In this document: piece after piece, positions 1 through 64,000 of the stretch | How the letters are laid out: every line of letters begins with the position of its first letter | Numbering within the stretch: the stretch's first letter is position 1 | Assembly (NCBI GenBank): GCA_031551255.1 | Contig: JAVBNW010000068.1 | Coordinates: 1,428-65,427, forward strand | Source of the DNA: Eubacteriales bacterium | GTDB taxonomy: Bacteria; Bacillota; Clostridia; Christensenellales; UBA1750 | Direction: 5' to 3' | DNA: 64,000 nt | Translations under genes and position numbers: made by a program | The notes under the pieces: generated by a model | Database searches by the model: none | What the model was told of the DNA's origin: nothing | The model's input: only the letters and a program-made list of their open reading frames with translations

Positions 1-1365
1 GTGCCTCGCCTCGGCGACGGACGCAAGCAAGCGGCCCACCCCTATGCCGTAGCAGCCCATGGTGGGCGTCTGCTGGCGGGCCTCGGCATCGGTATAAGTC
101 ATGTGCATGGCCTGGGTGTAGCGCGTGCCGAGTTGGAAGATGTTGCCTACCTCGACGCCGCGCCGGATGGCGAGCGGCTCGCCGCACAGGGCGCACGCGT
201 CGCCCTCGTTCACCTTGGCCACATCCACATACGCCGCGGGCCCTACATCGCGCGCAATGCTAATGTTTTTAAGGTGGAAGCCCTCTTTGTTGGCCCCGCC
301 GATCAGGTTCGTCTCACCCTTAAGCGAAGAATCAAAGATCACCTCAACATCTCCGGCATCCAACCCCGCGGGGCCGATAAAGCCAAAGTTCAGGCCGATG
401 CCCTGCGTGTTGACGAGCGGAAACACCTCGGCGCCCACGGCGGCGCGCAGTTTGGCCTCGTTCACCTGCAAGTCCCCGCGCAGGAACACCAGCGCAACGC
501 GCTCGCTGCCTTCCATCGCAAACACCGCCGCCTTAACGAGCTTATCGGCGGAGACGCCGAAAAATTTTGCCAACGCGTCGATATCGGTGACGCCGGGCGT
601 CGCAATTTCCTCCAGGGGCGCCTGCGCGCCCGGGGCCTTCGCAAGCTTTGAAACCGCGGCTTCCATATTCGCCTTGTAGCCGCACTTGTCGCAAATCACG
701 ATCGAATCCTCGCCGCAATCGGCCAGCAGCATGAACTCATGGGCCACCTTGCCGCCCATCATGCCCGAATCCGAGCGCACGGAAACCGTTTCGGGGATGC
801 CCGCGCGCGCGAAAATGCGCTCATAGGCCTTGTGAACCTCTTCGTAATACCGCTCCAAATCCTCCTGCGAGGTGTGGAACGAATAGCCGTCCTTCATCGA
901 AAACTCGCGCACGCGGATAAGGCCGCCGCGCGGGCGGGGCTCGTCGCGGAACTTTGATTGGATCTGATAGATCATAAACGGATAGTCGGTATACGAGCGC
1001 GCCTCGGTGCGCGCAAGGTGCACGATGGCCTCCTCGTGCGTCATCGCAAGCACCATATCGTGATCGTTTCTATCCTTAAAGCGCACCAGCTCCGAGCCCA
1101 CGCTCGCAAACCGGCCGGATTCCTGCCACAGCTCCGCAGGCAGCGCATACGGGGCGAGCACCTCCTGGCCGCCTACGGAATCCATCTCCTCGCGCAGAAT
1201 GCCTTCAATTTTTAGTACCATGCGCCGTGCGGGCGTCAAAAGCGAATAAAGCCCGTTGCCGACATGGCGGATGTATCCGCCGCGCAGCAAAAACACGTGG
1301 CTGTCCAAGGTGGCGTCGGCGGGCTTTTCCTTATAGCGCTCGCCGAAGAGCTTGCTCATCAACAT
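1..1365 (-). CDS. proS: prolyl-tRNA synthetase, N-terminal 455 codons; C-terminus runs off the left edge
   Basis: Own minus-strand translation from ATG at 1365: MLMSKLFGERYKEKPADATLDSHVFLLRGGYIRH...FRDEPRPRGGLIRVREFSMKDGYSFH...GCYGIGVGRLLA (class II aaRS motifs, bacterial ProRS layout). Frame is open to position 1. Absent from the ORF track because no stop lies in the window. The + ORFs 1..651 and 125..679 are its antisense shadows. Confidence 0.85.
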   Translation of the reverse strand, partial: MLMSKLFGERYKEKPADATLDSHVFLLRGGYIRHVGNGLYSLLTPARRMVLKIEGILREEMDSVGGQEVLAPYALPAELWQESGRFASVGSELVRFKDRNDHDMVLAMTHEEAIVHLARTEARSYTDYPFMIYQIQSKFRDEPRPRGGLIRVREFSMKDGYSFHTSQEDLERYYEEVHKAYERIFARAGIPETVSVRSDSGMMGGKVAHEFMLLADCGEDSIVICDKCGYKANMEAAVSKLAKAPGAQAPLEEIATPGVTDIDALAKFFGVSADKLVKAAVFAMEGSERVALVFLRGDLQVNEAKLRAAVGAEVFPLVNTQGIGLNFGFIGPAGLDAGDVEVIFDSSLKGETNLIGGANKEGFHLKNISIARDVGPAAYVDVAKVNEGDACALCGEPLAIRRGVEVGNIFQLGTRYTQAMHMTYTDAEARQQTPTMGCYGIGVGRLLASVAEARH

Positions 1366-1451
1366 GCGAATCCCTACCCCTATCGTAATGCCGTTACGCG
1401 GGCCATTTTACCACAAATGGCCGCTCGTTGCATAGCCTGCGCATTTTGGGC

Positions 1452-1481
1452 GCATAACCTGTTTGTTGCTCAGCATACGAT
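1452..1481 (+). promoter_or_regulatory. sigma-E-type sporulation promoter upstream of spoIID
   Basis: GCATAACC (1452-1459), 14-nt spacer, CATACGAT (1474-1481), 22 nt before the spoIID ATG. Resembles the sigma-E consensus (ATATT-like -35, 14 nt, CATACA-T -10). spoIID is a classical sigma-E gene. Confidence 0.45.
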
Positions 1482-1503
1482 AGCAGGCAAAGGGGGTAGG
1501 CCC

Positions 1504-2631
1504 ATGAGGCGACCGGGGTGGACAAGGCTGGACATCCGCGTTCCCCGCGAACTGCTGGCGGGGGTTGCGGCGCTTATCACGCTTCTATATTTGGCCGGGT
1601 TGCGCGCGCCATCGTCTGCGACCACTCCGAGCGAGTCGTACGCAGCGCCCCCCATCGGGCTTTCGGCGGAAGGCGAGGAGGCAGAGGGCGAACTTACGCC
1701 TCTGTTCGGCGCACCGGAAAGCGCCGAGGTATCGCGCGGCGCCGCCGTGCGGATGCATACGGATGTCGCCATTCACGTATATGACACCGCGAAGAAAAAA
1801 GTGGTGGAAATGGAGCTGGAAAGCTACATCCTGGGCGTTGTGGCGGCCGAAGTGCCCGCCGCCTACAATGCGGAGGCCATCAAGGCGCAAGCCGTCGCCG
1901 CGCGCACCTACGCGCTCAAGAACATCCGCGCGCTGGGAGGCTCGGGCTGTGGCAAGGATAAGCGCGCCGATATCTGCACGTCGCCCGCGCATTGTCAGGC
2001 CTACGCAAGCGAAGAAGACCTACGGAAAAAATGGGGCGGGGATTACGAACTATACTGGGGCAAGATCGTCTCCGCGGTGGCGGCGACGCGCGACGAGGTA
2101 ATCGTCTACGACGGAAAGCCGATCCAGGCGTTTTTCCATGCGGTAAGCGGAGGGCGCACCGAGGATGCTCTGGCGGTGTTCAACATGAACCTGCCCTACC
2201 TCAAATCCGTAGAGAGCCTGGGTGAAGAAGGCGCGCCGCGCTACCGATCCAGCACCACGTTTACCCGCAAGCAGTTGGCGGATAAGCTGAACAAGGCCTA
2301 TCCCAAGGCAAAGCTGAGCGCGGCTCGTTTAGAGGGACAGATCGAAGTCCTAAGCCGGTTTCAAAGCGGGCAGGTAGAGAAGGTGCGCATCGGCTCCACA
2401 TCGGTCTCCGGCAGCGCGTTTCGACAGGCGACCGGCATACCTTCGGCAAACTTTTCGATCGGCTACGACGATAAAAGCGCGGTGATCTACACCAAGGGCT
2501 ATGGGCACGGCGTGGGCATGAGCCAGGCGGGCGCCAACGCGATGGCTGCGGCGGGCACCGGGTACAAGGAAATCCTTGCGCACTATTATGCGGATACGCA
2601 GATCGAGCTGATCGGGGATCTGGTACGATAA
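1504..2631 (+). CDS. spoIID: stage II sporulation protein D (SpoIID/LytB lytic transglycosylase)
   Basis: Track ORF 1264..2631, started here at ATG 1504 behind AAAGGGGGTAGG. N-terminal membrane anchor LLAGVAALITLLYLAGL, then VVAAEVPAAYNAEAIKAQAVAARTYAL, CTSPAHCQAY, FHAVSGGRTE, GHGVGMSQ. Confidence 0.85.
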   Translation: MRRPGWTRLDIRVPRELLAGVAALITLLYLAGLRAPSSATTPSESYAAPPIGLSAEGEEAEGELTPLFGAPESAEVSRGAAVRMHTDVAIHVYDTAKKKVVEMELESYILGVVAAEVPAAYNAEAIKAQAVAARTYALKNIRALGGSGCGKDKRADICTSPAHCQAYASEEDLRKKWGGDYELYWGKIVSAVAATRDEVIVYDGKPIQAFFHAVSGGRTEDALAVFNMNLPYLKSVESLGEEGAPRYRSSTTFTRKQLADKLNKAYPKAKLSAARLEGQIEVLSRFQSGQVEKVRIGSTSVSGSAFRQATGIPSANFSIGYDDKSAVIYTKGYGHGVGMSQAGANAMAAAGTGYKEILAHYYADTQIELIGDLVR

Positions 2632-2736
2632 AAAACGAAGGGGGCACGATGGCATAGGGCCCCGGCCGCTTCCCAAGCAGCGCAAAAACGCATATAATCG
2701 GCGCTAAGAATGTCTACACGAAACGGAGATGACGAA

Positions 2737-3321
2737 ATGGCGACCGAACATGCGGAGAGCACATTTTGTGCGATCGAAACGCAACGGCTGTTGCTTCGGG
2801 ACATGCGCGCATCCGACGCCGACGATCTTTACGAATACGCATCCGACGAGGAAACCGCGCGGTATATGATGTGGCCAACCTATACGAACAAGCGACAGGC
2901 TGAGCAATATACCGCCTCGCTAGCAGCCCAATATGGGAGCGATGCGTTGCCGTATTGGGCGATCGAATGGAAGGAGAGCGGCAAGATGATTGGCGGAATC
3001 AGCCTTGCGGATTACGACGCCGCCAACCTGTCCATCTCGTTCGGATATACGATCAACAGGGCGTTCTGGAACCGGGGCATCACCACGGAGGCGCTCGGGG
3101 TCGTAATCGACTTTGCGTTTTCTAAATTCGATATCGAGAGAATCGAAAGCCGCCATGTAAAGGAGAATGCCGCGTCGGGAAGGGTCATGTTAAAGTGCGG
3201 CCTACAATTTGAGGGAATCTTGCGGAAAAAGAGAATGCAAAAGGGCGAGCTGGTCGACCTTGCGTTTTACTCCATTTTGCGCGAGGAATGGGCGGCGGCA
3301 AAGCAGGCGGACGCCGTCTAG
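2737..3321 (+). CDS. GNAT N-acetyltransferase (RimJ/RimL-like)
   Basis: ETQRLLLRDMRASDADDLYEYASDEE...WAIEWKESGKMIGGISL...NRGITTEALG is typical of Acetyltransf_3. Start moved to ATG 2737 (GGAGA RBS 8 nt upstream) from the track start 2710. Confidence 0.75.
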   Translation: MATEHAESTFCAIETQRLLLRDMRASDADDLYEYASDEETARYMMWPTYTNKRQAEQYTASLAAQYGSDALPYWAIEWKESGKMIGGISLADYDAANLSISFGYTINRAFWNRGITTEALGVVIDFAFSKFDIERIESRHVKENAASGRVMLKCGLQFEGILRKKRMQKGELVDLAFYSILREEWAAAKQADAV

Positions 3322-3539
3322 GCAAGTATTGAATGAAGGCCGACGGAAGCCTTCGGCGATCAAAGGGCATGATGCCCTTTGGAATCCCCATCCCGAGAAT
3401 GCCTGCGCACAGACATTTGGGGGGGAAGTTCTTGCCCAGCTTCCTTCAAGAAGCTAGGCGCCGGAGGCCTTTGTCAGCCTTATCCTTTTATTCAGCGGTC
3501 GCCCAGCACCGCCAAGGGGAAAAAGCCGCTTACTCCGCC

Positions 3540-3568
3540 TTGACCGGCTCTCGTTCCACCCGTATAAT
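3540..3568 (+). promoter_or_regulatory. near-consensus sigma-70 promoter placed for a leaderless mRNA
   Basis: TTGACC (3540-3545), 17 nt, TATAAT (3563-3568). Only AGAAAG (6 nt) separates the -10 from ATG 3575, and there is no Shine-Dalgarno. Confidence 0.5.
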
Positions 3569-3574
3569 AGAAAG

Positions 3575-4879
3575 ATGAGCAAATTGGGCACACGCGCGCA
3601 TAGGGTCGCGTCGGTCGCGCCGCGCTCCCCAGCAAAGCGGCTTGGGGTACGCGCGGGCGACGTTCTTGTGGCGATGCAAGGCGAGCCGGTGATCGACGAG
3701 ATCGACTATCAGTTTTTTTCCGCGTCGGAAACGGTAGCGCTTGCCCTCGAACGGAACGGCGAAACCATCGCAATCCGCGGCAAAAAGGCCGAATGGGAGC
3801 CGCTTGGCATCGCATTCGACGCGCCGCTTACGGGCGCAACTCGCACCTGCGCAAACCGGTGCGTATTTTGTTTTGTCGATCAAATGCCTGCGGGCCTTCG
3901 CGAAACGCTGTATGTAAAGGATGACGATTGGCGGCTTTCGCTGCGCAGCGGGCACTACATCACGCTTACCAACATCGGCGATAGAGAATTTGCGCGCATG
4001 CTCGCGCGCCGGGCGAGCCCTTTGTACATCAGCGTACACGCCACCGATCCCGCCGCCCGCAGCCGCCTGCTCGGTCACCCCCGCGCAGACATCCTGCCCA
4101 GGCTTGCGATGCTTAAGGAGGCAGGGCTAAAATTTCACGCGCAAATCGTCGTGTGTCCCGGCTACAACGACGAAGGGATACTTACGCAAACCCTTGGCGA
4201 CCTTATGGCTCTCCACCCGGCGGCGCAATCGGTTGCGCTGGTTCCCGTAGGCCTTACGAAATATCGCGAGAGGCTTGCGCCGATCGCATCGTTTGATAAG
4301 ACATCGGCCGCGGCGCTGATTGAGCGGGCGGAGCAGTGGCAGCGACAATGCCTGCACGAGCTGGGCACGCGCTTTGTGTTTGCGGCGGACGAGCTATATT
4401 GCCTGGCTGAGCGCGAGCTTCCGCCCGACGATGCGTACGAACACTACCCCCAAATCGAAAACGGCGTAGGTCTGCTGCGCACGCTCGAGCAGGAATATCT
4501 CTATGCCCGGCAAGACATGCCGCCCGCTCGGCCGCGCAGCGTGCTCATCGCGTGCGGCGTATCCCCTGCAAACTTCCTTGGCGATATGATCGCGCGGCAC
4601 CCCGTTCCCGGCGTGCAGGTCGAAGTTCTGCCGGTGGTCAACCGCTTCTTTGGGGAAACGGTGACGGTTACGGGCCTGCTCACGGGCCGGGATGTCGCTG
4701 ATGCGCTGCGCGGGAGACGCGCGGATGAAGTGCTTATATGCTCATCCATGCTGCGCTCGGCGGACGAGCCCGTGTTTTTAGATGACATGACCCTGGACGC
4801 ATTGCGAGAGGACACCGGCCTTGCCGTCCGCCCCGTGGGATGCGACGGCTCGGATCTTCTGTGCGCGCTCGCCGGTTAA
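3575..4879 (+). CDS. DUF512 / PDZ-domain radical-SAM-like protein
   Basis: N-terminal PDZ-like SPAKRLGVRAGDVLVAMQGEPV, then CANRCVFCFVDQMP cysteine cluster and SVHATDP. Lies directly upstream of der, as this family does in Clostridia. Confidence 0.7.
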   Translation: MSKLGTRAHRVASVAPRSPAKRLGVRAGDVLVAMQGEPVIDEIDYQFFSASETVALALERNGETIAIRGKKAEWEPLGIAFDAPLTGATRTCANRCVFCFVDQMPAGLRETLYVKDDDWRLSLRSGHYITLTNIGDREFARMLARRASPLYISVHATDPAARSRLLGHPRADILPRLAMLKEAGLKFHAQIVVCPGYNDEGILTQTLGDLMALHPAAQSVALVPVGLTKYRERLAPIASFDKTSAAALIERAEQWQRQCLHELGTRFVFAADELYCLAERELPPDDAYEHYPQIENGVGLLRTLEQEYLYARQDMPPARPRSVLIACGVSPANFLGDMIARHPVPGVQVEVLPVVNRFFGETVTVTGLLTGRDVADALRGRRADEVLICSSMLRSADEPVFLDDMTLDALREDTGLAVRPVGCDGSDLLCALAG

Positions 4880-4882
4880 GTT

Positions 4883-5064
4883 TTAGGGCGTGTCCCTAAA
4901 GTCACCGCGATGCAGATTGTGGTCGGTTTTTCGGCGGATCAAAGAGTTTCGTCGGTTTTCTTCGGCAGGGGGCTCGCAGGTGGTATGCGTACCCGCCCGC
5001 GAGGCGCAAAGCGCCGACAAGATGCCGCAAGATGCGCGCGCAGGAGTTTAGGGACACGCCTTAG
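4883..5064. repeat. 18-nt inverted repeats bracketing a 146-nt GC-rich intergenic segment
   Basis: TTAGGGCGTGTCCCTAAA (4883-4900) versus reverse complement of TTTAGGGACACGCCTTAG (5047-5064): 16/18 match, 14 contiguous. The left copy is itself a TTTAGGG/CCCTAAA hairpin just after the DUF512 stop. Confidence 0.6.
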
Positions 5065-5080
5065 TCTAAAGGAGGAACCT

Positions 5081-6409
5081 ATGAAACCATTGGTAGCCAT
5101 CGTCGGCCGCCCGAACGTGGGCAAGTCGACCTTCTTTAACAAAATGATCGGCGCAAAGGTGTCCATCGTGGACGACCAGCCCGGCGTGACGCGCGACAGG
5201 GTGTATGGCGACTGCGAGTGGCAGCGCTATCACTTTACGTTGATCGACACCGGAGGAATCGACGTCGCCAGCGAAGACCCTTTATTTCAACAAATGCGAA
5301 GGCAAGCGGGCATCGCGATCGAAACCGCCGACGCCATCTTGTTTTTCGTGGATGGGCGCGAGGGCGAAACCGCCGCCGACCGCGAAGTGGCCGATCTTCT
5401 CAGACGCTCGGGCAAGCCTACGCTGCTGGTGGTGAACAAGATCGACAGCAAGGCGCTGGAAGGCGAGGCGACGGACTTTTACTCGCTGGGCATGGGAACC
5501 CCCATGGCGATTTCCGCGGTCAACCTGCTGGGGGTAGGCGATCTTCTCGAAGAACTGTGCGCGCTGCTTCCCGACCCGGATGCGCCCGAGGACGACCCGG
5601 ATCGCATGAAGGTTGCGGTGGTGGGCCGCCCCAACGTGGGCAAATCTTCGCTGGTGAACCGGCTACTGGGCGAGGAAAGGGTGATGGTATCCGATATCGC
5701 GGGCACCACGCGGGATGCAATCGACACGCAGTTTCAAGATGAGGAAGGCCGCCCCTATACCATCATCGACACGGCGGGAATCCGCCGCAAGGCGAGGATT
5801 GACGACGGAACCTTGGAACGCTACAGCGTCATCCGCGCGCTGGCGGCCATACGCCGCTGCGACATCGCGCTGATGATGATCGACGCTCAGGACGGCGTCA
5901 CCGAGCAGGACCAGCGCATCGCGGGTTATGTACAGGACGAGGGCAAGGCCTGCATCATCCTGGTGAATAAATGGGATTTGCCCGAAAAGGAAACCGGCAC
6001 GCTGGAAAAGTATGCTCTCAAGGTGCGGGGAGATCTTAAGTTTCTTGCCTACGCGCCGCTTTTGTTCATTTCGGCGCTCACCGGCCAGCGAGCGCACCGC
6101 ATATTGCCCGAGGTGGCGCGGGTAATGCAGAACGCCACGCGGCGCCTTACCACAGGCGTGCTCAACGACGCGCTGCGCGACGCGATGGCCATCAACCCGC
6201 CACCCACCGACCGGGGCCGCAGGCTGCGCATCTACTACACCACGCAGCAGGGCGTCAAGCCGCCCTCGTTTCTGCTCTTTACAAACAACCCCGAGCTCAT
6301 GTATCCTCCTTATGAGCGCTACCTCGAAAACCACTTCCGCAAGACGTTTGATTTAGAGGGTACGCCCATTCGGTTCTTCTTGCGTGCGCGAGACGAAAAG
6401 GAGGCCTGA
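5081..6409 (+). CDS. der: ribosome-biogenesis GTPase Der (EngA), double G-domain
   Basis: ATG 5081 behind GGAGG. Two P-loops (GRPNVGKST, GRPNVGKSS), DTGG/DTAG, NKID/NKWD and a KH-like C-terminus. Confidence 0.95.
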   Translation: MKPLVAIVGRPNVGKSTFFNKMIGAKVSIVDDQPGVTRDRVYGDCEWQRYHFTLIDTGGIDVASEDPLFQQMRRQAGIAIETADAILFFVDGREGETAADREVADLLRRSGKPTLLVVNKIDSKALEGEATDFYSLGMGTPMAISAVNLLGVGDLLEELCALLPDPDAPEDDPDRMKVAVVGRPNVGKSSLVNRLLGEERVMVSDIAGTTRDAIDTQFQDEEGRPYTIIDTAGIRRKARIDDGTLERYSVIRALAAIRRCDIALMMIDAQDGVTEQDQRIAGYVQDEGKACIILVNKWDLPEKETGTLEKYALKVRGDLKFLAYAPLLFISALTGQRAHRILPEVARVMQNATRRLTTGVLNDALRDAMAINPPPTDRGRRLRIYYTTQQGVKPPSFLLFTNNPELMYPPYERYLENHFRKTFDLEGTPIRFFLRARDEKEA

Positions 6410-6411
6410 CC

Positions 6412-7050
6412 GTGGCGTCGGTGGAGATTCTCAAATGGGTTTTTGTCGGGCTTGCGGGCTATTTTCTGGGCAACTTCCACACCGGCATCCTCATTTCCAA
6501 GGCGATTGCGCACCAGGATGTGCGCAGCCAGGGTTCGGGCAACGCGGGCACTACCAACATGTTCCGCATGCTAGGCATGAAGGCGAGCCTGCTTACGCTG
6601 GTGGGCGATATGCTCAAGGCGGTTTTGGCAAGCCTTATCGGCCTTTGGCTGCTGGGCGAATACGGTGCACTGCTGGGCGGCGCGCTGTGCACCGCCGGGC
6701 ACAACTGGCCGGTGCTCCTTAAGTTTAAGGGCGGCAAGGGCATCGCGTGCACTGCGGGCACGCTGCTGGTTACCGAGCCGATCGTGGCGCTAATCCTTTT
6801 GCCGCTTTCGCTGGTGGCGATCCGCATCATCGGCATCGTCTCGGTGGTGTCCATAGGCGCGGTCAGCATAGCGCTTGCGATGACGTTTGTGATGAAATGG
6901 GGCAACTGGCCGTACATCGTCTATATTGTAGCGCTGTGGGCCATGGCGATCTTTTCGCACCGCGCCAACATCAAGCGTTTGATTGCCGGAACTGAAAAGA
7001 ACAACCGCCTGAATTTCAGCAAAGAGAAGAGTGAAAAAAGGGGCGCCTGA
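6412..7050 (+). CDS. plsY: glycerol-3-phosphate acyltransferase PlsY
   Basis: GTG start behind AAGGAGG. GSGNAGTTN, GHNWPVLLKFKGGKG and a multi-pass hydrophobic profile. Confidence 0.9.
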   Translation: MASVEILKWVFVGLAGYFLGNFHTGILISKAIAHQDVRSQGSGNAGTTNMFRMLGMKASLLTLVGDMLKAVLASLIGLWLLGEYGALLGGALCTAGHNWPVLLKFKGGKGIACTAGTLLVTEPIVALILLPLSLVAIRIIGIVSVVSIGAVSIALAMTFVMKWGNWPYIVYIVALWAMAIFSHRANIKRLIAGTEKNNRLNFSKEKSEKRGA

Positions 7051-7431
7051 TAAACGGCGCGGGTGGTGGTGGTACGCACCCCCCGTAGGCCTTCCGCCGG
7101 GGAAACACGACGAGGAGCACACGACGCCCGGTTAGCAAAAACGCAAGGAAGCTAAAATTGCTTGTTACGAGGCGATTCTAGTCGCCCACTTCGCCGCACA
7201 TTCTTACAGTTCGCGAATACCGCCGCTATCGCCGGTCGCTCACGGGCCTTAAGCGTGCTGGTTTGTGCCTCCGGCACACACGGCTCCGGCCACTGGCGGG
7301 CGATTTCATTTGGAGGGCTTGACCCCTCGGGTTACAATGGTCGCCTTGCGGCGCCGCGCTTGCGACGCCCCCTTGTTCACTGGCCCTCAAAACCTCCTAA
7401 AGAACGCAAGCTGCCGAGGTTTTTGATAGAC

Positions 7432-7595
7432 TATAGTCGGCCAACTTCAAAAACGGGGCAGGCGAGCGAGAGATTTTTTCGCAGGGTAAGGAGGCGTAAG
7501 GAAGCGTAGCCGGCAGCTACGCTGACTGGAGCTCGCCGCTGCCATGCGCAAAAAGATCTGCTCGAATGCTCTACTTTTGGGGTTGGTCGACTATA
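7432..7595. repeat. 164-nt inverted-repeat-closed element with a perfect internal hairpin (MITE-like or small structured RNA)
   Basis: TATAGTCGGCCAACTTCAAAA (7432-7452) pairs with TTTTGGGGTTGGTCGACTATA (7575-7595), 18/21. Internal perfect hairpin GCGTAGC-CGGCA-GCTACGC (7504-7522). Confidence 0.5.
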
Positions 7596-7614
7596 AAACG
7601 CCTGGTTGTATAGC

Positions 7615-7650
7615 AAAGAAGGAAGGTGCGCTTAGCCCCTTCCTTTTGCT
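7615..7650. terminator. hairpin terminator between plsY region and the convergent GNAT operon
   Basis: AAGGAAGG (7619-7626) / CCTTCCTT (7638-7645) stem with short T-rich runs on both strands. Confidence 0.45.
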
Positions 7651-7702
7651 TTAACTCGTCTTCACACGACCCGGACGTCGGCATCCCATGTGAACATCTG
7701 AG

Positions 7703-8173
7703 CTAACGCCTGCGCTTCTCCATGAAAAACGCACAATCGTCGTCTTTCACATAGCCGCATGCTTCGTAAAGCCCTATGGCGCTGTCGTTGCCAATGCCCA
7801 CATACAGCCGCGTGCCCAAGGCGGAAAAATCTTCCGCCAGCGCATCCGCCTTTTCCATCAGCGACCTGGCGATGCCCCTTCCGCGGCAAGAGGGATGAAC
7901 CCACAGCTCGTCGACAAACATGTAGCCCTTTCCGTTGGTCCTCCCCACCTTGGGAAGATAAGCAATGGAGATCCACCCCACAAACCTTTCTTCGACTTGC
8001 GCGGCATACACAAACAGGTTGGGGTTTTTCAGGGTTTCGTAGACCGGGGCATAATCGCACTGCATGCGATCCTCTTCGGTCTGCTCGCGCCCATGGACTC
8101 TATGAAACACCATGGCGTCAAACTTTTCATAGTTGGATCTTAGCACCCTGACGATTGCATATTCGCCGTTCAT
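7703..8173 (-). CDS. GNAT family N-acetyltransferase
   Basis: FVDELWVHPSCRGRGIARSLMEKA (motif A R/Q-x-x-G-x-G/A). Start taken at MNGEY (8173), overlapping the upstream stop. Confidence 0.75.
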   Translation of the reverse strand: MNGEYAIVRVLRSNYEKFDAMVFHRVHGREQTEEDRMQCDYAPVYETLKNPNLFVYAAQVEERFVGWISIAYLPKVGRTNGKGYMFVDELWVHPSCRGRGIARSLMEKADALAEDFSALGTRLYVGIGNDSAIGLYEACGYVKDDDCAFFMEKRRR

Positions 8174-8670
8174 AGCCGCTCCTCGCGCGCAACGCGCCAT
8201 ATTTCTTCCGCCGTATCTTCGATGGACCGGTGCGTCGTATCGATCACATGTGCGCGCAGTGCGCGGTATTTCGCCATGTCGTCCGGATGCTCTATCTTGC
8301 CCTCGCTCCTATTCCCCGCCCTGAGGCGGTTTACATGCTCTTGTTCTTCGCATACAAGGGCAATTTTCACCAATTCATAGTTTGCGCAGGAGATTTGCTC
8401 CGTTACCAAATCAAACATAAAGTCTCCGTTCATAAGCCAGCTAAAGAGGATGATTTCGGTGTTTTCATCTTGCAGATAGCCGTCTAAAATATAGCCGAAC
8501 GCTTTTTCCGCATATCGCTTCTGCCGCTCCGTCTTGCCTGGATAGGGGTTTACCATCCAGCACCAATCCCCATCCAGCCACGCGCAGCCCTTGAGCGCAT
8601 GAAACAAGTGCGAACATGCGGCTGTTTTTCCAACGCCGGCAGGCCCAGCCACCATCACGAGCTTTTTCAT
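8170..8670 (-). CDS. P-loop NTPase / small-molecule kinase-like protein
   Basis: MKKLVMVAGPAGVGKTA Walker A at the N-terminus, about 166 aa. Sits between the nitrilase-like and GNAT genes in one operon. Confidence 0.6.
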   Translation of the reverse strand: MKKLVMVAGPAGVGKTAACSHLFHALKGCAWLDGDWCWMVNPYPGKTERQKRYAEKAFGYILDGYLQDENTEIILFSWLMNGDFMFDLVTEQISCANYELVKIALVCEEQEHVNRLRAGNRSEGKIEHPDDMAKYRALRAHVIDTTHRSIEDTAEEIWRVAREERL

Positions 8671-8684
8671 CCAAGCCTCCAAGT

Positions 8685-9674
8685 TTACCAATGGTACTTT
8701 CCGGACTTCACTCCCTCAAGCAATTCCAGTTGCCTGCCCCGGTCGGGGATTTTCACTCTTTTTTCCACGGCATCGCATAGGGCTACATAAAGCTCCGGCC
8801 TTCTTTCCCCGCTAAGTCGCTCCGTCACATCGCCAATCCCGGTCAAACCAGCGTTGAAGTACCAATCCGGCTGCACTTTTTTATCGTCAAGGTCGATTTG
8901 CTTCGTAACGATAACATTTCTTTCAAAGCCGGCGTCGGCAAGCACCTGCCCCCAGCGATCGATCACACTGCTTTTTCCGGCGCACTGATAGCCGTAATTT
9001 TTAGAGGTTACAAGATAGACGCCGTTGTCGTTTGCCCTGGTCCTGAGCGTAGCCTCCCCGATGGCGTCGTACCAGTTGTACCCGAATGTAGGGTGAAAGA
9101 TGACCTCGGCGCCCTTTAAGGACAAAACTCGGACGGTTTCCGGAAACATCATGTCGTAACAAATGCATATGCCGATCTTCCCAAAGTCCAGCTCGAACAC
9201 ATCCAAGCTGTCTCCGGCCGCGCATTGCCACGTTTCGTTGGCGGGCAGGTGCGTCTTTCGATATTCGCCGACGATCCGCCCCTTCCGGTCGAAAATCGCC
9301 GCAATGTTATAAACATATCCGCCGTGCTCTTTAAGATAGCACCCTATCACATACATGGAGTATCTCTTCGCAATCTCCGCAAAAGCCGCCTCCATCAGCG
9401 GGTGCGAAAACTTAACGAGCTGTGGAAATATGTTCGCAGCCGAAACATCCAGCGCAAAGGCCGACAGCACGGAGGCGTCCTCGCAGGTCGATACAATGTC
9501 GCAGCCCTGCTCGCCCGCCTCGTCAAGTAGTTTAGTCGTTATGGCAAGCTGCTTTTTTACATAGTTTTCGACGATGGCGGCGGGGTCGTTTACATACCCT
9601 TCCGAAACGGGCGAATACATCTGCGGAATGCCGATCAATGCCGGCTGTATGGCCGCTACCTTGACGTTTCTCAT
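8685..9674 (-). CDS. carbon-nitrogen hydrolase (nitrilase superfamily)
   Basis: MRNVKVAAIQP..., KTHLP, ICICYDMMFPE: the Glu-Lys-Cys triad context of CN_hydrolase. Confidence 0.8.
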   Translation of the reverse strand: MRNVKVAAIQPALIGIPQMYSPVSEGYVNDPAAIVENYVKKQLAITTKLLDEAGEQGCDIVSTCEDASVLSAFALDVSAANIFPQLVKFSHPLMEAAFAEIAKRYSMYVIGCYLKEHGGYVYNIAAIFDRKGRIVGEYRKTHLPANETWQCAAGDSLDVFELDFGKIGICICYDMMFPETVRVLSLKGAEVIFHPTFGYNWYDAIGEATLRTRANDNGVYLVTSKNYGYQCAGKSSVIDRWGQVLADAGFERNVIVTKQIDLDDKKVQPDWYFNAGLTGIGDVTERLSGERRPELYVALCDAVEKRVKIPDRGRQLELLEGVKSGKYHW

Positions 9675-9705
9675 GCTCGCCCTCCATGTTGTTCATTTCA
9701 CACAG

Positions 9706-9732
9706 CGAACGTCCGATTGGCGGACGCCCGCT
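9706..9732 (+). repeat. 27-nt direct repeat, copy 1
   Basis: CGAACGTCCGATTGGCGGACGCCCGCT, identical to 9974-10000. Contains its own GTCCG-ATTGG-CGGAC hairpin. Confidence 0.9.
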
Positions 9733-9973
9733 CAGCGCGATGACAAGCTTAGGTTTGTCATCGCGCTATGCAAGCCCTTCAAATGACTGCGTCATTTGCG
9801 GCCGGGCTTGCAACCCAATCGGAATGAGCCTGTGCGCGCACAGGTCGCGCTCCGGCTCTTTTCAGGCGGGGCCTCGGCCCGCGCCCCGGAGAAGGAACGC
9901 ATTATACAAAGCCTTCTCCGGTTTCTGCATCTTTCTTTTCCTCTATTGATATTGACTTTGCCACCGGTCTGAC

Positions 9974-10000
9974 CGAACGTCCGATTGGCGGACGCCCGCT
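9974..10000 (+). repeat. 27-nt direct repeat, copy 2
   Basis: Perfect copy of 9706-9732, 241 nt downstream of copy 1. Confidence 0.9.
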
Positions 10001-10030
10001 GAAAGTCCGTATGCGGCTTTCTGCCTGCGC

Positions 10031-10915
10031 CTATATAACCATGGCCGAATACCCGGTGCGGTAGCTCTCGCCGGGCTTCAAAATGCGTACATAGGGCTTA
10101 TCCTCCATATTGCCGCTCTCGCCTTGAAGTGCCGGTATGCCGCTCCAGGGCTCCAGGCAGACGTACGGCGCATTTTTGCCGGGCGCGCTCCACACGCCCA
10201 GCGCGTCGAATTTGGGAAACGAAAAGAACACGCCCTTGCCGGTATCTTTATGTACGAGCTTCACCGAGCGGGAAGCAAGATTCGTCAGAATCAGCGCATC
10301 CTTTTCGTCGAAATACGCGTGCGTAAGCGGCAGGCGCATCCCGCCGGCCAGCGCGGGCAGGCGTTCCTTGCCGGTGATGATGCCCCCGCCGGGCGCAAGG
10401 GAATTCTCGCCGTCCTCGGCATAGGGGAATTCCAGCTCGTAATCCTCGAAGCGCTCGCCCTCGCGCATCGGGCATACAAAGCCGGGATGCCCGCCGATGC
10501 ACATCGGCATATCCCTATCCGAGCGGTTGTCGACGACAAACGTAGTGGAAAAGCCCTTGACGTCGATCGCGTGCACGATATGCAGCGTGAACTGAAACGG
10601 ATAGTTTGTAAGCGTTTCGGGGGTTTCCTCTATCGTCAGCTCGATAAAATCCTCGCCGATGCGCGCCTTTTGAAATTCCATCGCGCGCGTAAACCCGTGC
10701 TTTTTCATCGGGTACGGCTTGCCCGCGATGCGGATGGTATCCTCTACCGCCGAACCGACGATCGGAAACAACAGCGGCGAATGACTCGCCCACACCTTCG
10801 GATCGCCGTGCCAGATCATTTCCTTGCCGCCCGCCGGAACGAACGACGTAAGCTCGCCACCCGTGCTCCTGAATTTCGCGCGCGCGCCCTGGTAGCAAAG
10901 CTCAAACGTTTCCAC
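10031..10915 (-). CDS. aldose 1-epimerase family protein (LacX-like)
   Basis: GGELTSF...EMIWHGDPKVWASHSPLLFPIVG...HGF...GGHPGF is characteristic of the family. Confidence 0.8.
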   Translation of the reverse strand: METFELCYQGARAKFRSTGGELTSFVPAGGKEMIWHGDPKVWASHSPLLFPIVGSAVEDTIRIAGKPYPMKKHGFTRAMEFQKARIGEDFIELTIEETPETLTNYPFQFTLHIVHAIDVKGFSTTFVVDNRSDRDMPMCIGGHPGFVCPMREGERFEDYELEFPYAEDGENSLAPGGGIITGKERLPALAGGMRLPLTHAYFDEKDALILTNLASRSVKLVHKDTGKGVFFSFPKFDALGVWSAPGKNAPYVCLEPWSGIPALQGESGNMEDKPYVRILKPGESYRTGYSAMVI

Positions 10916-10933
10916 GATAGACCCCTCCCTTAT

Positions 10934-11863
10934 CTAAACCGGCACGATCGTCTCGCTGAGCAACCACACGCCGGTATCCAGCTGCGACCAATCGCCCTCG
11001 GTCTTGAGCACATGTACGGGCTGAAACTGACGAAGCGTTCCGATCCTTAGCTCGTCTCCCGGCGCCGCGTATACGTTTGCGCTGGGCACCAGCACGCGGT
11101 AGGCGAGCGCGTCGGGGACGGGCGGCGTAGGAATAGCCGCGTTGTCTTTTTGCACCGTCACCTCTACCTGAGCGATCGTGACGCCGATGCCGTTGACCAC
11201 TTCCAGGCCCTGCTTGCCTTCGGAAAGCCCTTTGACTTTCATGCCCTCGATCGCATAGAAGCGATCAAAGCCCACGGGCTTAAGAGATACCCGCTTATCA
11301 GTATACGGGCCCGGCATCCGAACATCCATCGAGATCTCTTGCCCAACGCCCAGCTTCAGGCTGGTTCCGGGCCATATCTCGGCCACCATAGCGGGCCCCG
11401 CTTGCACTTGACGCCACAGCACGCTGATGCGCGGGCTCTCGTAGATCGCATCTTCCGTTTCGATGGCGATGTTGAGCGCAAGAATCGCAGGATCGATCAA
11501 AATGTCCAAATCCTGCGGGCCGCTGAGCTTAAGGTCGGTCTGCGAAGGGTCCAAAAGGCCGTCCGGGTCGACATCCCTCAAATAGGCCAAATTCCCCTTC
11601 GCGGGAATCGGTTCGCCCGATTCAGTAACAAACGTAAACGCGAGTTTCGCCTTGCCGGTAAGCGCCTGATCGCAGTCGATCAGCAAAATGCCGTCGGCAT
11701 AGGTGGCGTTCAGGCGGCCGTCGTTGCCTCCCTCAGGGTTGCCGACCAGCACGCGCAGAGTCTTTACGGGCTTGTCCGCAGCGCTGGAGGCGGCGGCTCC
11801 CACCGGGAACGCAAACAAACACACCGCCGCAAAAAAGGCGATCGCTTTCTTCATCCAAATCAA
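10934..11863 (-). CDS. secreted protein with C-terminal SH3b-like domain
   Basis: Signal peptide MKKAIAFFAAVCLFAFPVGAAASSA. C-terminus VYAAPGDELRIGTLRQFQPVHVLKTEGDWSQLDTGVWL is SH3b-like. True start may be 11854. Confidence 0.6.
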   Translation of the reverse strand: MIWMKKAIAFFAAVCLFAFPVGAAASSAADKPVKTLRVLVGNPEGGNDGRLNATYADGILLIDCDQALTGKAKLAFTFVTESGEPIPAKGNLAYLRDVDPDGLLDPSQTDLKLSGPQDLDILIDPAILALNIAIETEDAIYESPRISVLWRQVQAGPAMVAEIWPGTSLKLGVGQEISMDVRMPGPYTDKRVSLKPVGFDRFYAIEGMKVKGLSEGKQGLEVVNGIGVTIAQVEVTVQKDNAAIPTPPVPDALAYRVLVPSANVYAAPGDELRIGTLRQFQPVHVLKTEGDWSQLDTGVWLLSETIVPV

Positions 11864-12051
11864 CTCCTGTCGTCTCTTTCCATTCGTTCATTAAACTGGA
11901 ACGGTATCAAGAAAGTTGCGTATAGGAGCCTAGGGCCTGCTCGCATCATTGGAAATGCCAAATTCCGAGACGATTTTGCGCTAGGCATGGCGCAAGAAAG
12001 GACGCCCTTTCGGCGCAAATGCCGATAGCTGCGGCAGGAGCGCAAACAAGC

Positions 12052-12861
12052 CTAACCGATGCGCGAAGGGCAATAGATCATCGACGCCGTGCCCAAAACC
12101 GCGTACCTGGCGGGTTCCTCGCCGAAGCCGTGCTCGGAAGGCCCGGAATCGGCGGTTCCCGCCATCAGTTTCCCGCACAGGGCGATCATATCCCGAATGG
12201 TCGCAAGCGTCACGGGATTATATCCTTTCTCGCCGGGTTTACCCGCCTGGCTGATGTGCCCGGGCCAAAATGTCGGGCGCTCCATGCCTTGCAATTTTAT
12301 CTGAAAGCCTTTGAGCTCTTTTTTATAGTCCGCCACGCTCAGCGCATAGGGCACCTGCATCCATACGCCGACGCCCGAGCCGATCGCATCCCCGGTGTAT
12401 ACCATGCCGTTGTTTTTTTGGTGAAGCGCGATGGAGCCCGGCGTGTGCCCGGCCACGAGCATCGCCTCCACCTCGAAGCCGCCGCCCAGGTCGATCACCT
12501 GGCCGTCGCAAAGCGGGGTGATCCTATCGGGCAGCACCTCGCGGCCCTTCATATCGTCCGCAAACATCGCGTTCATGCGGGGCAAAATGGCGATGTCCTC
12601 GGGATGCATGTAGATCACGCTGAACGATGCGGCGTGCAAGTAGTGATCCCCGTGCGCATGGGTAACCGCCAGTTCGACCGGCAACTTGGTAAGGCTTCGA
12701 ATCACCGAACCCAAGTCCCCCGCGCCGAAGCCGGTGTCGATCAGTAGCGCCTTATCCCTACCCTCTATTAAGTAACAAGTCGAATCGGACGAATCCTCGA
12801 TCGACCATACGCGCGGAGCGATTTCGTACACTTCGTATTCCATGGTGTCTTTCGGCGGCAT
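12052..12861 (-). CDS. MBL-fold metallo-hydrolase
   Basis: Start moved to ATG 12861 (AAGGAGGG RBS) from track start 13278. LIDTGFG...THAHGDHY...AGHTPGS are metallo-beta-lactamase motifs. Confidence 0.8.
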   Translation of the reverse strand: MPPKDTMEYEVYEIAPRVWSIEDSSDSTCYLIEGRDKALLIDTGFGAGDLGSVIRSLTKLPVELAVTHAHGDHYLHAASFSVIYMHPEDIAILPRMNAMFADDMKGREVLPDRITPLCDGQVIDLGGGFEVEAMLVAGHTPGSIALHQKNNGMVYTGDAIGSGVGVWMQVPYALSVADYKKELKGFQIKLQGMERPTFWPGHISQAGKPGEKGYNPVTLATIRDMIALCGKLMAGTADSGPSEHGFGEEPARYAVLGTASMIYCPSRIG

Positions 12862-12983
12862 GCGCTCGCCCTCCTTTTGCTGTAAAAGCCATGCTTTGCA
12901 CCTAGCGGCGCCCTTAGGCACGCCGCTTTGTCGGCACATCCAAAACGTTCTGCATTTGGCCCCGGCATTCCTGCGCCGCGGCC

Positions 12984-13012
12984 TTGACAAGCCGTGCGGG
13001 CGCAGGTACGAT
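12984..13012 (+). promoter_or_regulatory. sigma-70 promoter placed for a leaderless uxaA mRNA
   Basis: TTGACA (12984-12989), 17 nt, TACGAT (13007-13012). AGAAAT (6 nt) then ATG 13019, with no Shine-Dalgarno. Confidence 0.5.
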
Positions 13013-13018
13013 AGAAAT

Positions 13019-14497
13019 ATGAAGAAGCAGGAAAAAGCGCTTAGGATCAATCCCATCGACGACGTAGCCGTCGCGCTTACCGGCCTTGCGGCGGGCGAGA
13101 CGGCCGCAGGCGTTTCCGTGCTGGAGGCGATTCCGGCCGGCCATAAGTTTGCGCTCAGGTCCATCGCAAAGGGCGAGCCGGTGCGCAAATATGCTTTCCC
13201 CATCGGCCGGGCCAAGAAGGACATCCCCGCCGGGGCGTGGGTGCACACCCACAACGTGGAAACCCTGCTTAAGGGCACGATTGGTTACGAATATCACCCC
13301 CATCCTGCGCCGCTTCCGCCGCCCCGGGATGCTTATTTTCAGGGTTATCGGCGCGCTGACGGCCGCTTTGGCACGCGCAACGAGCTGTGGATCGTGCACA
13401 CGATAGGCTGCGTTAACCGCTCGGCCGAGGCGATCGCGCGCGAGGCCTCGCGGCTGTATGGCGATAAGGTAGACGGCATTTACGCGTTCCCCCACCCGCT
13501 GGGTTGCGCACAGATGGGGGCGGATCTTCAAAACGCCCGCGATGCGCTGCTCGCGCTCGCCCGCCACCCCAACGCGGGCGGCGTGCTGGTGCTGGGGCTC
13601 GGGTGCGAATACATTCAGATGGACGAATTTAAGGCTTCTTTGAAAGATTACAATACCGACCGGTTCCGGTTTTTAGTTTCGCAGGATGTTGAAGATGAAG
13701 TTGCCGAAGGCGTCAGGCTCATCGGCGAGCTCGCCGAAACCGCCGGGAAGGACCGCCGCGAGCGCGCGCACATCCGCCATCTGGCGATAGGCCTTAAATG
13801 CGGCGGGTCGGACGGCCTGTCCGGCGTTACGGCAAACCCGCTGCTGGGCTCGTTTTCCGACAGGCTGTGCGCGGCGGGCGGCACGACATTGATGACTGAG
13901 GTTTCCGAAATGTTTGGAGCGGAAGGGCTTTTGATGAACCGCTGCCAAGATGAAGCCACGTTTGACAAGGTCGTTCACATGATCAACAGCGTGAAGGAAG
14001 AGTACATTGCGAGCGGGCAGGTAATTTACGAAAACCCTTCGCCCGGCAATAAGGCGGGCGGCATCACCACGCTGGAGGATAAATCCCTGGGCTGCACGCA
14101 AAAGGGCGGTCTTGGGCCGGTGTGCGATGCGCTGCCGTACGCGCGCCATTTTGAAAAGCAGGGGCTTAATCTGGTTACGTCCCCAAGCTTCGATATGGTA
14201 TCGGTTACCTCGCTGGCCCTTGCCGGCGCGCAGCTCGTGCTGTTTACCACCGGGCGCGGAACGCCCTACGGGGGGCCTGTGCCTACGATCAAAATTTCCA
14301 CCAACTCGCCGCTCGCCAAGAAGAAGCCGGGCTGGATCGATTTTGACGCCGGACGGCTCGTCGAAACCGGAGACCTTGACGTGATGTCGGAAGAGTTTTT
14401 TGATTACGTGCTTAGCGTGGCGTCCGGCGAGCCGTGCGCGAACGAGCGCGGCGGATACCGCGAAATTACCATCCATAAAACAGGCGTAACTCTATAA
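13019..14497 (+). CDS. uxaA: altronate dehydratase (UxaA family)
   Basis: SAF-domain N-terminus (INPIDDVAVAL...IPAGHKFALRSIAKGEPVRKY) and GD_AH_C-type C-terminus. Followed by uxaC. Confidence 0.85.
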   Translation: MKKQEKALRINPIDDVAVALTGLAAGETAAGVSVLEAIPAGHKFALRSIAKGEPVRKYAFPIGRAKKDIPAGAWVHTHNVETLLKGTIGYEYHPHPAPLPPPRDAYFQGYRRADGRFGTRNELWIVHTIGCVNRSAEAIAREASRLYGDKVDGIYAFPHPLGCAQMGADLQNARDALLALARHPNAGGVLVLGLGCEYIQMDEFKASLKDYNTDRFRFLVSQDVEDEVAEGVRLIGELAETAGKDRRERAHIRHLAIGLKCGGSDGLSGVTANPLLGSFSDRLCAAGGTTLMTEVSEMFGAEGLLMNRCQDEATFDKVVHMINSVKEEYIASGQVIYENPSPGNKAGGITTLEDKSLGCTQKGGLGPVCDALPYARHFEKQGLNLVTSPSFDMVSVTSLALAGAQLVLFTTGRGTPYGGPVPTIKISTNSPLAKKKPGWIDFDAGRLVETGDLDVMSEEFFDYVLSVASGEPCANERGGYREITIHKTGVTL

Positions 14498-14525
14498 ACC
14501 CAGCCTGCAAAGGGGGATAAGCACC

Positions 14526-15941
14526 ATGCGCTTTCTCGACGAGGATTTTTTGTTGGAGGGCTTAACCGCCCGCGCGCTGTATCACGAGGTAGCCGAGGAT
14601 TTGCCGATCATCGACTATCACTGCCACCTAAGCCCGCGCGAGATCTTCGAAAACAAGCCCTACCCAAGCATCGGGCAAATGATGCTGGGCGGGGATCACT
14701 ACAAATGGCGGGCCATGCGGGCATGGGGCGCTTCCGAATCCTCCATCTGCGGCGCGGATGACGACTTTGACAAATTTTTCGCGTTCTCCTCCACGCTTTC
14801 TTGCGCGCAGGGCAACCCGCTGATGCACTGGACACATTTAGAGCTCAAGCGGGTATTCGGCATCGAGGAAACCCTCTCCCCCGCCACCGCGCGGGATATC
14901 TTCGATCGCGCCGGCGAGCAACTCGATAGGGACGACCTGCGCCCCCGCGGGCTGATCGAAAAGTTCGACACGCGCATCGTGTGCACGACCGACGACCCTG
15001 CAGATAGCCTCGCCTACCACGAGGCGCTCGCGAAGGAGAGCCTGCCGTTCCGGGTGTTCCCGGCGTTCCGGCCCGATAAGGCGATGAAGATCCGCGATGC
15101 GGGCTTTCCTACCTATGTGCGGGCGCTGGGCAAGGCGGCGGGCGTGGCGATACATAGTCTGAGCGGCCTTATGGATGCACTCGAAATGCGCCTGATCGCA
15201 TTTCACGAATTGGGCGCGCGCGTTTCCGACCACGGCCTGGACGACTTTGATTTCATCCGGACCGACGCCTCCACCGCAAGCCGCATCTACCGCGAGGCGA
15301 TGGCGGGGCGCTCGGTCAGCGCCTACGACTTTTTGCGGTTCCGCAGTTTCCTGCTCACGTGGCTCGGCGCGCGCTATGCCGAGCGCGGCTGGGTGCAACA
15401 ATACCACCTAAGCGCGCTGCGCAACAACAACACGCGGATGTTCCATGCATTGGGGCCGGACACGGGCTTTGACTCCATGGACGACGTCTCGGTCGCAAAG
15501 CCGCTATCCCGCCTGCTCGATGCGATGGATACGAGGGGAGAATTACCCAAGACGATCCTGTATTCCCTCAACCCCAACGACAACCACACCCTGGCGGCGA
15601 TGATCGGCAACTTCCAGGGGACGGAGCGCGGCAAATTGCAATGGGGCTCGGCCTGGTGGTTTAACGATCAGCGCGACGGCATGGAGGCGCAGCTGCGCAC
15701 GCTGGGCAACCTGGGGTTGCTGGGGTGCTTTGTGGGCATGCTCACCGATTCGCGCTCGTTCGTATCCTACACGCGGCACGAGTACTTCCGCAGGATCTTC
15801 TGCAATCTGATCGGCAAGTGGGTAGACGCGGGCGAGCTGCCCGGCGATCCGGAGCCGCTGCTCACGCTGGTGGAGGACGTATGCTTCCACAACGCGATAC
15901 GCTACTTTAGTATGGCCGCGCCCGAGGCGGACGCGCCATGA
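14526..15941 (+). CDS. uxaC: glucuronate isomerase
   Basis: MRFLDEDFLL...LYHEVAEDLPIIDYHCHLSPREI...HWTHLELKR is the canonical UxaC N-terminus. Confidence 0.9.
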   Translation: MRFLDEDFLLEGLTARALYHEVAEDLPIIDYHCHLSPREIFENKPYPSIGQMMLGGDHYKWRAMRAWGASESSICGADDDFDKFFAFSSTLSCAQGNPLMHWTHLELKRVFGIEETLSPATARDIFDRAGEQLDRDDLRPRGLIEKFDTRIVCTTDDPADSLAYHEALAKESLPFRVFPAFRPDKAMKIRDAGFPTYVRALGKAAGVAIHSLSGLMDALEMRLIAFHELGARVSDHGLDDFDFIRTDASTASRIYREAMAGRSVSAYDFLRFRSFLLTWLGARYAERGWVQQYHLSALRNNNTRMFHALGPDTGFDSMDDVSVAKPLSRLLDAMDTRGELPKTILYSLNPNDNHTLAAMIGNFQGTERGKLQWGSAWWFNDQRDGMEAQLRTLGNLGLLGCFVGMLTDSRSFVSYTRHEYFRRIFCNLIGKWVDAGELPGDPEPLLTLVEDVCFHNAIRYFSMAAPEADAP

Positions 15942-17074
15942 GCACGGCGCGCCTCATCACCAAAGAACAGGCGCGGCGCGCGTTGCTTTCGCACCAGGGG
16001 CTGTGGCCGCCCCGCTCCATGCGCGGCTGGCCGGACGCAAGCGCATTTTTTGCGCGCGTAGGCTCCATGCAGTTCGATCCGGTGGATGTCGCCGGCATCA
16101 GCCCGGAGATATCGCTGTGCGCGCGGGTGCGCGGCTTTCAGCGCAGGCACCTTGGCGATTGGCTGTACAAGCAGCGCTTTTTGTGCGACGTGTGGGACAA
16201 AAACGCGTGCGTCGCCCGCGTGGAGGACAACCCGTACTTGCTGGCGCACAGCATGGGCGTCGATTGGGGCTGGCGCGTGCGCAACAGGGATCAGGACGGC
16301 GTAGGCGCCGTGCCTGCCGTGCGCGAAAAATTGCGTACGGAAGGGCCATTGAGCACGGCCGCCTTCCAAAAAGATCCCGCGATGCGCGAAGCCCTTGCGC
16401 ACATGGTGAAAACAGGCGAAGTGGGGATCCATCACCGCGAGGGCAGGCGACGTTTTTTCGACCTGACCTTAAAGCTTATGCCCGAAGAAGCCTGCAGGCC
16501 CGTGGCGTGGACGCAATCGGAGCAGGCGGATTGGCTCGCGCTTCGCCGCATCGGCGCGGTAGGGTTTTTGTGGAACAAGCGCTCGGACGCGCTGCTGGGC
16601 ATGAACCTCTCTCCCGAGGAAAAGCGGGAGGCATTTGAACGACTCGCGGCGGACGGCCGAATCGTTCCTATGCAAGTGGAAGGCATCGGCGAGACGCTGT
16701 ACATGCGCGCGGGCGATGCGGACATGCTGGAAGCTCCGGAAAAACCGGCCAAAGCGGCTCTGCTCGGCCCGCTTGACAACCTTTTGTGGGATAGAATCCT
16801 CATTGAAAAGCTATTCGGCTTCACCTACCGCTGGGAGATCTACATACCTGATGAAAAGCGGCAGTACGGCTCCTACACTATCCCGATGCTGTACGGCGAC
16901 CGCTTCATCGGCAGAACACAACTTTCCAATACAAACGGAGAACTGGCGGTGCGCAGGTGGTGGGCGGAAGAAGGCGTAAAACCCACCAAGGCTATGCAGT
17001 GCGAGGCGCACGCCGCGCTCGCGGCGCACGCCGGCATGCTCGGATCGAACTATCAACCGATTGATTTGTGGTAA
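15938..17074 (+). CDS. winged-helix DUF1006 / YcaQ(AlkZ)-like protein
   Basis: ARVGSMQFDPVDVAGISPEISLCARV and the C-terminal YTIPMLYGDRFIGR pattern recall the YcaQ family. ATGA overlap with uxaC. Confidence 0.6.
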   Translation: MSTARLITKEQARRALLSHQGLWPPRSMRGWPDASAFFARVGSMQFDPVDVAGISPEISLCARVRGFQRRHLGDWLYKQRFLCDVWDKNACVARVEDNPYLLAHSMGVDWGWRVRNRDQDGVGAVPAVREKLRTEGPLSTAAFQKDPAMREALAHMVKTGEVGIHHREGRRRFFDLTLKLMPEEACRPVAWTQSEQADWLALRRIGAVGFLWNKRSDALLGMNLSPEEKREAFERLAADGRIVPMQVEGIGETLYMRAGDADMLEAPEKPAKAALLGPLDNLLWDRILIEKLFGFTYRWEIYIPDEKRQYGSYTIPMLYGDRFIGRTQLSNTNGELAVRRWWAEEGVKPTKAMQCEAHAALAAHAGMLGSNYQPIDLW

Positions 17075-17233
17075 AAGTATAGCATTGCCTAGCCTAGCAG
17101 AAACCGAACCCACGCGGTATTCCGGGGCAGGGAACACGGCGTGGCATCGTTGCCGCCACCGGGAGTGGCTGCGCCCCCGCCCGGAAAACTCGTTGGCCCC
17201 AAAACGCCTTGCGAGGATGCGATTCGAAGGCGA

Positions 17234-17268
17234 ATGCCCAAGAGCGGAGTGCGCTCTTGGGCATTTCT
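17234..17268. terminator. bidirectional terminator between convergent genes
   Basis: ATGCCCAAGAGCG-GAGTG-CGCTCTTGGGCAT 13-bp stem followed by TTCT. Confidence 0.6.
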
Positions 17269-17291
17269 CGCATGATGCAGACGACTCCTCT

Positions 17292-17744
17292 CTACCGCGC
17301 CGTTTGATTCACAAAATCGACTTCATACCGGCCCGCGCCGAACTGTTTCTCGTGGTCGATGATGATGCCGTTCGTGAGGCGGATGCGCAGCAGGCACGTG
17401 TTTTGGTCTTCCTCGTTGGTGTGGCCGTTATCGTACCATTTGGCAAACGCGGCGCGCAGTTTCTTCATCATTTCCGCATTTTTCTCATCGCGCACCCAGC
17501 CCAAGTTCTCGCCGATGCCGTGCCCGGTAAACCAAAACGTACATACGGCAACCTTGGGATTAGCCTCAATATGCCTCATTTTGGTGGATAGCGCGTAGGT
17601 CACGGTATAGACCGCGCCGTCCTCATAATAACCATCCACAAAGCGGACCTCATGACTTTCGCCGTTTACGGTTGAGATCGGCCAAAGTTCGTCTTTTCCG
17701 TATCGTTCTGCCATAATTTTGATTGCGTCGTCGTACATGCTCAT
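17292..17744 (-). CDS. pyridoxamine 5'-phosphate oxidase-like (general stress protein 26-type) protein
   Basis: About 150 aa. ELWPISTVNGESHEVRFVDGYYEDGAVY...IEANPKVAVC is consistent with the split-barrel FMN-binding fold. Confidence 0.6.
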   Translation of the reverse strand: MSMYDDAIKIMAERYGKDELWPISTVNGESHEVRFVDGYYEDGAVYTVTYALSTKMRHIEANPKVAVCTFWFTGHGIGENLGWVRDEKNAEMMKKLRAAFAKWYDNGHTNEEDQNTCLLRIRLTNGIIIDHEKQFGAGRYEVDFVNQTAR

Positions 17745-17759
17745 GGTTACCCCTCCGAT

Positions 17760-18677
17760 TCAATTGCTATTTTCTCGTTGCCTAAAAGGAATCCACAGTT
17801 CCATGTAGGGGGTTTCGGGCTGGTCTTGGTAATACATCTCCGGAAAAAAGCCGTCCGCAATTAATCCGTGATTCTTGAGCCAACGCCTTGTATACTTCAT
17901 CGCCTTGCCCAACGCTGAACTCGTCAACTGCTCAATAGTCTCCGCCTCAAATCCGCAAACGACGTATTCCCTTGCGGGAAGTTGCCAACTTGCAAAACGG
18001 GTGCTTTCCTCGCCGTGCTCCACCTCCGCCCCGGCAAAATACGTGGTATAGCCTTTGGGCGCGTCGCCGCGATAGCACACGCCAATACGGCGACCGCCTG
18101 GCAGGCATGGAATGTCTTGACGAACGCTGAAAAACCTGTTCCAAATCTCGTTGGGCATGGCAATGCCGGGCCTTTCGCCGAGCATCTTGCCCTTCTCGAA
18201 AGTGATATGCCCCGCTACGCCGAGGAAATCGACTGGGGCCGCAAGCGCCTTTCGGTTCATCTCCAGCACCAATCCATCGCTGATCAGCGGCACGCCCTCG
18301 TCGACCATAACGTAGCTTAATAGTAGATCGGGCTTGTCAAAATTGTTGAGGCCGACGGGGTTTAACCGGTACTGCGCCGGGGTGATGCCGTAAGCATCCT
18401 TAAAGGCCCGTGTAAAGCTCTCATGACTGCCAAAGCCGTATTCCACCGCGACATCGATGATGCGGTTGTGCGTATTGCGCAACGACGCGCAGGCTCTGGC
18501 GAGGCGGCGCAGTTTGATATATTCCCGCACCGGCCTTTTGACCAAACGCGCAAACAACCGCTGATAGTAAAACAGCGACAGCGCGGCGATTTGCGCCAGT
18601 TCCTCGATTTGAATCTCCTCGCCGATATGGCTTTCCATATGGTTCAGGGTCTTCTGTATGGCTTCCCACGCGTGCAT
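17760..18677 (-). CDS. AraC-family regulator with GyrI-like effector domain
   Basis: HTH_18 region IEELAQIAALSLFYYQRLFARLVKRPVREYI...VAVEYGFGSHESFTRAFKDAYGITPAQYR, followed by a GyrI-like C-terminal half. Confidence 0.85.
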   Translation of the reverse strand: MHAWEAIQKTLNHMESHIGEEIQIEELAQIAALSLFYYQRLFARLVKRPVREYIKLRRLARACASLRNTHNRIIDVAVEYGFGSHESFTRAFKDAYGITPAQYRLNPVGLNNFDKPDLLLSYVMVDEGVPLISDGLVLEMNRKALAAPVDFLGVAGHITFEKGKMLGERPGIAMPNEIWNRFFSVRQDIPCLPGGRRIGVCYRGDAPKGYTTYFAGAEVEHGEESTRFASWQLPAREYVVCGFEAETIEQLTSSALGKAMKYTRRWLKNHGLIADGFFPEMYYQDQPETPYMELWIPFRQRENSN

Positions 18678-18825
18678 CGAACGCACCCCTTTGTAGGCAG
18701 GATACTAAAAACGACGTGCAAATGCTTGATCGCGTCTGCTCTTTTTTGCAAATACACGGCATATGGCGCCTTCCAAAGTTTCAGGAGACGTTTCGCATGC
18801 GATGTTCCCCATACTGAAATCGGAA

Positions 18826-19743
18826 CTATCGTGACCGGACCTTAAATCTATCGCATTGTTCGCGCCACCGATACAGCCAGGTAAGCTGATCGTCCAATTC
18901 CTCGTCGCTCAAGCAGTCGGCGCCGAAGATCTCCATAACGGTTGCCTGGGTGGCAAAGTGCTGCACCGCGATCAGATCGCAAAAGGCGTCGATCTCAATT
19001 TGGCTAAGCGCGTTGTATTTCAGGTACTCGGGCACGAACCTGGAAAGCACTTGACGGGATCTTTCGAAGTTGCGCCCGTCAAATTTAAAGTATTCCGTCA
19101 TGTCGCAGATCAACGCCGGATCATACATCGGAAAACCTTCGCACGACGTATCAAAATCAAGCACGAATAACCTGCCGTCAGGCGCTTTGTGGATGTTTCC
19201 GCTGTACATATCGCCATGGCAGAACCCGCGCGGCAAATGCTTGATCTTTTCCCACAGCGCCTCCCCGTAGGCAAAAAACTCACCCGCCCTGGGATACTGC
19301 CGCTTCCTCAAAATATCGATATACCTGCCGATGAAAAACTGCTTGTCCCGCTTGACGAGCTCGCCGGTATATCCCTTCATGGCACGATGAAGCCCGCCCA
19401 CCAACGCGCCGATCGCCTCCGCGTCCTGCTTAGGATTCACCTCGCCGCCCTCAATAAATTCATACAGCACCAACACGCCGTCGTCTACCTGCGTGTACGG
19501 CGCATTTTGCCGGTTGAAGATGATCGGCGGCACGGGGAAGTTGCTCTTTTGCAAAAACACCTGCATATCCACGGCTCGAAGCGCCGTATCCAGGAACGCA
19601 CTCTTCAATGCGCGCAAAAAGTACTTTTCATGTTGTGAAAACACCGCATAGGCAGCGCTGCCCATGTCGCGCAGCAGTTCGAGACGGTCGGCGCGTATGG
19701 GATAGTTCGTGTTGAGAATCTCAAGGATGCCTTCCATAGTCAA
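18826..19743 (-). CDS. phosphotransferase (APH / choline-kinase fold)
   Basis: Brenner/catalytic loop FCHGDMYSGNIH and metal-binding VLDFDTS. Confidence 0.75.
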   Translation of the reverse strand: MTMEGILEILNTNYPIRADRLELLRDMGSAAYAVFSQHEKYFLRALKSAFLDTALRAVDMQVFLQKSNFPVPPIIFNRQNAPYTQVDDGVLVLYEFIEGGEVNPKQDAEAIGALVGGLHRAMKGYTGELVKRDKQFFIGRYIDILRKRQYPRAGEFFAYGEALWEKIKHLPRGFCHGDMYSGNIHKAPDGRLFVLDFDTSCEGFPMYDPALICDMTEYFKFDGRNFERSRQVLSRFVPEYLKYNALSQIEIDAFCDLIAVQHFATQATVMEIFGADCLSDEELDDQLTWLYRWREQCDRFKVRSR

Positions 19744-19930
19744 CCCTCGCAGAACATATTCTCCGCGCCGTCATTATACGTGCCGCCGGAAAAGAAAGCA
19801 ATGAATCTTGCCATGTGCGTTTGCCCGCGTAGGTTTTGCCCTTACCACCACATCGGTTTCACTTTGCCAAAAAAGGCGCGCCCCGGGAACCTTTGCCTCC
19901 CAGGGCACTGTACGCGGCGCAGCCATGCCC

Positions 19931-20377
19931 CTATTCCGGCATTTCCTCTTCTTTCTCGAGCGCCTCCTCGAGCGCTTCAACGCGCAGCTTAAGCGCATCC
20001 ACCGCAAGCTCCATGGCGATAAGCCTCTCTTCGGTGTCCGCAGAAAATTCGCGGAGTACCGAAGGCGCGGTTCTACGCTCCATCACAACCACCGCCTCAG
20101 GCTGCGCGGCTTCTTCGGTGGCCGGGGCCGATTCCGCCGCATCCTGCGAAACCTTTGCGGGAGGCCCGAAGGCGTCGAGGGATTGGCCGGGCAGCTCGCG
20201 CATCGAAACGGCGTCTGCCTGGCGTTGTTCGGGTATGTACGGCAGGTGAACTCTCGCAAGCTGCAGGCTGCTCCTTTGGAACGTGCGCGAAGGCGCCGCC
20301 TGTGGGATGACGCCGGGCTTTACAACCGTGGCGGGCCGAGGCGCATCCAAGTTCAATCCTTGCACGTTGATCTGCAT
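19931..20377 (-). CDS. hypothetical protein, 148 aa, Pro/Ala/Glu-rich with C-terminal coiled coil
   Basis: ATG 20377 behind GAGGGAGG. No recognisable domain. Directly downstream of the GLUG-repeat gene. Confidence 0.5.
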   Translation of the reverse strand: MQINVQGLNLDAPRPATVVKPGVIPQAAPSRTFQRSSLQLARVHLPYIPEQRQADAVSMRELPGQSLDAFGPPAKVSQDAAESAPATEEAAQPEAVVVMERRTAPSVLREFSADTEERLIAMELAVDALKLRVEALEEALEKEEEMPE

Positions 20378-20480
20378 GAAAAAACCTCCCTCTATCGACA
20401 GTTGCCATATTCTATGCCGTATAGAAAAGAGTTGCCATTGCGCATCCTCATCTCCCGTAATAGGCGCCAATTTTCCCCCG

Positions 20481-23400
20481 CTATTCTTCCCGGGGATCGA
20501 TGAGCAGCGGGCGGCCGAGCGTGGGGATGGTGGAAAAATCCCATATCACGCCTGACCATCCGGCGGCCTGCATGGCCGCGGCGAGGTTGCCCTGCGTCAC
20601 CGTTGCGCCATCCTTTAAATTTGCTCCCGGCGTAGGCGTGACCGGTACGCCGCCGCGCGTAAGCGAAAGAGTGTTCACGGCGCTGTTATTGCTCAGCGCA
20701 AGCGCAAACGCGCTGGCTGCCACGCGCCCCACCACGCTGGAGCCGCCGGCGGCAACAAGCGGGTTGAGCGCAAAGCACGCGCTCACCGGATTGGGCACGC
20801 CGCCGGAACCCGCCGCCACCACGCCCCCGGCCGCCAGCGCGGCGATCATAGTGCCCGAGGCATAGCACCTGATGAGCGAGCTTCCCTGCGAAATAGCCTG
20901 CGCCATCCCCGCTGTGTTTCCCGCGCTTTGACAGTTACCAGAGGCATAGCAATTAAGAGCGCTGGATGCGGAAGTAAAGTTGCTGACAAAGGCGCCCGCG
21001 CTGCTGCCCGTTGCCGTTACCGAGCCGGTGGCAAAGCAGCGCTCGAAAGCCGTGTCGAAAGCCGCCCCGATGAAACCCGCTACGGAAGTTCCAGAGCCGT
21101 TTACGTTGCCCCTGGCGTAGCAGGCGGTACACTGAGACGACGTCGCATCGCCGATCAAACCGCCGACGTTGGAGCGTCCGCTTGCGCTGCCCGTTGCGTA
21201 ACAACTTTGGCACAGCGCGCTCAAGGCAGATCCGATCAAACCTCCGATCGAAGTGCCGCCCGAGGCTGTGGAGCCCACAGCGGAACCGGTGGCGAAGCAT
21301 GAGGTAAAGGCTATGGCGTTTGCCGCAGTGCTCAAACTGCCCACCAGCCCGCCTACGAACGATACGGCGCTCACCCGGCCCGTTGCGGAGCAGTTCGTTA
21401 TGGCATGTGAAAAGGCCGCTGAAGCGACCGTCAAGTCGCCGATCAAGCCCCCGGCACGGCTGCTGAAGGGCACCAGTACATCGACCGCGGCGCTGCTATT
21501 CATTATGCTTCCCTCGTGCAGCCCGCCCACCAGGCCGCCGAACGGCCGGGCCAGCGACGTTGCGGCGCTCGTATCGGAAATCGAGCCCGACGGCACGGCG
21601 CACTGGGCGATCGTAGCATGTTCCGCGTTGCCGATCAGCCCCCCCACATACTGAAAGCCGCTGATATCGCCGCTTGCGACGCAGCCCGATATGTCGCACA
21701 GGGACGGATCCCGATCCGGATTCCCGCCGACGAGGCCGATCAGCCCGCCCACAAAGGCGCCGCCGCTTACCGCTACGGTGGCGATGCAGCGCTGTACAGA
21801 TTCGGCGCTTTCATCCAGCGCCACCAAAGCGCCCAATAAGCCGCCACATGCGCCGGAGGATATAAAGCTTTGGCCGGTTACCGCAATATCGCTCAGCTGC
21901 GTCGCGCCCGCGGAGGTAAAGAGGCGGCCGGCGAGCCCCCCTACAGCCGCGTCGCCGCCCTGTGCGGCGAGCGTCAACGCGGTTAACGTCATGTCGTGAA
22001 TGTTAAGCGGCCCTTGCAGCGTGCCGACGGCGCCGCCTACGTCCAGCAGTTCGCTGCCCAGGGCCTGCGCGCTTATCGCGCAGTTGTCGATGCCCATCGG
22101 CGAAAAGCTGCCCGTCAATGCGCCCGCCAACGCTCCCACATGCCCATTGTGTCCCTCGGATATCTGCGCGCTTACCTTTGCGCCCGCCAAATCAAAGCCT
22201 GCAATCGCAGCCCGCCGCACGGCGCCGAATAAACCCGCATACGCCACCACGCCAGTATTTTCCGGGGTTTGCGCAATGGGCATGTTGGCGATTATGCGCC
22301 GTGGTCCGTCGGTATCCATCGCCCCTGTGAAGATATGCTCGGGGCCGCCGGCCAGCGAAGCGTTCAGGTTGCCGATCGGCCGCCACCCCGCGCCGCCATA
22401 TGCCGCCGCATAACCGGCAAGGTCAAAAGATGTAAGCAGATGGTAGGCATCCTTCAGTGTGCCGGGCAAGCCGTAGAGCGCATCGGTATCGTCAAGCAGA
22501 ACCGCCATGCCTTCGATGTTGTCGAGCATGCGTGCGGTCTCCGCCACGCCGGCGCGATTGATAGGGTGACCAGGCAGTAAATCCGGCCACCTTGTCATCT
22601 CTACCACCGCGATCTGCCGAAGGCCGAAGGGGCTGCCCTCCGTGCCCGCGCCGCCTTCAAAAGGCATGCCCAGCGCACTGCCCGGCGAAACTGCCACGGA
22701 ACCTACTTGCCCAGCCAATTGCGCCACCGCGTACAGCACATAGCGGTAGCCATCCACTACGCCGGTCTCATCTGGATAGGGGGCGGGAACCTCGCGGCCG
22801 GGCAGCGCGCGCGAAATGATCTGCTCTTGCCCAAAGCTCAGCGCGAACCGGCCCCGCGCCGCAGTGCCGTCGGCAAGCGCTTGCTGATCGTTATAATCGA
22901 TGATGGTTTGCGCATCGGGGGCAGGCTCGCCGGGGGCGAGCAGAAGATAGTATACGACGCCCTGCCCGGCAAGAGTTTCAGATGCTCCATAGCGGAATAC
23001 GGCATCCACAGTTCTAAATGCCTCCCCCATCGCCAAGGAATCAATGCCAAGAAAAAAATCCAGCGGCGGCAGCACAATGGCGATCCGCTCCGCGGCGGGC
23101 GGGCAAGGCGGGAGGGTTGCTACGGCATTGATCGTCACCTCTTCATTTTGCAAAGAAGGGGCAACCGGCACGCTCCAGCGCCCCTGCGCATCTGCCTGCG
23201 TCGTAGCCGTGCGCACCATATCCCCCACCGTTATCACGACGCGCACGACTGCAAACGGCGTGGCTTCTCCGGTGATTTCCGCCAAGGGCACCGTAAGATT
23301 CGGGGCATCGATGGACACGCTGTTGCGCGCGCGCACGCGAATCGTTTCGATGCTCGTACACTTGGCATCGCAGCTTCTTTGCGTCAGCGCCAGGGCATAG

Positions 23401-23633
23401 CTGCCCGGCGCAAGCGGCGCAAGCTGCGCCGACCAGCGGCCCCGCTCGTCGGCGCATACCGCAAGCGCCTGTCCCGCCACGCTGATCGCAATGGCGGCGC
23501 ATGGCAGGGCCGTGCCCCGGATGAACAGGTCGTCCTGGCAATAATCCGGCCCCGTATCCACGCGCACGCCACAATGGGCCATGCACGCCCTCTGCGCGGT
23601 TAAGGTAAAGCCGGTAAATAGGCGCATGCGCAT
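20481..23633 (-). CDS. giant GLUG-motif repeat protein with N-terminal Ig-like modules
   Basis: More than 10 reiterations of xVGGLIG/VGGLVG/AGGLIG spaced about 25-35 aa apart, each followed by C(Y/F)A(T/S)G (beta-helix-like). N-terminal RGRWS/QGRWS Ig-like repeats. No obvious signal peptide. Confidence 0.7.
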   Translation of the reverse strand: MRMRLFTGFTLTAQRACMAHCGVRVDTGPDYCQDDLFIRGTALPCAAIAISVAGQALAVCADERGRWSAQLAPLAPGSYALALTQRSCDAKCTSIETIRVRARNSVSIDAPNLTVPLAEITGEATPFAVVRVVITVGDMVRTATTQADAQGRWSVPVAPSLQNEEVTINAVATLPPCPPAAERIAIVLPPLDFFLGIDSLAMGEAFRTVDAVFRYGASETLAGQGVVYYLLLAPGEPAPDAQTIIDYNDQQALADGTAARGRFALSFGQEQIISRALPGREVPAPYPDETGVVDGYRYVLYAVAQLAGQVGSVAVSPGSALGMPFEGGAGTEGSPFGLRQIAVVEMTRWPDLLPGHPINRAGVAETARMLDNIEGMAVLLDDTDALYGLPGTLKDAYHLLTSFDLAGYAAAYGGAGWRPIGNLNASLAGGPEHIFTGAMDTDGPRRIIANMPIAQTPENTGVVAYAGLFGAVRRAAIAGFDLAGAKVSAQISEGHNGHVGALAGALTGSFSPMGIDNCAISAQALGSELLDVGGAVGTLQGPLNIHDMTLTALTLAAQGGDAAVGGLAGRLFTSAGATQLSDIAVTGQSFISSGACGGLLGALVALDESAESVQRCIATVAVSGGAFVGGLIGLVGGNPDRDPSLCDISGCVASGDISGFQYVGGLIGNAEHATIAQCAVPSGSISDTSAATSLARPFGGLVGGLHEGSIMNSSAAVDVLVPFSSRAGGLIGDLTVASAAFSHAITNCSATGRVSAVSFVGGLVGSLSTAANAIAFTSCFATGSAVGSTASGGTSIGGLIGSALSALCQSCYATGSASGRSNVGGLIGDATSSQCTACYARGNVNGSGTSVAGFIGAAFDTAFERCFATGSVTATGSSAGAFVSNFTSASSALNCYASGNCQSAGNTAGMAQAISQGSSLIRCYASGTMIAALAAGGVVAAGSGGVPNPVSACFALNPLVAAGGSSVVGRVAASAFALALSNNSAVNTLSLTRGGVPVTPTPGANLKDGATVTQGNLAAAMQAAGWSGVIWDFSTIPTLGRPLLIDPREE

Positions 23634-23880
23634 CTCCCCCTCGGTACTGCCATTTTATGCTGTCGGGGGAAGAAGGTTCTTACTCGTCGTCGCGGACTGC
23701 GTAGGGCTCGTCGTATGCTTGCCGTCTCTCGCGACTATTCCGACACGCGGCAGAATATCGCAGGAAAGTGAAGATAACAACGAAAATTCACGGAAAGATC
23801 ACCGCTTCAAAAGCAGCAAAAGCCCACAATACCACTTGGTAGTGCGGGTTGTCTTAGGATTATTAGCGGTTATATATATT

Positions 23881-23900
23881 GGGAAGCGAAGAAAATGCTT
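23881..23900. repeat. 20-nt cassette-end repeat, copy 1
   Basis: GGGAAGCGAAGAAAATGCTT, 19/20 identical to 24654-24673. Lies just 3' of methyltransferase A. Confidence 0.8.
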
Positions 23901-23912
23901 GTAATAGATGTT

Positions 23913-24518
23913 TTAGGTTTTTACGGCCTTTGCAACAAAAAGAGAATAAGGAACAGGTTTCCCGTCAATCACTTTCGTGCTTTCGTAAAATTTCTTTATT
24001 TCTATTTTACCAAACCCAGTATCGTTCAATAATACAGACATTTGCATTTGCTCAAAACCGTTATGTCCATCAAAATCAGGCTCTGACATGTGAAATCCAT
24101 TGTCATCTTTATCTAAATCAATTATGATAAGTTTTCCATCTTCAACAAGTAAGTCATATAAAACCCTAAGGATTTCTTCGATATTCTTTATGTGATGCAA
24201 AACCATAGAAGTAAAAATAAAGTCAAACCTTTTATCCGGTAGCTTTTCATTGAGCAAATCTATTCGAACCGCTTCGGCGCTAGGAATGTCAGAAATTTTC
24301 CTGTTAATCTCATCAATCATCCCTTTTGAAGCATCAATAAAAGTAATTGATGAAAACAGATCGATTAATTCCAGACCAATAAGACCTGTCCCACAGCCAA
24401 ATTCCATAGCAAATTGACAACGATTGTCAATATATTGCCGTATACAGCTTGCTATTTCCTTTGCTCTTTCTTTACGTCTAATTGTATCAAAATTCTTAGC
24501 ATGCGCATCAAAATCCAT
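23913..24518 (-). CDS. class I SAM-dependent methyltransferase
   Basis: Motif I AMEFGCGTGLIGLEL, post-I FIDAS, FDFIFTSMVLHH. Confidence 0.8.
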   Translation of the reverse strand: MDFDAHAKNFDTIRRKERAKEIASCIRQYIDNRCQFAMEFGCGTGLIGLELIDLFSSITFIDASKGMIDEINRKISDIPSAEAVRIDLLNEKLPDKRFDFIFTSMVLHHIKNIEEILRVLYDLLVEDGKLIIIDLDKDDNGFHMSEPDFDGHNGFEQMQMSVLLNDTGFGKIEIKKFYESTKVIDGKPVPYSLFVAKAVKT

Positions 24519-24653
24519 CCTGTACCTCCACCGCTATAAATTATCTTCAAAATTATTCTGAGCTAATTGTGGCACACAGGTCGGATACGGCCCAATGCCT
24601 TTGCGTTCGACCGCTTTCATAAATTCTGGGATGATTGGCGATTTTAGATAGTA

Positions 24654-24673
24654 GGGAAGCAAAGAAAATGCTT
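24654..24673. repeat. 20-nt cassette-end repeat, copy 2
   Basis: GGGAAGCAAAGAAAATGCTT, overlapping the stop codon of methyltransferase B. Confidence 0.8.
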
Positions 24674-25472
24674 ATTTTCTGCAAATCATCAAAGCATGGT
24701 CTGAAAGTCCCGTGCACGACGGACTATCGACCATTCTGTCGGCAAGCTTCATGTATAAGGCAAGTGTTTCTTCACTCATCGTATTGATAGCCCCTTGGGC
24801 AAAAACATAATCCACTCCGCAATTCTTAACAATATCGAGATTTTTCTGCTTTGCGTCATGTTCCATCTCTTCAGGGGATGTGAAAAAGAAAACGCCTTGC
24901 AGTGACTCTAACGTGCTATGCTCAAGAATGAATTTATCCGGTTCTACGCTTGCGTATTCATTTCGCCATTTGTCATCGACACAAGCCGCAGCATAAACGC
25001 CCAGCCTATTTATATAGGAAAACGCCAATATCGCATCTGCCCGGGCTATTCTACAACACTCATCAAAGACCTCCGACCTCTCTTCTCGAGGTAAATGGTA
25101 CATAGGGCCAAGGCATAAGACGACATCAAAGGCATTATCGGGTATGTCGGACAAATTAGTAGCGTCCCCAACTGCCGCGCGGATGTTTTTCTTTCCCGCT
25201 GCGGCAATCTTCTTGTTAAACACCGCAATATTGTCCGCAGAAAGGTCTATGCCCGTGTAATGAGCACAAAAATCAGAAAAATGCATTCCATAATATCCTG
25301 TCGCGCATCCTACTTCTATTACGTTAGCGCCTGCGTGGATAAATTCGCTTAGCAATTTCTTTGTATAGTGAAATTCAAGATTTCTCGCCCTTGATTCCGA
25401 AGCCCTGTCATCTTCGTTATAGCCGCCATAAAAGCCAACTACTTTTTCATGATTTGAAGCCAAGTTTACCAC
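24672..25472 (-). CDS. class I SAM-dependent methyltransferase (second, divergent)
   Basis: Motif I VIEVGCATGYYGMHF, GIDLS, FDVVLCLGPMYHL. Start is GTG 25472 or TTG 25463. Confidence 0.8.
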   Translation of the reverse strand: MVNLASNHEKVVGFYGGYNEDDRASESRARNLEFHYTKKLLSEFIHAGANVIEVGCATGYYGMHFSDFCAHYTGIDLSADNIAVFNKKIAAAGKKNIRAAVGDATNLSDIPDNAFDVVLCLGPMYHLPREERSEVFDECCRIARADAILAFSYINRLGVYAAACVDDKWRNEYASVEPDKFILEHSTLESLQGVFFFTSPEEMEHDAKQKNLDIVKNCGVDYVFAQGAINTMSEETLALYMKLADRMVDSPSCTGLSDHALMICRK

Positions 25473-25716
25473 CGCCTGGTATAAATTATTCCCGTTCTCA
25501 TGCTGAACTGATCATATCACACAAATAGAAAGCGGTCGAATGCTTTCATGAATCCTGGAATACAAGGACGAAATAGATGCGTCTTTCACACCTCTCCTCG
25601 CAAGGATGAAGGCTCTAGGCGTATTTTCAATCACCTTGTAAGGATCATAGCCCGTTTGGATTTTCTGTCACGGAGCCCGCCTCTTGCATATATTGATCCG
25701 GGAAAAGAGGTGCACC

Positions 25717-26466
25717 ATGAACAACTTTTGTAGAAACAGCGGCCACTGGTCGCATTTGGGAAATCAAGGCAGCTGTCTGCCCCGCCGGTGTGCTGAAGGT
25801 CCGCAAGGTCTCATCGGCCCGACAGGCCCACAAGGCCCCAGCCTTATACCGGAACCCGATCCGCTATTTGACCCGTGTAAATTTGTGCGCGTGAATGAAA
25901 ACGGCGAGTATGTGCTTGTGGAAGTACTGGGCCTAAATACGGGCAGTCTGCCAAACGCAGATGCCTACAATGCATGGTCTTTTGATCCGATTGGCCTTAA
26001 CGCAGGCGTACCGCTGCCCTTGGGGCAGTTGTATTTGACACGCATGATCCTCCAGTGTGCGGTGTTTATTTTTGATGTTTCCTATGTCATCACTGCTGCG
26101 GGCACCGGTTTGACGGCGGGCGCGTGCGGCATAGGGCTCTACAACAACGCGGGTACGCTCGTAGCATCCGCGCCCAATCCGCAAACCGATTGGACAACGA
26201 CTGGTCAAAAACTGACTAGCCTTTCCTCGCCCATAACTTTGGGCAACCCGGAGGGGCCGGAGCATATTTTCGTGGCATTCCTTGTCAATGGCACGACAAG
26301 CCCCTCGTTTTTGGCGGCGCCAACGGGTATCGGAAATTCGCTGGTCCGCCCCAGTACAAAACCCGACCGCTTTTCGCTTTTCGGGACGGGGCTGACAGCA
26401 CTTCCATCCACGATTCCATTCCTGGGTATGCAGGCCAGCACGATCGGCATCTGGGATGCTATCTAG
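25717..26466 (+). CDS. collagen-like (GXY)5 protein with about 200-aa C-terminal globular domain
   Basis: GPQGLIGPTGPQGPS triplet run near the N-terminus, then a beta-rich C-terminal domain. The architecture recalls BclA-type exosporium or phage-fibre proteins. Confidence 0.55.
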   Translation: MNNFCRNSGHWSHLGNQGSCLPRRCAEGPQGLIGPTGPQGPSLIPEPDPLFDPCKFVRVNENGEYVLVEVLGLNTGSLPNADAYNAWSFDPIGLNAGVPLPLGQLYLTRMILQCAVFIFDVSYVITAAGTGLTAGACGIGLYNNAGTLVASAPNPQTDWTTTGQKLTSLSSPITLGNPEGPEHIFVAFLVNGTTSPSFLAAPTGIGNSLVRPSTKPDRFSLFGTGLTALPSTIPFLGMQASTIGIWDAI

Positions 26467-26572
26467 CGGCTATCCCAATGGCAGCATAATGACATTTTTG
26501 CCGCAGCAAATCACCAAAAACCCCTCAGCCCAAGTTCAACACCGATAGGGATAACACCGCAATCGGAGGATG

Positions 26573-26611
26573 GGACATAGAGCGTGAAGCAGCACCCTAT
26601 GTCCTGTTTTT
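26573..26611 (+). terminator. candidate terminator of the collagen-like gene
   Basis: GGACATAG (26573-26580) / CTATGTCC (26597-26604) stem with a 16-nt loop, followed by TGTTTTT. Confidence 0.4.
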
Positions 26612-26819
26612 CGCCTTACCCCGCACAGCTCACAGGAAAAGGCAGTGATACCCTTTTTCGGAGATTTACTAAAAGTATAATTCGTAAAGCCGTTGCGGAC
26701 ACTGCCCGCAAGCTGTGTTAGGCATGATTGTCACACCTCCATTCCCGCCCTGCCCCCAAAACACGGCTTGCATCTTGTTTTGGGGCTGCAAAGTCCCTGC
26801 GGGGGCTTTGGGATGAAGA

Positions 26820-26848
26820 TTGATAATTTGAGGGCGGCGCGCTATACT
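26820..26848 (+). promoter_or_regulatory. near-consensus sigma-70 promoter of the HD-domain gene
   Basis: TTGATA (26820-26825), 17 nt, TATACT (26843-26848), about 80 nt upstream of the CDS. Confidence 0.55.
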
Positions 26849-26925
26849 GTGAATGGTAGATTCGTTAGGCGCGCCGGCGCATAATGGATGCGACATAGGG
26901 GCTAATTTATATAACCTGCAGAAAG

Positions 26926-27933
26926 TTGGTCTCAATGTATACTTCGATATATACCAATGATACACCCATATTTATAGAACAGTTGGCAAACACTCCAGAA
27001 ATGCGCAGATTGCGTAATGTCGGGATGCATTGTGGCTGTGAACACGCAAAATTTCCAATCTATCGAAAAGAGATAATGCCATACACACGTTTCATGCATA
27101 GTGTGGGCGTTGCAAAGATCGTTTGGAATTTTTCGCGAGATACTAAGCAGACAATCGCAGGATTACTGCATGATATTGCAACACCGGTTTTTGCGCATAC
27201 AATTGATTTTTTGAACGGCGACCACTTAGCACAAGAAACAACTGAAGATAAAACCTTGCAATTTATAGAAAATTCAAAAGAAATCAGGGCGCTGCTCAAA
27301 GAATATCATGTATGTGTCGAAGAGATAAGTGACTATCATATGTATCCTATTGCCGATAATGATACACCTATGCTTTCGGCTGACCGCTTGGAATATACCC
27401 TTGGCAATGGTTTTTGCGTATATCATATGGAGCAAAATTACCTGAAAAGCATTTATTCGGATTTAATTGTTACGCAAAACGAAAACGGCGAAGATGAGCT
27501 TTGTTTTCAAACTATTCGAGCGGCTACAGATTTTACTCAAATTTCATTGCGTAATTCCCGCTTATTTGTATCGGACGAAGATCGTTACTCAATGCAACAT
27601 TTAGCTGACATTATCAAGTGCGCCATAGATAATGGTGTTTTGACGCTTGATGATCTATATTTAACTGAATACGAAGTCATCAGTAGACTGATTGCAGATG
27701 AAAAATTATCCATATTGTGGAAGAGATATTCGGAGATTTCTGCTGTCACATCATCATCGGAAAAACTGGGAAACCAGTATTGCGTAAATGTTTCCGCAAA
27801 GAAGCGGTATATCAACCCATTAGTGCTTGTGGGCAATAGCGCTATGAGACTGACAGATTTGGATGACGATATGCGGAATCAGATTCAATCGTTCTTGGAC
27901 GTAGACTTTAACAAATGGCTCTACGCAGTATAA
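26926..27933 (+). CDS. HD-domain phosphohydrolase (COG1078-like)
   Basis: MRRLRNVGMHCG...YTRFMHSVGVAKIV...IAGLLHDIATPVFAHTIDF matches the FxRLxxIxQ / TRFxHSxGV / LLHDIGH layout of HD hydrolases. AT-rich gene. Confidence 0.7.
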   Translation: MVSMYTSIYTNDTPIFIEQLANTPEMRRLRNVGMHCGCEHAKFPIYRKEIMPYTRFMHSVGVAKIVWNFSRDTKQTIAGLLHDIATPVFAHTIDFLNGDHLAQETTEDKTLQFIENSKEIRALLKEYHVCVEEISDYHMYPIADNDTPMLSADRLEYTLGNGFCVYHMEQNYLKSIYSDLIVTQNENGEDELCFQTIRAATDFTQISLRNSRLFVSDEDRYSMQHLADIIKCAIDNGVLTLDDLYLTEYEVISRLIADEKLSILWKRYSEISAVTSSSEKLGNQYCVNVSAKKRYINPLVLVGNSAMRLTDLDDDMRNQIQSFLDVDFNKWLYAV

Positions 27934-28002
27934 GCAAACTGTCGTGCGTTGTTAAGATTTGAAACGCCCCTTGATTACTATAATTATCTACACAATACAA
28001 CA

Positions 28003-28035
28003 GGACTGCCCAAAATCGGGCAGCCCTGCTGTGTT
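28003..28035 (+). terminator. terminator after the HD-domain gene
   Basis: GGACTGCCC-AAAATC-GGGCAGCCC stem (one mismatch) followed by a T-rich tail. Confidence 0.45.
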
Positions 28036-28406
28036 GCTAGTTGTTAACAATCCCTACGAGCGCAAAGCCAATGACCGCGGGGTTTTCTCGGAATCCATGG
28101 ACGACATGTTTCCACCCTCTACCTCGTCATTTCCCTCGCCTCGTCGCTTTTCATATTCTTTATCCCTGCCAAAGCCCAAAGGAGCCTCAGCTTCTTTCGT
28201 AGAAGAGGGCCATGGAGCGCTCAGATGTGAATTGCGTGGATGAAATAAACGCATCTTCCCACGTCCCCCCATGCTCCTCGTCCTGCGAAGGGGGATTTCG
28301 GTGCGCGGCGCGCCCCGACGGCCATTCCCCCGCGCAGCTCCGGCCCCGAGGCGAGCTTCCGAGGGGGACCGCAGCCCCCTTCGGAAAGGGAGGAGCCACG
28401 GAGCGC

Positions 28407-28441
28407 AAAAATCCGCATCCCTCGCAAGGATGCGGACTTTT
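28407..28441 (-). terminator. rho-independent terminator downstream of the tRNA remnant
   Basis: Minus strand: TCCGCATCC-TTGCGAG-GGATGCGGA followed by TTTTT, beginning 20 nt after the CCA end. Confidence 0.75.
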
Positions 28442-28461
28442 GAGCGCAGTGCGCCCCGGTA

Positions 28462-28506
28462 TGGCGCTCCCGGAGGGATTCGAACCCCCGACCTCCGGTT
28501 TAGGAA
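28462..28506 (-). pseudogene. orphan 3' half of tRNA-Arg(CCU): anticodon loop to CCA; putative prophage attL core
   Basis: Minus strand reads TTCCTAA (loop, anticodon CCT) ACCGG AGGTC GGGGG TTCGAAT CCCTC CGGGAGC G CCA. The next 5 nt (TCGAT) cannot pair with ACCGG, and no GCTCCCG acceptor 5' strand exists upstream, so the gene is truncated. Confidence 0.75.
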
Positions 28507-28641
28507 ATCGACGATTCGCGAGTTAAGGCACATTGTAAAATCTTTACGTGCCTCTATTAGGCGGTTTTTGCGAGAGGTTGTCGCATCGTGCGTTATAGTG
28601 ATTCTTCGCATGTGGGTGGAATGTGGGTAAATATCCCATGT

Positions 28642-29649
28642 TCACGATATAGCCGTAGCTAATAGGTCTGGTAGATTACGAGCAATGATAGCACCTACCG
28701 AGGTAAAGTTATATTGAATAATATAATTGAAGATGCGCAAATCATCAATTTCTAACTCCAGGTGGCTTTGTAGATCGCTTTCAGTAATGCAAATCACTTT
28801 TAAATATGGTTCCACTTTCTTTATAATGCACATTTTTATAATTGAACTATAGCCATAACGACCATTTCGACGTACTAATTCTTTATCTAATATTTCCATT
28901 ATTGTATTAACAATTTTTTCTCTCTCTTTGGGATCCAGAATTTTATTTTTTAGAGCCTGTTCAATGCTTGTTCTATTCTTCGTCAAGGAATAGTAATTAT
29001 GTTGGCGGAGTTTTTCATACAGGCTAGATATTTGCTCCTCCAGGGGAATTGATAAACGAATACCGGTCGATGGTGATTTTATTAAGTTTATATCTTCCAT
29101 GTAACGGAATATTGGATGAAAGCTTTTGCCTCTCAAAATTTCGCTTATTAATTGCTTATAATAAATGAATGATTCTCTATTTTTTTTTACGTTAGAAACA
29201 TTAAGGAAAAAATTCAAAATTTGTATATGCACCAATACTTCTCGGGATGTCTTGGATAATATTTTTAGAGCTTCGTTTATCATTAGTTTGTCTATTCCAT
29301 CATCATTCGCAGTAATATATTCAATAGCCAATTTAATTGTTAGAGAATCAAACTCATCGGTTGGGTTGCTAGCGGCGATCTTAGTTAAATTTGCAAGCAT
29401 ATATTGAATTATAGGTTCGTTGAAGGTATTTATCGCTTCTGGTTTTAGGTGATAGATTTGCTCTAGTAGCTTGTTAACCACTCGCATAACACGCGCTTCG
29501 GCAATATCCGCCGCCTCTTGTGCTAATCTATATGCATTACTCCGATACACATCTAGTATTAGCTCTTTCGTATCAAAATACGATAAACCGTAATAATTAG
29601 CAATATTGTCACCTTTTTTATTGCTTTGCATAAATTCTTTATTTTCCAC
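28642..29649 (-). CDS. hypothetical 335-aa all-alpha protein (att-proximal moron, large subunit)
   Basis: Very AT-rich. GTG 29649 behind GAAGGAG, overlapping the upstream small gene by 11 nt. No TM segment and no motif I can name, except one Rx4H string (RGKSFH). Confidence 0.7.
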   Translation of the reverse strand: MENKEFMQSNKKGDNIANYYGLSYFDTKELILDVYRSNAYRLAQEAADIAEARVMRVVNKLLEQIYHLKPEAINTFNEPIIQYMLANLTKIAASNPTDEFDSLTIKLAIEYITANDDGIDKLMINEALKILSKTSREVLVHIQILNFFLNVSNVKKNRESFIYYKQLISEILRGKSFHPIFRYMEDINLIKSPSTGIRLSIPLEEQISSLYEKLRQHNYYSLTKNRTSIEQALKNKILDPKEREKIVNTIMEILDKELVRRNGRYGYSSIIKMCIIKKVEPYLKVICITESDLQSHLELEIDDLRIFNYIIQYNFTSVGAIIARNLPDLLATAIS

Positions 29650-29839
29650 TTAAGTCTCCTTCAGTGTAAAAATTATCTCCAATCTTATTTTTTTGAATTG
29701 TTTTTTTGGTAATAGATATATCTTTTTGAATTTTAGTCACTTTACCCAACGCAACCAGGGATACTACAAGACTAAGCAAAGCAAATAAGTTTTGAAGAAT
29801 ATCTGACCAGTGATCTGCGAAAAATTTCCCCCAACCCAT
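29639..29839 (-). CDS. 66-aa single-pass membrane protein (moron, small subunit)
   Basis: ATG 29839 behind AAGGAG (8-nt spacing). MGWGKFFADHWSDILQNLFALLSLVVSLVALGKV, then a Lys-rich tail. The track ORF 29639..29893 starts upstream without an RBS. Confidence 0.6.
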   Translation of the reverse strand: MGWGKFFADHWSDILQNLFALLSLVVSLVALGKVTKIQKDISITKKTIQKNKIGDNFYTEGDLSGK

Positions 29840-29864
29840 TGTTTTCACTCCTTTTATTGTCTGG

Positions 29865-29893
29865 ACTATACCATCATTTACAAGTGCTGTCAC
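29865..29893 (-). promoter_or_regulatory. moron promoter
   Basis: Minus strand GTGACA (29893-29888), 17 nt, TATAGT (29870-29865), immediately after the lysis-operon terminator. Confidence 0.5.
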
Positions 29894-29900
29894 TCCTTGC

Positions 29901-29939
29901 CAAAAGAAAAAGACGAGACGCCCAACTGGACGCCTCGCC
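29901..29939 (-). terminator. rho-independent terminator ending the late/lysis operon
   Basis: Minus strand GGCGAGGCGUCC-AGUU-GGGCGUCUCGUC (12 bp including 3 G-U pairs), then UUUUUCUUUU. Begins 6 nt after the holin stop. Confidence 0.75.
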
Positions 29940-29944
29940 TTTAC

Positions 29945-30247
29945 TTATTTTGTTTCATACACTGCTGCCTCAATAGCCGCTCGAATGATCTCCTCGTCGA
30001 ACGTAATGCGCCGCACGGCAAGCTGATCCTTCACACGCTGCATGGCATAGTTGATGCGATGTTCCCGTTCTATGAAACCAGCATTTGCGTATTGTTCTGC
30101 GGCTTGCACGGCGATCTGTGCAACACTGCAAAGATACTGCCAACGCTCATCGCCCAGTTTTGAGCGAATCCAGGGGATAAGGACGGCTGATATGACAGCG
30201 GCGATGAGGCCTATGACAGCGACGATGATCTGGGTAATATCAAGCAT
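29945..30247 (-). CDS. phage holin, LL-H family
   Basis: MLDITQIIVAVIGLIAAVISAVLIPWI TM helix, then ...IAVQAAEQ...IIRAAIEAAVYE, typical of LL-H-type holins. Confidence 0.75.
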   Translation of the reverse strand: MLDITQIIVAVIGLIAAVISAVLIPWIRSKLGDERWQYLCSVAQIAVQAAEQYANAGFIEREHRINYAMQRVKDQLAVRRITFDEEIIRAAIEAAVYETK

Positions 30248-30509
30248 GGCCCGATTCCTCGCTTTCTACGGCATCCTGGCCGTATAGTTGCTTCAATTTG
30301 ATGGTATTCTCGGCGCGGGCTTTCCAGGAGTAAAACCCGACGGCAACAGCTGCGACAGTTCCAATATACGAAAGCCACACCGCCAGCTCATCATGAGCCT
30401 TGAAGAGGACAATGAAGGCCCCTACTGCCACGCCCACAAAGTACGTTGCCATAACAAGGGCAATAATGGCTTTGGTGAATTCTCGCTTGGGTCGATTCGA
30501 CTTGCTCAC
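30240..30509 (-). CDS. two-TM holin-like membrane protein
   Basis: AIIALVMATYFVGVAVGAFIVLF and VWLSYIGTVAAVAVGFYSW helices. Start uncertain: GTG 30509 in a GTGA overlap with the xhlA-like stop, or ATG 30533. Confidence 0.5.
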   Translation of the reverse strand: MSKSNRPKREFTKAIIALVMATYFVGVAVGAFIVLFKAHDELAVWLSYIGTVAAVAVGFYSWKARAENTIKLKQLYGQDAVESEESGHA

Positions 30510-30799
30510 AGGCCACCACGCCCCAAAATCCATGCCGCAAAAGCACCGGCGAGTGCGCCAATAACCGTGCCTATCACGGCATCCCAATGCTTCTTGGGAC
30601 GTTCTTCGATAGCTCGTAACCGACCGTCGTGTTCCTTGATTTCGGCAAGAATATGATCGTTCTGTTCGGTAAGCCGATAGATGACCTTAAGGATTTCGTC
30701 GCTACGATCCAACCGAACCTTAATGTCCCTAATCTCGCGGTTCACCCCGGTAAGGGCTTCCTCTACGCGTGCGAGACGTTCTTCCGTCGTTCCCGACAT
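30506..30799 (-). CDS. XhlA-like lysis-associated membrane protein
   Basis: N-terminal coiled coil (RLARVEEALTGVNREIRDIKVRLD...) and C-terminal TM VIGTVIGALAGAFAAWIL, as in PBSX XhlA. Confidence 0.65.
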   Translation of the reverse strand: MSGTTEERLARVEEALTGVNREIRDIKVRLDRSDEILKVIYRLTEQNDHILAEIKEHDGRLRAIEERPKKHWDAVIGTVIGALAGAFAAWILGRGGL

Positions 30800-30800
30800 T

Positions 30801-31484
30801 CTACATCACCCCCAACGCTTTCCCCGTCTGCGGCCCCGCAACGCCGTCCACAGTCAGCCCTTTGGCACGTTGGAATGCGCGTAGTGCGGTTTCAGTTAGC
30901 TCGCCGAAGGAGCCATCGAGGGGGCCAGGGTCATAGCCTGCACGTTTGAGAGCTACCTGTAGTTCTCGCACTGCATCACCCTTGCAGCCTCTCCATAGTT
31001 TTGTACTGCTTTCGGAGGCAGATGTGCCGTTTGAAGCGCCAAAATACTTGACGCTTGTCGCGCCACCGTTCGGATCGGTTTGCAGCCACCTAGCACGTCC
31101 GGATCTGGTATCTACATGGCAAAAGCCCGGTTTCTGCCCTGGCTTGTATTCGTACAGACCCACACCGCCAAGGCCCAAGCTATCCGCGTACTGAGCGATA
31201 GCACGCGGTGTCACATCGGGTATACGTATGTCGACCGCTTTGCCATAGAGGTGCTGGGATGCTTTTGCACCGTTGATCTTGGCGTTGTACTTCGGATCGC
31301 GGTATCCGCTGGAGATAAGCACCGGCCGGCCGTCGAAGTGGGCACGGATTTTTTCTAACGCCGCCGTCAAATCCTCACATATTAGTACTTCGTCACCACC
31401 GCCCTTGCAAGCAAACTCACGTACGGCAAAATTTGGCGAAGCCTTCGTGACACCGTCTTCCTTCAGGCTATAGGTCTTGACCAT
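30801..31484 (-). CDS. endolysin: peptidase M15 (zinc D-Ala-D-Ala carboxypeptidase-like) plus PG_binding_1
   Basis: ATG 31484 behind GGAGG. SQHLYGKAVD and FCHVD zinc ligands. C-terminal GDAVRELQVALKRAGYDPGPLDGSFGELTETALRAFQ. Confidence 0.85.
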   Translation of the reverse strand: MVKTYSLKEDGVTKASPNFAVREFACKGGGDEVLICEDLTAALEKIRAHFDGRPVLISSGYRDPKYNAKINGAKASQHLYGKAVDIRIPDVTPRAIAQYADSLGLGGVGLYEYKPGQKPGFCHVDTRSGRARWLQTDPNGGATSVKYFGASNGTSASESSTKLWRGCKGDAVRELQVALKRAGYDPGPLDGSFGELTETALRAFQRAKGLTVDGVAGPQTGKALGVM

Positions 31485-31557
31485 TGGAGGCCTCCGTTTC
31501 CGCTGCCATGGTAAGCAGCATAAAGTGACCGGCCGCCGAAGCGTCCGGTATGTGATG

Positions 31558-32355
31558 TTATACAACCTTGTAGAAATTGTCGTTCAATACGGGTGGCCGC
31601 CAATCAGCTTGCTTGTTGAATACACGCAGCGCGATGTAGGTTTTGCCATAGTCGGTGAAATAGTCACCTATCGCGAAGGGGTGCCCATCTGGAAGATCCG
31701 CCCAGCGCGGATGTGTCCCAGGAACCTCGGTCGTACCGTCGTCAGGGATGTCCTCTGCGCCTCCTGTAGGCTTCGAGGTTTCCTTGTATTCGCTGGGTAC
31801 CAGATGCGGGTAGTGCGGCTCGTAGAGCGTCACACCGTATTCATGGATGGGAGTATAATACTTCCCATCGACGGGATCGCGGCGGATTGCTCCATACGGG
31901 ACGTGTTCGCCCCATACGAAGTCAAGTGGTTCATCTTGCGGGGACGGCTCCTTGCGGATGACGCGGAACATCGTACGTCCACCCTCGCTTCCCGGCTCCC
32001 ATCCTGCCTGTGCGATGTGCGGTTTTGTAACGATGTAAAAAATACCGTTTGGCATATAGACAGTTTCGTTGACATAAACCGGACCCATTTCAGGAGTCCA
32101 CGCGCGAGAACCGCCGATGTTAGCGATTTCCTCGAGCGCATCATCCGGCAAGTCACCAGCGCCTATGATGCCCGCCCGCATAAGGTAACTTTGCGCGCGC
32201 CGGACATGAACAGGCGGCAAGCCTGATTGACCTGCCGCCACAAATACTTCGTGCATCGCAAGCACCGCTTCCCAAATTTCCGAGGTTTCCTTTGCCTTCT
32301 CAGATCGTTGGAGCGCGCGCTGTTTTTCGAGCGACGGAGTGGGTGTCTGCATCAT
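31558..32355 (-). CDS. tail-fibre-associated protein with two carbohydrate-binding-like repeats
   Basis: AWTPEMGPVYVNETVYMPNGIFYIVTKPHIAQAGWEP and RWADLPDGHPFAIGDYFTDYGKTYIALRVFNKQADWRP resemble CBM5/12-type motifs. Confidence 0.45.
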   Translation of the reverse strand: MMQTPTPSLEKQRALQRSEKAKETSEIWEAVLAMHEVFVAAGQSGLPPVHVRRAQSYLMRAGIIGAGDLPDDALEEIANIGGSRAWTPEMGPVYVNETVYMPNGIFYIVTKPHIAQAGWEPGSEGGRTMFRVIRKEPSPQDEPLDFVWGEHVPYGAIRRDPVDGKYYTPIHEYGVTLYEPHYPHLVPSEYKETSKPTGGAEDIPDDGTTEVPGTHPRWADLPDGHPFAIGDYFTDYGKTYIALRVFNKQADWRPPVLNDNFYKVV

Positions 32356-32369
32356 CGTGTCCTCCCCCT

Positions 32370-34091
32370 TTAAACATAGCTACCGCTCAGCCCGGCGCAA
32401 TACACGGTAGGATAAGCCGTTGACGGTATGATGGTCACGCGGACGCCGACCGCCCAGCTACCAGCTGTATTGGTCGTGTTGTTGAAGATGTGCTTCAAGC
32501 CTTGCGTCGCGGCTTCCCATGCCGGGGATTCGTCGTTTGCGTTGTTGCACACCTGGATACTGACGTTTGAGGGATCGGCGTAATATTGTAACGAAATCAG
32601 AATTTTTTCCGACATGGCATCGGTCTGTATAGGGGTGATATTGAAATCGACGGAAATCACCGCGCGCGCGAATGTGATCGTCCTGATAGACGACATGCCG
32701 TATTCATCGGTCGCCGTGATGGTTAGGCTGTGCGTTCCGCCGGAGAGCGCATAGAATTGTGCGTCCGTCAGCGTTACGGTATAAACTTGTCCCTGAACTG
32801 CGGGATCGTATTGCGTTACGGTATTTCCATCCAAGCTGATGTCGACCACCACCGTGTCGCCCGCATCCGGGTCGGTCACGCTGAAGCTGTACGATGGCGG
32901 TGTCGATATAGTGCCAAGGTCTTGATCGGTGCCGCTTACGCTGGGCGCAACGTTGTGAATGACCGTCCGGCTCTGGCTCGTCAGGTAGTTGCTATATTCT
33001 CCGACATTGTCCTTCGCGCGAACGCGATACTGGACGGTGTTCATGTCCGTGGTCACGGGGTGTGCATAGGACAGCCCGTTGCCCGAGTAGATATTTGCGA
33101 AGGCTGCGCCGTTGATGCTTGCCCCCAGTTCATACGATACCGGCCCGCCCTCCGGGTCAATGGATGCCGCCCATGTGATCTGGCTATTTTGCCCGCTGAA
33201 GACTTGGGTCGGTACCGTGATGGCAGGCGGAATCGTGGGAGGCATGTTCCACTGGATGATATATGCCCCGTCCGTGTCGGGCGAATCAGAAACCAACGTA
33301 GACAAAGGCAGATTCAAGGCGGGACGCAGTCCGTGGTTGCTGGCGTATGCAGCGTTCTTGTTGTTGACACCGCTTCCATCTACATCAATACGAAGTACAT
33401 TATATGTGTCTGCGTAATACGGGGAACGAACCCACCATATCCACGGTGCTGATGCACTAAGGCCGCTAACGCTTGAGCCGCTGGCATTACTATTGGACAC
33501 GGCATCGGCGGTTGGGTATGTCACACGACTACTATTTGCGCTGCTGAACATGGCAAGTTGCGTACCTTCGTTGATTCCATTTACAGCGCCAAGTCCAGTT
33601 TCCGCCATGGAGAGAAGAAACACCTTGTCGTTTACCGTTTCAGAACCCGAGAGATCTGCGGTAGGCTTAGCGACAATGAGTGTTGTTTCAAGGATTGCGG
33701 ATCGCATATAAGCAGAAAAGCCCGTCATGAATCCGGCCTGTGTGTCATATGCGTTGTATCCGAAAAAAACGTTTGCCGTACTGGGCGGTGCATCGGTGCC
33801 GTGCTGGGCAGTAAACCAGTTTGCACCCACCTTGTTGAGCCACTGCCGTAAATTAGACAATGAATATCGGTTGTTTCCGAGTGATGCTCTACTCGTGTCA
33901 GGGTTGCCTGGTTCTCTTCCATCGAAGCAGAGTATTTTTATGATGTTAGCCGATACGAGGGTGACGCTGTTCGCTGGATATCCGGCATGATTCTTGTCCC
34001 CAACTTGCCATATAATAGGTTTGCCATATATGGTTGTGGTCGAGTCCTTGACCTTCGTTCCGACCGCTAGGCCGCTTATGGGTTGTGCCAT
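32370..34091 (-). CDS. tail fibre / receptor-binding protein (DUF6273-like N-terminus, FN3-like middle)
   Basis: ATG 34091. IIWQVGDKNHAGYPANSVTL...NRYSLSNLRQWLN, then ITWAASIDPEGGPVSYEL...YRVRAKDNVG (FN3-like). Confidence 0.6.
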   Translation of the reverse strand: MAQPISGLAVGTKVKDSTTTIYGKPIIWQVGDKNHAGYPANSVTLVSANIIKILCFDGREPGNPDTSRASLGNNRYSLSNLRQWLNKVGANWFTAQHGTDAPPSTANVFFGYNAYDTQAGFMTGFSAYMRSAILETTLIVAKPTADLSGSETVNDKVFLLSMAETGLGAVNGINEGTQLAMFSSANSSRVTYPTADAVSNSNASGSSVSGLSASAPWIWWVRSPYYADTYNVLRIDVDGSGVNNKNAAYASNHGLRPALNLPLSTLVSDSPDTDGAYIIQWNMPPTIPPAITVPTQVFSGQNSQITWAASIDPEGGPVSYELGASINGAAFANIYSGNGLSYAHPVTTDMNTVQYRVRAKDNVGEYSNYLTSQSRTVIHNVAPSVSGTDQDLGTISTPPSYSFSVTDPDAGDTVVVDISLDGNTVTQYDPAVQGQVYTVTLTDAQFYALSGGTHSLTITATDEYGMSSIRTITFARAVISVDFNITPIQTDAMSEKILISLQYYADPSNVSIQVCNNANDESPAWEAATQGLKHIFNNTTNTAGSWAVGVRVTIIPSTAYPTVYCAGLSGSYV

Positions 34092-34128
34092 CGTCGTCTT
34101 CGCTCCTTCCCTGTGTGGCAAGCACTTA

Positions 34129-34830
34129 CTACATGCTCGCCTGTATCCTTCGCGCTGACTGATTGTAGATACCGTCGGTAATAGACACATTACTCAGGTT
34201 GATGAGGTCGGCCGAAAACACGATGCCACCCGGCATGTCACCACTGACGAGATCGTTAAGGAGGTCTATTTCAGCGGTATGCTCATCGAGGATGTCTTGC
34301 AGTCCGATGACATCGGTTATCTGGTGCGAATGCCCGATGAGGGAGTACTTCGCGAGATCGGAGGCACGAGCGAATGCATCCGGGTCGATCACGGCTGACA
34401 CTAGCTCAACGCTGTCCACAACGGTTATGAGCGAGAAGCTAGCGAGCTTATTCACCGGATCGCCATATGGCCTGATCCATTCAGGATGATTGGCCAGCAC
34501 TAGGTAGGTGTACAAGATATCGCCCTCATCCGGGTCTGTCGCCCAAAGCCCAAGCTCGGTGCCGTTGAAACCCTGCTGCAACGTCGTGTTCAGAACTTGC
34601 ACCACGACGGACGCTTCGCCAGTGCTTGGATTCTCAATGGCAGCGATCATGCCGTCCATCTTGTATTGATTAAGGTCGGTCATCATTTCCGGCGACATTC
34701 CCTCCGGAACGGTGCCGGTTCCGACTGCTGCGCGGGTGAAAGTGAGCTGATCTTTCGAGGCGAGCAGTTTAGCAATAAGGGCAGTTCCTTTTTGCGTTAA
34801 ATAGCTGCCGTCCGCATAGTTTTCTGCCAT
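34129..34830 (-). CDS. phage tail-collar fibre protein (DUF3751-like)
   Basis: YLTQKGTALIAKLLASKDQLTFTRAAVGTGTVPEG is the typical tail-fibre N-terminal domain. Confidence 0.65.
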   Translation of the reverse strand: MAENYADGSYLTQKGTALIAKLLASKDQLTFTRAAVGTGTVPEGMSPEMMTDLNQYKMDGMIAAIENPSTGEASVVVQVLNTTLQQGFNGTELGLWATDPDEGDILYTYLVLANHPEWIRPYGDPVNKLASFSLITVVDSVELVSAVIDPDAFARASDLAKYSLIGHSHQITDVIGLQDILDEHTAEIDLLNDLVSGDMPGGIVFSADLINLSNVSITDGIYNQSARRIQASM

Positions 34831-34842
34831 TCAGATCCCCTC

Positions 34843-35526
34843 CTAATTTGCTGGCCGAATCGTTATCTCAGCGAATTCGTAGGCAGTGTTGTTATAATAA
34901 GTCGGTTGCGAGAACCGCCTATCCGGGTTGACCGGGCGTATAGTGATGTCGACCGATTCGGATGCAGCCATGTTCATACACGCAGAATATTGGTAGGAAC
35001 GATAGGTGCGAAAAATTAGTTGTGTGCCAACTCCGGCCGCCACGATGCGCTTCATCATCAGAGCAATGATATCTGCCGTTTCCAGTTTCATCGCATCCAG
35101 GAGTGCTTCATCGACGTAAATCCAGATTTTCGCAGGGAATACCTCCCGCAGGTCTATGTCCGACGGGGCGACATCGAAAAGCGACGCCGCCGCCGATATC
35201 ACGGTGTCAATATCTCCGCCTGAGAGCAAGGAAATCATCTTGACTTGGATGAGCAGACGCAAGAACGCATCGCTTGCGCCGTTACGCTGTACACCGAAAT
35301 TCTCTGCGTATCGATCGAGCACTTTTCCCTGCGCATTGTCGATGTCGTCCCATAGGCGAACCTTATCACTCTGATTTTGGATGACGTCCAAGCCGTATGC
35401 AAACGTAGAAAAAAGCCTTCCGATGTTCGTTTCCATCGGGAGGCTATGTCTATCGTTTCGTATATCTTTTCGTGTGTAGCCGCTGGTAAGCGCTTCGAGC
35501 ATCGTGGTTAAGAATCCGGCGCTCAT
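34843..35526 (-). CDS. baseplate/tail protein (XkdU / DUF2313-like)
   Basis: Position directly after the baseplate J gene (ATGA overlap), size, and DKVLDRYAENFGVQRNG. Confidence 0.55.
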   Translation of the reverse strand: MSAGFLTTMLEALTSGYTRKDIRNDRHSLPMETNIGRLFSTFAYGLDVIQNQSDKVRLWDDIDNAQGKVLDRYAENFGVQRNGASDAFLRLLIQVKMISLLSGGDIDTVISAAASLFDVAPSDIDLREVFPAKIWIYVDEALLDAMKLETADIIALMMKRIVAAGVGTQLIFRTYRSYQYSACMNMAASESVDITIRPVNPDRRFSQPTYYNNTAYEFAEITIRPAN

Positions 35527-36704
35527 GACACATTCACCGTCCCCTCGTCAGCGACGGCCTTCTGGCGGCTGGTAATGTCGATATTATCAGTACCGTAGGT
35601 GGTTCCGTCGCTGCTTATGGAGAGGTCGAAGTCGACGACGCCGGAGATGGAGAAGACCGGCTCGTACAGGCGGTTGAAAATAACGTCCTCTCCGATGTTC
35701 AGGCCGCCCTTGACGTCGCCGCCGATGTAGGAAATCAAAGCTTGAACAATCTGTTCATCGCCGTCGCTCGGGAATGTGGCGGGTTCTGTCTGCAGGTTCT
35801 CCACCTTGATGAAGATGGGAACGGCCACCGGGCGGCTGAAGCTGATGTTATAGGTCAGTCCGGATGCGCTGACGACGCCCATGGTCGTGTTGCCATAGGT
35901 CTGGATGCCAGCAGCTTTGCGTTTGAATATCTGGGTCGCCACATCCCCATCCAGGCCGCCATAAACGACGGCCTCGAAGCTGTGGGGAGGCAGCCCGTTT
36001 GCATCGGTATCATCGCTGTCATTTTCATATACGACCGCGCTGTATACACCTTCCACATTTTGCAGGATTTCACCTGCGATTGCATCCGCGTTGACGCCAC
36101 CGGCGAAGTCGACGGACTCGTAATAGCGCGCACGGTATTCATCGTCGGTTTCGGTGTTACGACCGCCATCGAACGGGGCAAGGTTTGTCACGGCGGTTAT
36201 GCCGTCCATCGGGTTCACAATGACGGTGATGGTATTGGGCAAAGTGTTGCCATCCGGCCCGGCCAACATGGCCATTGCGGGTGCCGTCGCGCTCCCATTT
36301 GCAATCGTACCGGCAGTCTGAACTACATATTGTGTTCCCGCGACGGTGGCGGCGAGCCATCCGACCGGCACGATGGTTCCATCCGTTCCGATCACCTGTA
36401 GGTATCCTACGGCTTTCTGCGCCGATAGGAGGCGCAGTCCGATTGCCTTGCCGAGGTTGTATAGGCTGGTGCCGACTGCCGTGTCTACAAACCGACTGTT
36501 GTAGACATCCTCTATGGTGGCGAACAAGAGGTTTAAAATCCAGGCAAATATTCGCAAGAAAATACCGAGCGGGGATCGTACGGTGAGGTTAGCCTTGCTT
36601 CCGAACAATTCACGCGCCTTGTACTCGAGAGCGTCGAGAAGTTCCGCGTATGTCGGACGGCGAAAACCTCTGTCGGTCAACCCCCACTCATTCGGACTTG
36701 CCAT
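35523..36704 (-). CDS. baseplate J family protein
   Basis: RRPTYAELLDALEYKARELFG...SPLGIFLRIFAWILNLL...GTQYVV is a typical Baseplate_J N-terminus. Confidence 0.8.
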   Translation of the reverse strand: MASPNEWGLTDRGFRRPTYAELLDALEYKARELFGSKANLTVRSPLGIFLRIFAWILNLLFATIEDVYNSRFVDTAVGTSLYNLGKAIGLRLLSAQKAVGYLQVIGTDGTIVPVGWLAATVAGTQYVVQTAGTIANGSATAPAMAMLAGPDGNTLPNTITVIVNPMDGITAVTNLAPFDGGRNTETDDEYRARYYESVDFAGGVNADAIAGEILQNVEGVYSAVVYENDSDDTDANGLPPHSFEAVVYGGLDGDVATQIFKRKAAGIQTYGNTTMGVVSASGLTYNISFSRPVAVPIFIKVENLQTEPATFPSDGDEQIVQALISYIGGDVKGGLNIGEDVIFNRLYEPVFSISGVVDFDLSISSDGTTYGTDNIDITSRQKAVADEGTVNVS

Positions 36705-37078
36705 TAGGTCGTCACCTCCATTCCGATTTTCTGCCCACTGTATAGTGTGGCTTCAAATTTTGCGACTGCGGTCTTTTCCTCTATTTCGGCTTTCACATCG
36801 TCAACCTGCGCAACATCGGTTTCTTGGAATATAGCCGCGCGTAGAACCTCTCCCACCTCATCTTTCGGCAGTTCATGTGGCTTTCTGCCGAGAATACGCC
36901 CATATTCCGTGCCGTGGGTGAGGTCTAGGAAGAATTCCCCCTTCCATGTTTGGAGCGTCAAGCGAATGCTTTGCCCGGTCGTGTCGTCGCCGTAGATCTG
37001 CTCCATGAGGCCGTCGTCGTCGAAAACAAGGTCGCGATCGCCTGTGCCAACAAGGAGTGTCATGTTACCGTCTGCCAT
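36704..37078 (-). CDS. baseplate wedge protein (XkdS / DUF2634-like)
   Basis: 124 aa immediately upstream of baseplate J, with a 1-nt overlap. Confidence 0.5.
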   Translation of the reverse strand: MADGNMTLLVGTGDRDLVFDDDGLMEQIYGDDTTGQSIRLTLQTWKGEFFLDLTHGTEYGRILGRKPHELPKDEVGEVLRAAIFQETDVAQVDDVKAEIEEKTAVAKFEATLYSGQKIGMEVTT

Positions 37079-37090
37079 GCTTATACCTCC

Positions 37091-37702
37091 TTATTGCGGC
37101 GGGCTTGTATTTGAGCCACCGGAGGTTACACCCCCGTGAACATGCGATTCTAAACTAATGCCGTTTGCCGTCACGTCACCCTCCACTTCCACCTGTCCCT
37201 TGATCTTGATGCCGCCGGTCGTCACAGCGATGAAAACAGATCCGTCATCGGTTGCAATGACCGCCGCATTGTCAGGAATGCCGCTGACCGGGGCGTCACC
37301 AGTGACGATGCCGCCAATGAATACCGCATCGCTCGTGGAGTGGTTGCGTTCTGTGTTCGGTTCGGATTCCTTGCCGTCAGACACCGCTTTATCGATATCG
37401 TGGTCGACGTATACCACAAGACCAATGTCGCCCGTCTTGATCCATGGGCGAAAAATAAAGCCGCCGCTTTTAGTAGCTGCGACCGGAACACCGAGCACTG
37501 GCGGCTGACTCTGGTAATTTCCATCCTCAAGGTGTTTCGATACAGGCTGCACATCGACGGTCATTTTCTCTGGATCAAAGCCCGTCACCCGAACGATTGC
37601 CGAGACATTGACGGAGGCTTTTGCTTGTTTGTCCTGCTGCTGTTGGTATTTGTATGGGTCAACGTTTCTCACACCGAACGCACTTCCATTTCCGTTTTCC
37701 AA
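37091..37702 (-). CDS. baseplate central spike (gpV / gp138-like)
   Basis: OB-fold-like middle (FRPWIKTGDIGLVVY), beta-helix tail (IKIKGQVEVEGDVTANG) and apex SHVHGG (HxH). TTG start uncertain. Confidence 0.6.
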   Translation of the reverse strand: MENGNGSAFGVRNVDPYKYQQQQDKQAKASVNVSAIVRVTGFDPEKMTVDVQPVSKHLEDGNYQSQPPVLGVPVAATKSGGFIFRPWIKTGDIGLVVYVDHDIDKAVSDGKESEPNTERNHSTSDAVFIGGIVTGDAPVSGIPDNAAVIATDDGSVFIAVTTGGIKIKGQVEVEGDVTANGISLESHVHGGVTSGGSNTSPPQ

Positions 37703-38511
37703 TCTCCGCTCCGGCTTCCGATATGACGGCCACGTACGACCATAAATCGACCGTTCAGGTCGCGGGACTGGATTTTGATGATATCGGCAGGCCCAATGTG
37801 ATAGTTAAGCAAAGACGAGCGAGTCTTCGTCTGTTCCTCTTTATCCTCAGCAGGAACCTGCGTTGTGAGATCGGTTTCGATCGGGATGACTATGTTTTCA
37901 TCGGTCGCCCGGAGAAGGCCGGTCTGCGGGGAGAGCAAGTATCCCATGTTCACGCCGATGTCAGGTTTATTGATGATTAACTGACCGGTGGGACGTATCA
38001 GAAGGCGGCTTTTGCAATCGCTGACGACGATTTCTTGCAAAACATCCTTGAGTTTTCCCCGGCAGACGCGCCCGCGAGGGTATGTCTTGTTTTCCATAAG
38101 CTCGAAGGTTCCAACCTCGAGGCCGAAAATATTCAAAAGGTCGGTAAGCATTGCCTTTGCATCTATGCTCTGTTTGTATGTCTTATTGACCTGTGCCGAA
38201 AGCCACTCATCAAGGGCGACGGTCGCGGTGATCTTTGTAGTCCAATCCGTTGTGTCCTTCTTGTGGGATAGTGCAGCGACAGCCCCGACAAACAGACACC
38301 CGATATCGCCTTCGTACCCGGCGTTGACGATGACCGGATCGCCTTTCTTGATGTTGTTCCGGGTGGTTGCGGAAAGATTGGTCGCGGTGATGGTCGCCGT
38401 GGTCAACTCCTCGCTGTCTTCGAACGGGATATCGAACGAGAAATTTAGATTTTCCAACGTGTATTTATTCGCCCGAATCTGGAGCGTTGCGTCCCTTATC
38501 CAAAACGCCAT
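37669..38511 (-). CDS. baseplate hub protein (XkdQ / late-control-D-like)
   Basis: 280 aa; position and length match XkdQ/YqbQ. Confidence 0.5.
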   Translation of the reverse strand: MAFWIRDATLQIRANKYTLENLNFSFDIPFEDSEELTTATITATNLSATTRNNIKKGDPVIVNAGYEGDIGCLFVGAVAALSHKKDTTDWTTKITATVALDEWLSAQVNKTYKQSIDAKAMLTDLLNIFGLEVGTFELMENKTYPRGRVCRGKLKDVLQEIVVSDCKSRLLIRPTGQLIINKPDIGVNMGYLLSPQTGLLRATDENIVIPIETDLTTQVPAEDKEEQTKTRSSLLNYHIGPADIIKIQSRDLNGRFMVVRGRHIGSRSGDWKTEMEVRSV

Positions 38512-38867
38512 CAGTCCACCCGCCTTTCGTGCAGGTATAGGCGCACAGAACGTCCTAGATTGTCTTCCGTCACTTCATGGATGTCTTCCCCGGTTAAACA
38601 CTGTGGGATGATAACGGGGAGCGGAAATCGTTCATCTTCGATACTGCCGAACATCGCCCGGCCATATCGGATGGGATCTCCGAACGCAAGCACCTCGCCC
38701 GTGGCGGAATAGAGATCTGCCGTGAAAAAGCCTCCCGCGTCGTTGTACTTGATCGTGAAAGCGAAGGTTTTGTCTATTAGCTTAATCGCAAAGGCGTATG
38801 GCACTCTGTCTACGTTGATGTCGATATACGAAACCTCGTTACCGAGGTCGATGAGCTGCAATGCCAT
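38511..38867 (-). CDS. hypothetical baseplate-module protein
   Basis: 118 aa, good RBS (AAGGAGGG), in the tail operon. Confidence 0.45.
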   Translation of the reverse strand: MALQLIDLGNEVSYIDINVDRVPYAFAIKLIDKTFAFTIKYNDAGGFFTADLYSATGEVLAFGDPIRYGRAMFGSIEDERFPLPVIIPQCLTGEDIHEVTEDNLGRSVRLYLHERRVD

Positions 38868-38883
38868 CGAATAGCCCTCCTTG

Positions 38884-39474
38884 CTACGTCAGGCCGTTGT
38901 AGCTGGCCGATGATCGTGTTGTTGGGCCAATGCTGCTTCCACCACTATAGGCAAGAGAATAGCCCGCATACTGACCGGCGCTGATCGCCTCGAACGCGAC
39001 GGTCTGCGTTCCCGCATTGCTTGTTTTTCTAGCTTGCGAGGTGGAGGCTTTCCCGGCATCCTGGGTTGTCATCATTGTGACTTCTCCTACTTCAACACGC
39101 TCTGCGGAGGTTATTTGCACCTCTCGGAACTGCACCTTGAACGCGCACCCATCTTTGCTTTTCGAGCTATAATCGAATGTGAGAGATGTGATCACTAGAT
39201 TCTCGGCGCGCGTTCTGCCGGAATAGGTCAAAATGTCCCGCTCGTCTCGCATTCGTTTGAGTGCATCTACAGCTTTTTCGCCGCCTATAATGACACCGGA
39301 AACACCAAAGTTCGAAGTATCCAATATGACATGATCGTTGATATCCGACCCGTCTTCCACAGGATTAGAGGTGACCTTGCTGGTCATGCTAAGATTTTCC
39401 GTCTGAATCGTGCCAGTATCGTCAGCTATAAAGCGAACCGTCCCGGTTTTCCTTCCGGTGATCGTATATGCCAT
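38884..39474 (-). CDS. tail/baseplate protein with DNA-circulation / Dit-like N-terminal domain
   Basis: ATG 39474 behind GGAGGTG. TSNPVEDGSDINDHVILD...GVSGVI motif, directly after the tape measure gene. Confidence 0.5.
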   Translation of the reverse strand: MAYTITGRKTGTVRFIADDTGTIQTENLSMTSKVTSNPVEDGSDINDHVILDTSNFGVSGVIIGGEKAVDALKRMRDERDILTYSGRTRAENLVITSLTFDYSSKSKDGCAFKVQFREVQITSAERVEVGEVTMMTTQDAGKASTSQARKTSNAGTQTVAFEAISAGQYAGYSLAYSGGSSIGPTTRSSASYNGLT

Positions 39475-39486
39475 CGAGGTCACCTC

Positions 39487-41988
39487 CTACGTGTAAGCGT
39501 TTTTTAGGGTCATCAGTTCCAACTCGTCCGCTCGCGCATCGTCATAAAGCTGCTTAAATATCGCTTTAAGCTGGGAGATCATTTCGGCGATGGTGTCGTT
39601 GTCGGGGTTGCCCTGGATGATAATCGTGATGGGTGGCGACGTGGAGCCACTATCAGAAGGTCGTGGAGGCGCGTTGGAGCCGCGAGCGCCCTCGATGAGC
39701 CTGTCGCTCTTGTCAGCCGGTATGATGGCGCTACCGGACGGCAGGAAGGCGAGCTCGCCGCCCTGCTCGTTGATCCGCGTCCATCCACCTTCGAAGTTGT
39801 CGGTGCCGGTGGCATGACCGGGAATGCTTGCGCCTGTGACGGTGATGTTTGCGCTGCTCACGCCTTGCGCGGCGGATGCCATCTTGCCAAAGGCGGCGAC
39901 GATTTTCTGTGCGCCGGTTTCGGCAGCCGTCGTCATGCGCGACCATGCCTCTTCGGCGTTGATCGCCATTGTCGAATAAGTACTGGTAGCCTCGGTGCCC
40001 ATAAGCTGGAGATTTAAGTCGCTGATATCCTTGGTGGCGATAATATCTTCCTGCGCCTTGGCATTCGCCTTTGACGACGCAGTAGTGATGTCCTTGGTAT
40101 ACTCTGCGGTATCTATCGCAAGCGAAGTCTCTTTTCCCGTCGCATCTTCTAGGCCGGATACGGCCCCTGTAAGGTCATTGACCGCAACTTCGCTTTCCTT
40201 TGCCCCGCCAAAGAGGCTTGAGAAGAAGCCTACAACCTTCCCAACACCATCCGCGAGCCATCCAATGACCGTGCCTAATACATCTCCGATTATCCCGAGC
40301 ACTGTTCCGATGATTTCAAGAACGGGCGAAAGAAGTTCAAGGATGGGCGCGATAATACCGAGCAGCTTTGCAATCGGTGGCAGTATGGCCTCCGCAATCT
40401 TTTGTATGATCGGCATCAGCGTTTCGATGATAGGTGCCAACGCCTCAAAGATCGACAATAGGGGCGGAAGCAGTGTATCTACCAGAATTGCGAGGATCTT
40501 CGCAAGCGGAGGAAGGATGATTCCTGCCAATTGTCCGAATACCTGAAGCAGCGGCGTCGCCACTTGAAAAACCGTCCCAAGAACCTCAACCAGAATCGGG
40601 AAGAGGTTCATGCCAAGCTCAATTAGGATTGGCATTGCTTGCGCAAGGCCGTCAGAGAGCATTTCAACAAGACCCATGAGCATCGGTTCAATCTGTGGCC
40701 ATGCATCCATAATGGTGGTGAACAAGAGCTCGAGCACCGGAGTAAACTTTGCTCCGGCGTTCTCCATAAAGTCAGTCCAGATGCCGTTCAATGACTTCGT
40801 GCTGTTCACGAGGCCATCCGTCTGCTCAATTGCCGCCCTCTGGATATCCTCGCTCTGCTCGAGGATGGCGCTCATCCTGATTTGCGCCCTCGTTGCATCG
40901 TCCAACTTGTCGATATTTTGGGTTATCCCCATCTTTAAGGCCTGGTTCTTTAGTGTTGTTTCATCGAGGTTGATTCCGTATTCCGTGAGCGCGGATGTGT
41001 TGCCCTTTATGGCATCCTGCACGACGGAGAGGGCTTCCGCGTCCTCCATTTTGAACGCATTGCCGAAGTCGTATGCCAGCGAAGTGGTGATCTTCGACAG
41101 GTCGTTCGCGGCGTCGCCGGTGATGCCGAGATCATTGTACATCGCCCGATTCTGAACAAGAAACCCTTTGACCTCAGAGGTACTTCTATGAACTGCATCC
41201 GAAAAGTTATCGGCCCATTGTGCAGCATCCGTATCCGCAAAAAGTCGGTCGAATTTTGCCGAAACATTCTCGGTCGCCTTTGCTGCATCGAGCGCAGCTC
41301 CCACGAAATCCTTCAAAGCAGATGCCGCAGCCTTTATAGCTTGAAAACCAACAAAAGCTTTTAAAGCTCCACCGAGGGCGTCCTTTATCACGCCCCCGCC
41401 CTTTGCCCCGGCATCACCCATATCATTCAGTTCGTGTTCTGTTTTGTTCGCCTGGTCACCGACCTTTTTTTCGGCATCCTCCGCATCATCAAGAGCTCCA
41501 ACCAGCTTGTTTTTGATAGTTTGGATTGGATGAAGAAAGGCGTTGCTGATGGCTTTTGCGCCCTTTGTCACGTCGTTTCGGAACCCTGTAAACTTTTTAT
41601 CCACGAAGGCCAGTGCGCCGGACAGGCCGGTTTGGAAGCTCTTGGCGAGGGATTGCCCGTCCTTGATGGCGGCCGAAGTAACTTTCTTGAACGCAGCGCC
41701 GAAGCTGTCGGAGTCCGCTCCCATTTTCCTGAACGCTGCGTTGGCGTCATCCCCGGCATTGTCGAGATCGTTGCCCACACGATTCACCGCTTCGTCAACC
41801 TCATTGATCGACTTAACACCGACTGCGCTAGCTCCGCCGATATCACGGCCAAAGTTCAATGCGCCCGCTTGCGCCCGCTGTTCAGCTTCACCGACGCCAT
41901 CCAGGCCCTTTTCCAAGGTATCGACGTCTCGAATCGCGTCGCCTGCGTTAAAGCTGATGCCATAGGTCATTTCCCTGCTGTCCGCCAT
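39487..41988 (-). CDS. tail tape measure protein
   Basis: 833 aa, alpha-helical Ala/Gly/Lys-rich. Central hydrophobic block (ILPPLAKILAILVDTLLPPLLSIFEALAPIIE...). Lies between the chaperone and baseplate genes. Confidence 0.8.
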   Translation of the reverse strand: MADSREMTYGISFNAGDAIRDVDTLEKGLDGVGEAEQRAQAGALNFGRDIGGASAVGVKSINEVDEAVNRVGNDLDNAGDDANAAFRKMGADSDSFGAAFKKVTSAAIKDGQSLAKSFQTGLSGALAFVDKKFTGFRNDVTKGAKAISNAFLHPIQTIKNKLVGALDDAEDAEKKVGDQANKTEHELNDMGDAGAKGGGVIKDALGGALKAFVGFQAIKAAASALKDFVGAALDAAKATENVSAKFDRLFADTDAAQWADNFSDAVHRSTSEVKGFLVQNRAMYNDLGITGDAANDLSKITTSLAYDFGNAFKMEDAEALSVVQDAIKGNTSALTEYGINLDETTLKNQALKMGITQNIDKLDDATRAQIRMSAILEQSEDIQRAAIEQTDGLVNSTKSLNGIWTDFMENAGAKFTPVLELLFTTIMDAWPQIEPMLMGLVEMLSDGLAQAMPILIELGMNLFPILVEVLGTVFQVATPLLQVFGQLAGIILPPLAKILAILVDTLLPPLLSIFEALAPIIETLMPIIQKIAEAILPPIAKLLGIIAPILELLSPVLEIIGTVLGIIGDVLGTVIGWLADGVGKVVGFFSSLFGGAKESEVAVNDLTGAVSGLEDATGKETSLAIDTAEYTKDITTASSKANAKAQEDIIATKDISDLNLQLMGTEATSTYSTMAINAEEAWSRMTTAAETGAQKIVAAFGKMASAAQGVSSANITVTGASIPGHATGTDNFEGGWTRINEQGGELAFLPSGSAIIPADKSDRLIEGARGSNAPPRPSDSGSTSPPITIIIQGNPDNDTIAEMISQLKAIFKQLYDDARADELELMTLKNAYT

Positions 41989-42044
41989 GTCCTCACCTCC
42001 TTATGGAAGAAAAGGCCGCCCCCATAAAAGAGGCGGCCGGTAAT

Positions 42045-42293
42045 CTATTTTCTTATTTGCCATTCGTCTTGCCAGATGAGCCGCGCTTCGACGGCCTCGC
42101 GATATTCCGCAATGTGCATCGCGCGCGCTTCCGTATAGGTGATTCCAGGGCCAGCGGCGAAGACCAAACACCAGAATTCTTTGTTGCGCCGGGCGCGCTG
42201 CTGCGCAGCGCCTATATCGTCTTCACTCGCGAAGAAAGGACTCGATTTCCTTGACAAGCAGTTCCGGAGTTTTGATATCCTCCTGCTCGTCAA
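42045..42293 (-). CDS. tail-assembly chaperone extension ORF (probably expressed by frameshift)
   Basis: Overlaps 42223..42561 by 71 nt. Its first ATG is codon 59 of 82. Lies in the +1 frame relative to the upstream ORF. Confidence 0.45.
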   Translation of the reverse strand: MTSRRISKLRNCLSRKSSPFFASEDDIGAAQQRARRNKEFWCLVFAAGPGITYTEARAMHIAEYREAVEARLIWQDEWQIRK

Positions 42294-42561
42294 AGTAGCT
42301 CAAACCACCTCCTGCTACTTCTGCAGGAGCGATGACGCAATTCCTGAACAGTGTGTCCATATACTTGCTACTGTTGCGCTTGCCACCGCCGGTATTCCCG
42401 CAATCATCGTTGAGATTGTAATACCACGTCGGGCTGACGCTTTGAAGTGTGTATGCCTGACCGTTGATGGTGACCTTTTTTTGCTTGGCCATGTATTTCC
42501 TATAGCCCCTTTCCGATAATGATTTAGGTTTAGGTCGCCAGTTCTTGTGCTGGGACATCAC
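42223..42561 (-). CDS. tail assembly chaperone (XkdN-like)
   Basis: KKVTINGQAYTLQSVSPTWYYNL...ELLVKEIESFL, between tube and tape measure. The true start may be ATG 42492. Confidence 0.6.
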   Translation of the reverse strand: MMSQHKNWRPKPKSLSERGYRKYMAKQKKVTINGQAYTLQSVSPTWYYNLNDDCGNTGGGKRNSSKYMDTLFRNCVIAPAEVAGGGLSYFDEQEDIKTPELLVKEIESFLRE

Positions 42562-42564
42562 CGG

Positions 42565-42966
42565 TTACCTGTAATTCAGGTCGGGGATGTAAACGTTGAC
42601 GGTTACGGTGGTCTGTTCCCTGCCGCGAGGGGTATCCGGCATCTTGAGAATGCGGCAGTTCTCCTCGTTCACATGGATGGAGTCGGAGTCGTTCGCGTCG
42701 GAAATGGATATCCGGATGGGCCTTCGCCTTGCGCAGAGATCACGCAAATAGGCGAGAGACGCCGACGTCGACATGAGAGGAAGGGCGGCGTTACCGCTGA
42801 CATTGGCGTTTTCACTGTATGCCACATCGCCCTGCGCACCTACGGAAGGGGTCGTCATGTCTTCGTTGTTGGTGAGCGTCACGACGCCGTCGTTCGCAAA
42901 CCCAGTGATGGCACGACCGTTTAGGGCTACAGTGACCTTTTTCGGATCGTAGGTTGTTACGTCCAT
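42565..42966 (-). CDS. tail tube protein (DUF3277-like)
   Basis: 133-aa beta-rich protein directly downstream of the sheath-like gene. Confidence 0.55.
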   Translation of the reverse strand: MDVTTYDPKKVTVALNGRAITGFANDGVVTLTNNEDMTTPSVGAQGDVAYSENANVSGNAALPLMSTSASLAYLRDLCARRRPIRISISDANDSDSIHVNEENCRILKMPDTPRGREQTTVTVNVYIPDLNYR

Positions 42967-42983
42967 GCTCGTTTCCTCCTTCC

Positions 42984-44081
42984 TTAGGCGCTGAGGGAGG
43001 CGCGAAGCGTCCCCTCGACTTTGACACTATGGACAGCTCCCTCGAGGAGGGCTTCCCAAGTGATATCCGGCATAACGCGGGAGCGGGCCTGTTCTTCCGT
43101 CGCCTCAGAGCGCTTCGGCACGTTGACGGTGTAAACACCGGCTTCGCTTTCAGGGTCGACGGCGACGATGCCGAGGTCGACAGCGCGGTTGAGCGCAGCA
43201 AACACACCGGCGGCCACAAGGGAGAACCCTTCATCGGTATAGGGTACCTTTGCGTTTTCCTGGAAGATATTGTACAGTTCTTCGCGCATGTAGTAGGCGA
43301 TATAATCCGCGCCAAGCTGCACATCGACAAACTCGCCGTCCCAGCATGTGCCGTTTTTCACATATTGACGCTTATACTCTTCGGTGAGGAAATTGATATT
43401 CGCCTCTTCCAGTGCATCGCGCTGGGCATTGGTGAGATCCGGCATGGTGATGCCTTCAGGGGTCTTAAACTTCCAGCTGACCGATACCGGATAGAACGGG
43501 CCGACATTACCGAGATATGCAGCGTCCGCCTCCTCGTCGAGGTGCTGTTCGTCGGAATAAATGATGATAGAGCGTCGATACGCCCCGGCGATATCTTTGT
43601 TATCCGTCTGGCCGAAGTAGATCTTCCGGTGGTCTTCGACACCAGCGCCCAGTTCCGCTTCCGAGGGCTCGCTATCCTCCGCGAATTGTGCTAGAGTTTG
43701 CACGATGTCATCTTCGTCATGGTCAGTCAGAAAAATGTACCAATCGTTGTTAGTTTCCTGTAGGGTTTCGATTTTCGATAACAAATCCGCCGCCTTCTCG
43801 GAATCGGTGTCTCCTGTTAGCGGCGCAAACCCAACGATCTTCACTTTCCGGATAAGACGATCGGCGAGCGTGGTCTTCCCCTGATTAAAAAGGGCAGCGC
43901 ACTTGTTATAAATGCGCTGTGGTTGGCCTCCGACGTCCGGGTATGCCACCTTTACCTCATCCAAACTTCGGTAGATGGCAATAGGCACTTCCCCAGCCGT
44001 CGAGATGAGCAGTATATCGAGAGCTTCCGACGACTTCGGTTTTGCGTCGATGTTCACGACAACGACAACGTCCTTGGGCAT
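42984..44081 (-). CDS. tail sheath-like protein (DUF3383-like)
   Basis: 365 aa at the head of the tail module, preceding tube, chaperone and tape measure. Assigned on position and size only. Confidence 0.55.
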   Translation of the reverse strand: MPKDVVVVVNIDAKPKSSEALDILLISTAGEVPIAIYRSLDEVKVAYPDVGGQPQRIYNKCAALFNQGKTTLADRLIRKVKIVGFAPLTGDTDSEKAADLLSKIETLQETNNDWYIFLTDHDEDDIVQTLAQFAEDSEPSEAELGAGVEDHRKIYFGQTDNKDIAGAYRRSIIIYSDEQHLDEEADAAYLGNVGPFYPVSVSWKFKTPEGITMPDLTNAQRDALEEANINFLTEEYKRQYVKNGTCWDGEFVDVQLGADYIAYYMREELYNIFQENAKVPYTDEGFSLVAAGVFAALNRAVDLGIVAVDPESEAGVYTVNVPKRSEATEEQARSRVMPDITWEALLEGAVHSVKVEGTLRASLSA

Positions 44082-44085
44082 GGTA

Positions 44086-44634
44086 TCACTCCTTTATTTC
44101 GTGCGTTGTAACGGTTCCGACCGTTCTATCCGTTCGGCTGTCGGAGCGCGTGTATCGGACGCGAATATCAAATCCATAACGTCTTGCGGCCTCGTCGACG
44201 ACGAGGGTTGTTCTGTTCCCCGCGTTGGTGACATCCACGACGACGATTCCGAGATTCGAAAGGATGTCGTACCCAGCGACTAAAAAAAATCCCTGAGCCT
44301 TCTCTGCAAAGCTTTGGGCTTCGTCTTCGCCGAAGATATATGGTTCAACGTCCTCCCCCTTATCGTTCTTAGTCCATCGGTTCATGCTGCAAGCAACAAA
44401 AGAAAAGGTACTATTGGGTTGCTCGGATCGTGTGGTGGTTATATTGGTGCCGCCGGGGATCTCCGTGTAATCATAATTCCCCATCTCGCCAGTGGGGGCA
44501 TAGGGGCTGGTAACGGAAAAATAGAAAAACGGAAAATCCGGAACGGGTGTCGCTTGATCGGATAGAACGACGGGAATGCCTAGAAACTCTTCAAGCCGCG
44601 TCGTGATGGCATTACGAATCTCAACGAAGGTCAC
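44086..44634 (-). CDS. tail-completion / neck protein, hypothetical
   Basis: GTG 44634 in a GTGA overlap with the upstream stop. The upstream part of track ORF 44086..45048 lies inside the neighbouring genes. Confidence 0.5.
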   Translation of the reverse strand: MTFVEIRNAITTRLEEFLGIPVVLSDQATPVPDFPFFYFSVTSPYAPTGEMGNYDYTEIPGGTNITTTRSEQPNSTFSFVACSMNRWTKNDKGEDVEPYIFGEDEAQSFAEKAQGFFLVAGYDILSNLGIVVVDVTNAGNRTTLVVDEAARRYGFDIRVRYTRSDSRTDRTVGTVTTHEIKE

Positions 44635-45002
44635 TTGGGCGATGCACCTCCTTTCGCTTCCACGGCATATCTCTTCAGAGGGTGAATCGGCCCGTGAGTA
44701 AGCTCTTGCACGACTGTGTAGGTCGTGCCATCGTAGGTATCTGTGAAGGTTGCTCCTACCGCGATCTGCGCTCCATTGGTATATAGCTTTTGTGTCTGCT
44801 TGGTGTAGGTGCCTTCCGGCAGATATTGCAGATCTTCGTTTGACATCGGCATGACAATGCCCTTGAACGTCGTGGCCGTTGGGTTGAGCACAGGCTTCCA
44901 CTGGCCGCCGTTCGCTACATCGCGGCTCCCGCCCGGCGTTATCTGCTTCATGTTGTGAAGCAGGCCGAGGGGAATTTGCGGCTGGGACGCATTGAACATC
45001 AT
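44631..45002 (-). CDS. head-tail adaptor, hypothetical
   Basis: 123 aa with ATGA-type overlaps on both sides. Confidence 0.45.
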   Translation of the reverse strand: MMFNASQPQIPLGLLHNMKQITPGGSRDVANGGQWKPVLNPTATTFKGIVMPMSNEDLQYLPEGTYTKQTQKLYTNGAQIAVGATFTDTYDGTTYTVVQELTHGPIHPLKRYAVEAKGGASPK

Positions 45003-45520
45003 CCCACCTCCTCGATCTCAAAGGTGATACTCTCGACGAGACGACCACTTTCGACCAGGGTAGTCTTTTGGTTTTTATGGTCTAGCGTGTATTGGCTATC
45101 GGGAGGCTCGACCTTTCCCGTATTGATAAACTCCTGCGTCATTTGCACACAAAAAAGGCCGATGCTTTTGGCAGCTTGCTCTGCATTCCATTCTCCGGAA
45201 ATAACGCGGTTTATCGCATCCCGAGATACGGAATCAATGCTCTGTTTTCCGGTATCGTAACTAGCGCGAATGAAGCTGCGCTCCGGGATGTTTATTTGAT
45301 CGGTGCTCTTTTTAAGATGCAATCCGACATGATGTAAGTAGCCTCTCATGCGTTCCGTCACCTTGATCGTGCATCCGTATTCATGAACGGCAGCGATCAT
45401 AAGAAGATCACCGTCCGCGTCACCGAGTATACCAACGTGGATGCGCATCTTACTTAATGCTAAGAGTTCGCGCTTGATGCGAGCGAGGTCTTCGACGACT
45501 GGGTTTCTTCTTTGTGCCAT
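44999..45520 (-). CDS. HK97 gp10-family head-tail joining protein
   Basis: AAVHEYGCT...IPERSFIRASYD pattern. Confidence 0.55.
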   Translation of the reverse strand: MAQRRNPVVEDLARIKRELLALSKMRIHVGILGDADGDLLMIAAVHEYGCTIKVTERMRGYLHHVGLHLKKSTDQINIPERSFIRASYDTGKQSIDSVSRDAINRVISGEWNAEQAAKSIGLFCVQMTQEFINTGKVEPPDSQYTLDHKNQKTTLVESGRLVESITFEIEEVG

Positions 45521-45532
45521 CGCTCTTCCGCC

Positions 45533-46198
45533 TTATAACCGGGTATAGTAGCCGATGGTGTCGAGCCATTCTTGGCGGGGGGTTTTGTCGAACGTCCATG
45601 AAACATCGGAAATGCTGAACGCAGACAAGCCCTGCGCGCCATTTTGTAATGTTGCAAACTCCTGGCTGACCGCGCCCCACACGACGCCCTGTATGTCATA
45701 TGGGAGGGTGCAGGGGTCGTCATCAGTCGCGTCTTTGGGTAGAACGTACCCAGCGACATACTGCACTTCAAGGCTTCGCATCGGCGCTACGATGTCGTAA
45801 GCAAGGCCGCCCCGGTAACCCTGGAGCGGCCAGCCATCGTCTTTGTACAACACGCCGACCTCGCCGGTCGTGTTGAAGTCGTATTCGTCAGGTGGGATTG
45901 TGCCTCCGTCCTTTGTGTCCTTGACATAAGCGACGGAGATGATCGGCCATTGGAGCAGGACAAGTTCCTGTGTGCCGGAGGCATCGTATTTTTGGGTGTA
46001 GGTCTGCCTTCCAAGTTTGCGCCCGGTCATGCGCTCCACCCAAGCAGACACGCTGTTGATTAGGTTTGTGATGACAGCGTCGCGCTGCGGATCTTCGTCT
46101 TCGAGCGAGATCCCGAGCATGGTTTTCATCGTATCCAAAGTCGTCAGCGCATTGGCTGCCAATGCTACGGTTGTTCCGGTGCCGCTCAAGGTGGTCAC
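45533..46198 (-). CDS. gp6-like head-tail connector protein with extended C-terminus
   Basis: LDTMKTMLGISLEDEDPQRDAVITNLINSVSAWVERMTGRKL is a Phage_connect_1-type N-terminus. Non-ATG start (GTG 46198 or TTG 46189). Confidence 0.6.
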   Translation of the reverse strand: MTTLSGTGTTVALAANALTTLDTMKTMLGISLEDEDPQRDAVITNLINSVSAWVERMTGRKLGRQTYTQKYDASGTQELVLLQWPIISVAYVKDTKDGGTIPPDEYDFNTTGEVGVLYKDDGWPLQGYRGGLAYDIVAPMRSLEVQYVAGYVLPKDATDDDPCTLPYDIQGVVWGAVSQEFATLQNGAQGLSAFSISDVSWTFDKTPRQEWLDTIGYYTRL

Positions 46199-46212
46199 CT
46201 CCTCCGGGCAGC

Positions 46213-46368
46213 TTATTCGGCCTTGTCCTTTTCCTTATCTTTGTCATCTACATGAGGCGTCGTTGTGGTAGTGTTTGGCGGCGGGGTATTGGTGTCAGCT
46301 TTCACCTGCACGACGGGCCGTGCTGCCTTGTTGGCCGACGGAGCAGGGTTTTTGTAGATCCTAGCCAT
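46213..46368 (-). CDS. 51-aa low-complexity Thr/Pro/Lys-rich peptide
   Basis: ATG 46368 behind AGGAGG (8 nt): MARIYKNPAPSANKAARPVVQVKADTNTPPPNTTTTTPHVDDKDKEKDKAE. Below the ORF-track size cut-off. Confidence 0.35.
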   Translation of the reverse strand: MARIYKNPAPSANKAARPVVQVKADTNTPPPNTTTTTPHVDDKDKEKDKAE

Positions 46369-46383
46369 ACTCTCGCCCTCCTC

Positions 46384-46755
46384 TTAAACGGGTGCGTATT
46401 CCGGGTCGCCAATGGCATATGCGTACGTCGCACCGGTCGCTGCGGCTCCACTGGCGGTGATCTTGACGTAGCGCTTGCAGCCGACAAGATCGATATCGAC
46501 GTTCGCGGTATCGCCAGCGGATACGGTGATAGTAACGACGCCGTCTGTGGCGGTTCCGTTGTCGACGACGACATATTCATCGGATACCGGTTCGTAGGTT
46601 CCGTCCCTGCCGTCGCTATGAGTAAAGGTGATGATCAGATCGCCGTTCGTGGCTATGGTGGCCGCAAAGATCGCGGATAGAAACCCGCGACGATCAATGA
46701 CGTCCCCATTGGCATACGGTGCGACCTTCGTGTTCTGAATCAACTCGCGTTTCAT
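46384..46755 (-). CDS. head-associated protein (possible decoration protein)
   Basis: 123-aa beta-rich protein immediately after the major capsid gene. Confidence 0.4.
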   Translation of the reverse strand: MKRELIQNTKVAPYANGDVIDRRGFLSAIFAATIATNGDLIITFTHSDGRDGTYEPVSDEYVVVDNGTATDGVVTITVSAGDTANVDIDLVGCKRYVKITASGAAATGATYAYAIGDPEYAPV

Positions 46756-46786
46756 GTTTGGTTCCTCCTTATTGCAATGTAGGGGG

Positions 46787-48379
46787 CTAAGCGATCAAGC
46801 AATTCTTGATATAGGCAAAGCTTTCCGCATGACGGGCGGCAATATCGTCGTACATGAGCGCACGGGTTGCTGCGAGGTTTTCTTCGAAGGCGTTGTGCTG
46901 TACGCCGTCCTCATCCGTCCATGAACCGTCAAGGGTCGTGTAAGTTTCAAGTCCAAGCTGCTCGCCGACAAGGAGGTCAGCCCAGTTGCCGAAGAAAAAT
47001 TCGGTCTTGTTGCTGCTGTCGGTTTCGATCTGGTTGCTAACTTCGTAGGGGAATCCCAGCAGCTTGCCGCTGTTCATCTCGTCGCGATAGATATAAGCGC
47101 CGGTGGTAGTCTTCAGGTTCATGAGGTAGCCTTCCATCATGGAATTGAACGCCCAGCCCAACGCCAGGTCATCGACATTCTTGGCAAGCACCTTGCTGCG
47201 AACGTAGACTGGGAAGTCAGCGGTAATTTTACCAGATGCATCGACAAGTTCGAGGTTACTAAGCGTTGACACGTCGATTGTGAGGATACCGTTGGTATTC
47301 TTCACACCAAGAGGCTGGAACTCGCCACCCTTTCCGAAAAGAGCGCCCCAATCAAGACCAAGCTCCATGCGACGAGTAAGATCGCTGGCGAAGATAGCGT
47401 CCGCGCTGTAGTTCGTGCTCATCAGCAGTTCACGGGTCTGCGGTACGATGGCCTCAAGGCGCTTCGCCGACAACTTAACATTTCCATACGCGGGCTGACT
47501 CTTTGCGATTTTTCGCTGTTCACCGCCCCATGTCGCACGCGCCCCGCTCGTCATTTTGGGGATGTTCAGGTTGCCGTTCGTCAAAGGTACTTTTCGGGCA
47601 CCAAGCTTAAAGATAACGGTTTTGGAGTACAGCATCTCGATGATCTCATCAAGATAGATCTCGGGGATGAGGTAGCCACCGCTCTGCGGGGAGGTAGCCG
47701 AAAGCGCCTTGAATTCGTTGGCCATGTTATCGTCGCTGTAGTTTTTCTTAGCGTAGTAAGCCGCCCTCTCGGGGTCGTGGCGACCAAACACGTCAAGGCA
47801 TTTTACCGCTCTGGCCAACTGAATTTCGGGGGGAATCTTCTTCTGGTTCTGAGGAGCTGTTCCACCACTCTTCGGGATGTAGATTTCGGAATATTTGCGC
47901 TGGGCAGGTGCGGCCTTCTGCCGACCTTTACGCTGACGGGTTTCGGATGTACGAGCGGACTTGCGTTTCCCCTTCATTTCGTCCTCCTCGTCATCCGACT
48001 TGATGTCATCATCGGGGTCGTCATCGTCGCGAGGTTCCTCGCGCCCGTTGGACGCTTTCGACTCGTCGGCAAGCTCCTCCATGATGAGGGCGACTTCCGC
48101 GAGAATGTCTTCAGTGGGGTCTTCTCCAAGCTCCTCTCCCTCTTCCTTGCGGCTCTTGCGTTTCTCAGTGGCTGCTTCGACGGCTTCAGCGATGATATCC
48201 GCGATGTCTGCGGCGGCTATGACTTCTTCTCCGAGTTCGGTATCGTCATACTCCTTCTCGTCACTCTCGCCCATCGCTTCTTTTACCGCCGCTTTGATAA
48301 GGGCACCGAGCTCATCGGTGCCCATCTTCATGCCCTTGGAACGATTCGAGGCTCTTTTGCGATTCCTGGTCATACTCAT
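46787..48379 (-). CDS. HK97-fold major capsid protein with a long acidic N-terminal (delta/scaffold-like) extension
   Basis: ATG 48379 behind AAGGAGG. C-terminal about 300 aa is capsid-like (GGYLIPEIYLDEIIE...LNIPKMTSGARATWGGE...). N-terminal about 200 aa is extremely Asp/Glu/Lys-rich. Confidence 0.8.
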   Translation of the reverse strand: MSMTRNRKRASNRSKGMKMGTDELGALIKAAVKEAMGESDEKEYDDTELGEEVIAAADIADIIAEAVEAATEKRKSRKEEGEELGEDPTEDILAEVALIMEELADESKASNGREEPRDDDDPDDDIKSDDEEDEMKGKRKSARTSETRQRKGRQKAAPAQRKYSEIYIPKSGGTAPQNQKKIPPEIQLARAVKCLDVFGRHDPERAAYYAKKNYSDDNMANEFKALSATSPQSGGYLIPEIYLDEIIEMLYSKTVIFKLGARKVPLTNGNLNIPKMTSGARATWGGEQRKIAKSQPAYGNVKLSAKRLEAIVPQTRELLMSTNYSADAIFASDLTRRMELGLDWGALFGKGGEFQPLGVKNTNGILTIDVSTLSNLELVDASGKITADFPVYVRSKVLAKNVDDLALGWAFNSMMEGYLMNLKTTTGAYIYRDEMNSGKLLGFPYEVSNQIETDSSNKTEFFFGNWADLLVGEQLGLETYTTLDGSWTDEDGVQHNAFEENLAATRALMYDDIAARHAESFAYIKNCLIA

Positions 48380-48396
48380 TGTCGGTTTCCTCCTTG

Positions 48397-49395
48397 TTAG
48401 TTGAAAATGATCTCCACGGTGGGATGTTGGGATTTCTTTTGCATGTGGCTCTGTGGAACGGATGTGCGCCGCAGTCCTTTTCCACCGATCTCTGCTTCCT
48501 TGATGACGGTTTTGAGCGTTTTCACCGCTCCTTCCATCGTAGCGCATGCCTCTTTCAGGGACTTGATGCGCACCGCACTGATCTTCCGGCCCTCCTTCAA
48601 TTCGCGCAGCGCTTCGGTCACAAAAAAAGCAGCCGACGCTTCGGCTGCCGAGGAGGAGGCTTTGTACCCGGTAATGACCGCCTCGGGGTTCATGGCCCAT
48701 GTGACGATGGAGACTTCCCACAGCTTGACTTCGCGCAGGTGCCGTATACCGTCTTCCTGGTCGTAGTCAAAGATCACAGGGTCATATCCGATGGACATTT
48801 CAGTTAGTACGCCATCGCTTAGGAGCGTTTTTACATCCTTGCCCATCGCCGTGTCGCTGATTTTACCTTTGATATAGAGGCCATGCGCGTCTTCGCGCAG
48901 CTCAAGGGGTATGCCGATGGGTAGCCATCCATCGTTGTGCAGCACGAGGATTTTGATTCGTCCCAGGCCTTCGGCGATTGTCTTCGTGAAGGCTCCGGGT
49001 TCGATGATGTCCCCTCCGCTGTCTACATTGCCAAACACGGCAGCGTAGCCGGAGAAGATGCCCTGCTCCTCGTCAAAATCCTCTAGCTCAAACTGGAGCG
49101 TTTTGTATTCAGTTTTGCTGCCTTTGGTTTTCACCCCCTTTTTGAGCGATGATTCCCACGCCTCGAGGCCGACTTTTTCGTCGTAGTAGCGTGGCGTTTC
49201 ATTCAGGTGTGCCAGAGCGATTTTCGCGGTATCGACCGGATCATCGTTTGTAAGATTGATGATGGTGTTGACTGTGCCATGCTCAAGCTCGATGTCCATA
49301 CCACGCAAAAAATCCCCGAGAGTGAATTTGACGGATTCAAAGTTCACACCGAGGACTTTTGCTGCTTCGCTTGCTTGCTGTTCGCTGAATGCCAT
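48397..49395 (-). CDS. HK97-family prohead protease with N-terminal DUF5661-like domain
   Basis: ATG 49395. N-terminal FLRGMDIELEHGT...AKIALAHLNETPRYY, then GYAAVFGNVDSGGDIIEPGAF...H...S protease core. Confidence 0.75.
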   Translation of the reverse strand: MAFSEQQASEAAKVLGVNFESVKFTLGDFLRGMDIELEHGTVNTIINLTNDDPVDTAKIALAHLNETPRYYDEKVGLEAWESSLKKGVKTKGSKTEYKTLQFELEDFDEEQGIFSGYAAVFGNVDSGGDIIEPGAFTKTIAEGLGRIKILVLHNDGWLPIGIPLELREDAHGLYIKGKISDTAMGKDVKTLLSDGVLTEMSIGYDPVIFDYDQEDGIRHLREVKLWEVSIVTWAMNPEAVITGYKASSSAAEASAAFFVTEALRELKEGRKISAVRIKSLKEACATMEGAVKTLKTVIKEAEIGGKGLRRTSVPQSHMQKKSQHPTVEIIFN

Positions 49396-49409
49396 TCTAG
49401 CCCTCCTTC

Positions 49410-51614
49410 TTAAAATCCGCCGTACGTGACATAGCAATGGCAGTTGATGCACTGCTCAGCCGAGTCCGTACCGGTGTATTCTGGATCGCGCGGGAATCGT
49501 AGGCCGTTGCTGAATTTTTCATCCACAGTGCGCACTTGTCCGTTTAATGCGACATGGTTGGGATCGCCGTTCTTTCCGTCCCTTGGATCTTTCTGAGGCC
49601 TGTGATGCCATGTTTTCGTGGTGGCCCCGGCCGTTCGCATCATGTCGTATTGACCACTCGTAAGGCTTGTTAGCGTTTCCTGCCGGGCAATCGTTCTGGC
49701 GCGACTCTGTGAGGTTTGCATCTCCTGCATAATCTCTTGCGTCATTTGTTTGGTGCTGGTGCCATGCGCCATACCGTCAGACACAATACGGCTGATACTG
49801 TCCCTGGTCGCTGCCTCGATGCCCTGGATACGGCTTCCGCCCCGGAGCTTCGCCGTGCTGATCAATTCCGGACGCTGAACGCTGCGGATGTTGTAGAGGC
49901 TCTGGCTGTGCTTTGCACCCGCGTCATAGGCTTTCCTCCACAGCGGATCGTAAATTTTCTTAAGTACAATGTTCTCGTTCGCCCAATCGAGAAGGCTGCC
50001 GGTGAATTTGCTTGACAAAGCTTTTTGCTGATCCGAATCAAGCATGTTCCAAGTCTCGAAGTTGACGGTGCCGTCCTCATTGATGTACTGGCGTAATTCA
50101 TCCCAGCCCGTCCCGTCATCCTTACTGCTCTCGCCAAGCACGATCCCTATGCGCTTCGCCTGCTCCCGGAAGTATTTCATGGTGGAAATTTCAAAAGCCG
50201 CAGCGCATTCTCGCACTGCGGCATCTTCCGATCGTTGGGCTGCGGCCAAGTTGATACTTCGCTTCGCCGACTTTTGCCCGTAAGCATCGAGGATTTCGAT
50301 AGCGTCCTCGTCCGTTCCATCCTCCACCTTGGCGTCGTTGCCCTCAGACGTATCGTCCTCGAGTACGATAGTCTCGTCTGCACCAGTGAACTCAGATGTC
50401 GCTACGGCCTCAGAAACCGCCACGGGATCTTCGTCCTCATCAATGTATAGATCGGTATACAGCCCCTTCCAGACACGGCCACCGGCCTTTGAGGCTGGCA
50501 TATCGAGCAATTCTCTGGCCTCATCTTTTAAGAGCAACCCGGCATTCCAGCCATCAATACCTTTCTGTTTGTCAAACTCCTGGTTACGAGGTACGATGTC
50601 GTCGTAGTGCCAGATGAGGTTTTCCCCAAATGCAGGTATGAGCTGCTTGTTTACAGCTTCCTCGCGGCGGCGAAGGGGTGGCATGAGGACGTTCTGCGCG
50701 TAGATGAATTGCGCCGCCTCTGCCGTGGATCGGTTGCTGTTCTCAGTTATACCCATGATCTCGCGAGGAACGCCAAAATGTTCCAAAACCGCATCGCGAA
50801 GATAAATCCGACCGGCGACCATATCCATGTCTTTCATGGTGTCACCGACCTTTTGAACGCTTATCTCGCCATTGACCGTTGCCATGCCATGACTTTTGAA
50901 AACGCCTTGAAAGCGTTCGAGCCATTCCATGCGGAACCGCTCACGTTGTTCGTCCTTACTTTTGGGCATTGCTACGATTATGTTTGGCGTGGCGTCATTA
51001 AAAAAGAACCGCTTCTGAAACTTCGCGGCATATTCGTCAGTCTCAACTTCATCGGCAATGCTCTCAGCAGCCCCGAGGCCTCGCATGAATGGATCGAGTG
51101 GATTGAGGGATTTTTGTACAAACATATCCTCAACGGGAACATCTAAGATGCCACCGCTGGATGTTCGAATCGAATAATAGGGGTTCCCTAGATATGGCGT
51201 GGAGAACACCCAATGAATCGGAACAGGCCAGAGTTCGTTCGGTCTTCCCCTTGCATCTCGCTCGATAATGAAGTAGCCCTCGCCTTTGAGCAGCAAATAT
51301 ACCTCCTGTAGTTGCCAGAGGGATGCACTCGAATACTCGTGCAGCGGATTCGGGTTATTCCAAAAATCCAAGAAGGGGTGAGACGTGATTTCCTGTTCTT
51401 TTCCGTAGCTGTCGATCGCATACAGCTTCCCCGAAGCAAAAGAAAGGTCGGAGGCGATTCTACCTACGACCGCAAGACGGGGGCTGGTACTGTATGATTT
51501 AATCCAATCCGTTGTGTTTCTCTCGGGTGGCCTAGACCAGCGCGGCAACATGCTGGCATCGTATCTTCTAAACGAATCGTTGTTTCTTCTCGGTCGTCTG
51601 CCGAATAAGGGCAT
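49410..51614 (-). CDS. portal protein fused to a MuF / SPP1-gp7-like head-morphogenesis domain
   Basis: HK97-type portal N-terminal about 430 aa. C-terminal ...ARQETLTSLTSGQYDMM...HVALNGQV...CINCHCYVTY is MuF-like. Confidence 0.75.
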   Translation of the reverse strand: MPLFGRRPRRNNDSFRRYDASMLPRWSRPPERNTTDWIKSYSTSPRLAVVGRIASDLSFASGKLYAIDSYGKEQEITSHPFLDFWNNPNPLHEYSSASLWQLQEVYLLLKGEGYFIIERDARGRPNELWPVPIHWVFSTPYLGNPYYSIRTSSGGILDVPVEDMFVQKSLNPLDPFMRGLGAAESIADEVETDEYAAKFQKRFFFNDATPNIIVAMPKSKDEQRERFRMEWLERFQGVFKSHGMATVNGEISVQKVGDTMKDMDMVAGRIYLRDAVLEHFGVPREIMGITENSNRSTAEAAQFIYAQNVLMPPLRRREEAVNKQLIPAFGENLIWHYDDIVPRNQEFDKQKGIDGWNAGLLLKDEARELLDMPASKAGGRVWKGLYTDLYIDEDEDPVAVSEAVATSEFTGADETIVLEDDTSEGNDAKVEDGTDEDAIEILDAYGQKSAKRSINLAAAQRSEDAAVRECAAAFEISTMKYFREQAKRIGIVLGESSKDDGTGWDELRQYINEDGTVNFETWNMLDSDQQKALSSKFTGSLLDWANENIVLKKIYDPLWRKAYDAGAKHSQSLYNIRSVQRPELISTAKLRGGSRIQGIEAATRDSISRIVSDGMAHGTSTKQMTQEIMQEMQTSQSRARTIARQETLTSLTSGQYDMMRTAGATTKTWHHRPQKDPRDGKNGDPNHVALNGQVRTVDEKFSNGLRFPRDPEYTGTDSAEQCINCHCYVTYGGF

Positions 51615-51642
51615 GGCGGTTCACCTCTCTTTCTTTGCATGC

Positions 51643-53067
51643 TTAGGTGTTAATGCCCCAGTCGCTTCTAACCGGGTTGTACAGGGCTAGGCCGAGCGCA
51701 TCTCCGATGTCCGGGGACGATACACCACGAGCCTTCATGTGCTCTTTTCGCTCCAGTTCGATTTTCCCGGCGCTATTGATGCTATACTTACGGTTCGAGA
51801 GTTGACTAATCTGCCGGTCGCTGTACCAGAGGGCAAGGGTTTCGTCAAGCAATGCTTGGCGAATAGCTCCCCACATCAGGCCGGTGCTGTTGGCAAACTC
51901 GATGGGGTCATCATCGGAGATCGTGCCTCCCTCAGCCCCAAAATGGCATTCGAATACTTCGAACGAAAAAGGAGCCTCGATTTCTAGTTGATCCCGGCGA
52001 TTGTTGATATCGGCTTCGATTTCCTTTCGTTGCTCATTTACGCGATCAAAAACACCAACGCCCAAACCGTCGCAGTCGATCTTAACGTGAATCGTATTGA
52101 CGGTGGGATATTCCAGCGCCATCCGTTTGACCTCGGCAATCGTAAGGCCGGATAGCTGCATCGTATCATTGTGATGGTGGATGCTCGGTTCCAGTTCCAC
52201 CATGCGATCGAGAACGGAGCAAATTACGCTATCGTCGTCGCCAAACCTTGCAACGTCCACACCAATATCGATTCTTCGAGGCTCCAGAGCCTCCGGCTTG
52301 ACACGGCTCGCCCTCTCGCACCAATCCATGGGTATGAACGAATCTGGCAGTGCCTTGGGGAAGTCACCCGAGACTCGAACGCGAAAAACATCGCTATCCT
52401 CGCCGTACATATCGATGATGCGCTGAACGAAGAGCTTATCCACTCGCGCGGAAGTGCGCCCATCAACATGATGCACGCGGTAAAGAGAACGGTTCTTGTG
52501 ATGGCTGTCGTAGAAAAAACCCTTTAGCTGTGTAGGATTTCCGAACATCGCTAACGTTGCATTCTCCGTTGAGAGGGCACCTAATACTGGTTCAAATATG
52601 ATGTCCGCTACACCGGATGCTTCGTCGATGAGGAACAGCAGGTTATCAGCATGAAACCCTTGCAAGGCATCCGGTGTCGAGGCCGTCCGCGCGGCGGCAA
52701 ACCATTCTTCCGGATGATCGACCATATAGACGCGTTCTTTTGTCCAAACCAGAACTTCACGCAGCGATGGATTGTTGCGAATCCACTTGCTGATTTCGGC
52801 CCAAAGTATGTCGTTGAGTTGATGCATGGTAGGAGCCGTGCATACTACCTTGGGGAACGGTCTGGTGAGCATAAACCAGATAACCAACCAAGACGCCACC
52901 GCGCTTTTTCCGATTCCGTGGCCGCTACGAACGGTGGTCATCTGATATTTCGCAACATCATTGAGGATGTCTGCTTGTATATCATCAGGGGTTGCCCCAA
53001 TGATGTCTTCAACAAATTCAACTGGACGATCCGCATAATAAGCTATCGCCTGTGTGGTGTCATCCAT
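51643..53067 (-). CDS. terL: terminase large subunit
   Basis: Walker A RSGHGIGKS, Walker B LLFLIDEASGV, C-terminal RNase-H-like nuclease half. Confidence 0.9.
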   Translation of the reverse strand: MDDTTQAIAYYADRPVEFVEDIIGATPDDIQADILNDVAKYQMTTVRSGHGIGKSAVASWLVIWFMLTRPFPKVVCTAPTMHQLNDILWAEISKWIRNNPSLREVLVWTKERVYMVDHPEEWFAAARTASTPDALQGFHADNLLFLIDEASGVADIIFEPVLGALSTENATLAMFGNPTQLKGFFYDSHHKNRSLYRVHHVDGRTSARVDKLFVQRIIDMYGEDSDVFRVRVSGDFPKALPDSFIPMDWCERASRVKPEALEPRRIDIGVDVARFGDDDSVICSVLDRMVELEPSIHHHNDTMQLSGLTIAEVKRMALEYPTVNTIHVKIDCDGLGVGVFDRVNEQRKEIEADINNRRDQLEIEAPFSFEVFECHFGAEGGTISDDDPIEFANSTGLMWGAIRQALLDETLALWYSDRQISQLSNRKYSINSAGKIELERKEHMKARGVSSPDIGDALGLALYNPVRSDWGINT

Positions 53068-53079
53068 ACCGGCAACCTC

Positions 53080-53550
53080 CTATGCCTCATCTCCAGGTCC
53101 GGCCTTGACTCGCTTTTTCCAAGCCTCGGCAATCTGCTTAGAAATACTGGCACCTTCCTGCGGAACATCCGGCGGCTTATCCCGCCATCCCTTACGGTTC
53201 TTGAGCCAGATGGCTTGCGCCCCAACGTCGCCGGGGATATGCTTCTTCGTAGTTTCCACCCGCACCGGTTGCGGCGCTCCATCGCGTCCAATCTGTACGG
53301 TTTGCTTAGTTTCGGTTGCTTCGTATCCCACGGCGCGCTCATAGAGCGATTTTTGAACTCTCGAATCAGCGATGTCGCGGCCTTGCGAAAGAGCTTCATC
53401 CATGGCGGGGTAATCACGCCGCCAGCGCTCAAGGGTACGTTTACTGACGCCCATGCGCTCGGCTATCGTCTTCATATCCAGGCCCTCTACAGCAAGCGAC
53501 CACGCCCAAGGAGCGTGGTACTTCTCGTTGTACGCCGATGTCCGCGCCAT
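53080..53550 (-). CDS. terS: terminase small subunit (HTH)
   Basis: LDMKTIAERMGVSKRTLERWRRDYP HTH, directly upstream of terL. Confidence 0.7.
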   Translation of the reverse strand: MARTSAYNEKYHAPWAWSLAVEGLDMKTIAERMGVSKRTLERWRRDYPAMDEALSQGRDIADSRVQKSLYERAVGYEATETKQTVQIGRDGAPQPVRVETTKKHIPGDVGAQAIWLKNRKGWRDKPPDVPQEGASISKQIAEAWKKRVKAGPGDEA

Positions 53551-53562
53551 GTGATCACCGCC

Positions 53563-54450
53563 CTATCTACATCCGGACAGGTAATCAGCAGCCATGAGCT
53601 CCAAGCCCTGCCACATGTTCTTACCCGTCACCTCCCCCGCATCCCTCATGGATTCTAGTGCCCGGATGATCGTTTTTGCCGCACCTTGTGGAACCTTGTG
53701 CGTGCCAATGACGGCGCTGATCGGAACCCAGTTCGTGTTGTCGTTCTTGCCTTCGCCGTCCAGAATCACAGAAGCCAAGGAACCGATGTTTGACTCCCAA
53801 AACGCTAAAATGAGAGAGAGCCCAACGGCGGTGTTCTTCACCCCGAACGTGGACTGCGATTCGTCCATGCTCTCCAAATAGCGGTCGTAGTCTTGGCCGT
53901 AGGCCAACCACACCGGATCTTTCTTTGCTTCCTCCTTAGCTTTGGCAAGCACCTCCTGGGCGTGCTCCAGTTCGCGAGGAAGGAACATGAGCGTAACCAC
54001 CCGATAATCCAGACTGGCCTCGCTTATGGAGTCCAGCTTGATCTTTTCAAGCAGTTCCAGCGTTTTGTCGTCCAGACCGGAATACGCCTTCGCGTCGAGG
54101 TCTAGTTCCTCATATAACTCCTTTAAGATAGCGAGGTCATCGTGGCCGACGATGGCGTTGTGAGCTAGTTGCATAGCCACGCGGCGCTGCTCAGGAAGCA
54201 TATCATCTATCAACATGACATCAATCTCTTCCAGACCGGCCTCGATAGCCGCCATGACTCGATGGTTGCCCGAGAGGATGGCGCTGTATTGACCACTTTC
54301 GTCGAGACAGACCAGCGGAACTGAGGTCAAGCAGCCGTCTTCGCGGATATTAGCAACGAGCCGTTGAAACTCCTCGTGCTTCATATACCTGGCATTACGC
54401 TTAAGAAGCGGCAAGTCTCGGGGATTGGCCTTGACAATACGCGTGGTCAT
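53563..54450 (-). CDS. ParB N-terminal (ParB/Srx nuclease-like) domain protein
   Basis: LTSVPLVCLDESGQYSAILSGNHRVMAAIEAGLEEIDVMLID (GxxR-type box). Confidence 0.7.
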   Translation of the reverse strand: MTTRIVKANPRDLPLLKRNARYMKHEEFQRLVANIREDGCLTSVPLVCLDESGQYSAILSGNHRVMAAIEAGLEEIDVMLIDDMLPEQRRVAMQLAHNAIVGHDDLAILKELYEELDLDAKAYSGLDDKTLELLEKIKLDSISEASLDYRVVTLMFLPRELEHAQEVLAKAKEEAKKDPVWLAYGQDYDRYLESMDESQSTFGVKNTAVGLSLILAFWESNIGSLASVILDGEGKNDNTNWVPISAVIGTHKVPQGAAKTIIRALESMRDAGEVTGKNMWQGLELMAADYLSGCR

Positions 54451-55784
54451 GGAGCTGTTCTCCTTTCACCGTGTTTCTTTTTCCAAAGGTCAAGCCCCTC
54501 GCGGAGCGTCCACTTGCCGAATTCCTGTCCGTAGTTGAGCTGTAATCGACCATCGTCCGTATCCTTGCGAGAGATCAAATCCATGATTCCACGATACTTC
54601 ATGCTGACCGGCTTATTCGAAAACGCCGTCGTGAGCACCCCGCGCATTCGTGTTCCGTATTGCATCTCGCAAATATCCTTCATTTCTCGGGATAAGGCGG
54701 CATAAACGATAAGCTTAGAAAGGCGTGGGTAGTCACTTCCATCCACAGGGAAATCAGAAAGCATATACATGTAAGGCGTCTGGATTCCATTCACCGGTCG
54801 GTCGCCCATGCTGTAGGCGAAGCAGCCGATCAGATAACCACCAACCACAACTCCCCACATTGTGTTTGGAGATCCTGGAACAATGTTCACATTCATATAT
54901 TGCGAACGGAGCATGGAGAACTGCCCCATGGATAGCCGTGTAACCTTGATATCGTCCCCGAGATCGATTCCAGTCTTAATCCTTGGTATCTGGATAGACT
55001 CGATCTTTTGCGATGGGTTGACGATTCGTTTTGCTCCCCTGTTGGCGTAGATGTAGATGGGCACGCCCCGGTTGGTAGTCTTACAAATTCCAACGAGATG
55101 ATCGGAAAACTCCGCCTTCGGGTGCATGGTTCCAAATGCCCAATGCTCCTTGGCCATCGACTTTTTGAAAACCTCCCAAATACCTTCGCCACCGAGTAGT
55201 TCGTATGCTGGTGGCTCCCAGGCAATCAGACTGGCGATGTTCTCGTGCATCTTCTCATAGTCACCCTTGAAGAATGGCGGGAAGGCGACGAAGCCCGCCG
55301 TGTAGGGCACCTGGTCGATGAAGTCCACCACGTCGCCAGCGTAGAAGCTGGTAAGTCTGAAATCAGCCGAAGCGAGGCGTTCCACAGTCTTATCGATCAT
55401 GGTATTCCATTGGTCTGCCACAGAGCGCCGCATTTGCTCGTAGTAGGCCGCCGACTTATACATGATCTGCGCGTATTTGCTGATCATCATGACGGTGGCC
55501 ATCTGCTCATCCCGGTCGGCAAAGCGCGCTTGCATGAACCTGTAGCGCTCATCAATGTCCTCGCGAAGCGAAAGACCAAGATCCTCACCGGCAAAATAAC
55601 GCCCCAGGGCGCAGGAGTAGATCGTCACATCATTGGCGCGAATATTCTTGATCCCGATGGAGTGCATAGCACGTTCGATTGTGAGGTTACCTGAACAACC
55701 GACGAATATTTCATCGACGTCCCAGGCTTTCACAATGTCGGCAACCATAGAGACTGCATCAGGCGGTAGAGTGCCGCGAAACAT
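54447..55784 (-). CDS. Dam-like (D12-class) methyltransferase-related N-terminal half with atypical motif IV, fused to an unknown about 230-aa C-terminal domain
   Basis: IFVGCSGN (motif I-like), ANDVTIYSCALGRYF (ND-x-N...Y box), VAFPPFFKGDY in place of DPPY. The C-terminal half has no motif I can name. Confidence 0.45.
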   Translation of the reverse strand: MFRGTLPPDAVSMVADIVKAWDVDEIFVGCSGNLTIERAMHSIGIKNIRANDVTIYSCALGRYFAGEDLGLSLREDIDERYRFMQARFADRDEQMATVMMISKYAQIMYKSAAYYEQMRRSVADQWNTMIDKTVERLASADFRLTSFYAGDVVDFIDQVPYTAGFVAFPPFFKGDYEKMHENIASLIAWEPPAYELLGGEGIWEVFKKSMAKEHWAFGTMHPKAEFSDHLVGICKTTNRGVPIYIYANRGAKRIVNPSQKIESIQIPRIKTGIDLGDDIKVTRLSMGQFSMLRSQYMNVNIVPGSPNTMWGVVVGGYLIGCFAYSMGDRPVNGIQTPYMYMLSDFPVDGSDYPRLSKLIVYAALSREMKDICEMQYGTRMRGVLTTAFSNKPVSMKYRGIMDLISRKDTDDGRLQLNYGQEFGKWTLREGLDLWKKKHGERRTAP

Positions 55785-55813
55785 GAAATACCCCCATGCT
55801 CTATAAAAATTAG

Positions 55814-55842
55814 TTGCCTTTATATGGCAGCTTTGCTATGAT
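55814..55842 (+). promoter_or_regulatory. sigma-70 promoter of the opposite-strand small membrane-protein gene
   Basis: TTGCCT (55814-55819), 17 nt, TATGAT (55837-55842). Confidence 0.5.
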
Positions 55843-55902
55843 TAAGGTGATCGCCTAGGTGTTTCGACCGTTGGTCGATTCTACCGAAAGGCGGCGGTGT
55901 GT

Positions 55903-56073
55903 ATGCCTAAATGGAACGAGTGGATTGGTTTGATTTCGGCAGTGGTCGGAATCGTGAGTGTCACTGTGGCACTTTGTGTGCGACTCTATAACCGCTTCAC
56001 CGACGACTTGGCAAAAAAGATTGCTGACCGGATCAAGTATCCGGACAATAAATCTGATGCTAAGTGCGGTTAA
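55903..56073 (+). CDS. 56-aa single-pass membrane peptide on the strand opposite to the phage operons
   Basis: MPKWNEWIGLISAVVGIVSVTVALCVRLYNRFTDDLAKKIADRIKYPDNKSDAKCG. Has its own promoter and terminator. Below the ORF-track cut-off. Confidence 0.45.
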   Translation: MPKWNEWIGLISAVVGIVSVTVALCVRLYNRFTDDLAKKIADRIKYPDNKSDAKCG

Positions 56074-56161
56074 TGCAGAGCAAGCGGTCGAACTAGCAGA
56101 TTCGCATGCGGAGAGGAGGCGATCTGGTCGTACCGGACATACAGCTATCGCCTAGGCGGTT

Positions 56162-56196
56162 AGGTCTAGCTTCTTTGAAGCTAGACCTTTTCAATT
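56162..56196 (+). terminator. rho-independent terminator of the small plus-strand gene
   Basis: Perfect 12-bp stem AGGTCTAGCTTC / GAAGCTAGACCT followed by TTTTCAATTT. Confidence 0.7.
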
Positions 56197-56218
56197 TAAA
56201 AAGCGGCCTTGTGGCCGT
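56196..56218 (-). terminator. terminator of the DUF488 operon
   Basis: Minus strand GACGGCC-ACAA-GGCCGCT followed by TTTTT, immediately after the DUF488 stop. Confidence 0.5.
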
Positions 56219-56680
56219 CTATAACTTATAGATATCTAACCCTAGCTGTATTCCTGCCGGTGGTCGTATCTGGCCTTCCCGTGGCTCTTCCTTGCGATCT
56301 GGAAGAGCAGGAGCTTCTAACTCCATCACACTCGTTCCTCGCTTTACAAGCCATTCTGCGAGCATCGTGCGATGACACCAATCCGCAGGCTTTCGAACAT
56401 CCTCGAAACATAGCAGCACGATATTCTTACCGGAGGCATACTGCTCAATCAATGACAACACACGAGGATAGCCCAGGCACTCCAGTTGTCGAAAATACAA
56501 CGACTTGAATTTGACGATGTCATTACAGGTAAACGCTTCACGGGATGGTGCAAGGTCATAGATCTGCCCTTCGAGGCAGTACGGTAGCTCGAACCTTGGA
56601 CGTCCCCGGCTGATCCCGCACTTGCGCGCGTCAAAGTCGGCCAGTGCGCGGTTAGCATAGCGGCTTGTAAAAATCTTCAT
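56219..56680 (-). CDS. DUF488 family protein
   Basis: MKIFTSRYAN...NIVLLCFEDVRKPADWCHRTMLAEWL is the characteristic DUF488 signature (LLC-x-E...CHR). Confidence 0.7.
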   Translation of the reverse strand: MKIFTSRYANRALADFDARKCGISRGRPRFELPYCLEGQIYDLAPSREAFTCNDIVKFKSLYFRQLECLGYPRVLSLIEQYASGKNIVLLCFEDVRKPADWCHRTMLAEWLVKRGTSVMELEAPALPDRKEEPREGQIRPPAGIQLGLDIYKL

Positions 56681-56705
56681 GCTACAACTCCTTTTCGGTG
56701 CGTCA

Positions 56706-56957
56706 TTATATAACGATTGGCGTTCTCATTCGCCTGATAACAGCCTGTAAGACATCCATGCCCTGCGACTTAATCTTGTCGACATCCTTCCCAATCGACT
56801 TGTAAAACTCCGGATAAACGATGCATTCGTAGGCGAGTTTCATCGCTTCCGCCTCCTCGTGCGACACTTTGATCCGGAAATCCTTAGCGATTCGGAGAGC
56901 GGCGCGGCGATCACCGCTGTCATAAGCATGAATCGCTAGCTTCGTTTTTTGCATCAA
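56706..56957 (-). CDS. hypothetical 83-aa protein
   Basis: In an operon with the DUF488 gene; helical; no motif recognised. Confidence 0.4.
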   Translation of the reverse strand: MMQKTKLAIHAYDSGDRRAALRIAKDFRIKVSHEEAEAMKLAYECIVYPEFYKSIGKDVDKIKSQGMDVLQAVIRRMRTPIVI

Positions 56958-57151
56958 TCATTCACCTCGAAACTCACACCCTCGGTCAGTAGTACTGTGC
57001 CGAGCCCATCTTCATACGTGGTCATGGTGCGACGCCCTATCCAATCTTCTGGAAAGTCGCGTCCACGAAATTCCCAAACCCCCTGTGTCCATTGGCCGGT
57101 ATAGCCATGGGCTTGTAGCCTCGCCCATTCTTCCCTTGTCACTTTCTTCAT
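56954..57151 (-). CDS. hypothetical 65-aa protein
   Basis: ATG 57151 behind AAGGTGGTGG, with a TGATG overlap to the upstream stop. Confidence 0.4.
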   Translation of the reverse strand: MKKVTREEWARLQAHGYTGQWTQGVWEFRGRDFPEDWIGRRTMTTYEDGLGTVLLTEGVSFEVND

Positions 57152-57840
57152 CAGGCCACCACCTTTGCGGTGCAATTGACGAAGGTGAGGCTCTTACAGT
57201 CAAATCCATGTAGGTGCAGAGATAAGAGCGTTTCTTCCGGTGTGCTTTTATCCGTCCGTTCGTATACGCTGTACCCGCTGGAACTGGTCTCGATGAGCTC
57301 ACGAGCAAGCTCCATGCAATCAACCGGTCGGCCTTTTCGGAAGTTGTTGGCGGAATCGTCGGCATAATCGTCTGTGTAGTAGTAATCGTATTGGGCATCA
57401 TGTATCTGACCGGCAAGAAGGGCTTTCCAGACATGCGCTTTCGTCCAGGAGTTCGGCTTGGAGATCGGCTTGACCTTCACGAAGGGGCTGAACACCTTGG
57501 AGGCCTTCTTCTCGGCGACGTACAATCCACGGTATTTCTCAAGCTCGTATAGATCATTGCGAATGATGCTGATGAGCTGAGCGGCGTTGTCGATCTTAAG
57601 ACGGTTGAGCATGTCGATGTACGTTCCTGGGCCATCTCCATGGAAGTTGGAATTTTCGAAGGTTACTTGGATACGTTCGCAGGTTCGACCTGGCCGCATG
57701 GCGTTCTTTAGCTCGACGAACACAACCTCATCAACGTAGAAGGCCAACCGGCAGTTTTCGTTTTCGATGAAGTATTCCTTGCCGATCTGGTTGACCAGCG
57801 GGACGTCCTTGGCCGCTTCGACGATCTGGAAGCTCCTCAT
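57151..57840 (-). CDS. hypothetical 229-aa protein (first gene of the DUF488 cassette)
   Basis: ATG 57840 behind GGGAGG (7 nt). No recognisable domain. Confidence 0.55.
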   Translation of the reverse strand: MRSFQIVEAAKDVPLVNQIGKEYFIENENCRLAFYVDEVVFVELKNAMRPGRTCERIQVTFENSNFHGDGPGTYIDMLNRLKIDNAAQLISIIRNDLYELEKYRGLYVAEKKASKVFSPFVKVKPISKPNSWTKAHVWKALLAGQIHDAQYDYYYTDDYADDSANNFRKGRPVDCMELARELIETSSSGYSVYERTDKSTPEETLLSLHLHGFDCKSLTFVNCTAKVVA

Positions 57841-57875
57841 GATGATACCTCCCATAGTGGTTTACTTGCGGTTAT

Positions 57876-57904
57876 ATGATATCATTTATCAGCGTATATG
57901 TCAA
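57876..57904 (-). promoter_or_regulatory. near-consensus promoter of the four-gene cassette with a palindromic operator over the -10
   Basis: Minus strand TTGACA (57904-57899), 17 nt, TATCAT (57881-57876). The perfect palindrome ATGATATCAT (57876-57885) overlaps the -10. Confidence 0.55.
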
Positions 57905-57912
57905 GAGTTCGC

Positions 57913-57941
57913 TTGCTTTTATCGCTGATTTTTGATATTAT
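57913..57941 (+). promoter_or_regulatory. divergent promoter of the RHH gene
   Basis: TTGCTT (57913-57918), 17 nt, TATTAT (57936-57941) with an upstream TG (extended -10). Confidence 0.5.
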
Positions 57942-57964
57942 TTAACTACTGGGGAGGCGTAATC

Positions 57965-58225
57965 ATGAAACCAAGAGGAAAACCATTCGAGCCCGGCGTT
58001 TCGGGCAATCCTGACGGACGCCCCAAGTCGAAGAACCCTAAGAAGGGTCGTATGGTTTTGCGTGCTACAGATACGGAATGGGACGCATTGACTGAGAGGG
58101 CTATGTCTGCCGGTATGTCTGTTATGGGTTATGTGCATGGTATCGTGTTTGGGGATTCGTCATCAGGGGGAGCAGAACAAATTCGTGCGCGTGAGGATGC
58201 AATCAAACAATCGAAAGCAACATAG
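57965..58225 (+). CDS. small DNA-binding protein: DUF5681-like N-terminus plus ribbon-helix-helix (MobC-like)
   Basis: ATG 57965 behind GGGGAGG. GKPFEPGVSGNPDGRPK, then RMVLRATDTEWDALTERAMSAGMSVMGYVHGIV (RHH pattern). Confidence 0.55.
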   Translation: MKPRGKPFEPGVSGNPDGRPKSKNPKKGRMVLRATDTEWDALTERAMSAGMSVMGYVHGIVFGDSSSGGAEQIRAREDAIKQSKAT

Positions 58226-58287
58226 CACTCTCCGGCCCCACCCCTGCCGTGCTTGTGAGAGTATTACCCACCGCTTTCGCGGCACCA

Positions 58288-58326
58288 AAGAAAAAACCGC
58301 TTCCCCGTGAGGGTTGGCGGCTTTTT
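58288..58326. terminator. bidirectional terminator
   Basis: A-run, CCGCTTCCCC-GTGA-GGGTTGGCGG hairpin (with an internal mismatch), then CTTTTT. Lies between the RHH gene and the convergent activator gene. Confidence 0.55.
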
Positions 58327-58368
58327 CATAACCATGTCTGATTATGGAGGAGTAGCAATATCAATGTA

Positions 58369-58815
58369 TCACAGGCTTGGGTGCTTTTGGGTGTACACTT
58401 TATCAATTTCGAGGGCGTCCAACCCTTTTCTTTGCACTTTCTTCAACCAGTCGACGGTATAGTGCGTCTCGTCGCTGATATCTGAAAATGTTTTGCCCTC
58501 GACGTACCGCATACGCAGGACTTGACGTTGGAGAGGGTCAGGAATACCCTCGATGCTTTCCTCGATCGTAAGTACATGGTCGCTGAATGCGGCAACCTTT
58601 CCTCCCCATAGTTCTTTCAGTTCAATGAGCTTTATGATATCATCGCCCATTCGATCTTCCGGAGACGCGCTTTGCACAACCACCTGCTTCCAAGCAGCCG
58701 TACATCTTTCGATTTCGCTATTCAGGCTTTCGATCATATCGCTGAGGTGCTGTTTCTCACGGGCTATCGCCGCGCAATTCTTCAAATCCTCGTAGAGGAT
58801 CGGTACCTTTTGCAT
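58369..58815 (-). CDS. sigma-70 region-4-like phage late transcriptional activator (DUF1492 / RinA-ArpU-type)
   Basis: ATG 58815 behind GGGAGG. C-terminal LQRQVLRMRYVEGKTFSDISDETHYTVDWLKKVQRKGLDAL. Confidence 0.6.
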   Translation of the reverse strand: MQKVPILYEDLKNCAAIAREKQHLSDMIESLNSEIERCTAAWKQVVVQSASPEDRMGDDIIKLIELKELWGGKVAAFSDHVLTIEESIEGIPDPLQRQVLRMRYVEGKTFSDISDETHYTVDWLKKVQRKGLDALEIDKVYTQKHPSL

Positions 58816-58885
58816 TGACAACCGCCTCCCACATGGTATACTTTGCTTGTGCAGGGCCGTTCTTCCATATGGGAGGCGGTCTTTT

Positions 58886-59518
58886 TTATGCTTTGATGAT
58901 ACCGACCGGCTCTGGCGCTCCCGGCTTGCCGTGGAGCATCCTTTGCTCGACGAAGCGGAAGAAGTCTTCTTCTGAAAATTCGTTGGTGTCGAGGAAACGC
59001 AATCCGCTTGCAGTAAACGGGATGCGATGATGCTCGATGTCGGAAGGTTTGACATACTTCCGACCGAAATATGCCTTCATGTCTCGCCAAATTTGCCATG
59101 GTATGGAGTAAAAGTCCTGGAATCCGAACCCCACCACCACCATGCAAAGGGCACCAAGGGCGAAGTGTTTCTCCAAGCAATCGCGCTGCTCATCCGTCAC
59201 GCGGCTCTGGAGTATTCGGTCGCTCTCGGTAAACTTGGCCTCAAAGGCGATTGCACGTCCGCCACGGAGAGTTCCCTTAAAGTCCTGCTGAGCAGTGGAG
59301 GAGAAGAAGCCGCGGAACTGCCCGTGTCCGACTTCGCCCGTGACCTGGAACGGTTCGGGAGTCTTCTCGATCTTTGCAATTCCCTGTTGCTCATACCAAG
59401 CGCACCCTGCTTCTATGGCTTGCTCGAACGCAGCGCCAGCCGCCCGGCTGCGTGCGCCACGAACCTGGGTACGGGGGTCTTTCGCGCCAGAGGCGTGCTC
59501 ATAAACGTTTTGCCTCAT
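58886..59518 (-). CDS. recU: RecU-like Holliday junction resolvase
   Basis: QQDFKGTLRGGRAIAFEAKFT: the D...E-x-K nuclease core as arranged in RecU. Confidence 0.65.
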   Translation of the reverse strand: MRQNVYEHASGAKDPRTQVRGARSRAAGAAFEQAIEAGCAWYEQQGIAKIEKTPEPFQVTGEVGHGQFRGFFSSTAQQDFKGTLRGGRAIAFEAKFTESDRILQSRVTDEQRDCLEKHFALGALCMVVVGFGFQDFYSIPWQIWRDMKAYFGRKYVKPSDIEHHRIPFTASGLRFLDTNEFSEEDFFRFVEQRMLHGKPGAPEPVGIIKA

Positions 59519-59522
59519 GCTG

Positions 59523-59729
59523 TCAAACCTCCACTAACCTTCGCCCGCACATCGGGCAGAAGTTGTTCTCATCGTCGCAAACCAATTTATAGTAATAATC
59601 CTCACCGTCCGGCGGGCAATCAGACAGATTACCGCACTCGCCGTTGTCTACCTCGATTCCATACGGGCAATTCTTTTCGCAGTCTATGCGACGCAAAACC
59701 ATTACTTTGTCGCTACAGTATTCGCACAT
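59523..59729 (-). CDS. Cys-rich zinc-ribbon protein
   Basis: CEYC...C..C...CPMC pairs. ATG 59729 behind GGGGAGGGG. Confidence 0.45.
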   Translation of the reverse strand: MCEYCSDKVMVLRRIDCEKNCPYGIEVDNGECGNLSDCPPDGEDYYYKLVCDDENNFCPMCGRRLVEV

Positions 59730-59733
59730 GTTC

Positions 59734-60576
59734 TCACCCCTCCCCAATCATTATTTGCGCACGCCCATCCATCGCCGCAGGATTAATCCATAAGCATTCC
59801 GTGCGTTTTACTCCACGCTCGGCGGTCGTCTCGAAACTCACTTTCTGCCACCCGCCTAAATGATCGTTATACATCTGACAGTCATATCCACTAAGCAACA
59901 CCATGCCGCTATGCTTTTTAAGGGCATTTAGCAAGGCTTCGTGATCATCGTTCGTCATCTCATGGCGGTATTGATCACCATTGAGAGTACGAGTTTCCTT
60001 CGGATATGGCGGATCGGCGTATACAAGCAGCTCGTTTCCGTTGTAGATCTCAAGTAGCTTGAGCGCCGGACGATTTTCGAATTGTGCATTTTGCAAGCGA
60101 GCGGCAACTTGGACGACCACATCCGGTAACCTTGACCATAATTTGGGATTATCTGGCCCGCCGTTTCTTCGCGCACCCGTTGTATGCCTCCATCCGGTCT
60201 TGCAGTGCGTCCTAGCCCCAAACGTCTGCCAACAACGTACCGCGAACATTCGTGCCGCCTCGACGTCATTCGGGTCATCTTCGCCGAAATCACTGCGCAG
60301 AAACTCGTCGCGGCTCCATGGCGTGAGCGACAGCGCATGTGCAAGCGCCTCGGGTTGATCCCTGCAGGTCTTGAAAAATCGCACCACGCTTCCGTCCAAA
60401 TCATTAATCGTCTCCACGCGCGACGGTGGCTTATTGAAAAATATTGCGCCGCTGCCAAAGAACGGTTCTAGATATCCTTCATGGGGTGGCATATGCGAGA
60501 TAATCCAATCCGCAATCCTCCATTTTGCTCCGGGATATTTTAAGATGGGGTTCACCGTTGCATCTCCTCCGGTCAT
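59734..60576 (-). CDS. dam: DNA adenine methyltransferase (Dam, D12 class)
   Basis: ILKYPGAKWRIADWI, EPFFGSGAIFF, INDLDGSVVRFF, VYADPPYP. Confidence 0.9.
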   Translation of the reverse strand: MTGGDATVNPILKYPGAKWRIADWIISHMPPHEGYLEPFFGSGAIFFNKPPSRVETINDLDGSVVRFFKTCRDQPEALAHALSLTPWSRDEFLRSDFGEDDPNDVEAARMFAVRCWQTFGARTHCKTGWRHTTGARRNGGPDNPKLWSRLPDVVVQVAARLQNAQFENRPALKLLEIYNGNELLVYADPPYPKETRTLNGDQYRHEMTNDDHEALLNALKKHSGMVLLSGYDCQMYNDHLGGWQKVSFETTAERGVKRTECLWINPAAMDGRAQIMIGEG

Positions 60577-61280
60577 TCTTGGATAAGCGGCTCGCCCCAG
60601 ATAGAGGCAAGGCTGTCTTTCATGAAGACCGGCACGCCTTGCTCCCTACAGGTATCCACGATCGCCTGTACCCATTCCCTCTTCGGTATTATCTTTCCCT
60701 TACGGTTGCCGGTCTCTGCCCCGATGATAACCCAGCTTATGCCACTCAGTCCGTTTCCGGCCAGACATCGTGCAATATCCATCATTAGCGGCTCAATCGA
60801 CAAAAACGCGTTGCTCTGTAGGGTTTCGGCCCATGCATTATTTGTGGATGTCGCTCCAGCCCATACATTTGCTGGCATGGTTAAATCCTTGTATCTAGCA
60901 GGGTTCTTCGTCAGAAACATATACGTGTGCTGTGGTGCTGCTTCGGACGCCCGAAACACCTGCTCGATCCACTCATCCGGCACCCATTCGCCGAAAAGGT
61001 CGGCCATGGAGCATACGAAGATGCGCTGAGGCTTTTTGATCTTAGCGGGTTCATCGAGGCGGTATTCATGCAGCGTAGGTTTGAAAAGGAATGGGTATGG
61101 CGTTGTTCCGGCGGTCACAAGTTGAAAACGGTCTCCTTGAAGGAACGCCTTCTTCTGAAAGTCCTCGACCTTTCCGAAACGCTGCGCGATCTTCCGTGCA
61201 TAGCAATACTCGCACCCATGTAAGCAGCCAGTGACCGGATTCCATGTCATGTCGGCCCACTCTATCTTGGTCTTCTGCAT
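60573..61280 (-). CDS. phage Gp37/Gp68 family protein (DUF5131)
   Basis: KIEWADMTWNPVTGCLHGCEYCYARKIA is the canonical N-terminus of the family. Confidence 0.85.
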   Translation of the reverse strand: MQKTKIEWADMTWNPVTGCLHGCEYCYARKIAQRFGKVEDFQKKAFLQGDRFQLVTAGTTPYPFLFKPTLHEYRLDEPAKIKKPQRIFVCSMADLFGEWVPDEWIEQVFRASEAAPQHTYMFLTKNPARYKDLTMPANVWAGATSTNNAWAETLQSNAFLSIEPLMMDIARCLAGNGLSGISWVIIGAETGNRKGKIIPKREWVQAIVDTCREQGVPVFMKDSLASIWGEPLIQE

Positions 61281-61281
61281 A

Positions 61282-61437
61282 TCAGAACCCCCATATCCGC
61301 AGTGCTACGATTGATGTCAACGACGCCAATGTTATCACGAGACCATGCCGCTTCCCGGTCTCGCTTTTCCCGGCCACAGCATTGGCCGCACCGAGCACCG
61401 TAAAGGTAAACAGAAAGACATAGATGGCGACTGTCAC
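61282..61437 (-). CDS. 51-aa two-helix membrane peptide
   Basis: GTG 61437 behind GGAGGGG: MTVAIYVFLFTFTVLGAANAVAGKSETGKRHGLVITLASLTSIVALRIWGF. Its stop lies directly against the next ATG. Confidence 0.4.
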   Translation of the reverse strand: MTVAIYVFLFTFTVLGAANAVAGKSETGKRHGLVITLASLTSIVALRIWGF

Positions 61438-61461
61438 GGTAACCCCTCCTCTTCGATTTAT

Positions 61462-61821
61462 TTACTTCGATCGCTTGGCGTCTCGATTCATGCTGGCGTT
61501 GGTAGGATCGTTGTATATGGGCACCGTGTAATAACTCCTGTCTGAGTAAAAGTCGCGATCGCTTAGCGTCTTAATCCAGCATGGCCTGATTCCCATGATG
61601 ACCCAACCTTCCTTGCAGAAATTATCGCCTCCGAGGATATATGTCACTTCGACCATCATGCATCGTCCGGTTTCATTAAGCTGTTCATCCTTCGAAAGCT
61701 CGTTGAGGGCGAGGAAATCTCCAACATGATAGTTTCGGTCGTTGTATCGAACCTCGAAGGGTTTTCTGCCTTGGGCGATTGCCTCGAAATATTCGTGTTT
61801 AGTTTTAAGTTGATGTATCAT
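61462..61821 (-). CDS. DUF3850 / ASCH-like domain protein
   Basis: HQLKTKHEYFEAIAQGRKPFEVRYNDRNYHVGDFLAL is a typical DUF3850 N-terminus. Confidence 0.7.
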   Translation of the reverse strand: MIHQLKTKHEYFEAIAQGRKPFEVRYNDRNYHVGDFLALNELSKDEQLNETGRCMMVEVTYILGGDNFCKEGWVIMGIRPCWIKTLSDRDFYSDRSYYTVPIYNDPTNASMNRDAKRSK

Positions 61822-61851
61822 GACGGCTCCTTTCTTGCCGGAAAACGCATG

Positions 61852-62073
61852 TCATCGCCGTGGATAGGCGCACCCTAATCGAAGGCTTCGTTCGATTTCT
61901 CTGGCTATGTCATGGGTGATATCTTCCGTGATGCCCGACTCTATGTTTATGGCAATAGGCCTCTTTTCGGGGACGAGGTAGGCGCATGCTTCTAGGCGCT
62001 TATTATCGCAATCGTTGTGTTTGGGGCATGATTGGCATTTTGTAGATGTTCTGGAGAAAGAACCCGTTTTCAT
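61852..62073 (-). CDS. hypothetical 73-aa Cys-containing protein
   Basis: ATG 62073 in an ATGA overlap, with a GGGAGG RBS. Confidence 0.4.
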   Translation of the reverse strand: MKTGSFSRTSTKCQSCPKHNDCDNKRLEACAYLVPEKRPIAINIESGITEDITHDIAREIERSLRLGCAYPRR

Positions 62074-62441
62074 AGAACCACTTTCCTCCCACTCATGCAA
62101 AAGTCATCTTCCCATCGTTCATAACAAAATCCGTGTGTCTCAGATTCTTTCTGGCAATATCCCGTAGGAGATTCTCTATCGCAGAAACGCCTAAAATGAG
62201 CGCAGTCATCGCACCGAACAACGATTACAAGGTTTTCTTCTTTCTGTGCTCTCGCAAGCTCCCGGCATCGCTCTATGGTCATGGCATCCTCATAGGCGGC
62301 AAGGCGGTTGATCGCATCAAGTATTGCAACTGCATTCATTGGGTTTTGCCTTCGAATATCGGCGGGCCATACTTCAAAATTTCCATCTCGCAACCCAACG
62401 CCCCGTTCGTCTCCCACGATTGTCAGTCTCTCCACCCTCAT
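62070..62441 (-). CDS. hypothetical phage early protein (C-terminal Cys cluster)
   Basis: 123 aa. INRLAAYEDAMTIERCRELA, then CDDCAHF...C...C. Confidence 0.45.
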   Translation of the reverse strand: MRVERLTIVGDERGVGLRDGNFEVWPADIRRQNPMNAVAILDAINRLAAYEDAMTIERCRELARAQKEENLVIVVRCDDCAHFRRFCDRESPTGYCQKESETHGFCYERWEDDFCMSGRKVVL

Positions 62442-62707
62442 GCCTCCTTGTCTTTGGGATATGCTTCGTGTCCACGGCAGTACCTTTCATGTGGGTACGT
62501 AAACATTTCGGTTCTTCTCGGGCAGTATGCTACCGTGACGCCGCTATCTTTGGGCCTAAGCGTGACAAGATCCTGACCAACGACACAAGTCATACAGGTC
62601 CTGTTTTTCGTATCCGCTGGGCACTCCGCCGCATGACGGTCGTATTCGTTATAGGTGACATAGTGGCATTTGTCGCATCTGTATGCCGTAATCTTTTCCA
62701 TCGCCAA
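62438..62707 (-). CDS. hypothetical Cys-rich (zinc-binding-like) protein
   Basis: CDKC...C...CMTC...C; TTG start behind GGAGG. Confidence 0.4.
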   Translation of the reverse strand: MAMEKITAYRCDKCHYVTYNEYDRHAAECPADTKNRTCMTCVVGQDLVTLRPKDSGVTVAYCPRRTEMFTYPHERYCRGHEAYPKDKEA

Positions 62708-62710
62708 AGT

Positions 62711-63073
62711 TCACGCCTCCCCGCTAAATCGCGCCTCATCGAACTTGTAAAGGCTGTATCCGCACCACTCGTAGCAAAGAACGATGTCGTCCACGTGGAC
62801 GCATGACCAGCAGGCGTCATTTAGCTTTGGCCCCCTGCCAAAGTCTTCCGCTTTCTTTGGCTCAAGTAGCGCCCTTTCTAACGCCGCACACCTCTTGGCC
62901 AAACGGTCACGGTCGGCTTCAACTTCATCGATGATTTCCAGGGCGGCCAGAGCCTCCACGTATGCGCCGGTCAATCCTTCGGCATCGAAATTCCGAGAGA
63001 AAATTTGGCTGTTTCGGAAAATGTGCGCTGCTTCTTTTCGGTTCATGATCTCACTCAGCCCTTCTTCATACAC
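62711..63073 (-). CDS. hypothetical phage early protein
   Basis: Coding-like composition. Start uncertain (GTG 63073 or ATG 63046). Confidence 0.4.
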   Translation of the reverse strand: MYEEGLSEIMNRKEAAHIFRNSQIFSRNFDAEGLTGAYVEALAALEIIDEVEADRDRLAKRCAALERALLEPKKAEDFGRGPKLNDACWSCVHVDDIVLCYEWCGYSLYKFDEARFSGEA

Positions 63074-63558
63074 TTCATAGCGGCTTCTGCCGCCTCTTGG
63101 AGCCTGATAAACTCTTCCTCGCTTCCGCCCACGTCCGGGTGTTTTTGCGCAGCCATCGTCCGATAACGCGCTTTCACCTCTTCAATATCCTCAGGCATTT
63201 CCTCGAACCCCAATTCCTTGAAGCACTCCGGTATAACCACGGGTGGCGGCAGGAATTTCATGCCCGCGAGCCATGTCTGGATCTCATATATGCCACGCTC
63301 TGCCATCCTCGCCAAATCTTCAAGCGAAAGGACGATCTGCGCGAACACGTCGGAACCATAGGCTAGGTTGAACCCGCGTGCTCTAGCCTTTTCAACCGAG
63401 TGATCGAACCGGTAGAGTTGTCCTTTAAGCTTGAACTCCACATACGCTTCATGGCGCGAAAAATCGTAATTGTATTCCGTAGCACCGAAACGTTCCATAA
63501 CCCGGCCAAGCTTGCCTTCGTATTGCGAAGGATCAGCGTATTGCTTCTTTGCCGCCAT
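63055..63558 (-). CDS. phage protein with C-terminal J-domain
   Basis: EVKARYRTMAAQKHPDVGGSEEEFIRLQEAAEAAM: an HPD tripeptide in J-domain helix II/III context. Confidence 0.6.
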   Translation of the reverse strand: MAAKKQYADPSQYEGKLGRVMERFGATEYNYDFSRHEAYVEFKLKGQLYRFDHSVEKARARGFNLAYGSDVFAQIVLSLEDLARMAERGIYEIQTWLAGMKFLPPPVVIPECFKELGFEEMPEDIEEVKARYRTMAAQKHPDVGGSEEEFIRLQEAAEAAMKCMKKG

Positions 63559-63739
63559 TTTCTTCTTTGGCCTCCTTCATGATCTTCCCACCGCACCCTG
63601 GACAGTACCGGGTATGCCGGTTCAAAAATCGTCCTACAGGCAGCCAATAGCCGCACTTGGAACATTGCATTGTACCGGTGTCTTCATATGCCCGAAGGCA
63701 TATGAAGCGATACACAATGGGATCTTTATGCTGATACAT
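63533..63739 (-). CDS. 68-aa zinc-ribbon protein
   Basis: ATG 63739 behind GGAGGAG; CSKC...CPGC. Confidence 0.45.
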   Translation of the reverse strand: MYQHKDPIVYRFICLRAYEDTGTMQCSKCGYWLPVGRFLNRHTRYCPGCGGKIMKEAKEENGGKEAIR

Positions 63740-63749
63740 GACGCTCCTC

Positions 63750-64000
63750 CTAATCCTCGTGACGCTCATACCCATAACAGGCATGCGGCCCGTAGTGCGT
63801 GATGTACGGGGCGTACCATGCACCCGTGGATCGTGCGCAGCGGAAATACAAAATGCTGTACTCCGGCATGGCGCGCTCCCCTTCGAGTGCGGCGACGGCT
63901 ACCTCGAGCAGTGCATCCGTGAGCTTGCCCGGCGCTGCGAACTGACCAGGGGCATAAATTACTCTGGTGATGGTGTCGCCCCACAGGCCACTTTCAAGCC
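63750..64000 (-). CDS. SleB-type cell wall hydrolase (Hydrolase_2) domain protein, C-terminal 82 aa; N-terminus off the right edge
   Basis: Own translation: ...GLWGDTITRVIYAPGQFAAPGKLTDALLEVAVAALEGERAMPEYSILYFR...YERHED*. The PGQF...AL.G pattern is typical of Hydrolase_2. Not in the ORF track because no start lies in the window. Confidence 0.55.
   Translation of the reverse strand, partial: LESGLWGDTITRVIYAPGQFAAPGKLTDALLEVAVAALEGERAMPEYSILYFRCARSTGAWYAPYITHYGPHACYGYERHED

Follow-up and report, generated by a model that had tools for sequence, protein, structure and literature searches.

An AT-rich two-gene module at the end of a prophage encodes a 66-aa membrane protein and, overlapping it, a 335-aa helical protein, and we consider it somewhat probable (roughly 0.55) that the two form a prophage-carried, lysogen-expressed conflict system of the abortive-infection type. 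By its sequence, the large protein is a divergent member of the named but functionally uncharacterised LPO_1073/Vpar_1526 family. The module was studied in a window of 64,000 nucleotides, the whole stretch of DNA that was analysed, and every feature for which coordinates are given below lies on its minus strand. In keeping with the initial annotation of this DNA, the module has the character of lysogen-type cargo, with its own predicted promoter, at the prophage end.

The prophage contains a portal gene and, next to the module, a four-gene lysis cassette that includes an endolysin, an XhlA-like protein and a holin (Phage_holin_6_1, 29945-30247). The holin gene is immediately followed by a putative intrinsic terminator of the lysis operon (29909..29942), assigned by consensus match, with a hairpin of 15 pairs (8 G-C), a loop of 4 and the T-run TTCTTTTGGC. 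The strong terminator described previously is therefore present as a hairpin with a T-run, but at these coordinates rather than at 29901-29939. The GTGACA-17-TATAGT promoter claimed to follow it was found at 29865..29893 as a sequence match to the consensus at 10 of 12 positions, with a TG-extended -10 element. Because the AT-rich stretch yields 12 promoter-like matches against 5.6 +/- 2.1 expected, a match of this kind counts for little by itself; the site at 29865-29893 is the sole TG-extended one among them. The GC content of the module is 33.2%, compared with 53.0% for the prophage (48.6% in its lowest 1.25-kb window) and 59.4% for the host flank, which agrees with the claim that both genes are more AT-rich than phage and host. 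Around 130 nt downstream of the module lies a tRNA/tmRNA-like 3' end (GGTTCGAATCC ... GCGCCA, 28462-28510), which matches positions 346-363, the T-loop, of the tmRNA model with an E-value of 0.025, below the gathering score, and is followed by a hairpin and T-run (28406-28436). The whole element (28406..28510) is probably an att remnant and likely the end of the moron transcript. It speaks for the proposed att-proximal position, but the label 'attL' is one that we infer, since neither an intact tRNA nor a second att copy was found within the 64-kb window. Queries with the endolysin and holin retrieved distant relatives only, with no near-isogenic prophages lacking the cargo, and in a comparison with phage DNA the sole match was to Faecalibacterium phage Roos, at 8% coverage.

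The large gene (28642..29649) starts with a GTG at 29649, 6 nt after a ribosome-binding site, GAAGGAG (29656..29662), that is located inside the small gene; both this site and the 11-nt overlap of the two genes had been described in the initial annotation and were confirmed in the sequence. Its statement that no family motif could be recognised in the product did not hold. The protein matched the NCBIfam model NF045477 with 79.8 bits (curated cut-off 45; E 2.4e-22) and carries a precomputed Pfam assignment to PF28206 ('Vpar_1526'), as well as belonging to PHROG phrog_19542. A word-indexed homologue search with the large protein returned itself alone, and an exhaustive search was needed to retrieve relatives, which numbered 466 clusters (50% identity) at E <= 1e-3; the closest identity was 34%, over the N-terminal half only. 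The protein nevertheless aligns full-length and collinearly with the family, including the N-terminal helical domain (residues ~20-165; 29155..29592), which is the best-conserved part of the family and is covered by matches over about residues 10-165, and the C-terminal signature FTSVGAIIARN (28675..28707; family consensus LTSVGIAIAxAN), with an invariant G319 and strong conservation of T316 and V318. Further near-invariant positions of the family are G21, D33, N38, A46, R53, P79, Q82, E126 and K133; of these, P79 proved invariant, like G319, and G21, D33, N38, R53, Q82, E126 and K133 are retained in the window protein. Using tblastn, the window protein found no match in the phage and plasmid collections, and its relative P0154 found no phage match and three plasmid records.

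The AlphaFold2 model of the large protein is all-helical (pLDDT 78.9, pTM 0.70), in agreement with the earlier prediction, and residues 21-150 of the N-terminal domain were modelled with block-mean pLDDT values of 83-96; a canonical family member gave a model with pLDDT 91.5 and pTM 0.85. The Foldseek comparison suggested in the initial annotation was carried out for the large protein, and no structural relative emerged when the window model was compared with PDB and BFVD and the canonical model with PDB (best E-values 0.42, 0.61 and 1.9 over those searches; TM-scores of ~0.2 or less among the top matches). Sequence and profile searches of PDB likewise retrieved nothing. Beyond the precomputed assignment, no Pfam domain was found for either protein; the large protein contains no NTPase, and no catalytic motif was found. 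A link to ABC-3C MComp1, suggested by one weak match of P0154 (E 0.003), was dropped because it was not reproduced across 52 members. The string RGKSFH, previously read as an Rx4H motif that could be a HEPN remnant, does exist at residues 173-178, but its columns are not conserved among 52 aligned family members: the R column holds K, D, S or V, 49-50 of the 52 have gaps where K, S and F stand, and the H column is H in 4 of them. The sole HEPN-like match, to the Csm6 HEPN (E 0.049), was not significant and fell on other residues (29-113), and there was no HEPN structure among the Foldseek matches. The HEPN reading was accordingly rejected.

The small gene (29639..29839) runs from an ATG at 29839 to a stop ending at 29639, with a ribosome-binding site, AAAGGAG (29848-29854), 8 nt upstream of the ATG. 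Its 66-aa product, a putative membrane effector, consists of an N-terminal transmembrane helix (~residues 12-32), a Lys-rich linker and a polar C-tail, and the single hydrophobic helix, with a 19-residue Kyte-Doolittle maximum of 2.16, bears out the single-pass topology ascribed to it earlier. Searches of Pfam, PADLOC and NCBIfam returned nothing significant for this protein (best PHROG match E 0.22), and no sequence homology was detectable with the canonical small partners or with the small partner of the nearest relative. Its position, size and topology fit the partner gene that ~80 of the 85 family loci possess; as homology of the small protein is not detectable, what ties the window copy to the family pair is the large protein, together with the architecture and a match of 12 residues between the two proteins.

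Across the family, an upstream small gene of 63-84 aa was present in 8/8 distinct metagenome loci, and an upstream ORF was found in 85/85 loci with a called start, 71 of these ORFs scoring as membrane proteins. Leaving out five wrongly picked ORFs, ~80 of the 85 loci have a credible overlapping membrane-gene partner of 60-110 aa with one or two transmembrane helices. The overlaps are mostly -8, -11 or -14 nt, and -11 is both the commonest (31/80 loci) and that of the window, whose pair (66 aa, one helix, 11-nt overlap) has the same layout. The locus set was retrieved with a narrower alignment, the broad one being too divergent, so that the family's central clade is over-represented among the 80 loci. 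The pair, whose conservation across unrelated prophages and islands the initial annotation had wanted examined, is kept across many phyla, and as far as gene content and homology searches tell it is widespread and the window's copy divergent. In E. coli P2-like phages the small partner is PHROG 27656, and 7/5426 complete E. coli genomes carry the pair.

The C-tail of the small protein and the N-tail of the large protein have in common a family motif of ~19 aa that is rich in Gly, Asn, Val and Gln, with the canonical pattern ..G.NS.N[IY]Q.GG[DN][VI].I. Tail identity was 0.384 within loci compared with 0.305 across loci (0/10000 permutations reached 0.384), 71/73 pairs agreed in the residue that precedes the invariant Q by two positions, and motif models built from one partner detected the other partner in 31 and 44 of 85 loci (E < 0.01). 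The motif occurs in two types, N-type and G/A-type. This co-variation may reflect few independent events, because it consists largely of a split between two big clades. Bacterial amyloid signalling motifs are enriched in Q, N, G, V and I and depleted of K, P and L (bioRxiv 10.1101/2020.01.06.895854), and the family motif has the same bias (G 3.3x, N 2.0x, V 1.95x and Q 1.5x; P 0.04x, L 0.17x and K 0.62x), the window's tails being Lys-rich instead. The motif region of the canonical member was modelled with low confidence compared with the rest of the protein (block-mean pLDDT 56-62 over residues 1-30), and residues 1-10 and 11-20 of the window's large protein had mean pLDDT values of 44 and 49 (AlphaFold2). 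In the window, the segment KKTIQKNKIGDN in the C-tail of the small protein (residues 45-56; 29672..29707) matches the segment KEFMQSNKKGDN in the N-tail of the large protein (residues 4-15; 29605..29640) over 12 residues, with a local alignment score of 36 that was reached by 57/20000 shuffles (z = 4.1, p ~0.003). The canonical motif models of the family give no score for either window protein, the canonical motif being absent from both tails. The N-tail of the large protein lacks the 'NIQAGGxVxI' part of the family motif, and its segment KEFMQSNKKGDN is a remnant of the N-terminal Q/N/G-rich motif of the family. As the motif is shortened in both partners, a templating step is least certain for the window copy.

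Natural fusions occur among the relatives, joining the motif and the family domain either to a membrane helix (P0107, P0141 and P0055) or to a Cap5-like HNH nuclease (P0115 and P0120), the HNH domain matching PDB 9om4 (3e-11), 7rwm (2e-10) and CBASS endonuclease effector models (up to 4e-20). The P0107 fusions contain a single motif copy, which means that the motif can act as a plain linker, with no need for templating. The pair of the nearest relative is AT-rich and has phage tail genes and an Mrr-like nuclease as neighbours, so the window's arrangement as AT-rich prophage cargo recurs. The E. coli pair, WP_000687980 with WP_000490525, occupies the gpA-gpQ interval of P2-like prophages, a slot that is an experimentally validated anti-phage hotspot and in whose listing the pair appears as 'hypothetical' cargo (PMC9122126). 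DefensePredictor gives the E. coli members log-odds of ~9-10, with the label 'Predicted novel defense gene', and they were not found in the text of its Table S6, that of the units chosen for screening (PMC13092281). The comparison with PADLOC advised in the initial annotation connected the module with no known defence system: no model in PADLOC-DB v2.0.0 matched either window protein at E <= 1, and canonical members gave none except a weak PDC-S47 match (1.3e-4) for P0154. Among the 148 immediate neighbour proteins in 37 species-level loci, most have housekeeping roles and few belong to restriction-modification systems, integrases or IS elements, so that a strong defence-island signal is missing. 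Members of the family are common away from prophages, at chromosomal loci outside phages, and their occurrence over many phyla is patchy.

The initial annotation had proposed that a membrane protein and a cytoplasmic partner act together in abortive infection or exclusion. The membrane and cytoplasmic make-up, the P2 hotspot, the HNH-swapped relatives and the DefensePredictor score all point in this direction, although defence itself is something that we infer from them. Under the abortive-infection reading, the helical large protein would sense infection and activate the co-translated 66-aa protein as its membrane effector, the partners communicating through the short matching segments in the membrane protein's C-tail and the sensor's disordered N-tail. 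A phage-derived trigger would cause the sensor to self-associate, and this oligomerisation would bring its N-tails together; these might then pair strand-to-strand with the effector tails, possibly by amyloid-like templating, so that the membrane helices would cluster. The clustered helices could render the membrane leaky, and the infected cell would cease to support phage growth and presumably die. It is a good deal more tentative, and in our view doubtful, that the LPO_1073/Vpar_1526 pair as a whole is a minimal pan-bacterial amyloid-like signalling immune system, in which infection would turn the disordered Q/N/G-rich N-tail of a new-fold sensor (~280-380 aa) into a template recruiting the C-tail of a 60-100-aa membrane peptide, with membrane failure as the outcome.

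Compared with the LPO_1073/Vpar_1526 family itself, the window protein is above the cut-off, aligned over its full length and preceded by an overlapping membrane gene, but this copy is very divergent, with a shortened N-terminal Q/N/G motif and a small partner without detectable homology. Amyloid-like templating has been shown for HET-S/NWD2 and for Bab/Agp, an amyloid-signalling Abi pair of an E. coli prophage with a BASS11 motif (bioRxiv 10.1101/2024.11.07.622273). Bab/Agp and the Vpar_1526 pair have in common adjacent collinear genes, a place among prophage or defence-hotspot cargo, a non-NLR sensor and a small effector with an N-terminal hydrophobic helix, whose C-terminal motif recurs N-terminally in the larger sensor. 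The effector of the Vpar_1526 pair differs in being a bare peptide with one or two membrane helices and not a Babybell/Bell domain, and the likeness sets a pair known here from its genes against BASS11 by description of the motif. Amyloid pairs in general (HET-S/NWD2, BASS and Bab/Agp) have adjacent collinear genes and share one short motif between the C-terminus of the effector and the N-terminus of the receptor; this Q/N/G/V/I-rich, K/P/L-poor motif is disordered in the monomer. Both features were found in the family, with disorder read from low pLDDT and the 12-residue match of the window being weaker, whereas the combination of a Bell/HeLo effector with an NLR (NB-ARC/NACHT) or TGP receptor was not. 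The Bell/NLR pairs BASS1-10 and the fungal HET-S/NWD2 resemble the Vpar_1526 pair in gene-pair logic, tiny intergenic distances, motif bias and the occurrence of split and fused effectors (bioRxiv 10.1101/2020.01.06.895854). In contrast to these, the Vpar_1526 pair has neither an NB-ARC/NACHT NTPase nor a Bell/HeLo domain; its motif is shorter (~19 aa versus ~25), and it belongs to a family of many phyla, including unicellular bacteria, whereas Bell/NLR pairs are found mainly in multicellular Actinobacteria and Cyanobacteria. CBASS (Cap5 HNH-SAVED and 2TM effectors) similarly places a membrane-spanning peptide or an HNH nuclease on one sensor domain, and P0115 matches Cap5-type domains through its HNH part, but the family has no cyclase, SAVED domain or nucleotide-signal gene, the Vpar_1526 domain standing in the sensor's place. 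Lambda RexAB, which consists of a cytoplasmic sensor and a membrane effector, is a lysogen-expressed prophage exclusion system. The prophage-encoded exclusion genes old and tin of P2 are also lysogen-expressed cargo directed against other phages (PMC9122126), and the E. coli family pair lies in the identical P2 slot, but neither RexAB nor old/tin has any sequence or structural relation to the Vpar_1526 pair.

A small membrane protein translationally coupled to a bigger partner could also be the toxin of a toxin-antitoxin or addiction module, restrained by the large protein and serving mainly to stabilise the prophage or other mobile elements and not to sense phage. The sporadic distribution in E. 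coli (7/5426) would suit such a module, as would the finding that the pair often stands alone among housekeeping genes or by HicAB, PIN/MazE, BrnT or SocA_Panacea. We regard this explanation as unlikely, because a putative toxin that comes first, a partner five times larger and conserved matching tails are atypical of known types, and because fusions of membrane helices or HNH domains to the family domain fit an effector and sensor better than a toxin and its neutraliser; it overlaps the abortive-infection reading, since many abortive-infection systems behave like toxin-antitoxin pairs. The same fusions bear on superinfection exclusion, in which the small protein would tether the helical protein to the membrane's inner face by constitutive tail pairing and block phage DNA entry without killing. 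A membrane-anchored product of lysogen-type cargo at a prophage end would be expected in that case, the matching tails could be a mere docking interface, and a study of the Veillonella parvula outer-membrane proteome lists Vpar_1526 in its tables of subcellular fractionation (PMC5491611). However, HNH fusions of the same domain suggest an output of killing or degradation rather than a block of injection, and the family is common outside prophages, which together make exclusion quite unlikely.

The housekeeping neighbours that predominate in the 37 loci, together with the failure to find a catalytic motif or a structural relative, would be in line with an accessory membrane complex outside conflict, serving for instance envelope stress or other physiology and carried by mobile elements by chance. 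Such a complex appears distinctly improbable given the patchy occurrence across many phyla, the atypical GC content, the presence in phage cargo slots and the P2 hotspot, the nuclease fusions of relatives and the high DefensePredictor scores. The adjoining four-gene lysis cassette, with its holin, and the membrane helix of the small protein raise the further question of a lysis accessory of the prophage, such as an antiholin, spanin or lysis regulator. Against this, the module is split from the lysis operon by the putative terminator and a separate predicted promoter, its GC content is 20 points below that of the phage, neither protein has a significant match to a holin, spanin or lysis family, and members of the family are found at chromosomal loci outside phages and, within P2-like phages, well away from the lysis genes, so that we consider a lysis role very improbable indeed.

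If the abortive-infection reading is true, the pair would be an unrecognised anti-phage system that is small (~1.2 kb) and widespread, occurring in prophages of gut Clostridia and in E. coli P2-like phages, with a sensor domain for which the PDB and BFVD searches gave no structural relative. The HNH-fused relatives would then represent one sensor driving different effectors. Should the more tentative amyloid-like coupling also prove true, amyloid signalling would no longer be confined to Bab/Agp and the NLR/Bell pairs of multicellular bacteria but would extend to phage cargo and to many phyla, and in this coupling of sensor and effector bacterial immunity would have a second, independent example of signalling by a templating motif. 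For the prophage in the window, the pair is likely to be lysogenic-conversion cargo.

The prophage lysis cassette lies on the minus strand and has four genes, for an endolysin (Peptidase_M15 + PG_binding_1, 30801-31565), an XhlA-like protein (30506-30799), a membrane protein (30240-30587) and a Phage_holin_6_1 holin (29945-30247); the cassette ends in a 15-pair hairpin with a T-run (29942-29909, minus strand). Sixteen bases past this hairpin is a promoter-like GTGACA-17-TATAGT site with a TG extension (29893-29865), and 3' of it a 66-aa ORF (ATG at 29839, AAAGGAG 8 nt upstream) whose product has a single hydrophobic helix joined through a Lys-rich linker to a polar tail. This first ORF is overlapped by 11 nt by a 335-aa ORF (GTG at 29649, GAAGGAG 6 nt upstream, end at 28642). 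The initial annotation of this module was thus borne out, including its claim that both genes are far more AT-rich than phage or host: GC content is 33.2% in the module compared with 53.0% in the prophage (lowest 1.25-kb window, 48.6%) and 59.4% in the host flank.

Around 130 nt downstream of the module lies a tRNA/tmRNA-like 3' end (GGTTCGAATCC...GCGCCA) with a hairpin and T-run behind it (28406-28510, minus strand); this 3' end matched the tmRNA T-loop weakly (E 0.025, under the gathering threshold). Neither a complete tRNA or tmRNA nor a second att copy was found within the 64-kb window; the prophage, with its portal gene at 49410-51614, extends past the right end of the window, and the intact tRNA/tmRNA gene is probably located beyond position 64000, as is the other att site. 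The early prophage region encodes a DUF5131 protein and a DnaJ-domain protein (60573-61280 and 63055-63558). A second AT-rich block (23634-28050, 44.5% GC) is situated to the host side of the att remnant. Its minus strand encodes two SAM-dependent methyltransferases (23913-24518 and 24672-25472), and its plus strand an ORF weakly matching a tail-fibre PHROG (25684-26466) and an HD-domain protein (26926-27933); the block may represent an older island that used this integration site. The host is an uncultured, Christensenellales-like clostridial bacterium. Its flank (1-23600) includes a 1050-aa Big_6/GLUG surface protein (20481-23633), a perfect 27-nt direct repeat (CGAACGTCCGATTGGCGGACGCCCGCT) with an internal inverted repeat (9706-9732 and 9974-10000, 268 nt apart), and a Der GTPase (4910-6409) sharing 87% identity with metagenome proteins and 67-69% with the best named MAG proteins (Christensenellaceae, Candidatus Pullichristensenella).

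No family had initially been recognised for the large protein. It carries a precomputed Pfam assignment to PF28206 ('Vpar_1526'), and an exhaustive search retrieved 466 cluster representatives at E ≤ 1e-3, typically of around 350 aa, the closest being 34% identical over the N-terminal half; a word-indexed homologue search returned only the protein itself. Its match to phrog_19542 is weak (E 0.0016), that of canonical members strong (1e-26 to 4e-172), and the family alignment is collinear through the C-terminal LTSVG signature. The 335-aa protein is therefore a member of the named, uncharacterised LPO_1073/Vpar_1526 family (NCBIfam NF045477). AlphaFold2 models of the window protein (pLDDT 78.9) and of a canonical member (pLDDT 91.5, pTM 0.85) are all-helical; Foldseek retrieved no significant PDB neighbour for either model and no BFVD neighbour for the window model, and the family profile found no solved relative by sequence. 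The PADLOC models matched neither the 66-aa nor the 335-aa protein. Residues 25-98 of a canonical member (P0154) showed a weak collinear match (E 1.3e-4) to the PADLOC candidate PDC-S47, whose model has 257 positions, the same length as NF045477, and which may represent a distant branch of the same superfamily. The RGKSFH string, previously proposed as a HEPN remnant, was rejected as such, since its residues are not conserved in the family; the sole HEPN-like score was insignificant and fell elsewhere in the protein.

The gene pair is conserved well beyond this prophage. A small gene lies directly upstream of the family gene in every metagenome locus fetched via a family protein, and a pattern scan with one genome per species yielded 80 loci from Bacteroidota, Acidobacteriota, Bacillota, Actinomycetota, Pseudomonadota, Cyanobacteria, Chloroflexota, Verrucomicrobiota, Spirochaetota and Synergistota, among others, plus one archaeal MAG; E. 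coli P2-like prophages also carry it. In each of the 85 loci whose start was called (window included) an ORF lies upstream; 71 of these score as membrane proteins, and five ORFs were clearly wrong picks. In 73 unique canonical pairs, the small protein has two hydrophobic segments in 43 and one in 28. The 11-nt overlap seen in the window is the family norm, occurring in 31/80 loci (-8 nt in 14/80, -14 nt in 8/80), and overlaps across loci L012-L091 are nearly always -8, -11, -14 or -17 nt, a constant frame offset, suggesting that the junction holds a conserved sequence for coupling.

The C-terminal tail of the small protein and the N-terminal tail of the large one share a motif of around 19 residues, for example QKSGDNSTNIQAGGDVNI and KQxQKGGDNSTNIQAxxVxI. 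Tail-to-tail identity is 0.384 within loci versus 0.305 between loci, none of 10000 permutations attaining the within-locus value, and local alignment of the two tails gave z > 3 in 73/80 loci. Models built from small-protein tails detected large-protein tails (E < 0.01) in 31/85 loci, and the reverse search succeeded in 44/85. At the position two residues ahead of the invariant Q, 71/73 pairs either have N on both sides or lack it on both, an agreement that largely follows a two-clade split, so independent events may be few. G, N, V and Q are over-represented in the motif and P, L and K under-represented, the same bias as in bacterial amyloid signalling motifs (bioRxiv 10.1101/2020.01.06.895854), and the motif region has a block-mean pLDDT of 56-62 within the confident canonical model. 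We found no earlier description of this conserved pair and its matched tails in the literature searched. The window's own copy is the weak point of the case: family motif models scored on neither tail, and no homology between its small protein and other small partners could be detected. Its tails keep K..[IM]Q.NK.GDN, a 12-residue match (p ~0.003); both look shortened, and the interface may have co-degenerated or been re-tuned.

P0002, the closest relative of the window protein (locus L114, 400-3489), is likewise low-GC cargo adjoining phage tail genes, and the Mrr-like nuclease gene downstream (544 aa, Mrr_cat/NA-iREase1/FtsK_gamma) may be another defence gene sharing this slot. The E. coli pair, WP_000687980 (81 aa, two hydrophobic segments and the motif) and WP_000490525 (285 aa), was present in 7/5426 complete E. 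coli genomes and sits between the replication and portal genes of P2-like prophages, the anti-phage hotspot of Rousset et al. (PMC9122126), whose supplementary table lists both proteins as 'hypothetical'. In DefensePredictor Tables S5 and S10 (PMC13092281), family members from E. coli bear the label 'Predicted novel defense gene' (log-odds ~9-10); the accession checked is absent from the searched text of Table S6, the units picked for screening. On the opposite strand, the pair is adjoined by three co-oriented hypothetical genes, WP_000756244, WP_001085272 and WP_000508501 (L113, 3690-6440; WP_112910042 replaces the last at L121, 1945-4695), which may be another candidate system. Elsewhere the pair occurs in a DISARM-like/OLD island, at a type I restriction-modification locus that also has toxin-antitoxin genes, and alongside a serine recombinase. 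Across 37 species-level loci, the genes immediately adjacent to it are mostly of the housekeeping kind, and we do not claim defence-island enrichment.

Under rival explanations, the module would be a toxin-antitoxin or addiction system, a membrane-anchored complex that excludes phages without killing the cell, or an accessory with no role in conflict. A lysis accessory, as its place behind the holin gene might suggest, is the least likely rival, because the terminator and promoter set the module apart from the lysis cassette, its GC content differs and the family also occurs outside phages. The defence or exclusion role proposed initially is supported in part, by the conserved pair, the P2 hotspot and the HNH-bearing relatives, its family-less protein and HEPN elements having fallen away. 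We consider a predicted effector-sensor defence module of abortive-infection type the best-supported reading (probability around 0.55). Templating of an amyloid-like kind, by analogy, is a doubtful coupling step. Its experimental precedent is Bab/Agp of an E. coli prophage, in which a non-NLR sensor carries, at its N-terminus, a second copy of the effector's C-terminal motif and is coupled to it by templating (bioRxiv 10.1101/2024.11.07.622273). Both estimates reflect that homology to Bab, Bell, NLR or TGP proteins is lacking in either partner and that single-motif fusions show templating not to be obligatory.

Some family proteins (P0107, P0141 and P0055) combine a membrane helix, the motif and the family domain in one chain, while two cluster representatives (P0115 and P0120) instead carry an N-terminal HNH nuclease matching PDB 9om4 (3e-11), the Cap5 HNH-SAVED structure 7rwm (2e-10) and PADLOC models of CBASS endonuclease effectors. 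Because its N-terminus takes either a membrane-spanning or a DNA-cutting module, the family domain acts as the sensor portion would in an effector-sensor immune protein; in NLR-type systems, effector domains are likewise either integrated or on a separate gene. In such a defence module, the helical large protein would be the sensor and the small membrane protein the effector, and the matched tails would couple the two.
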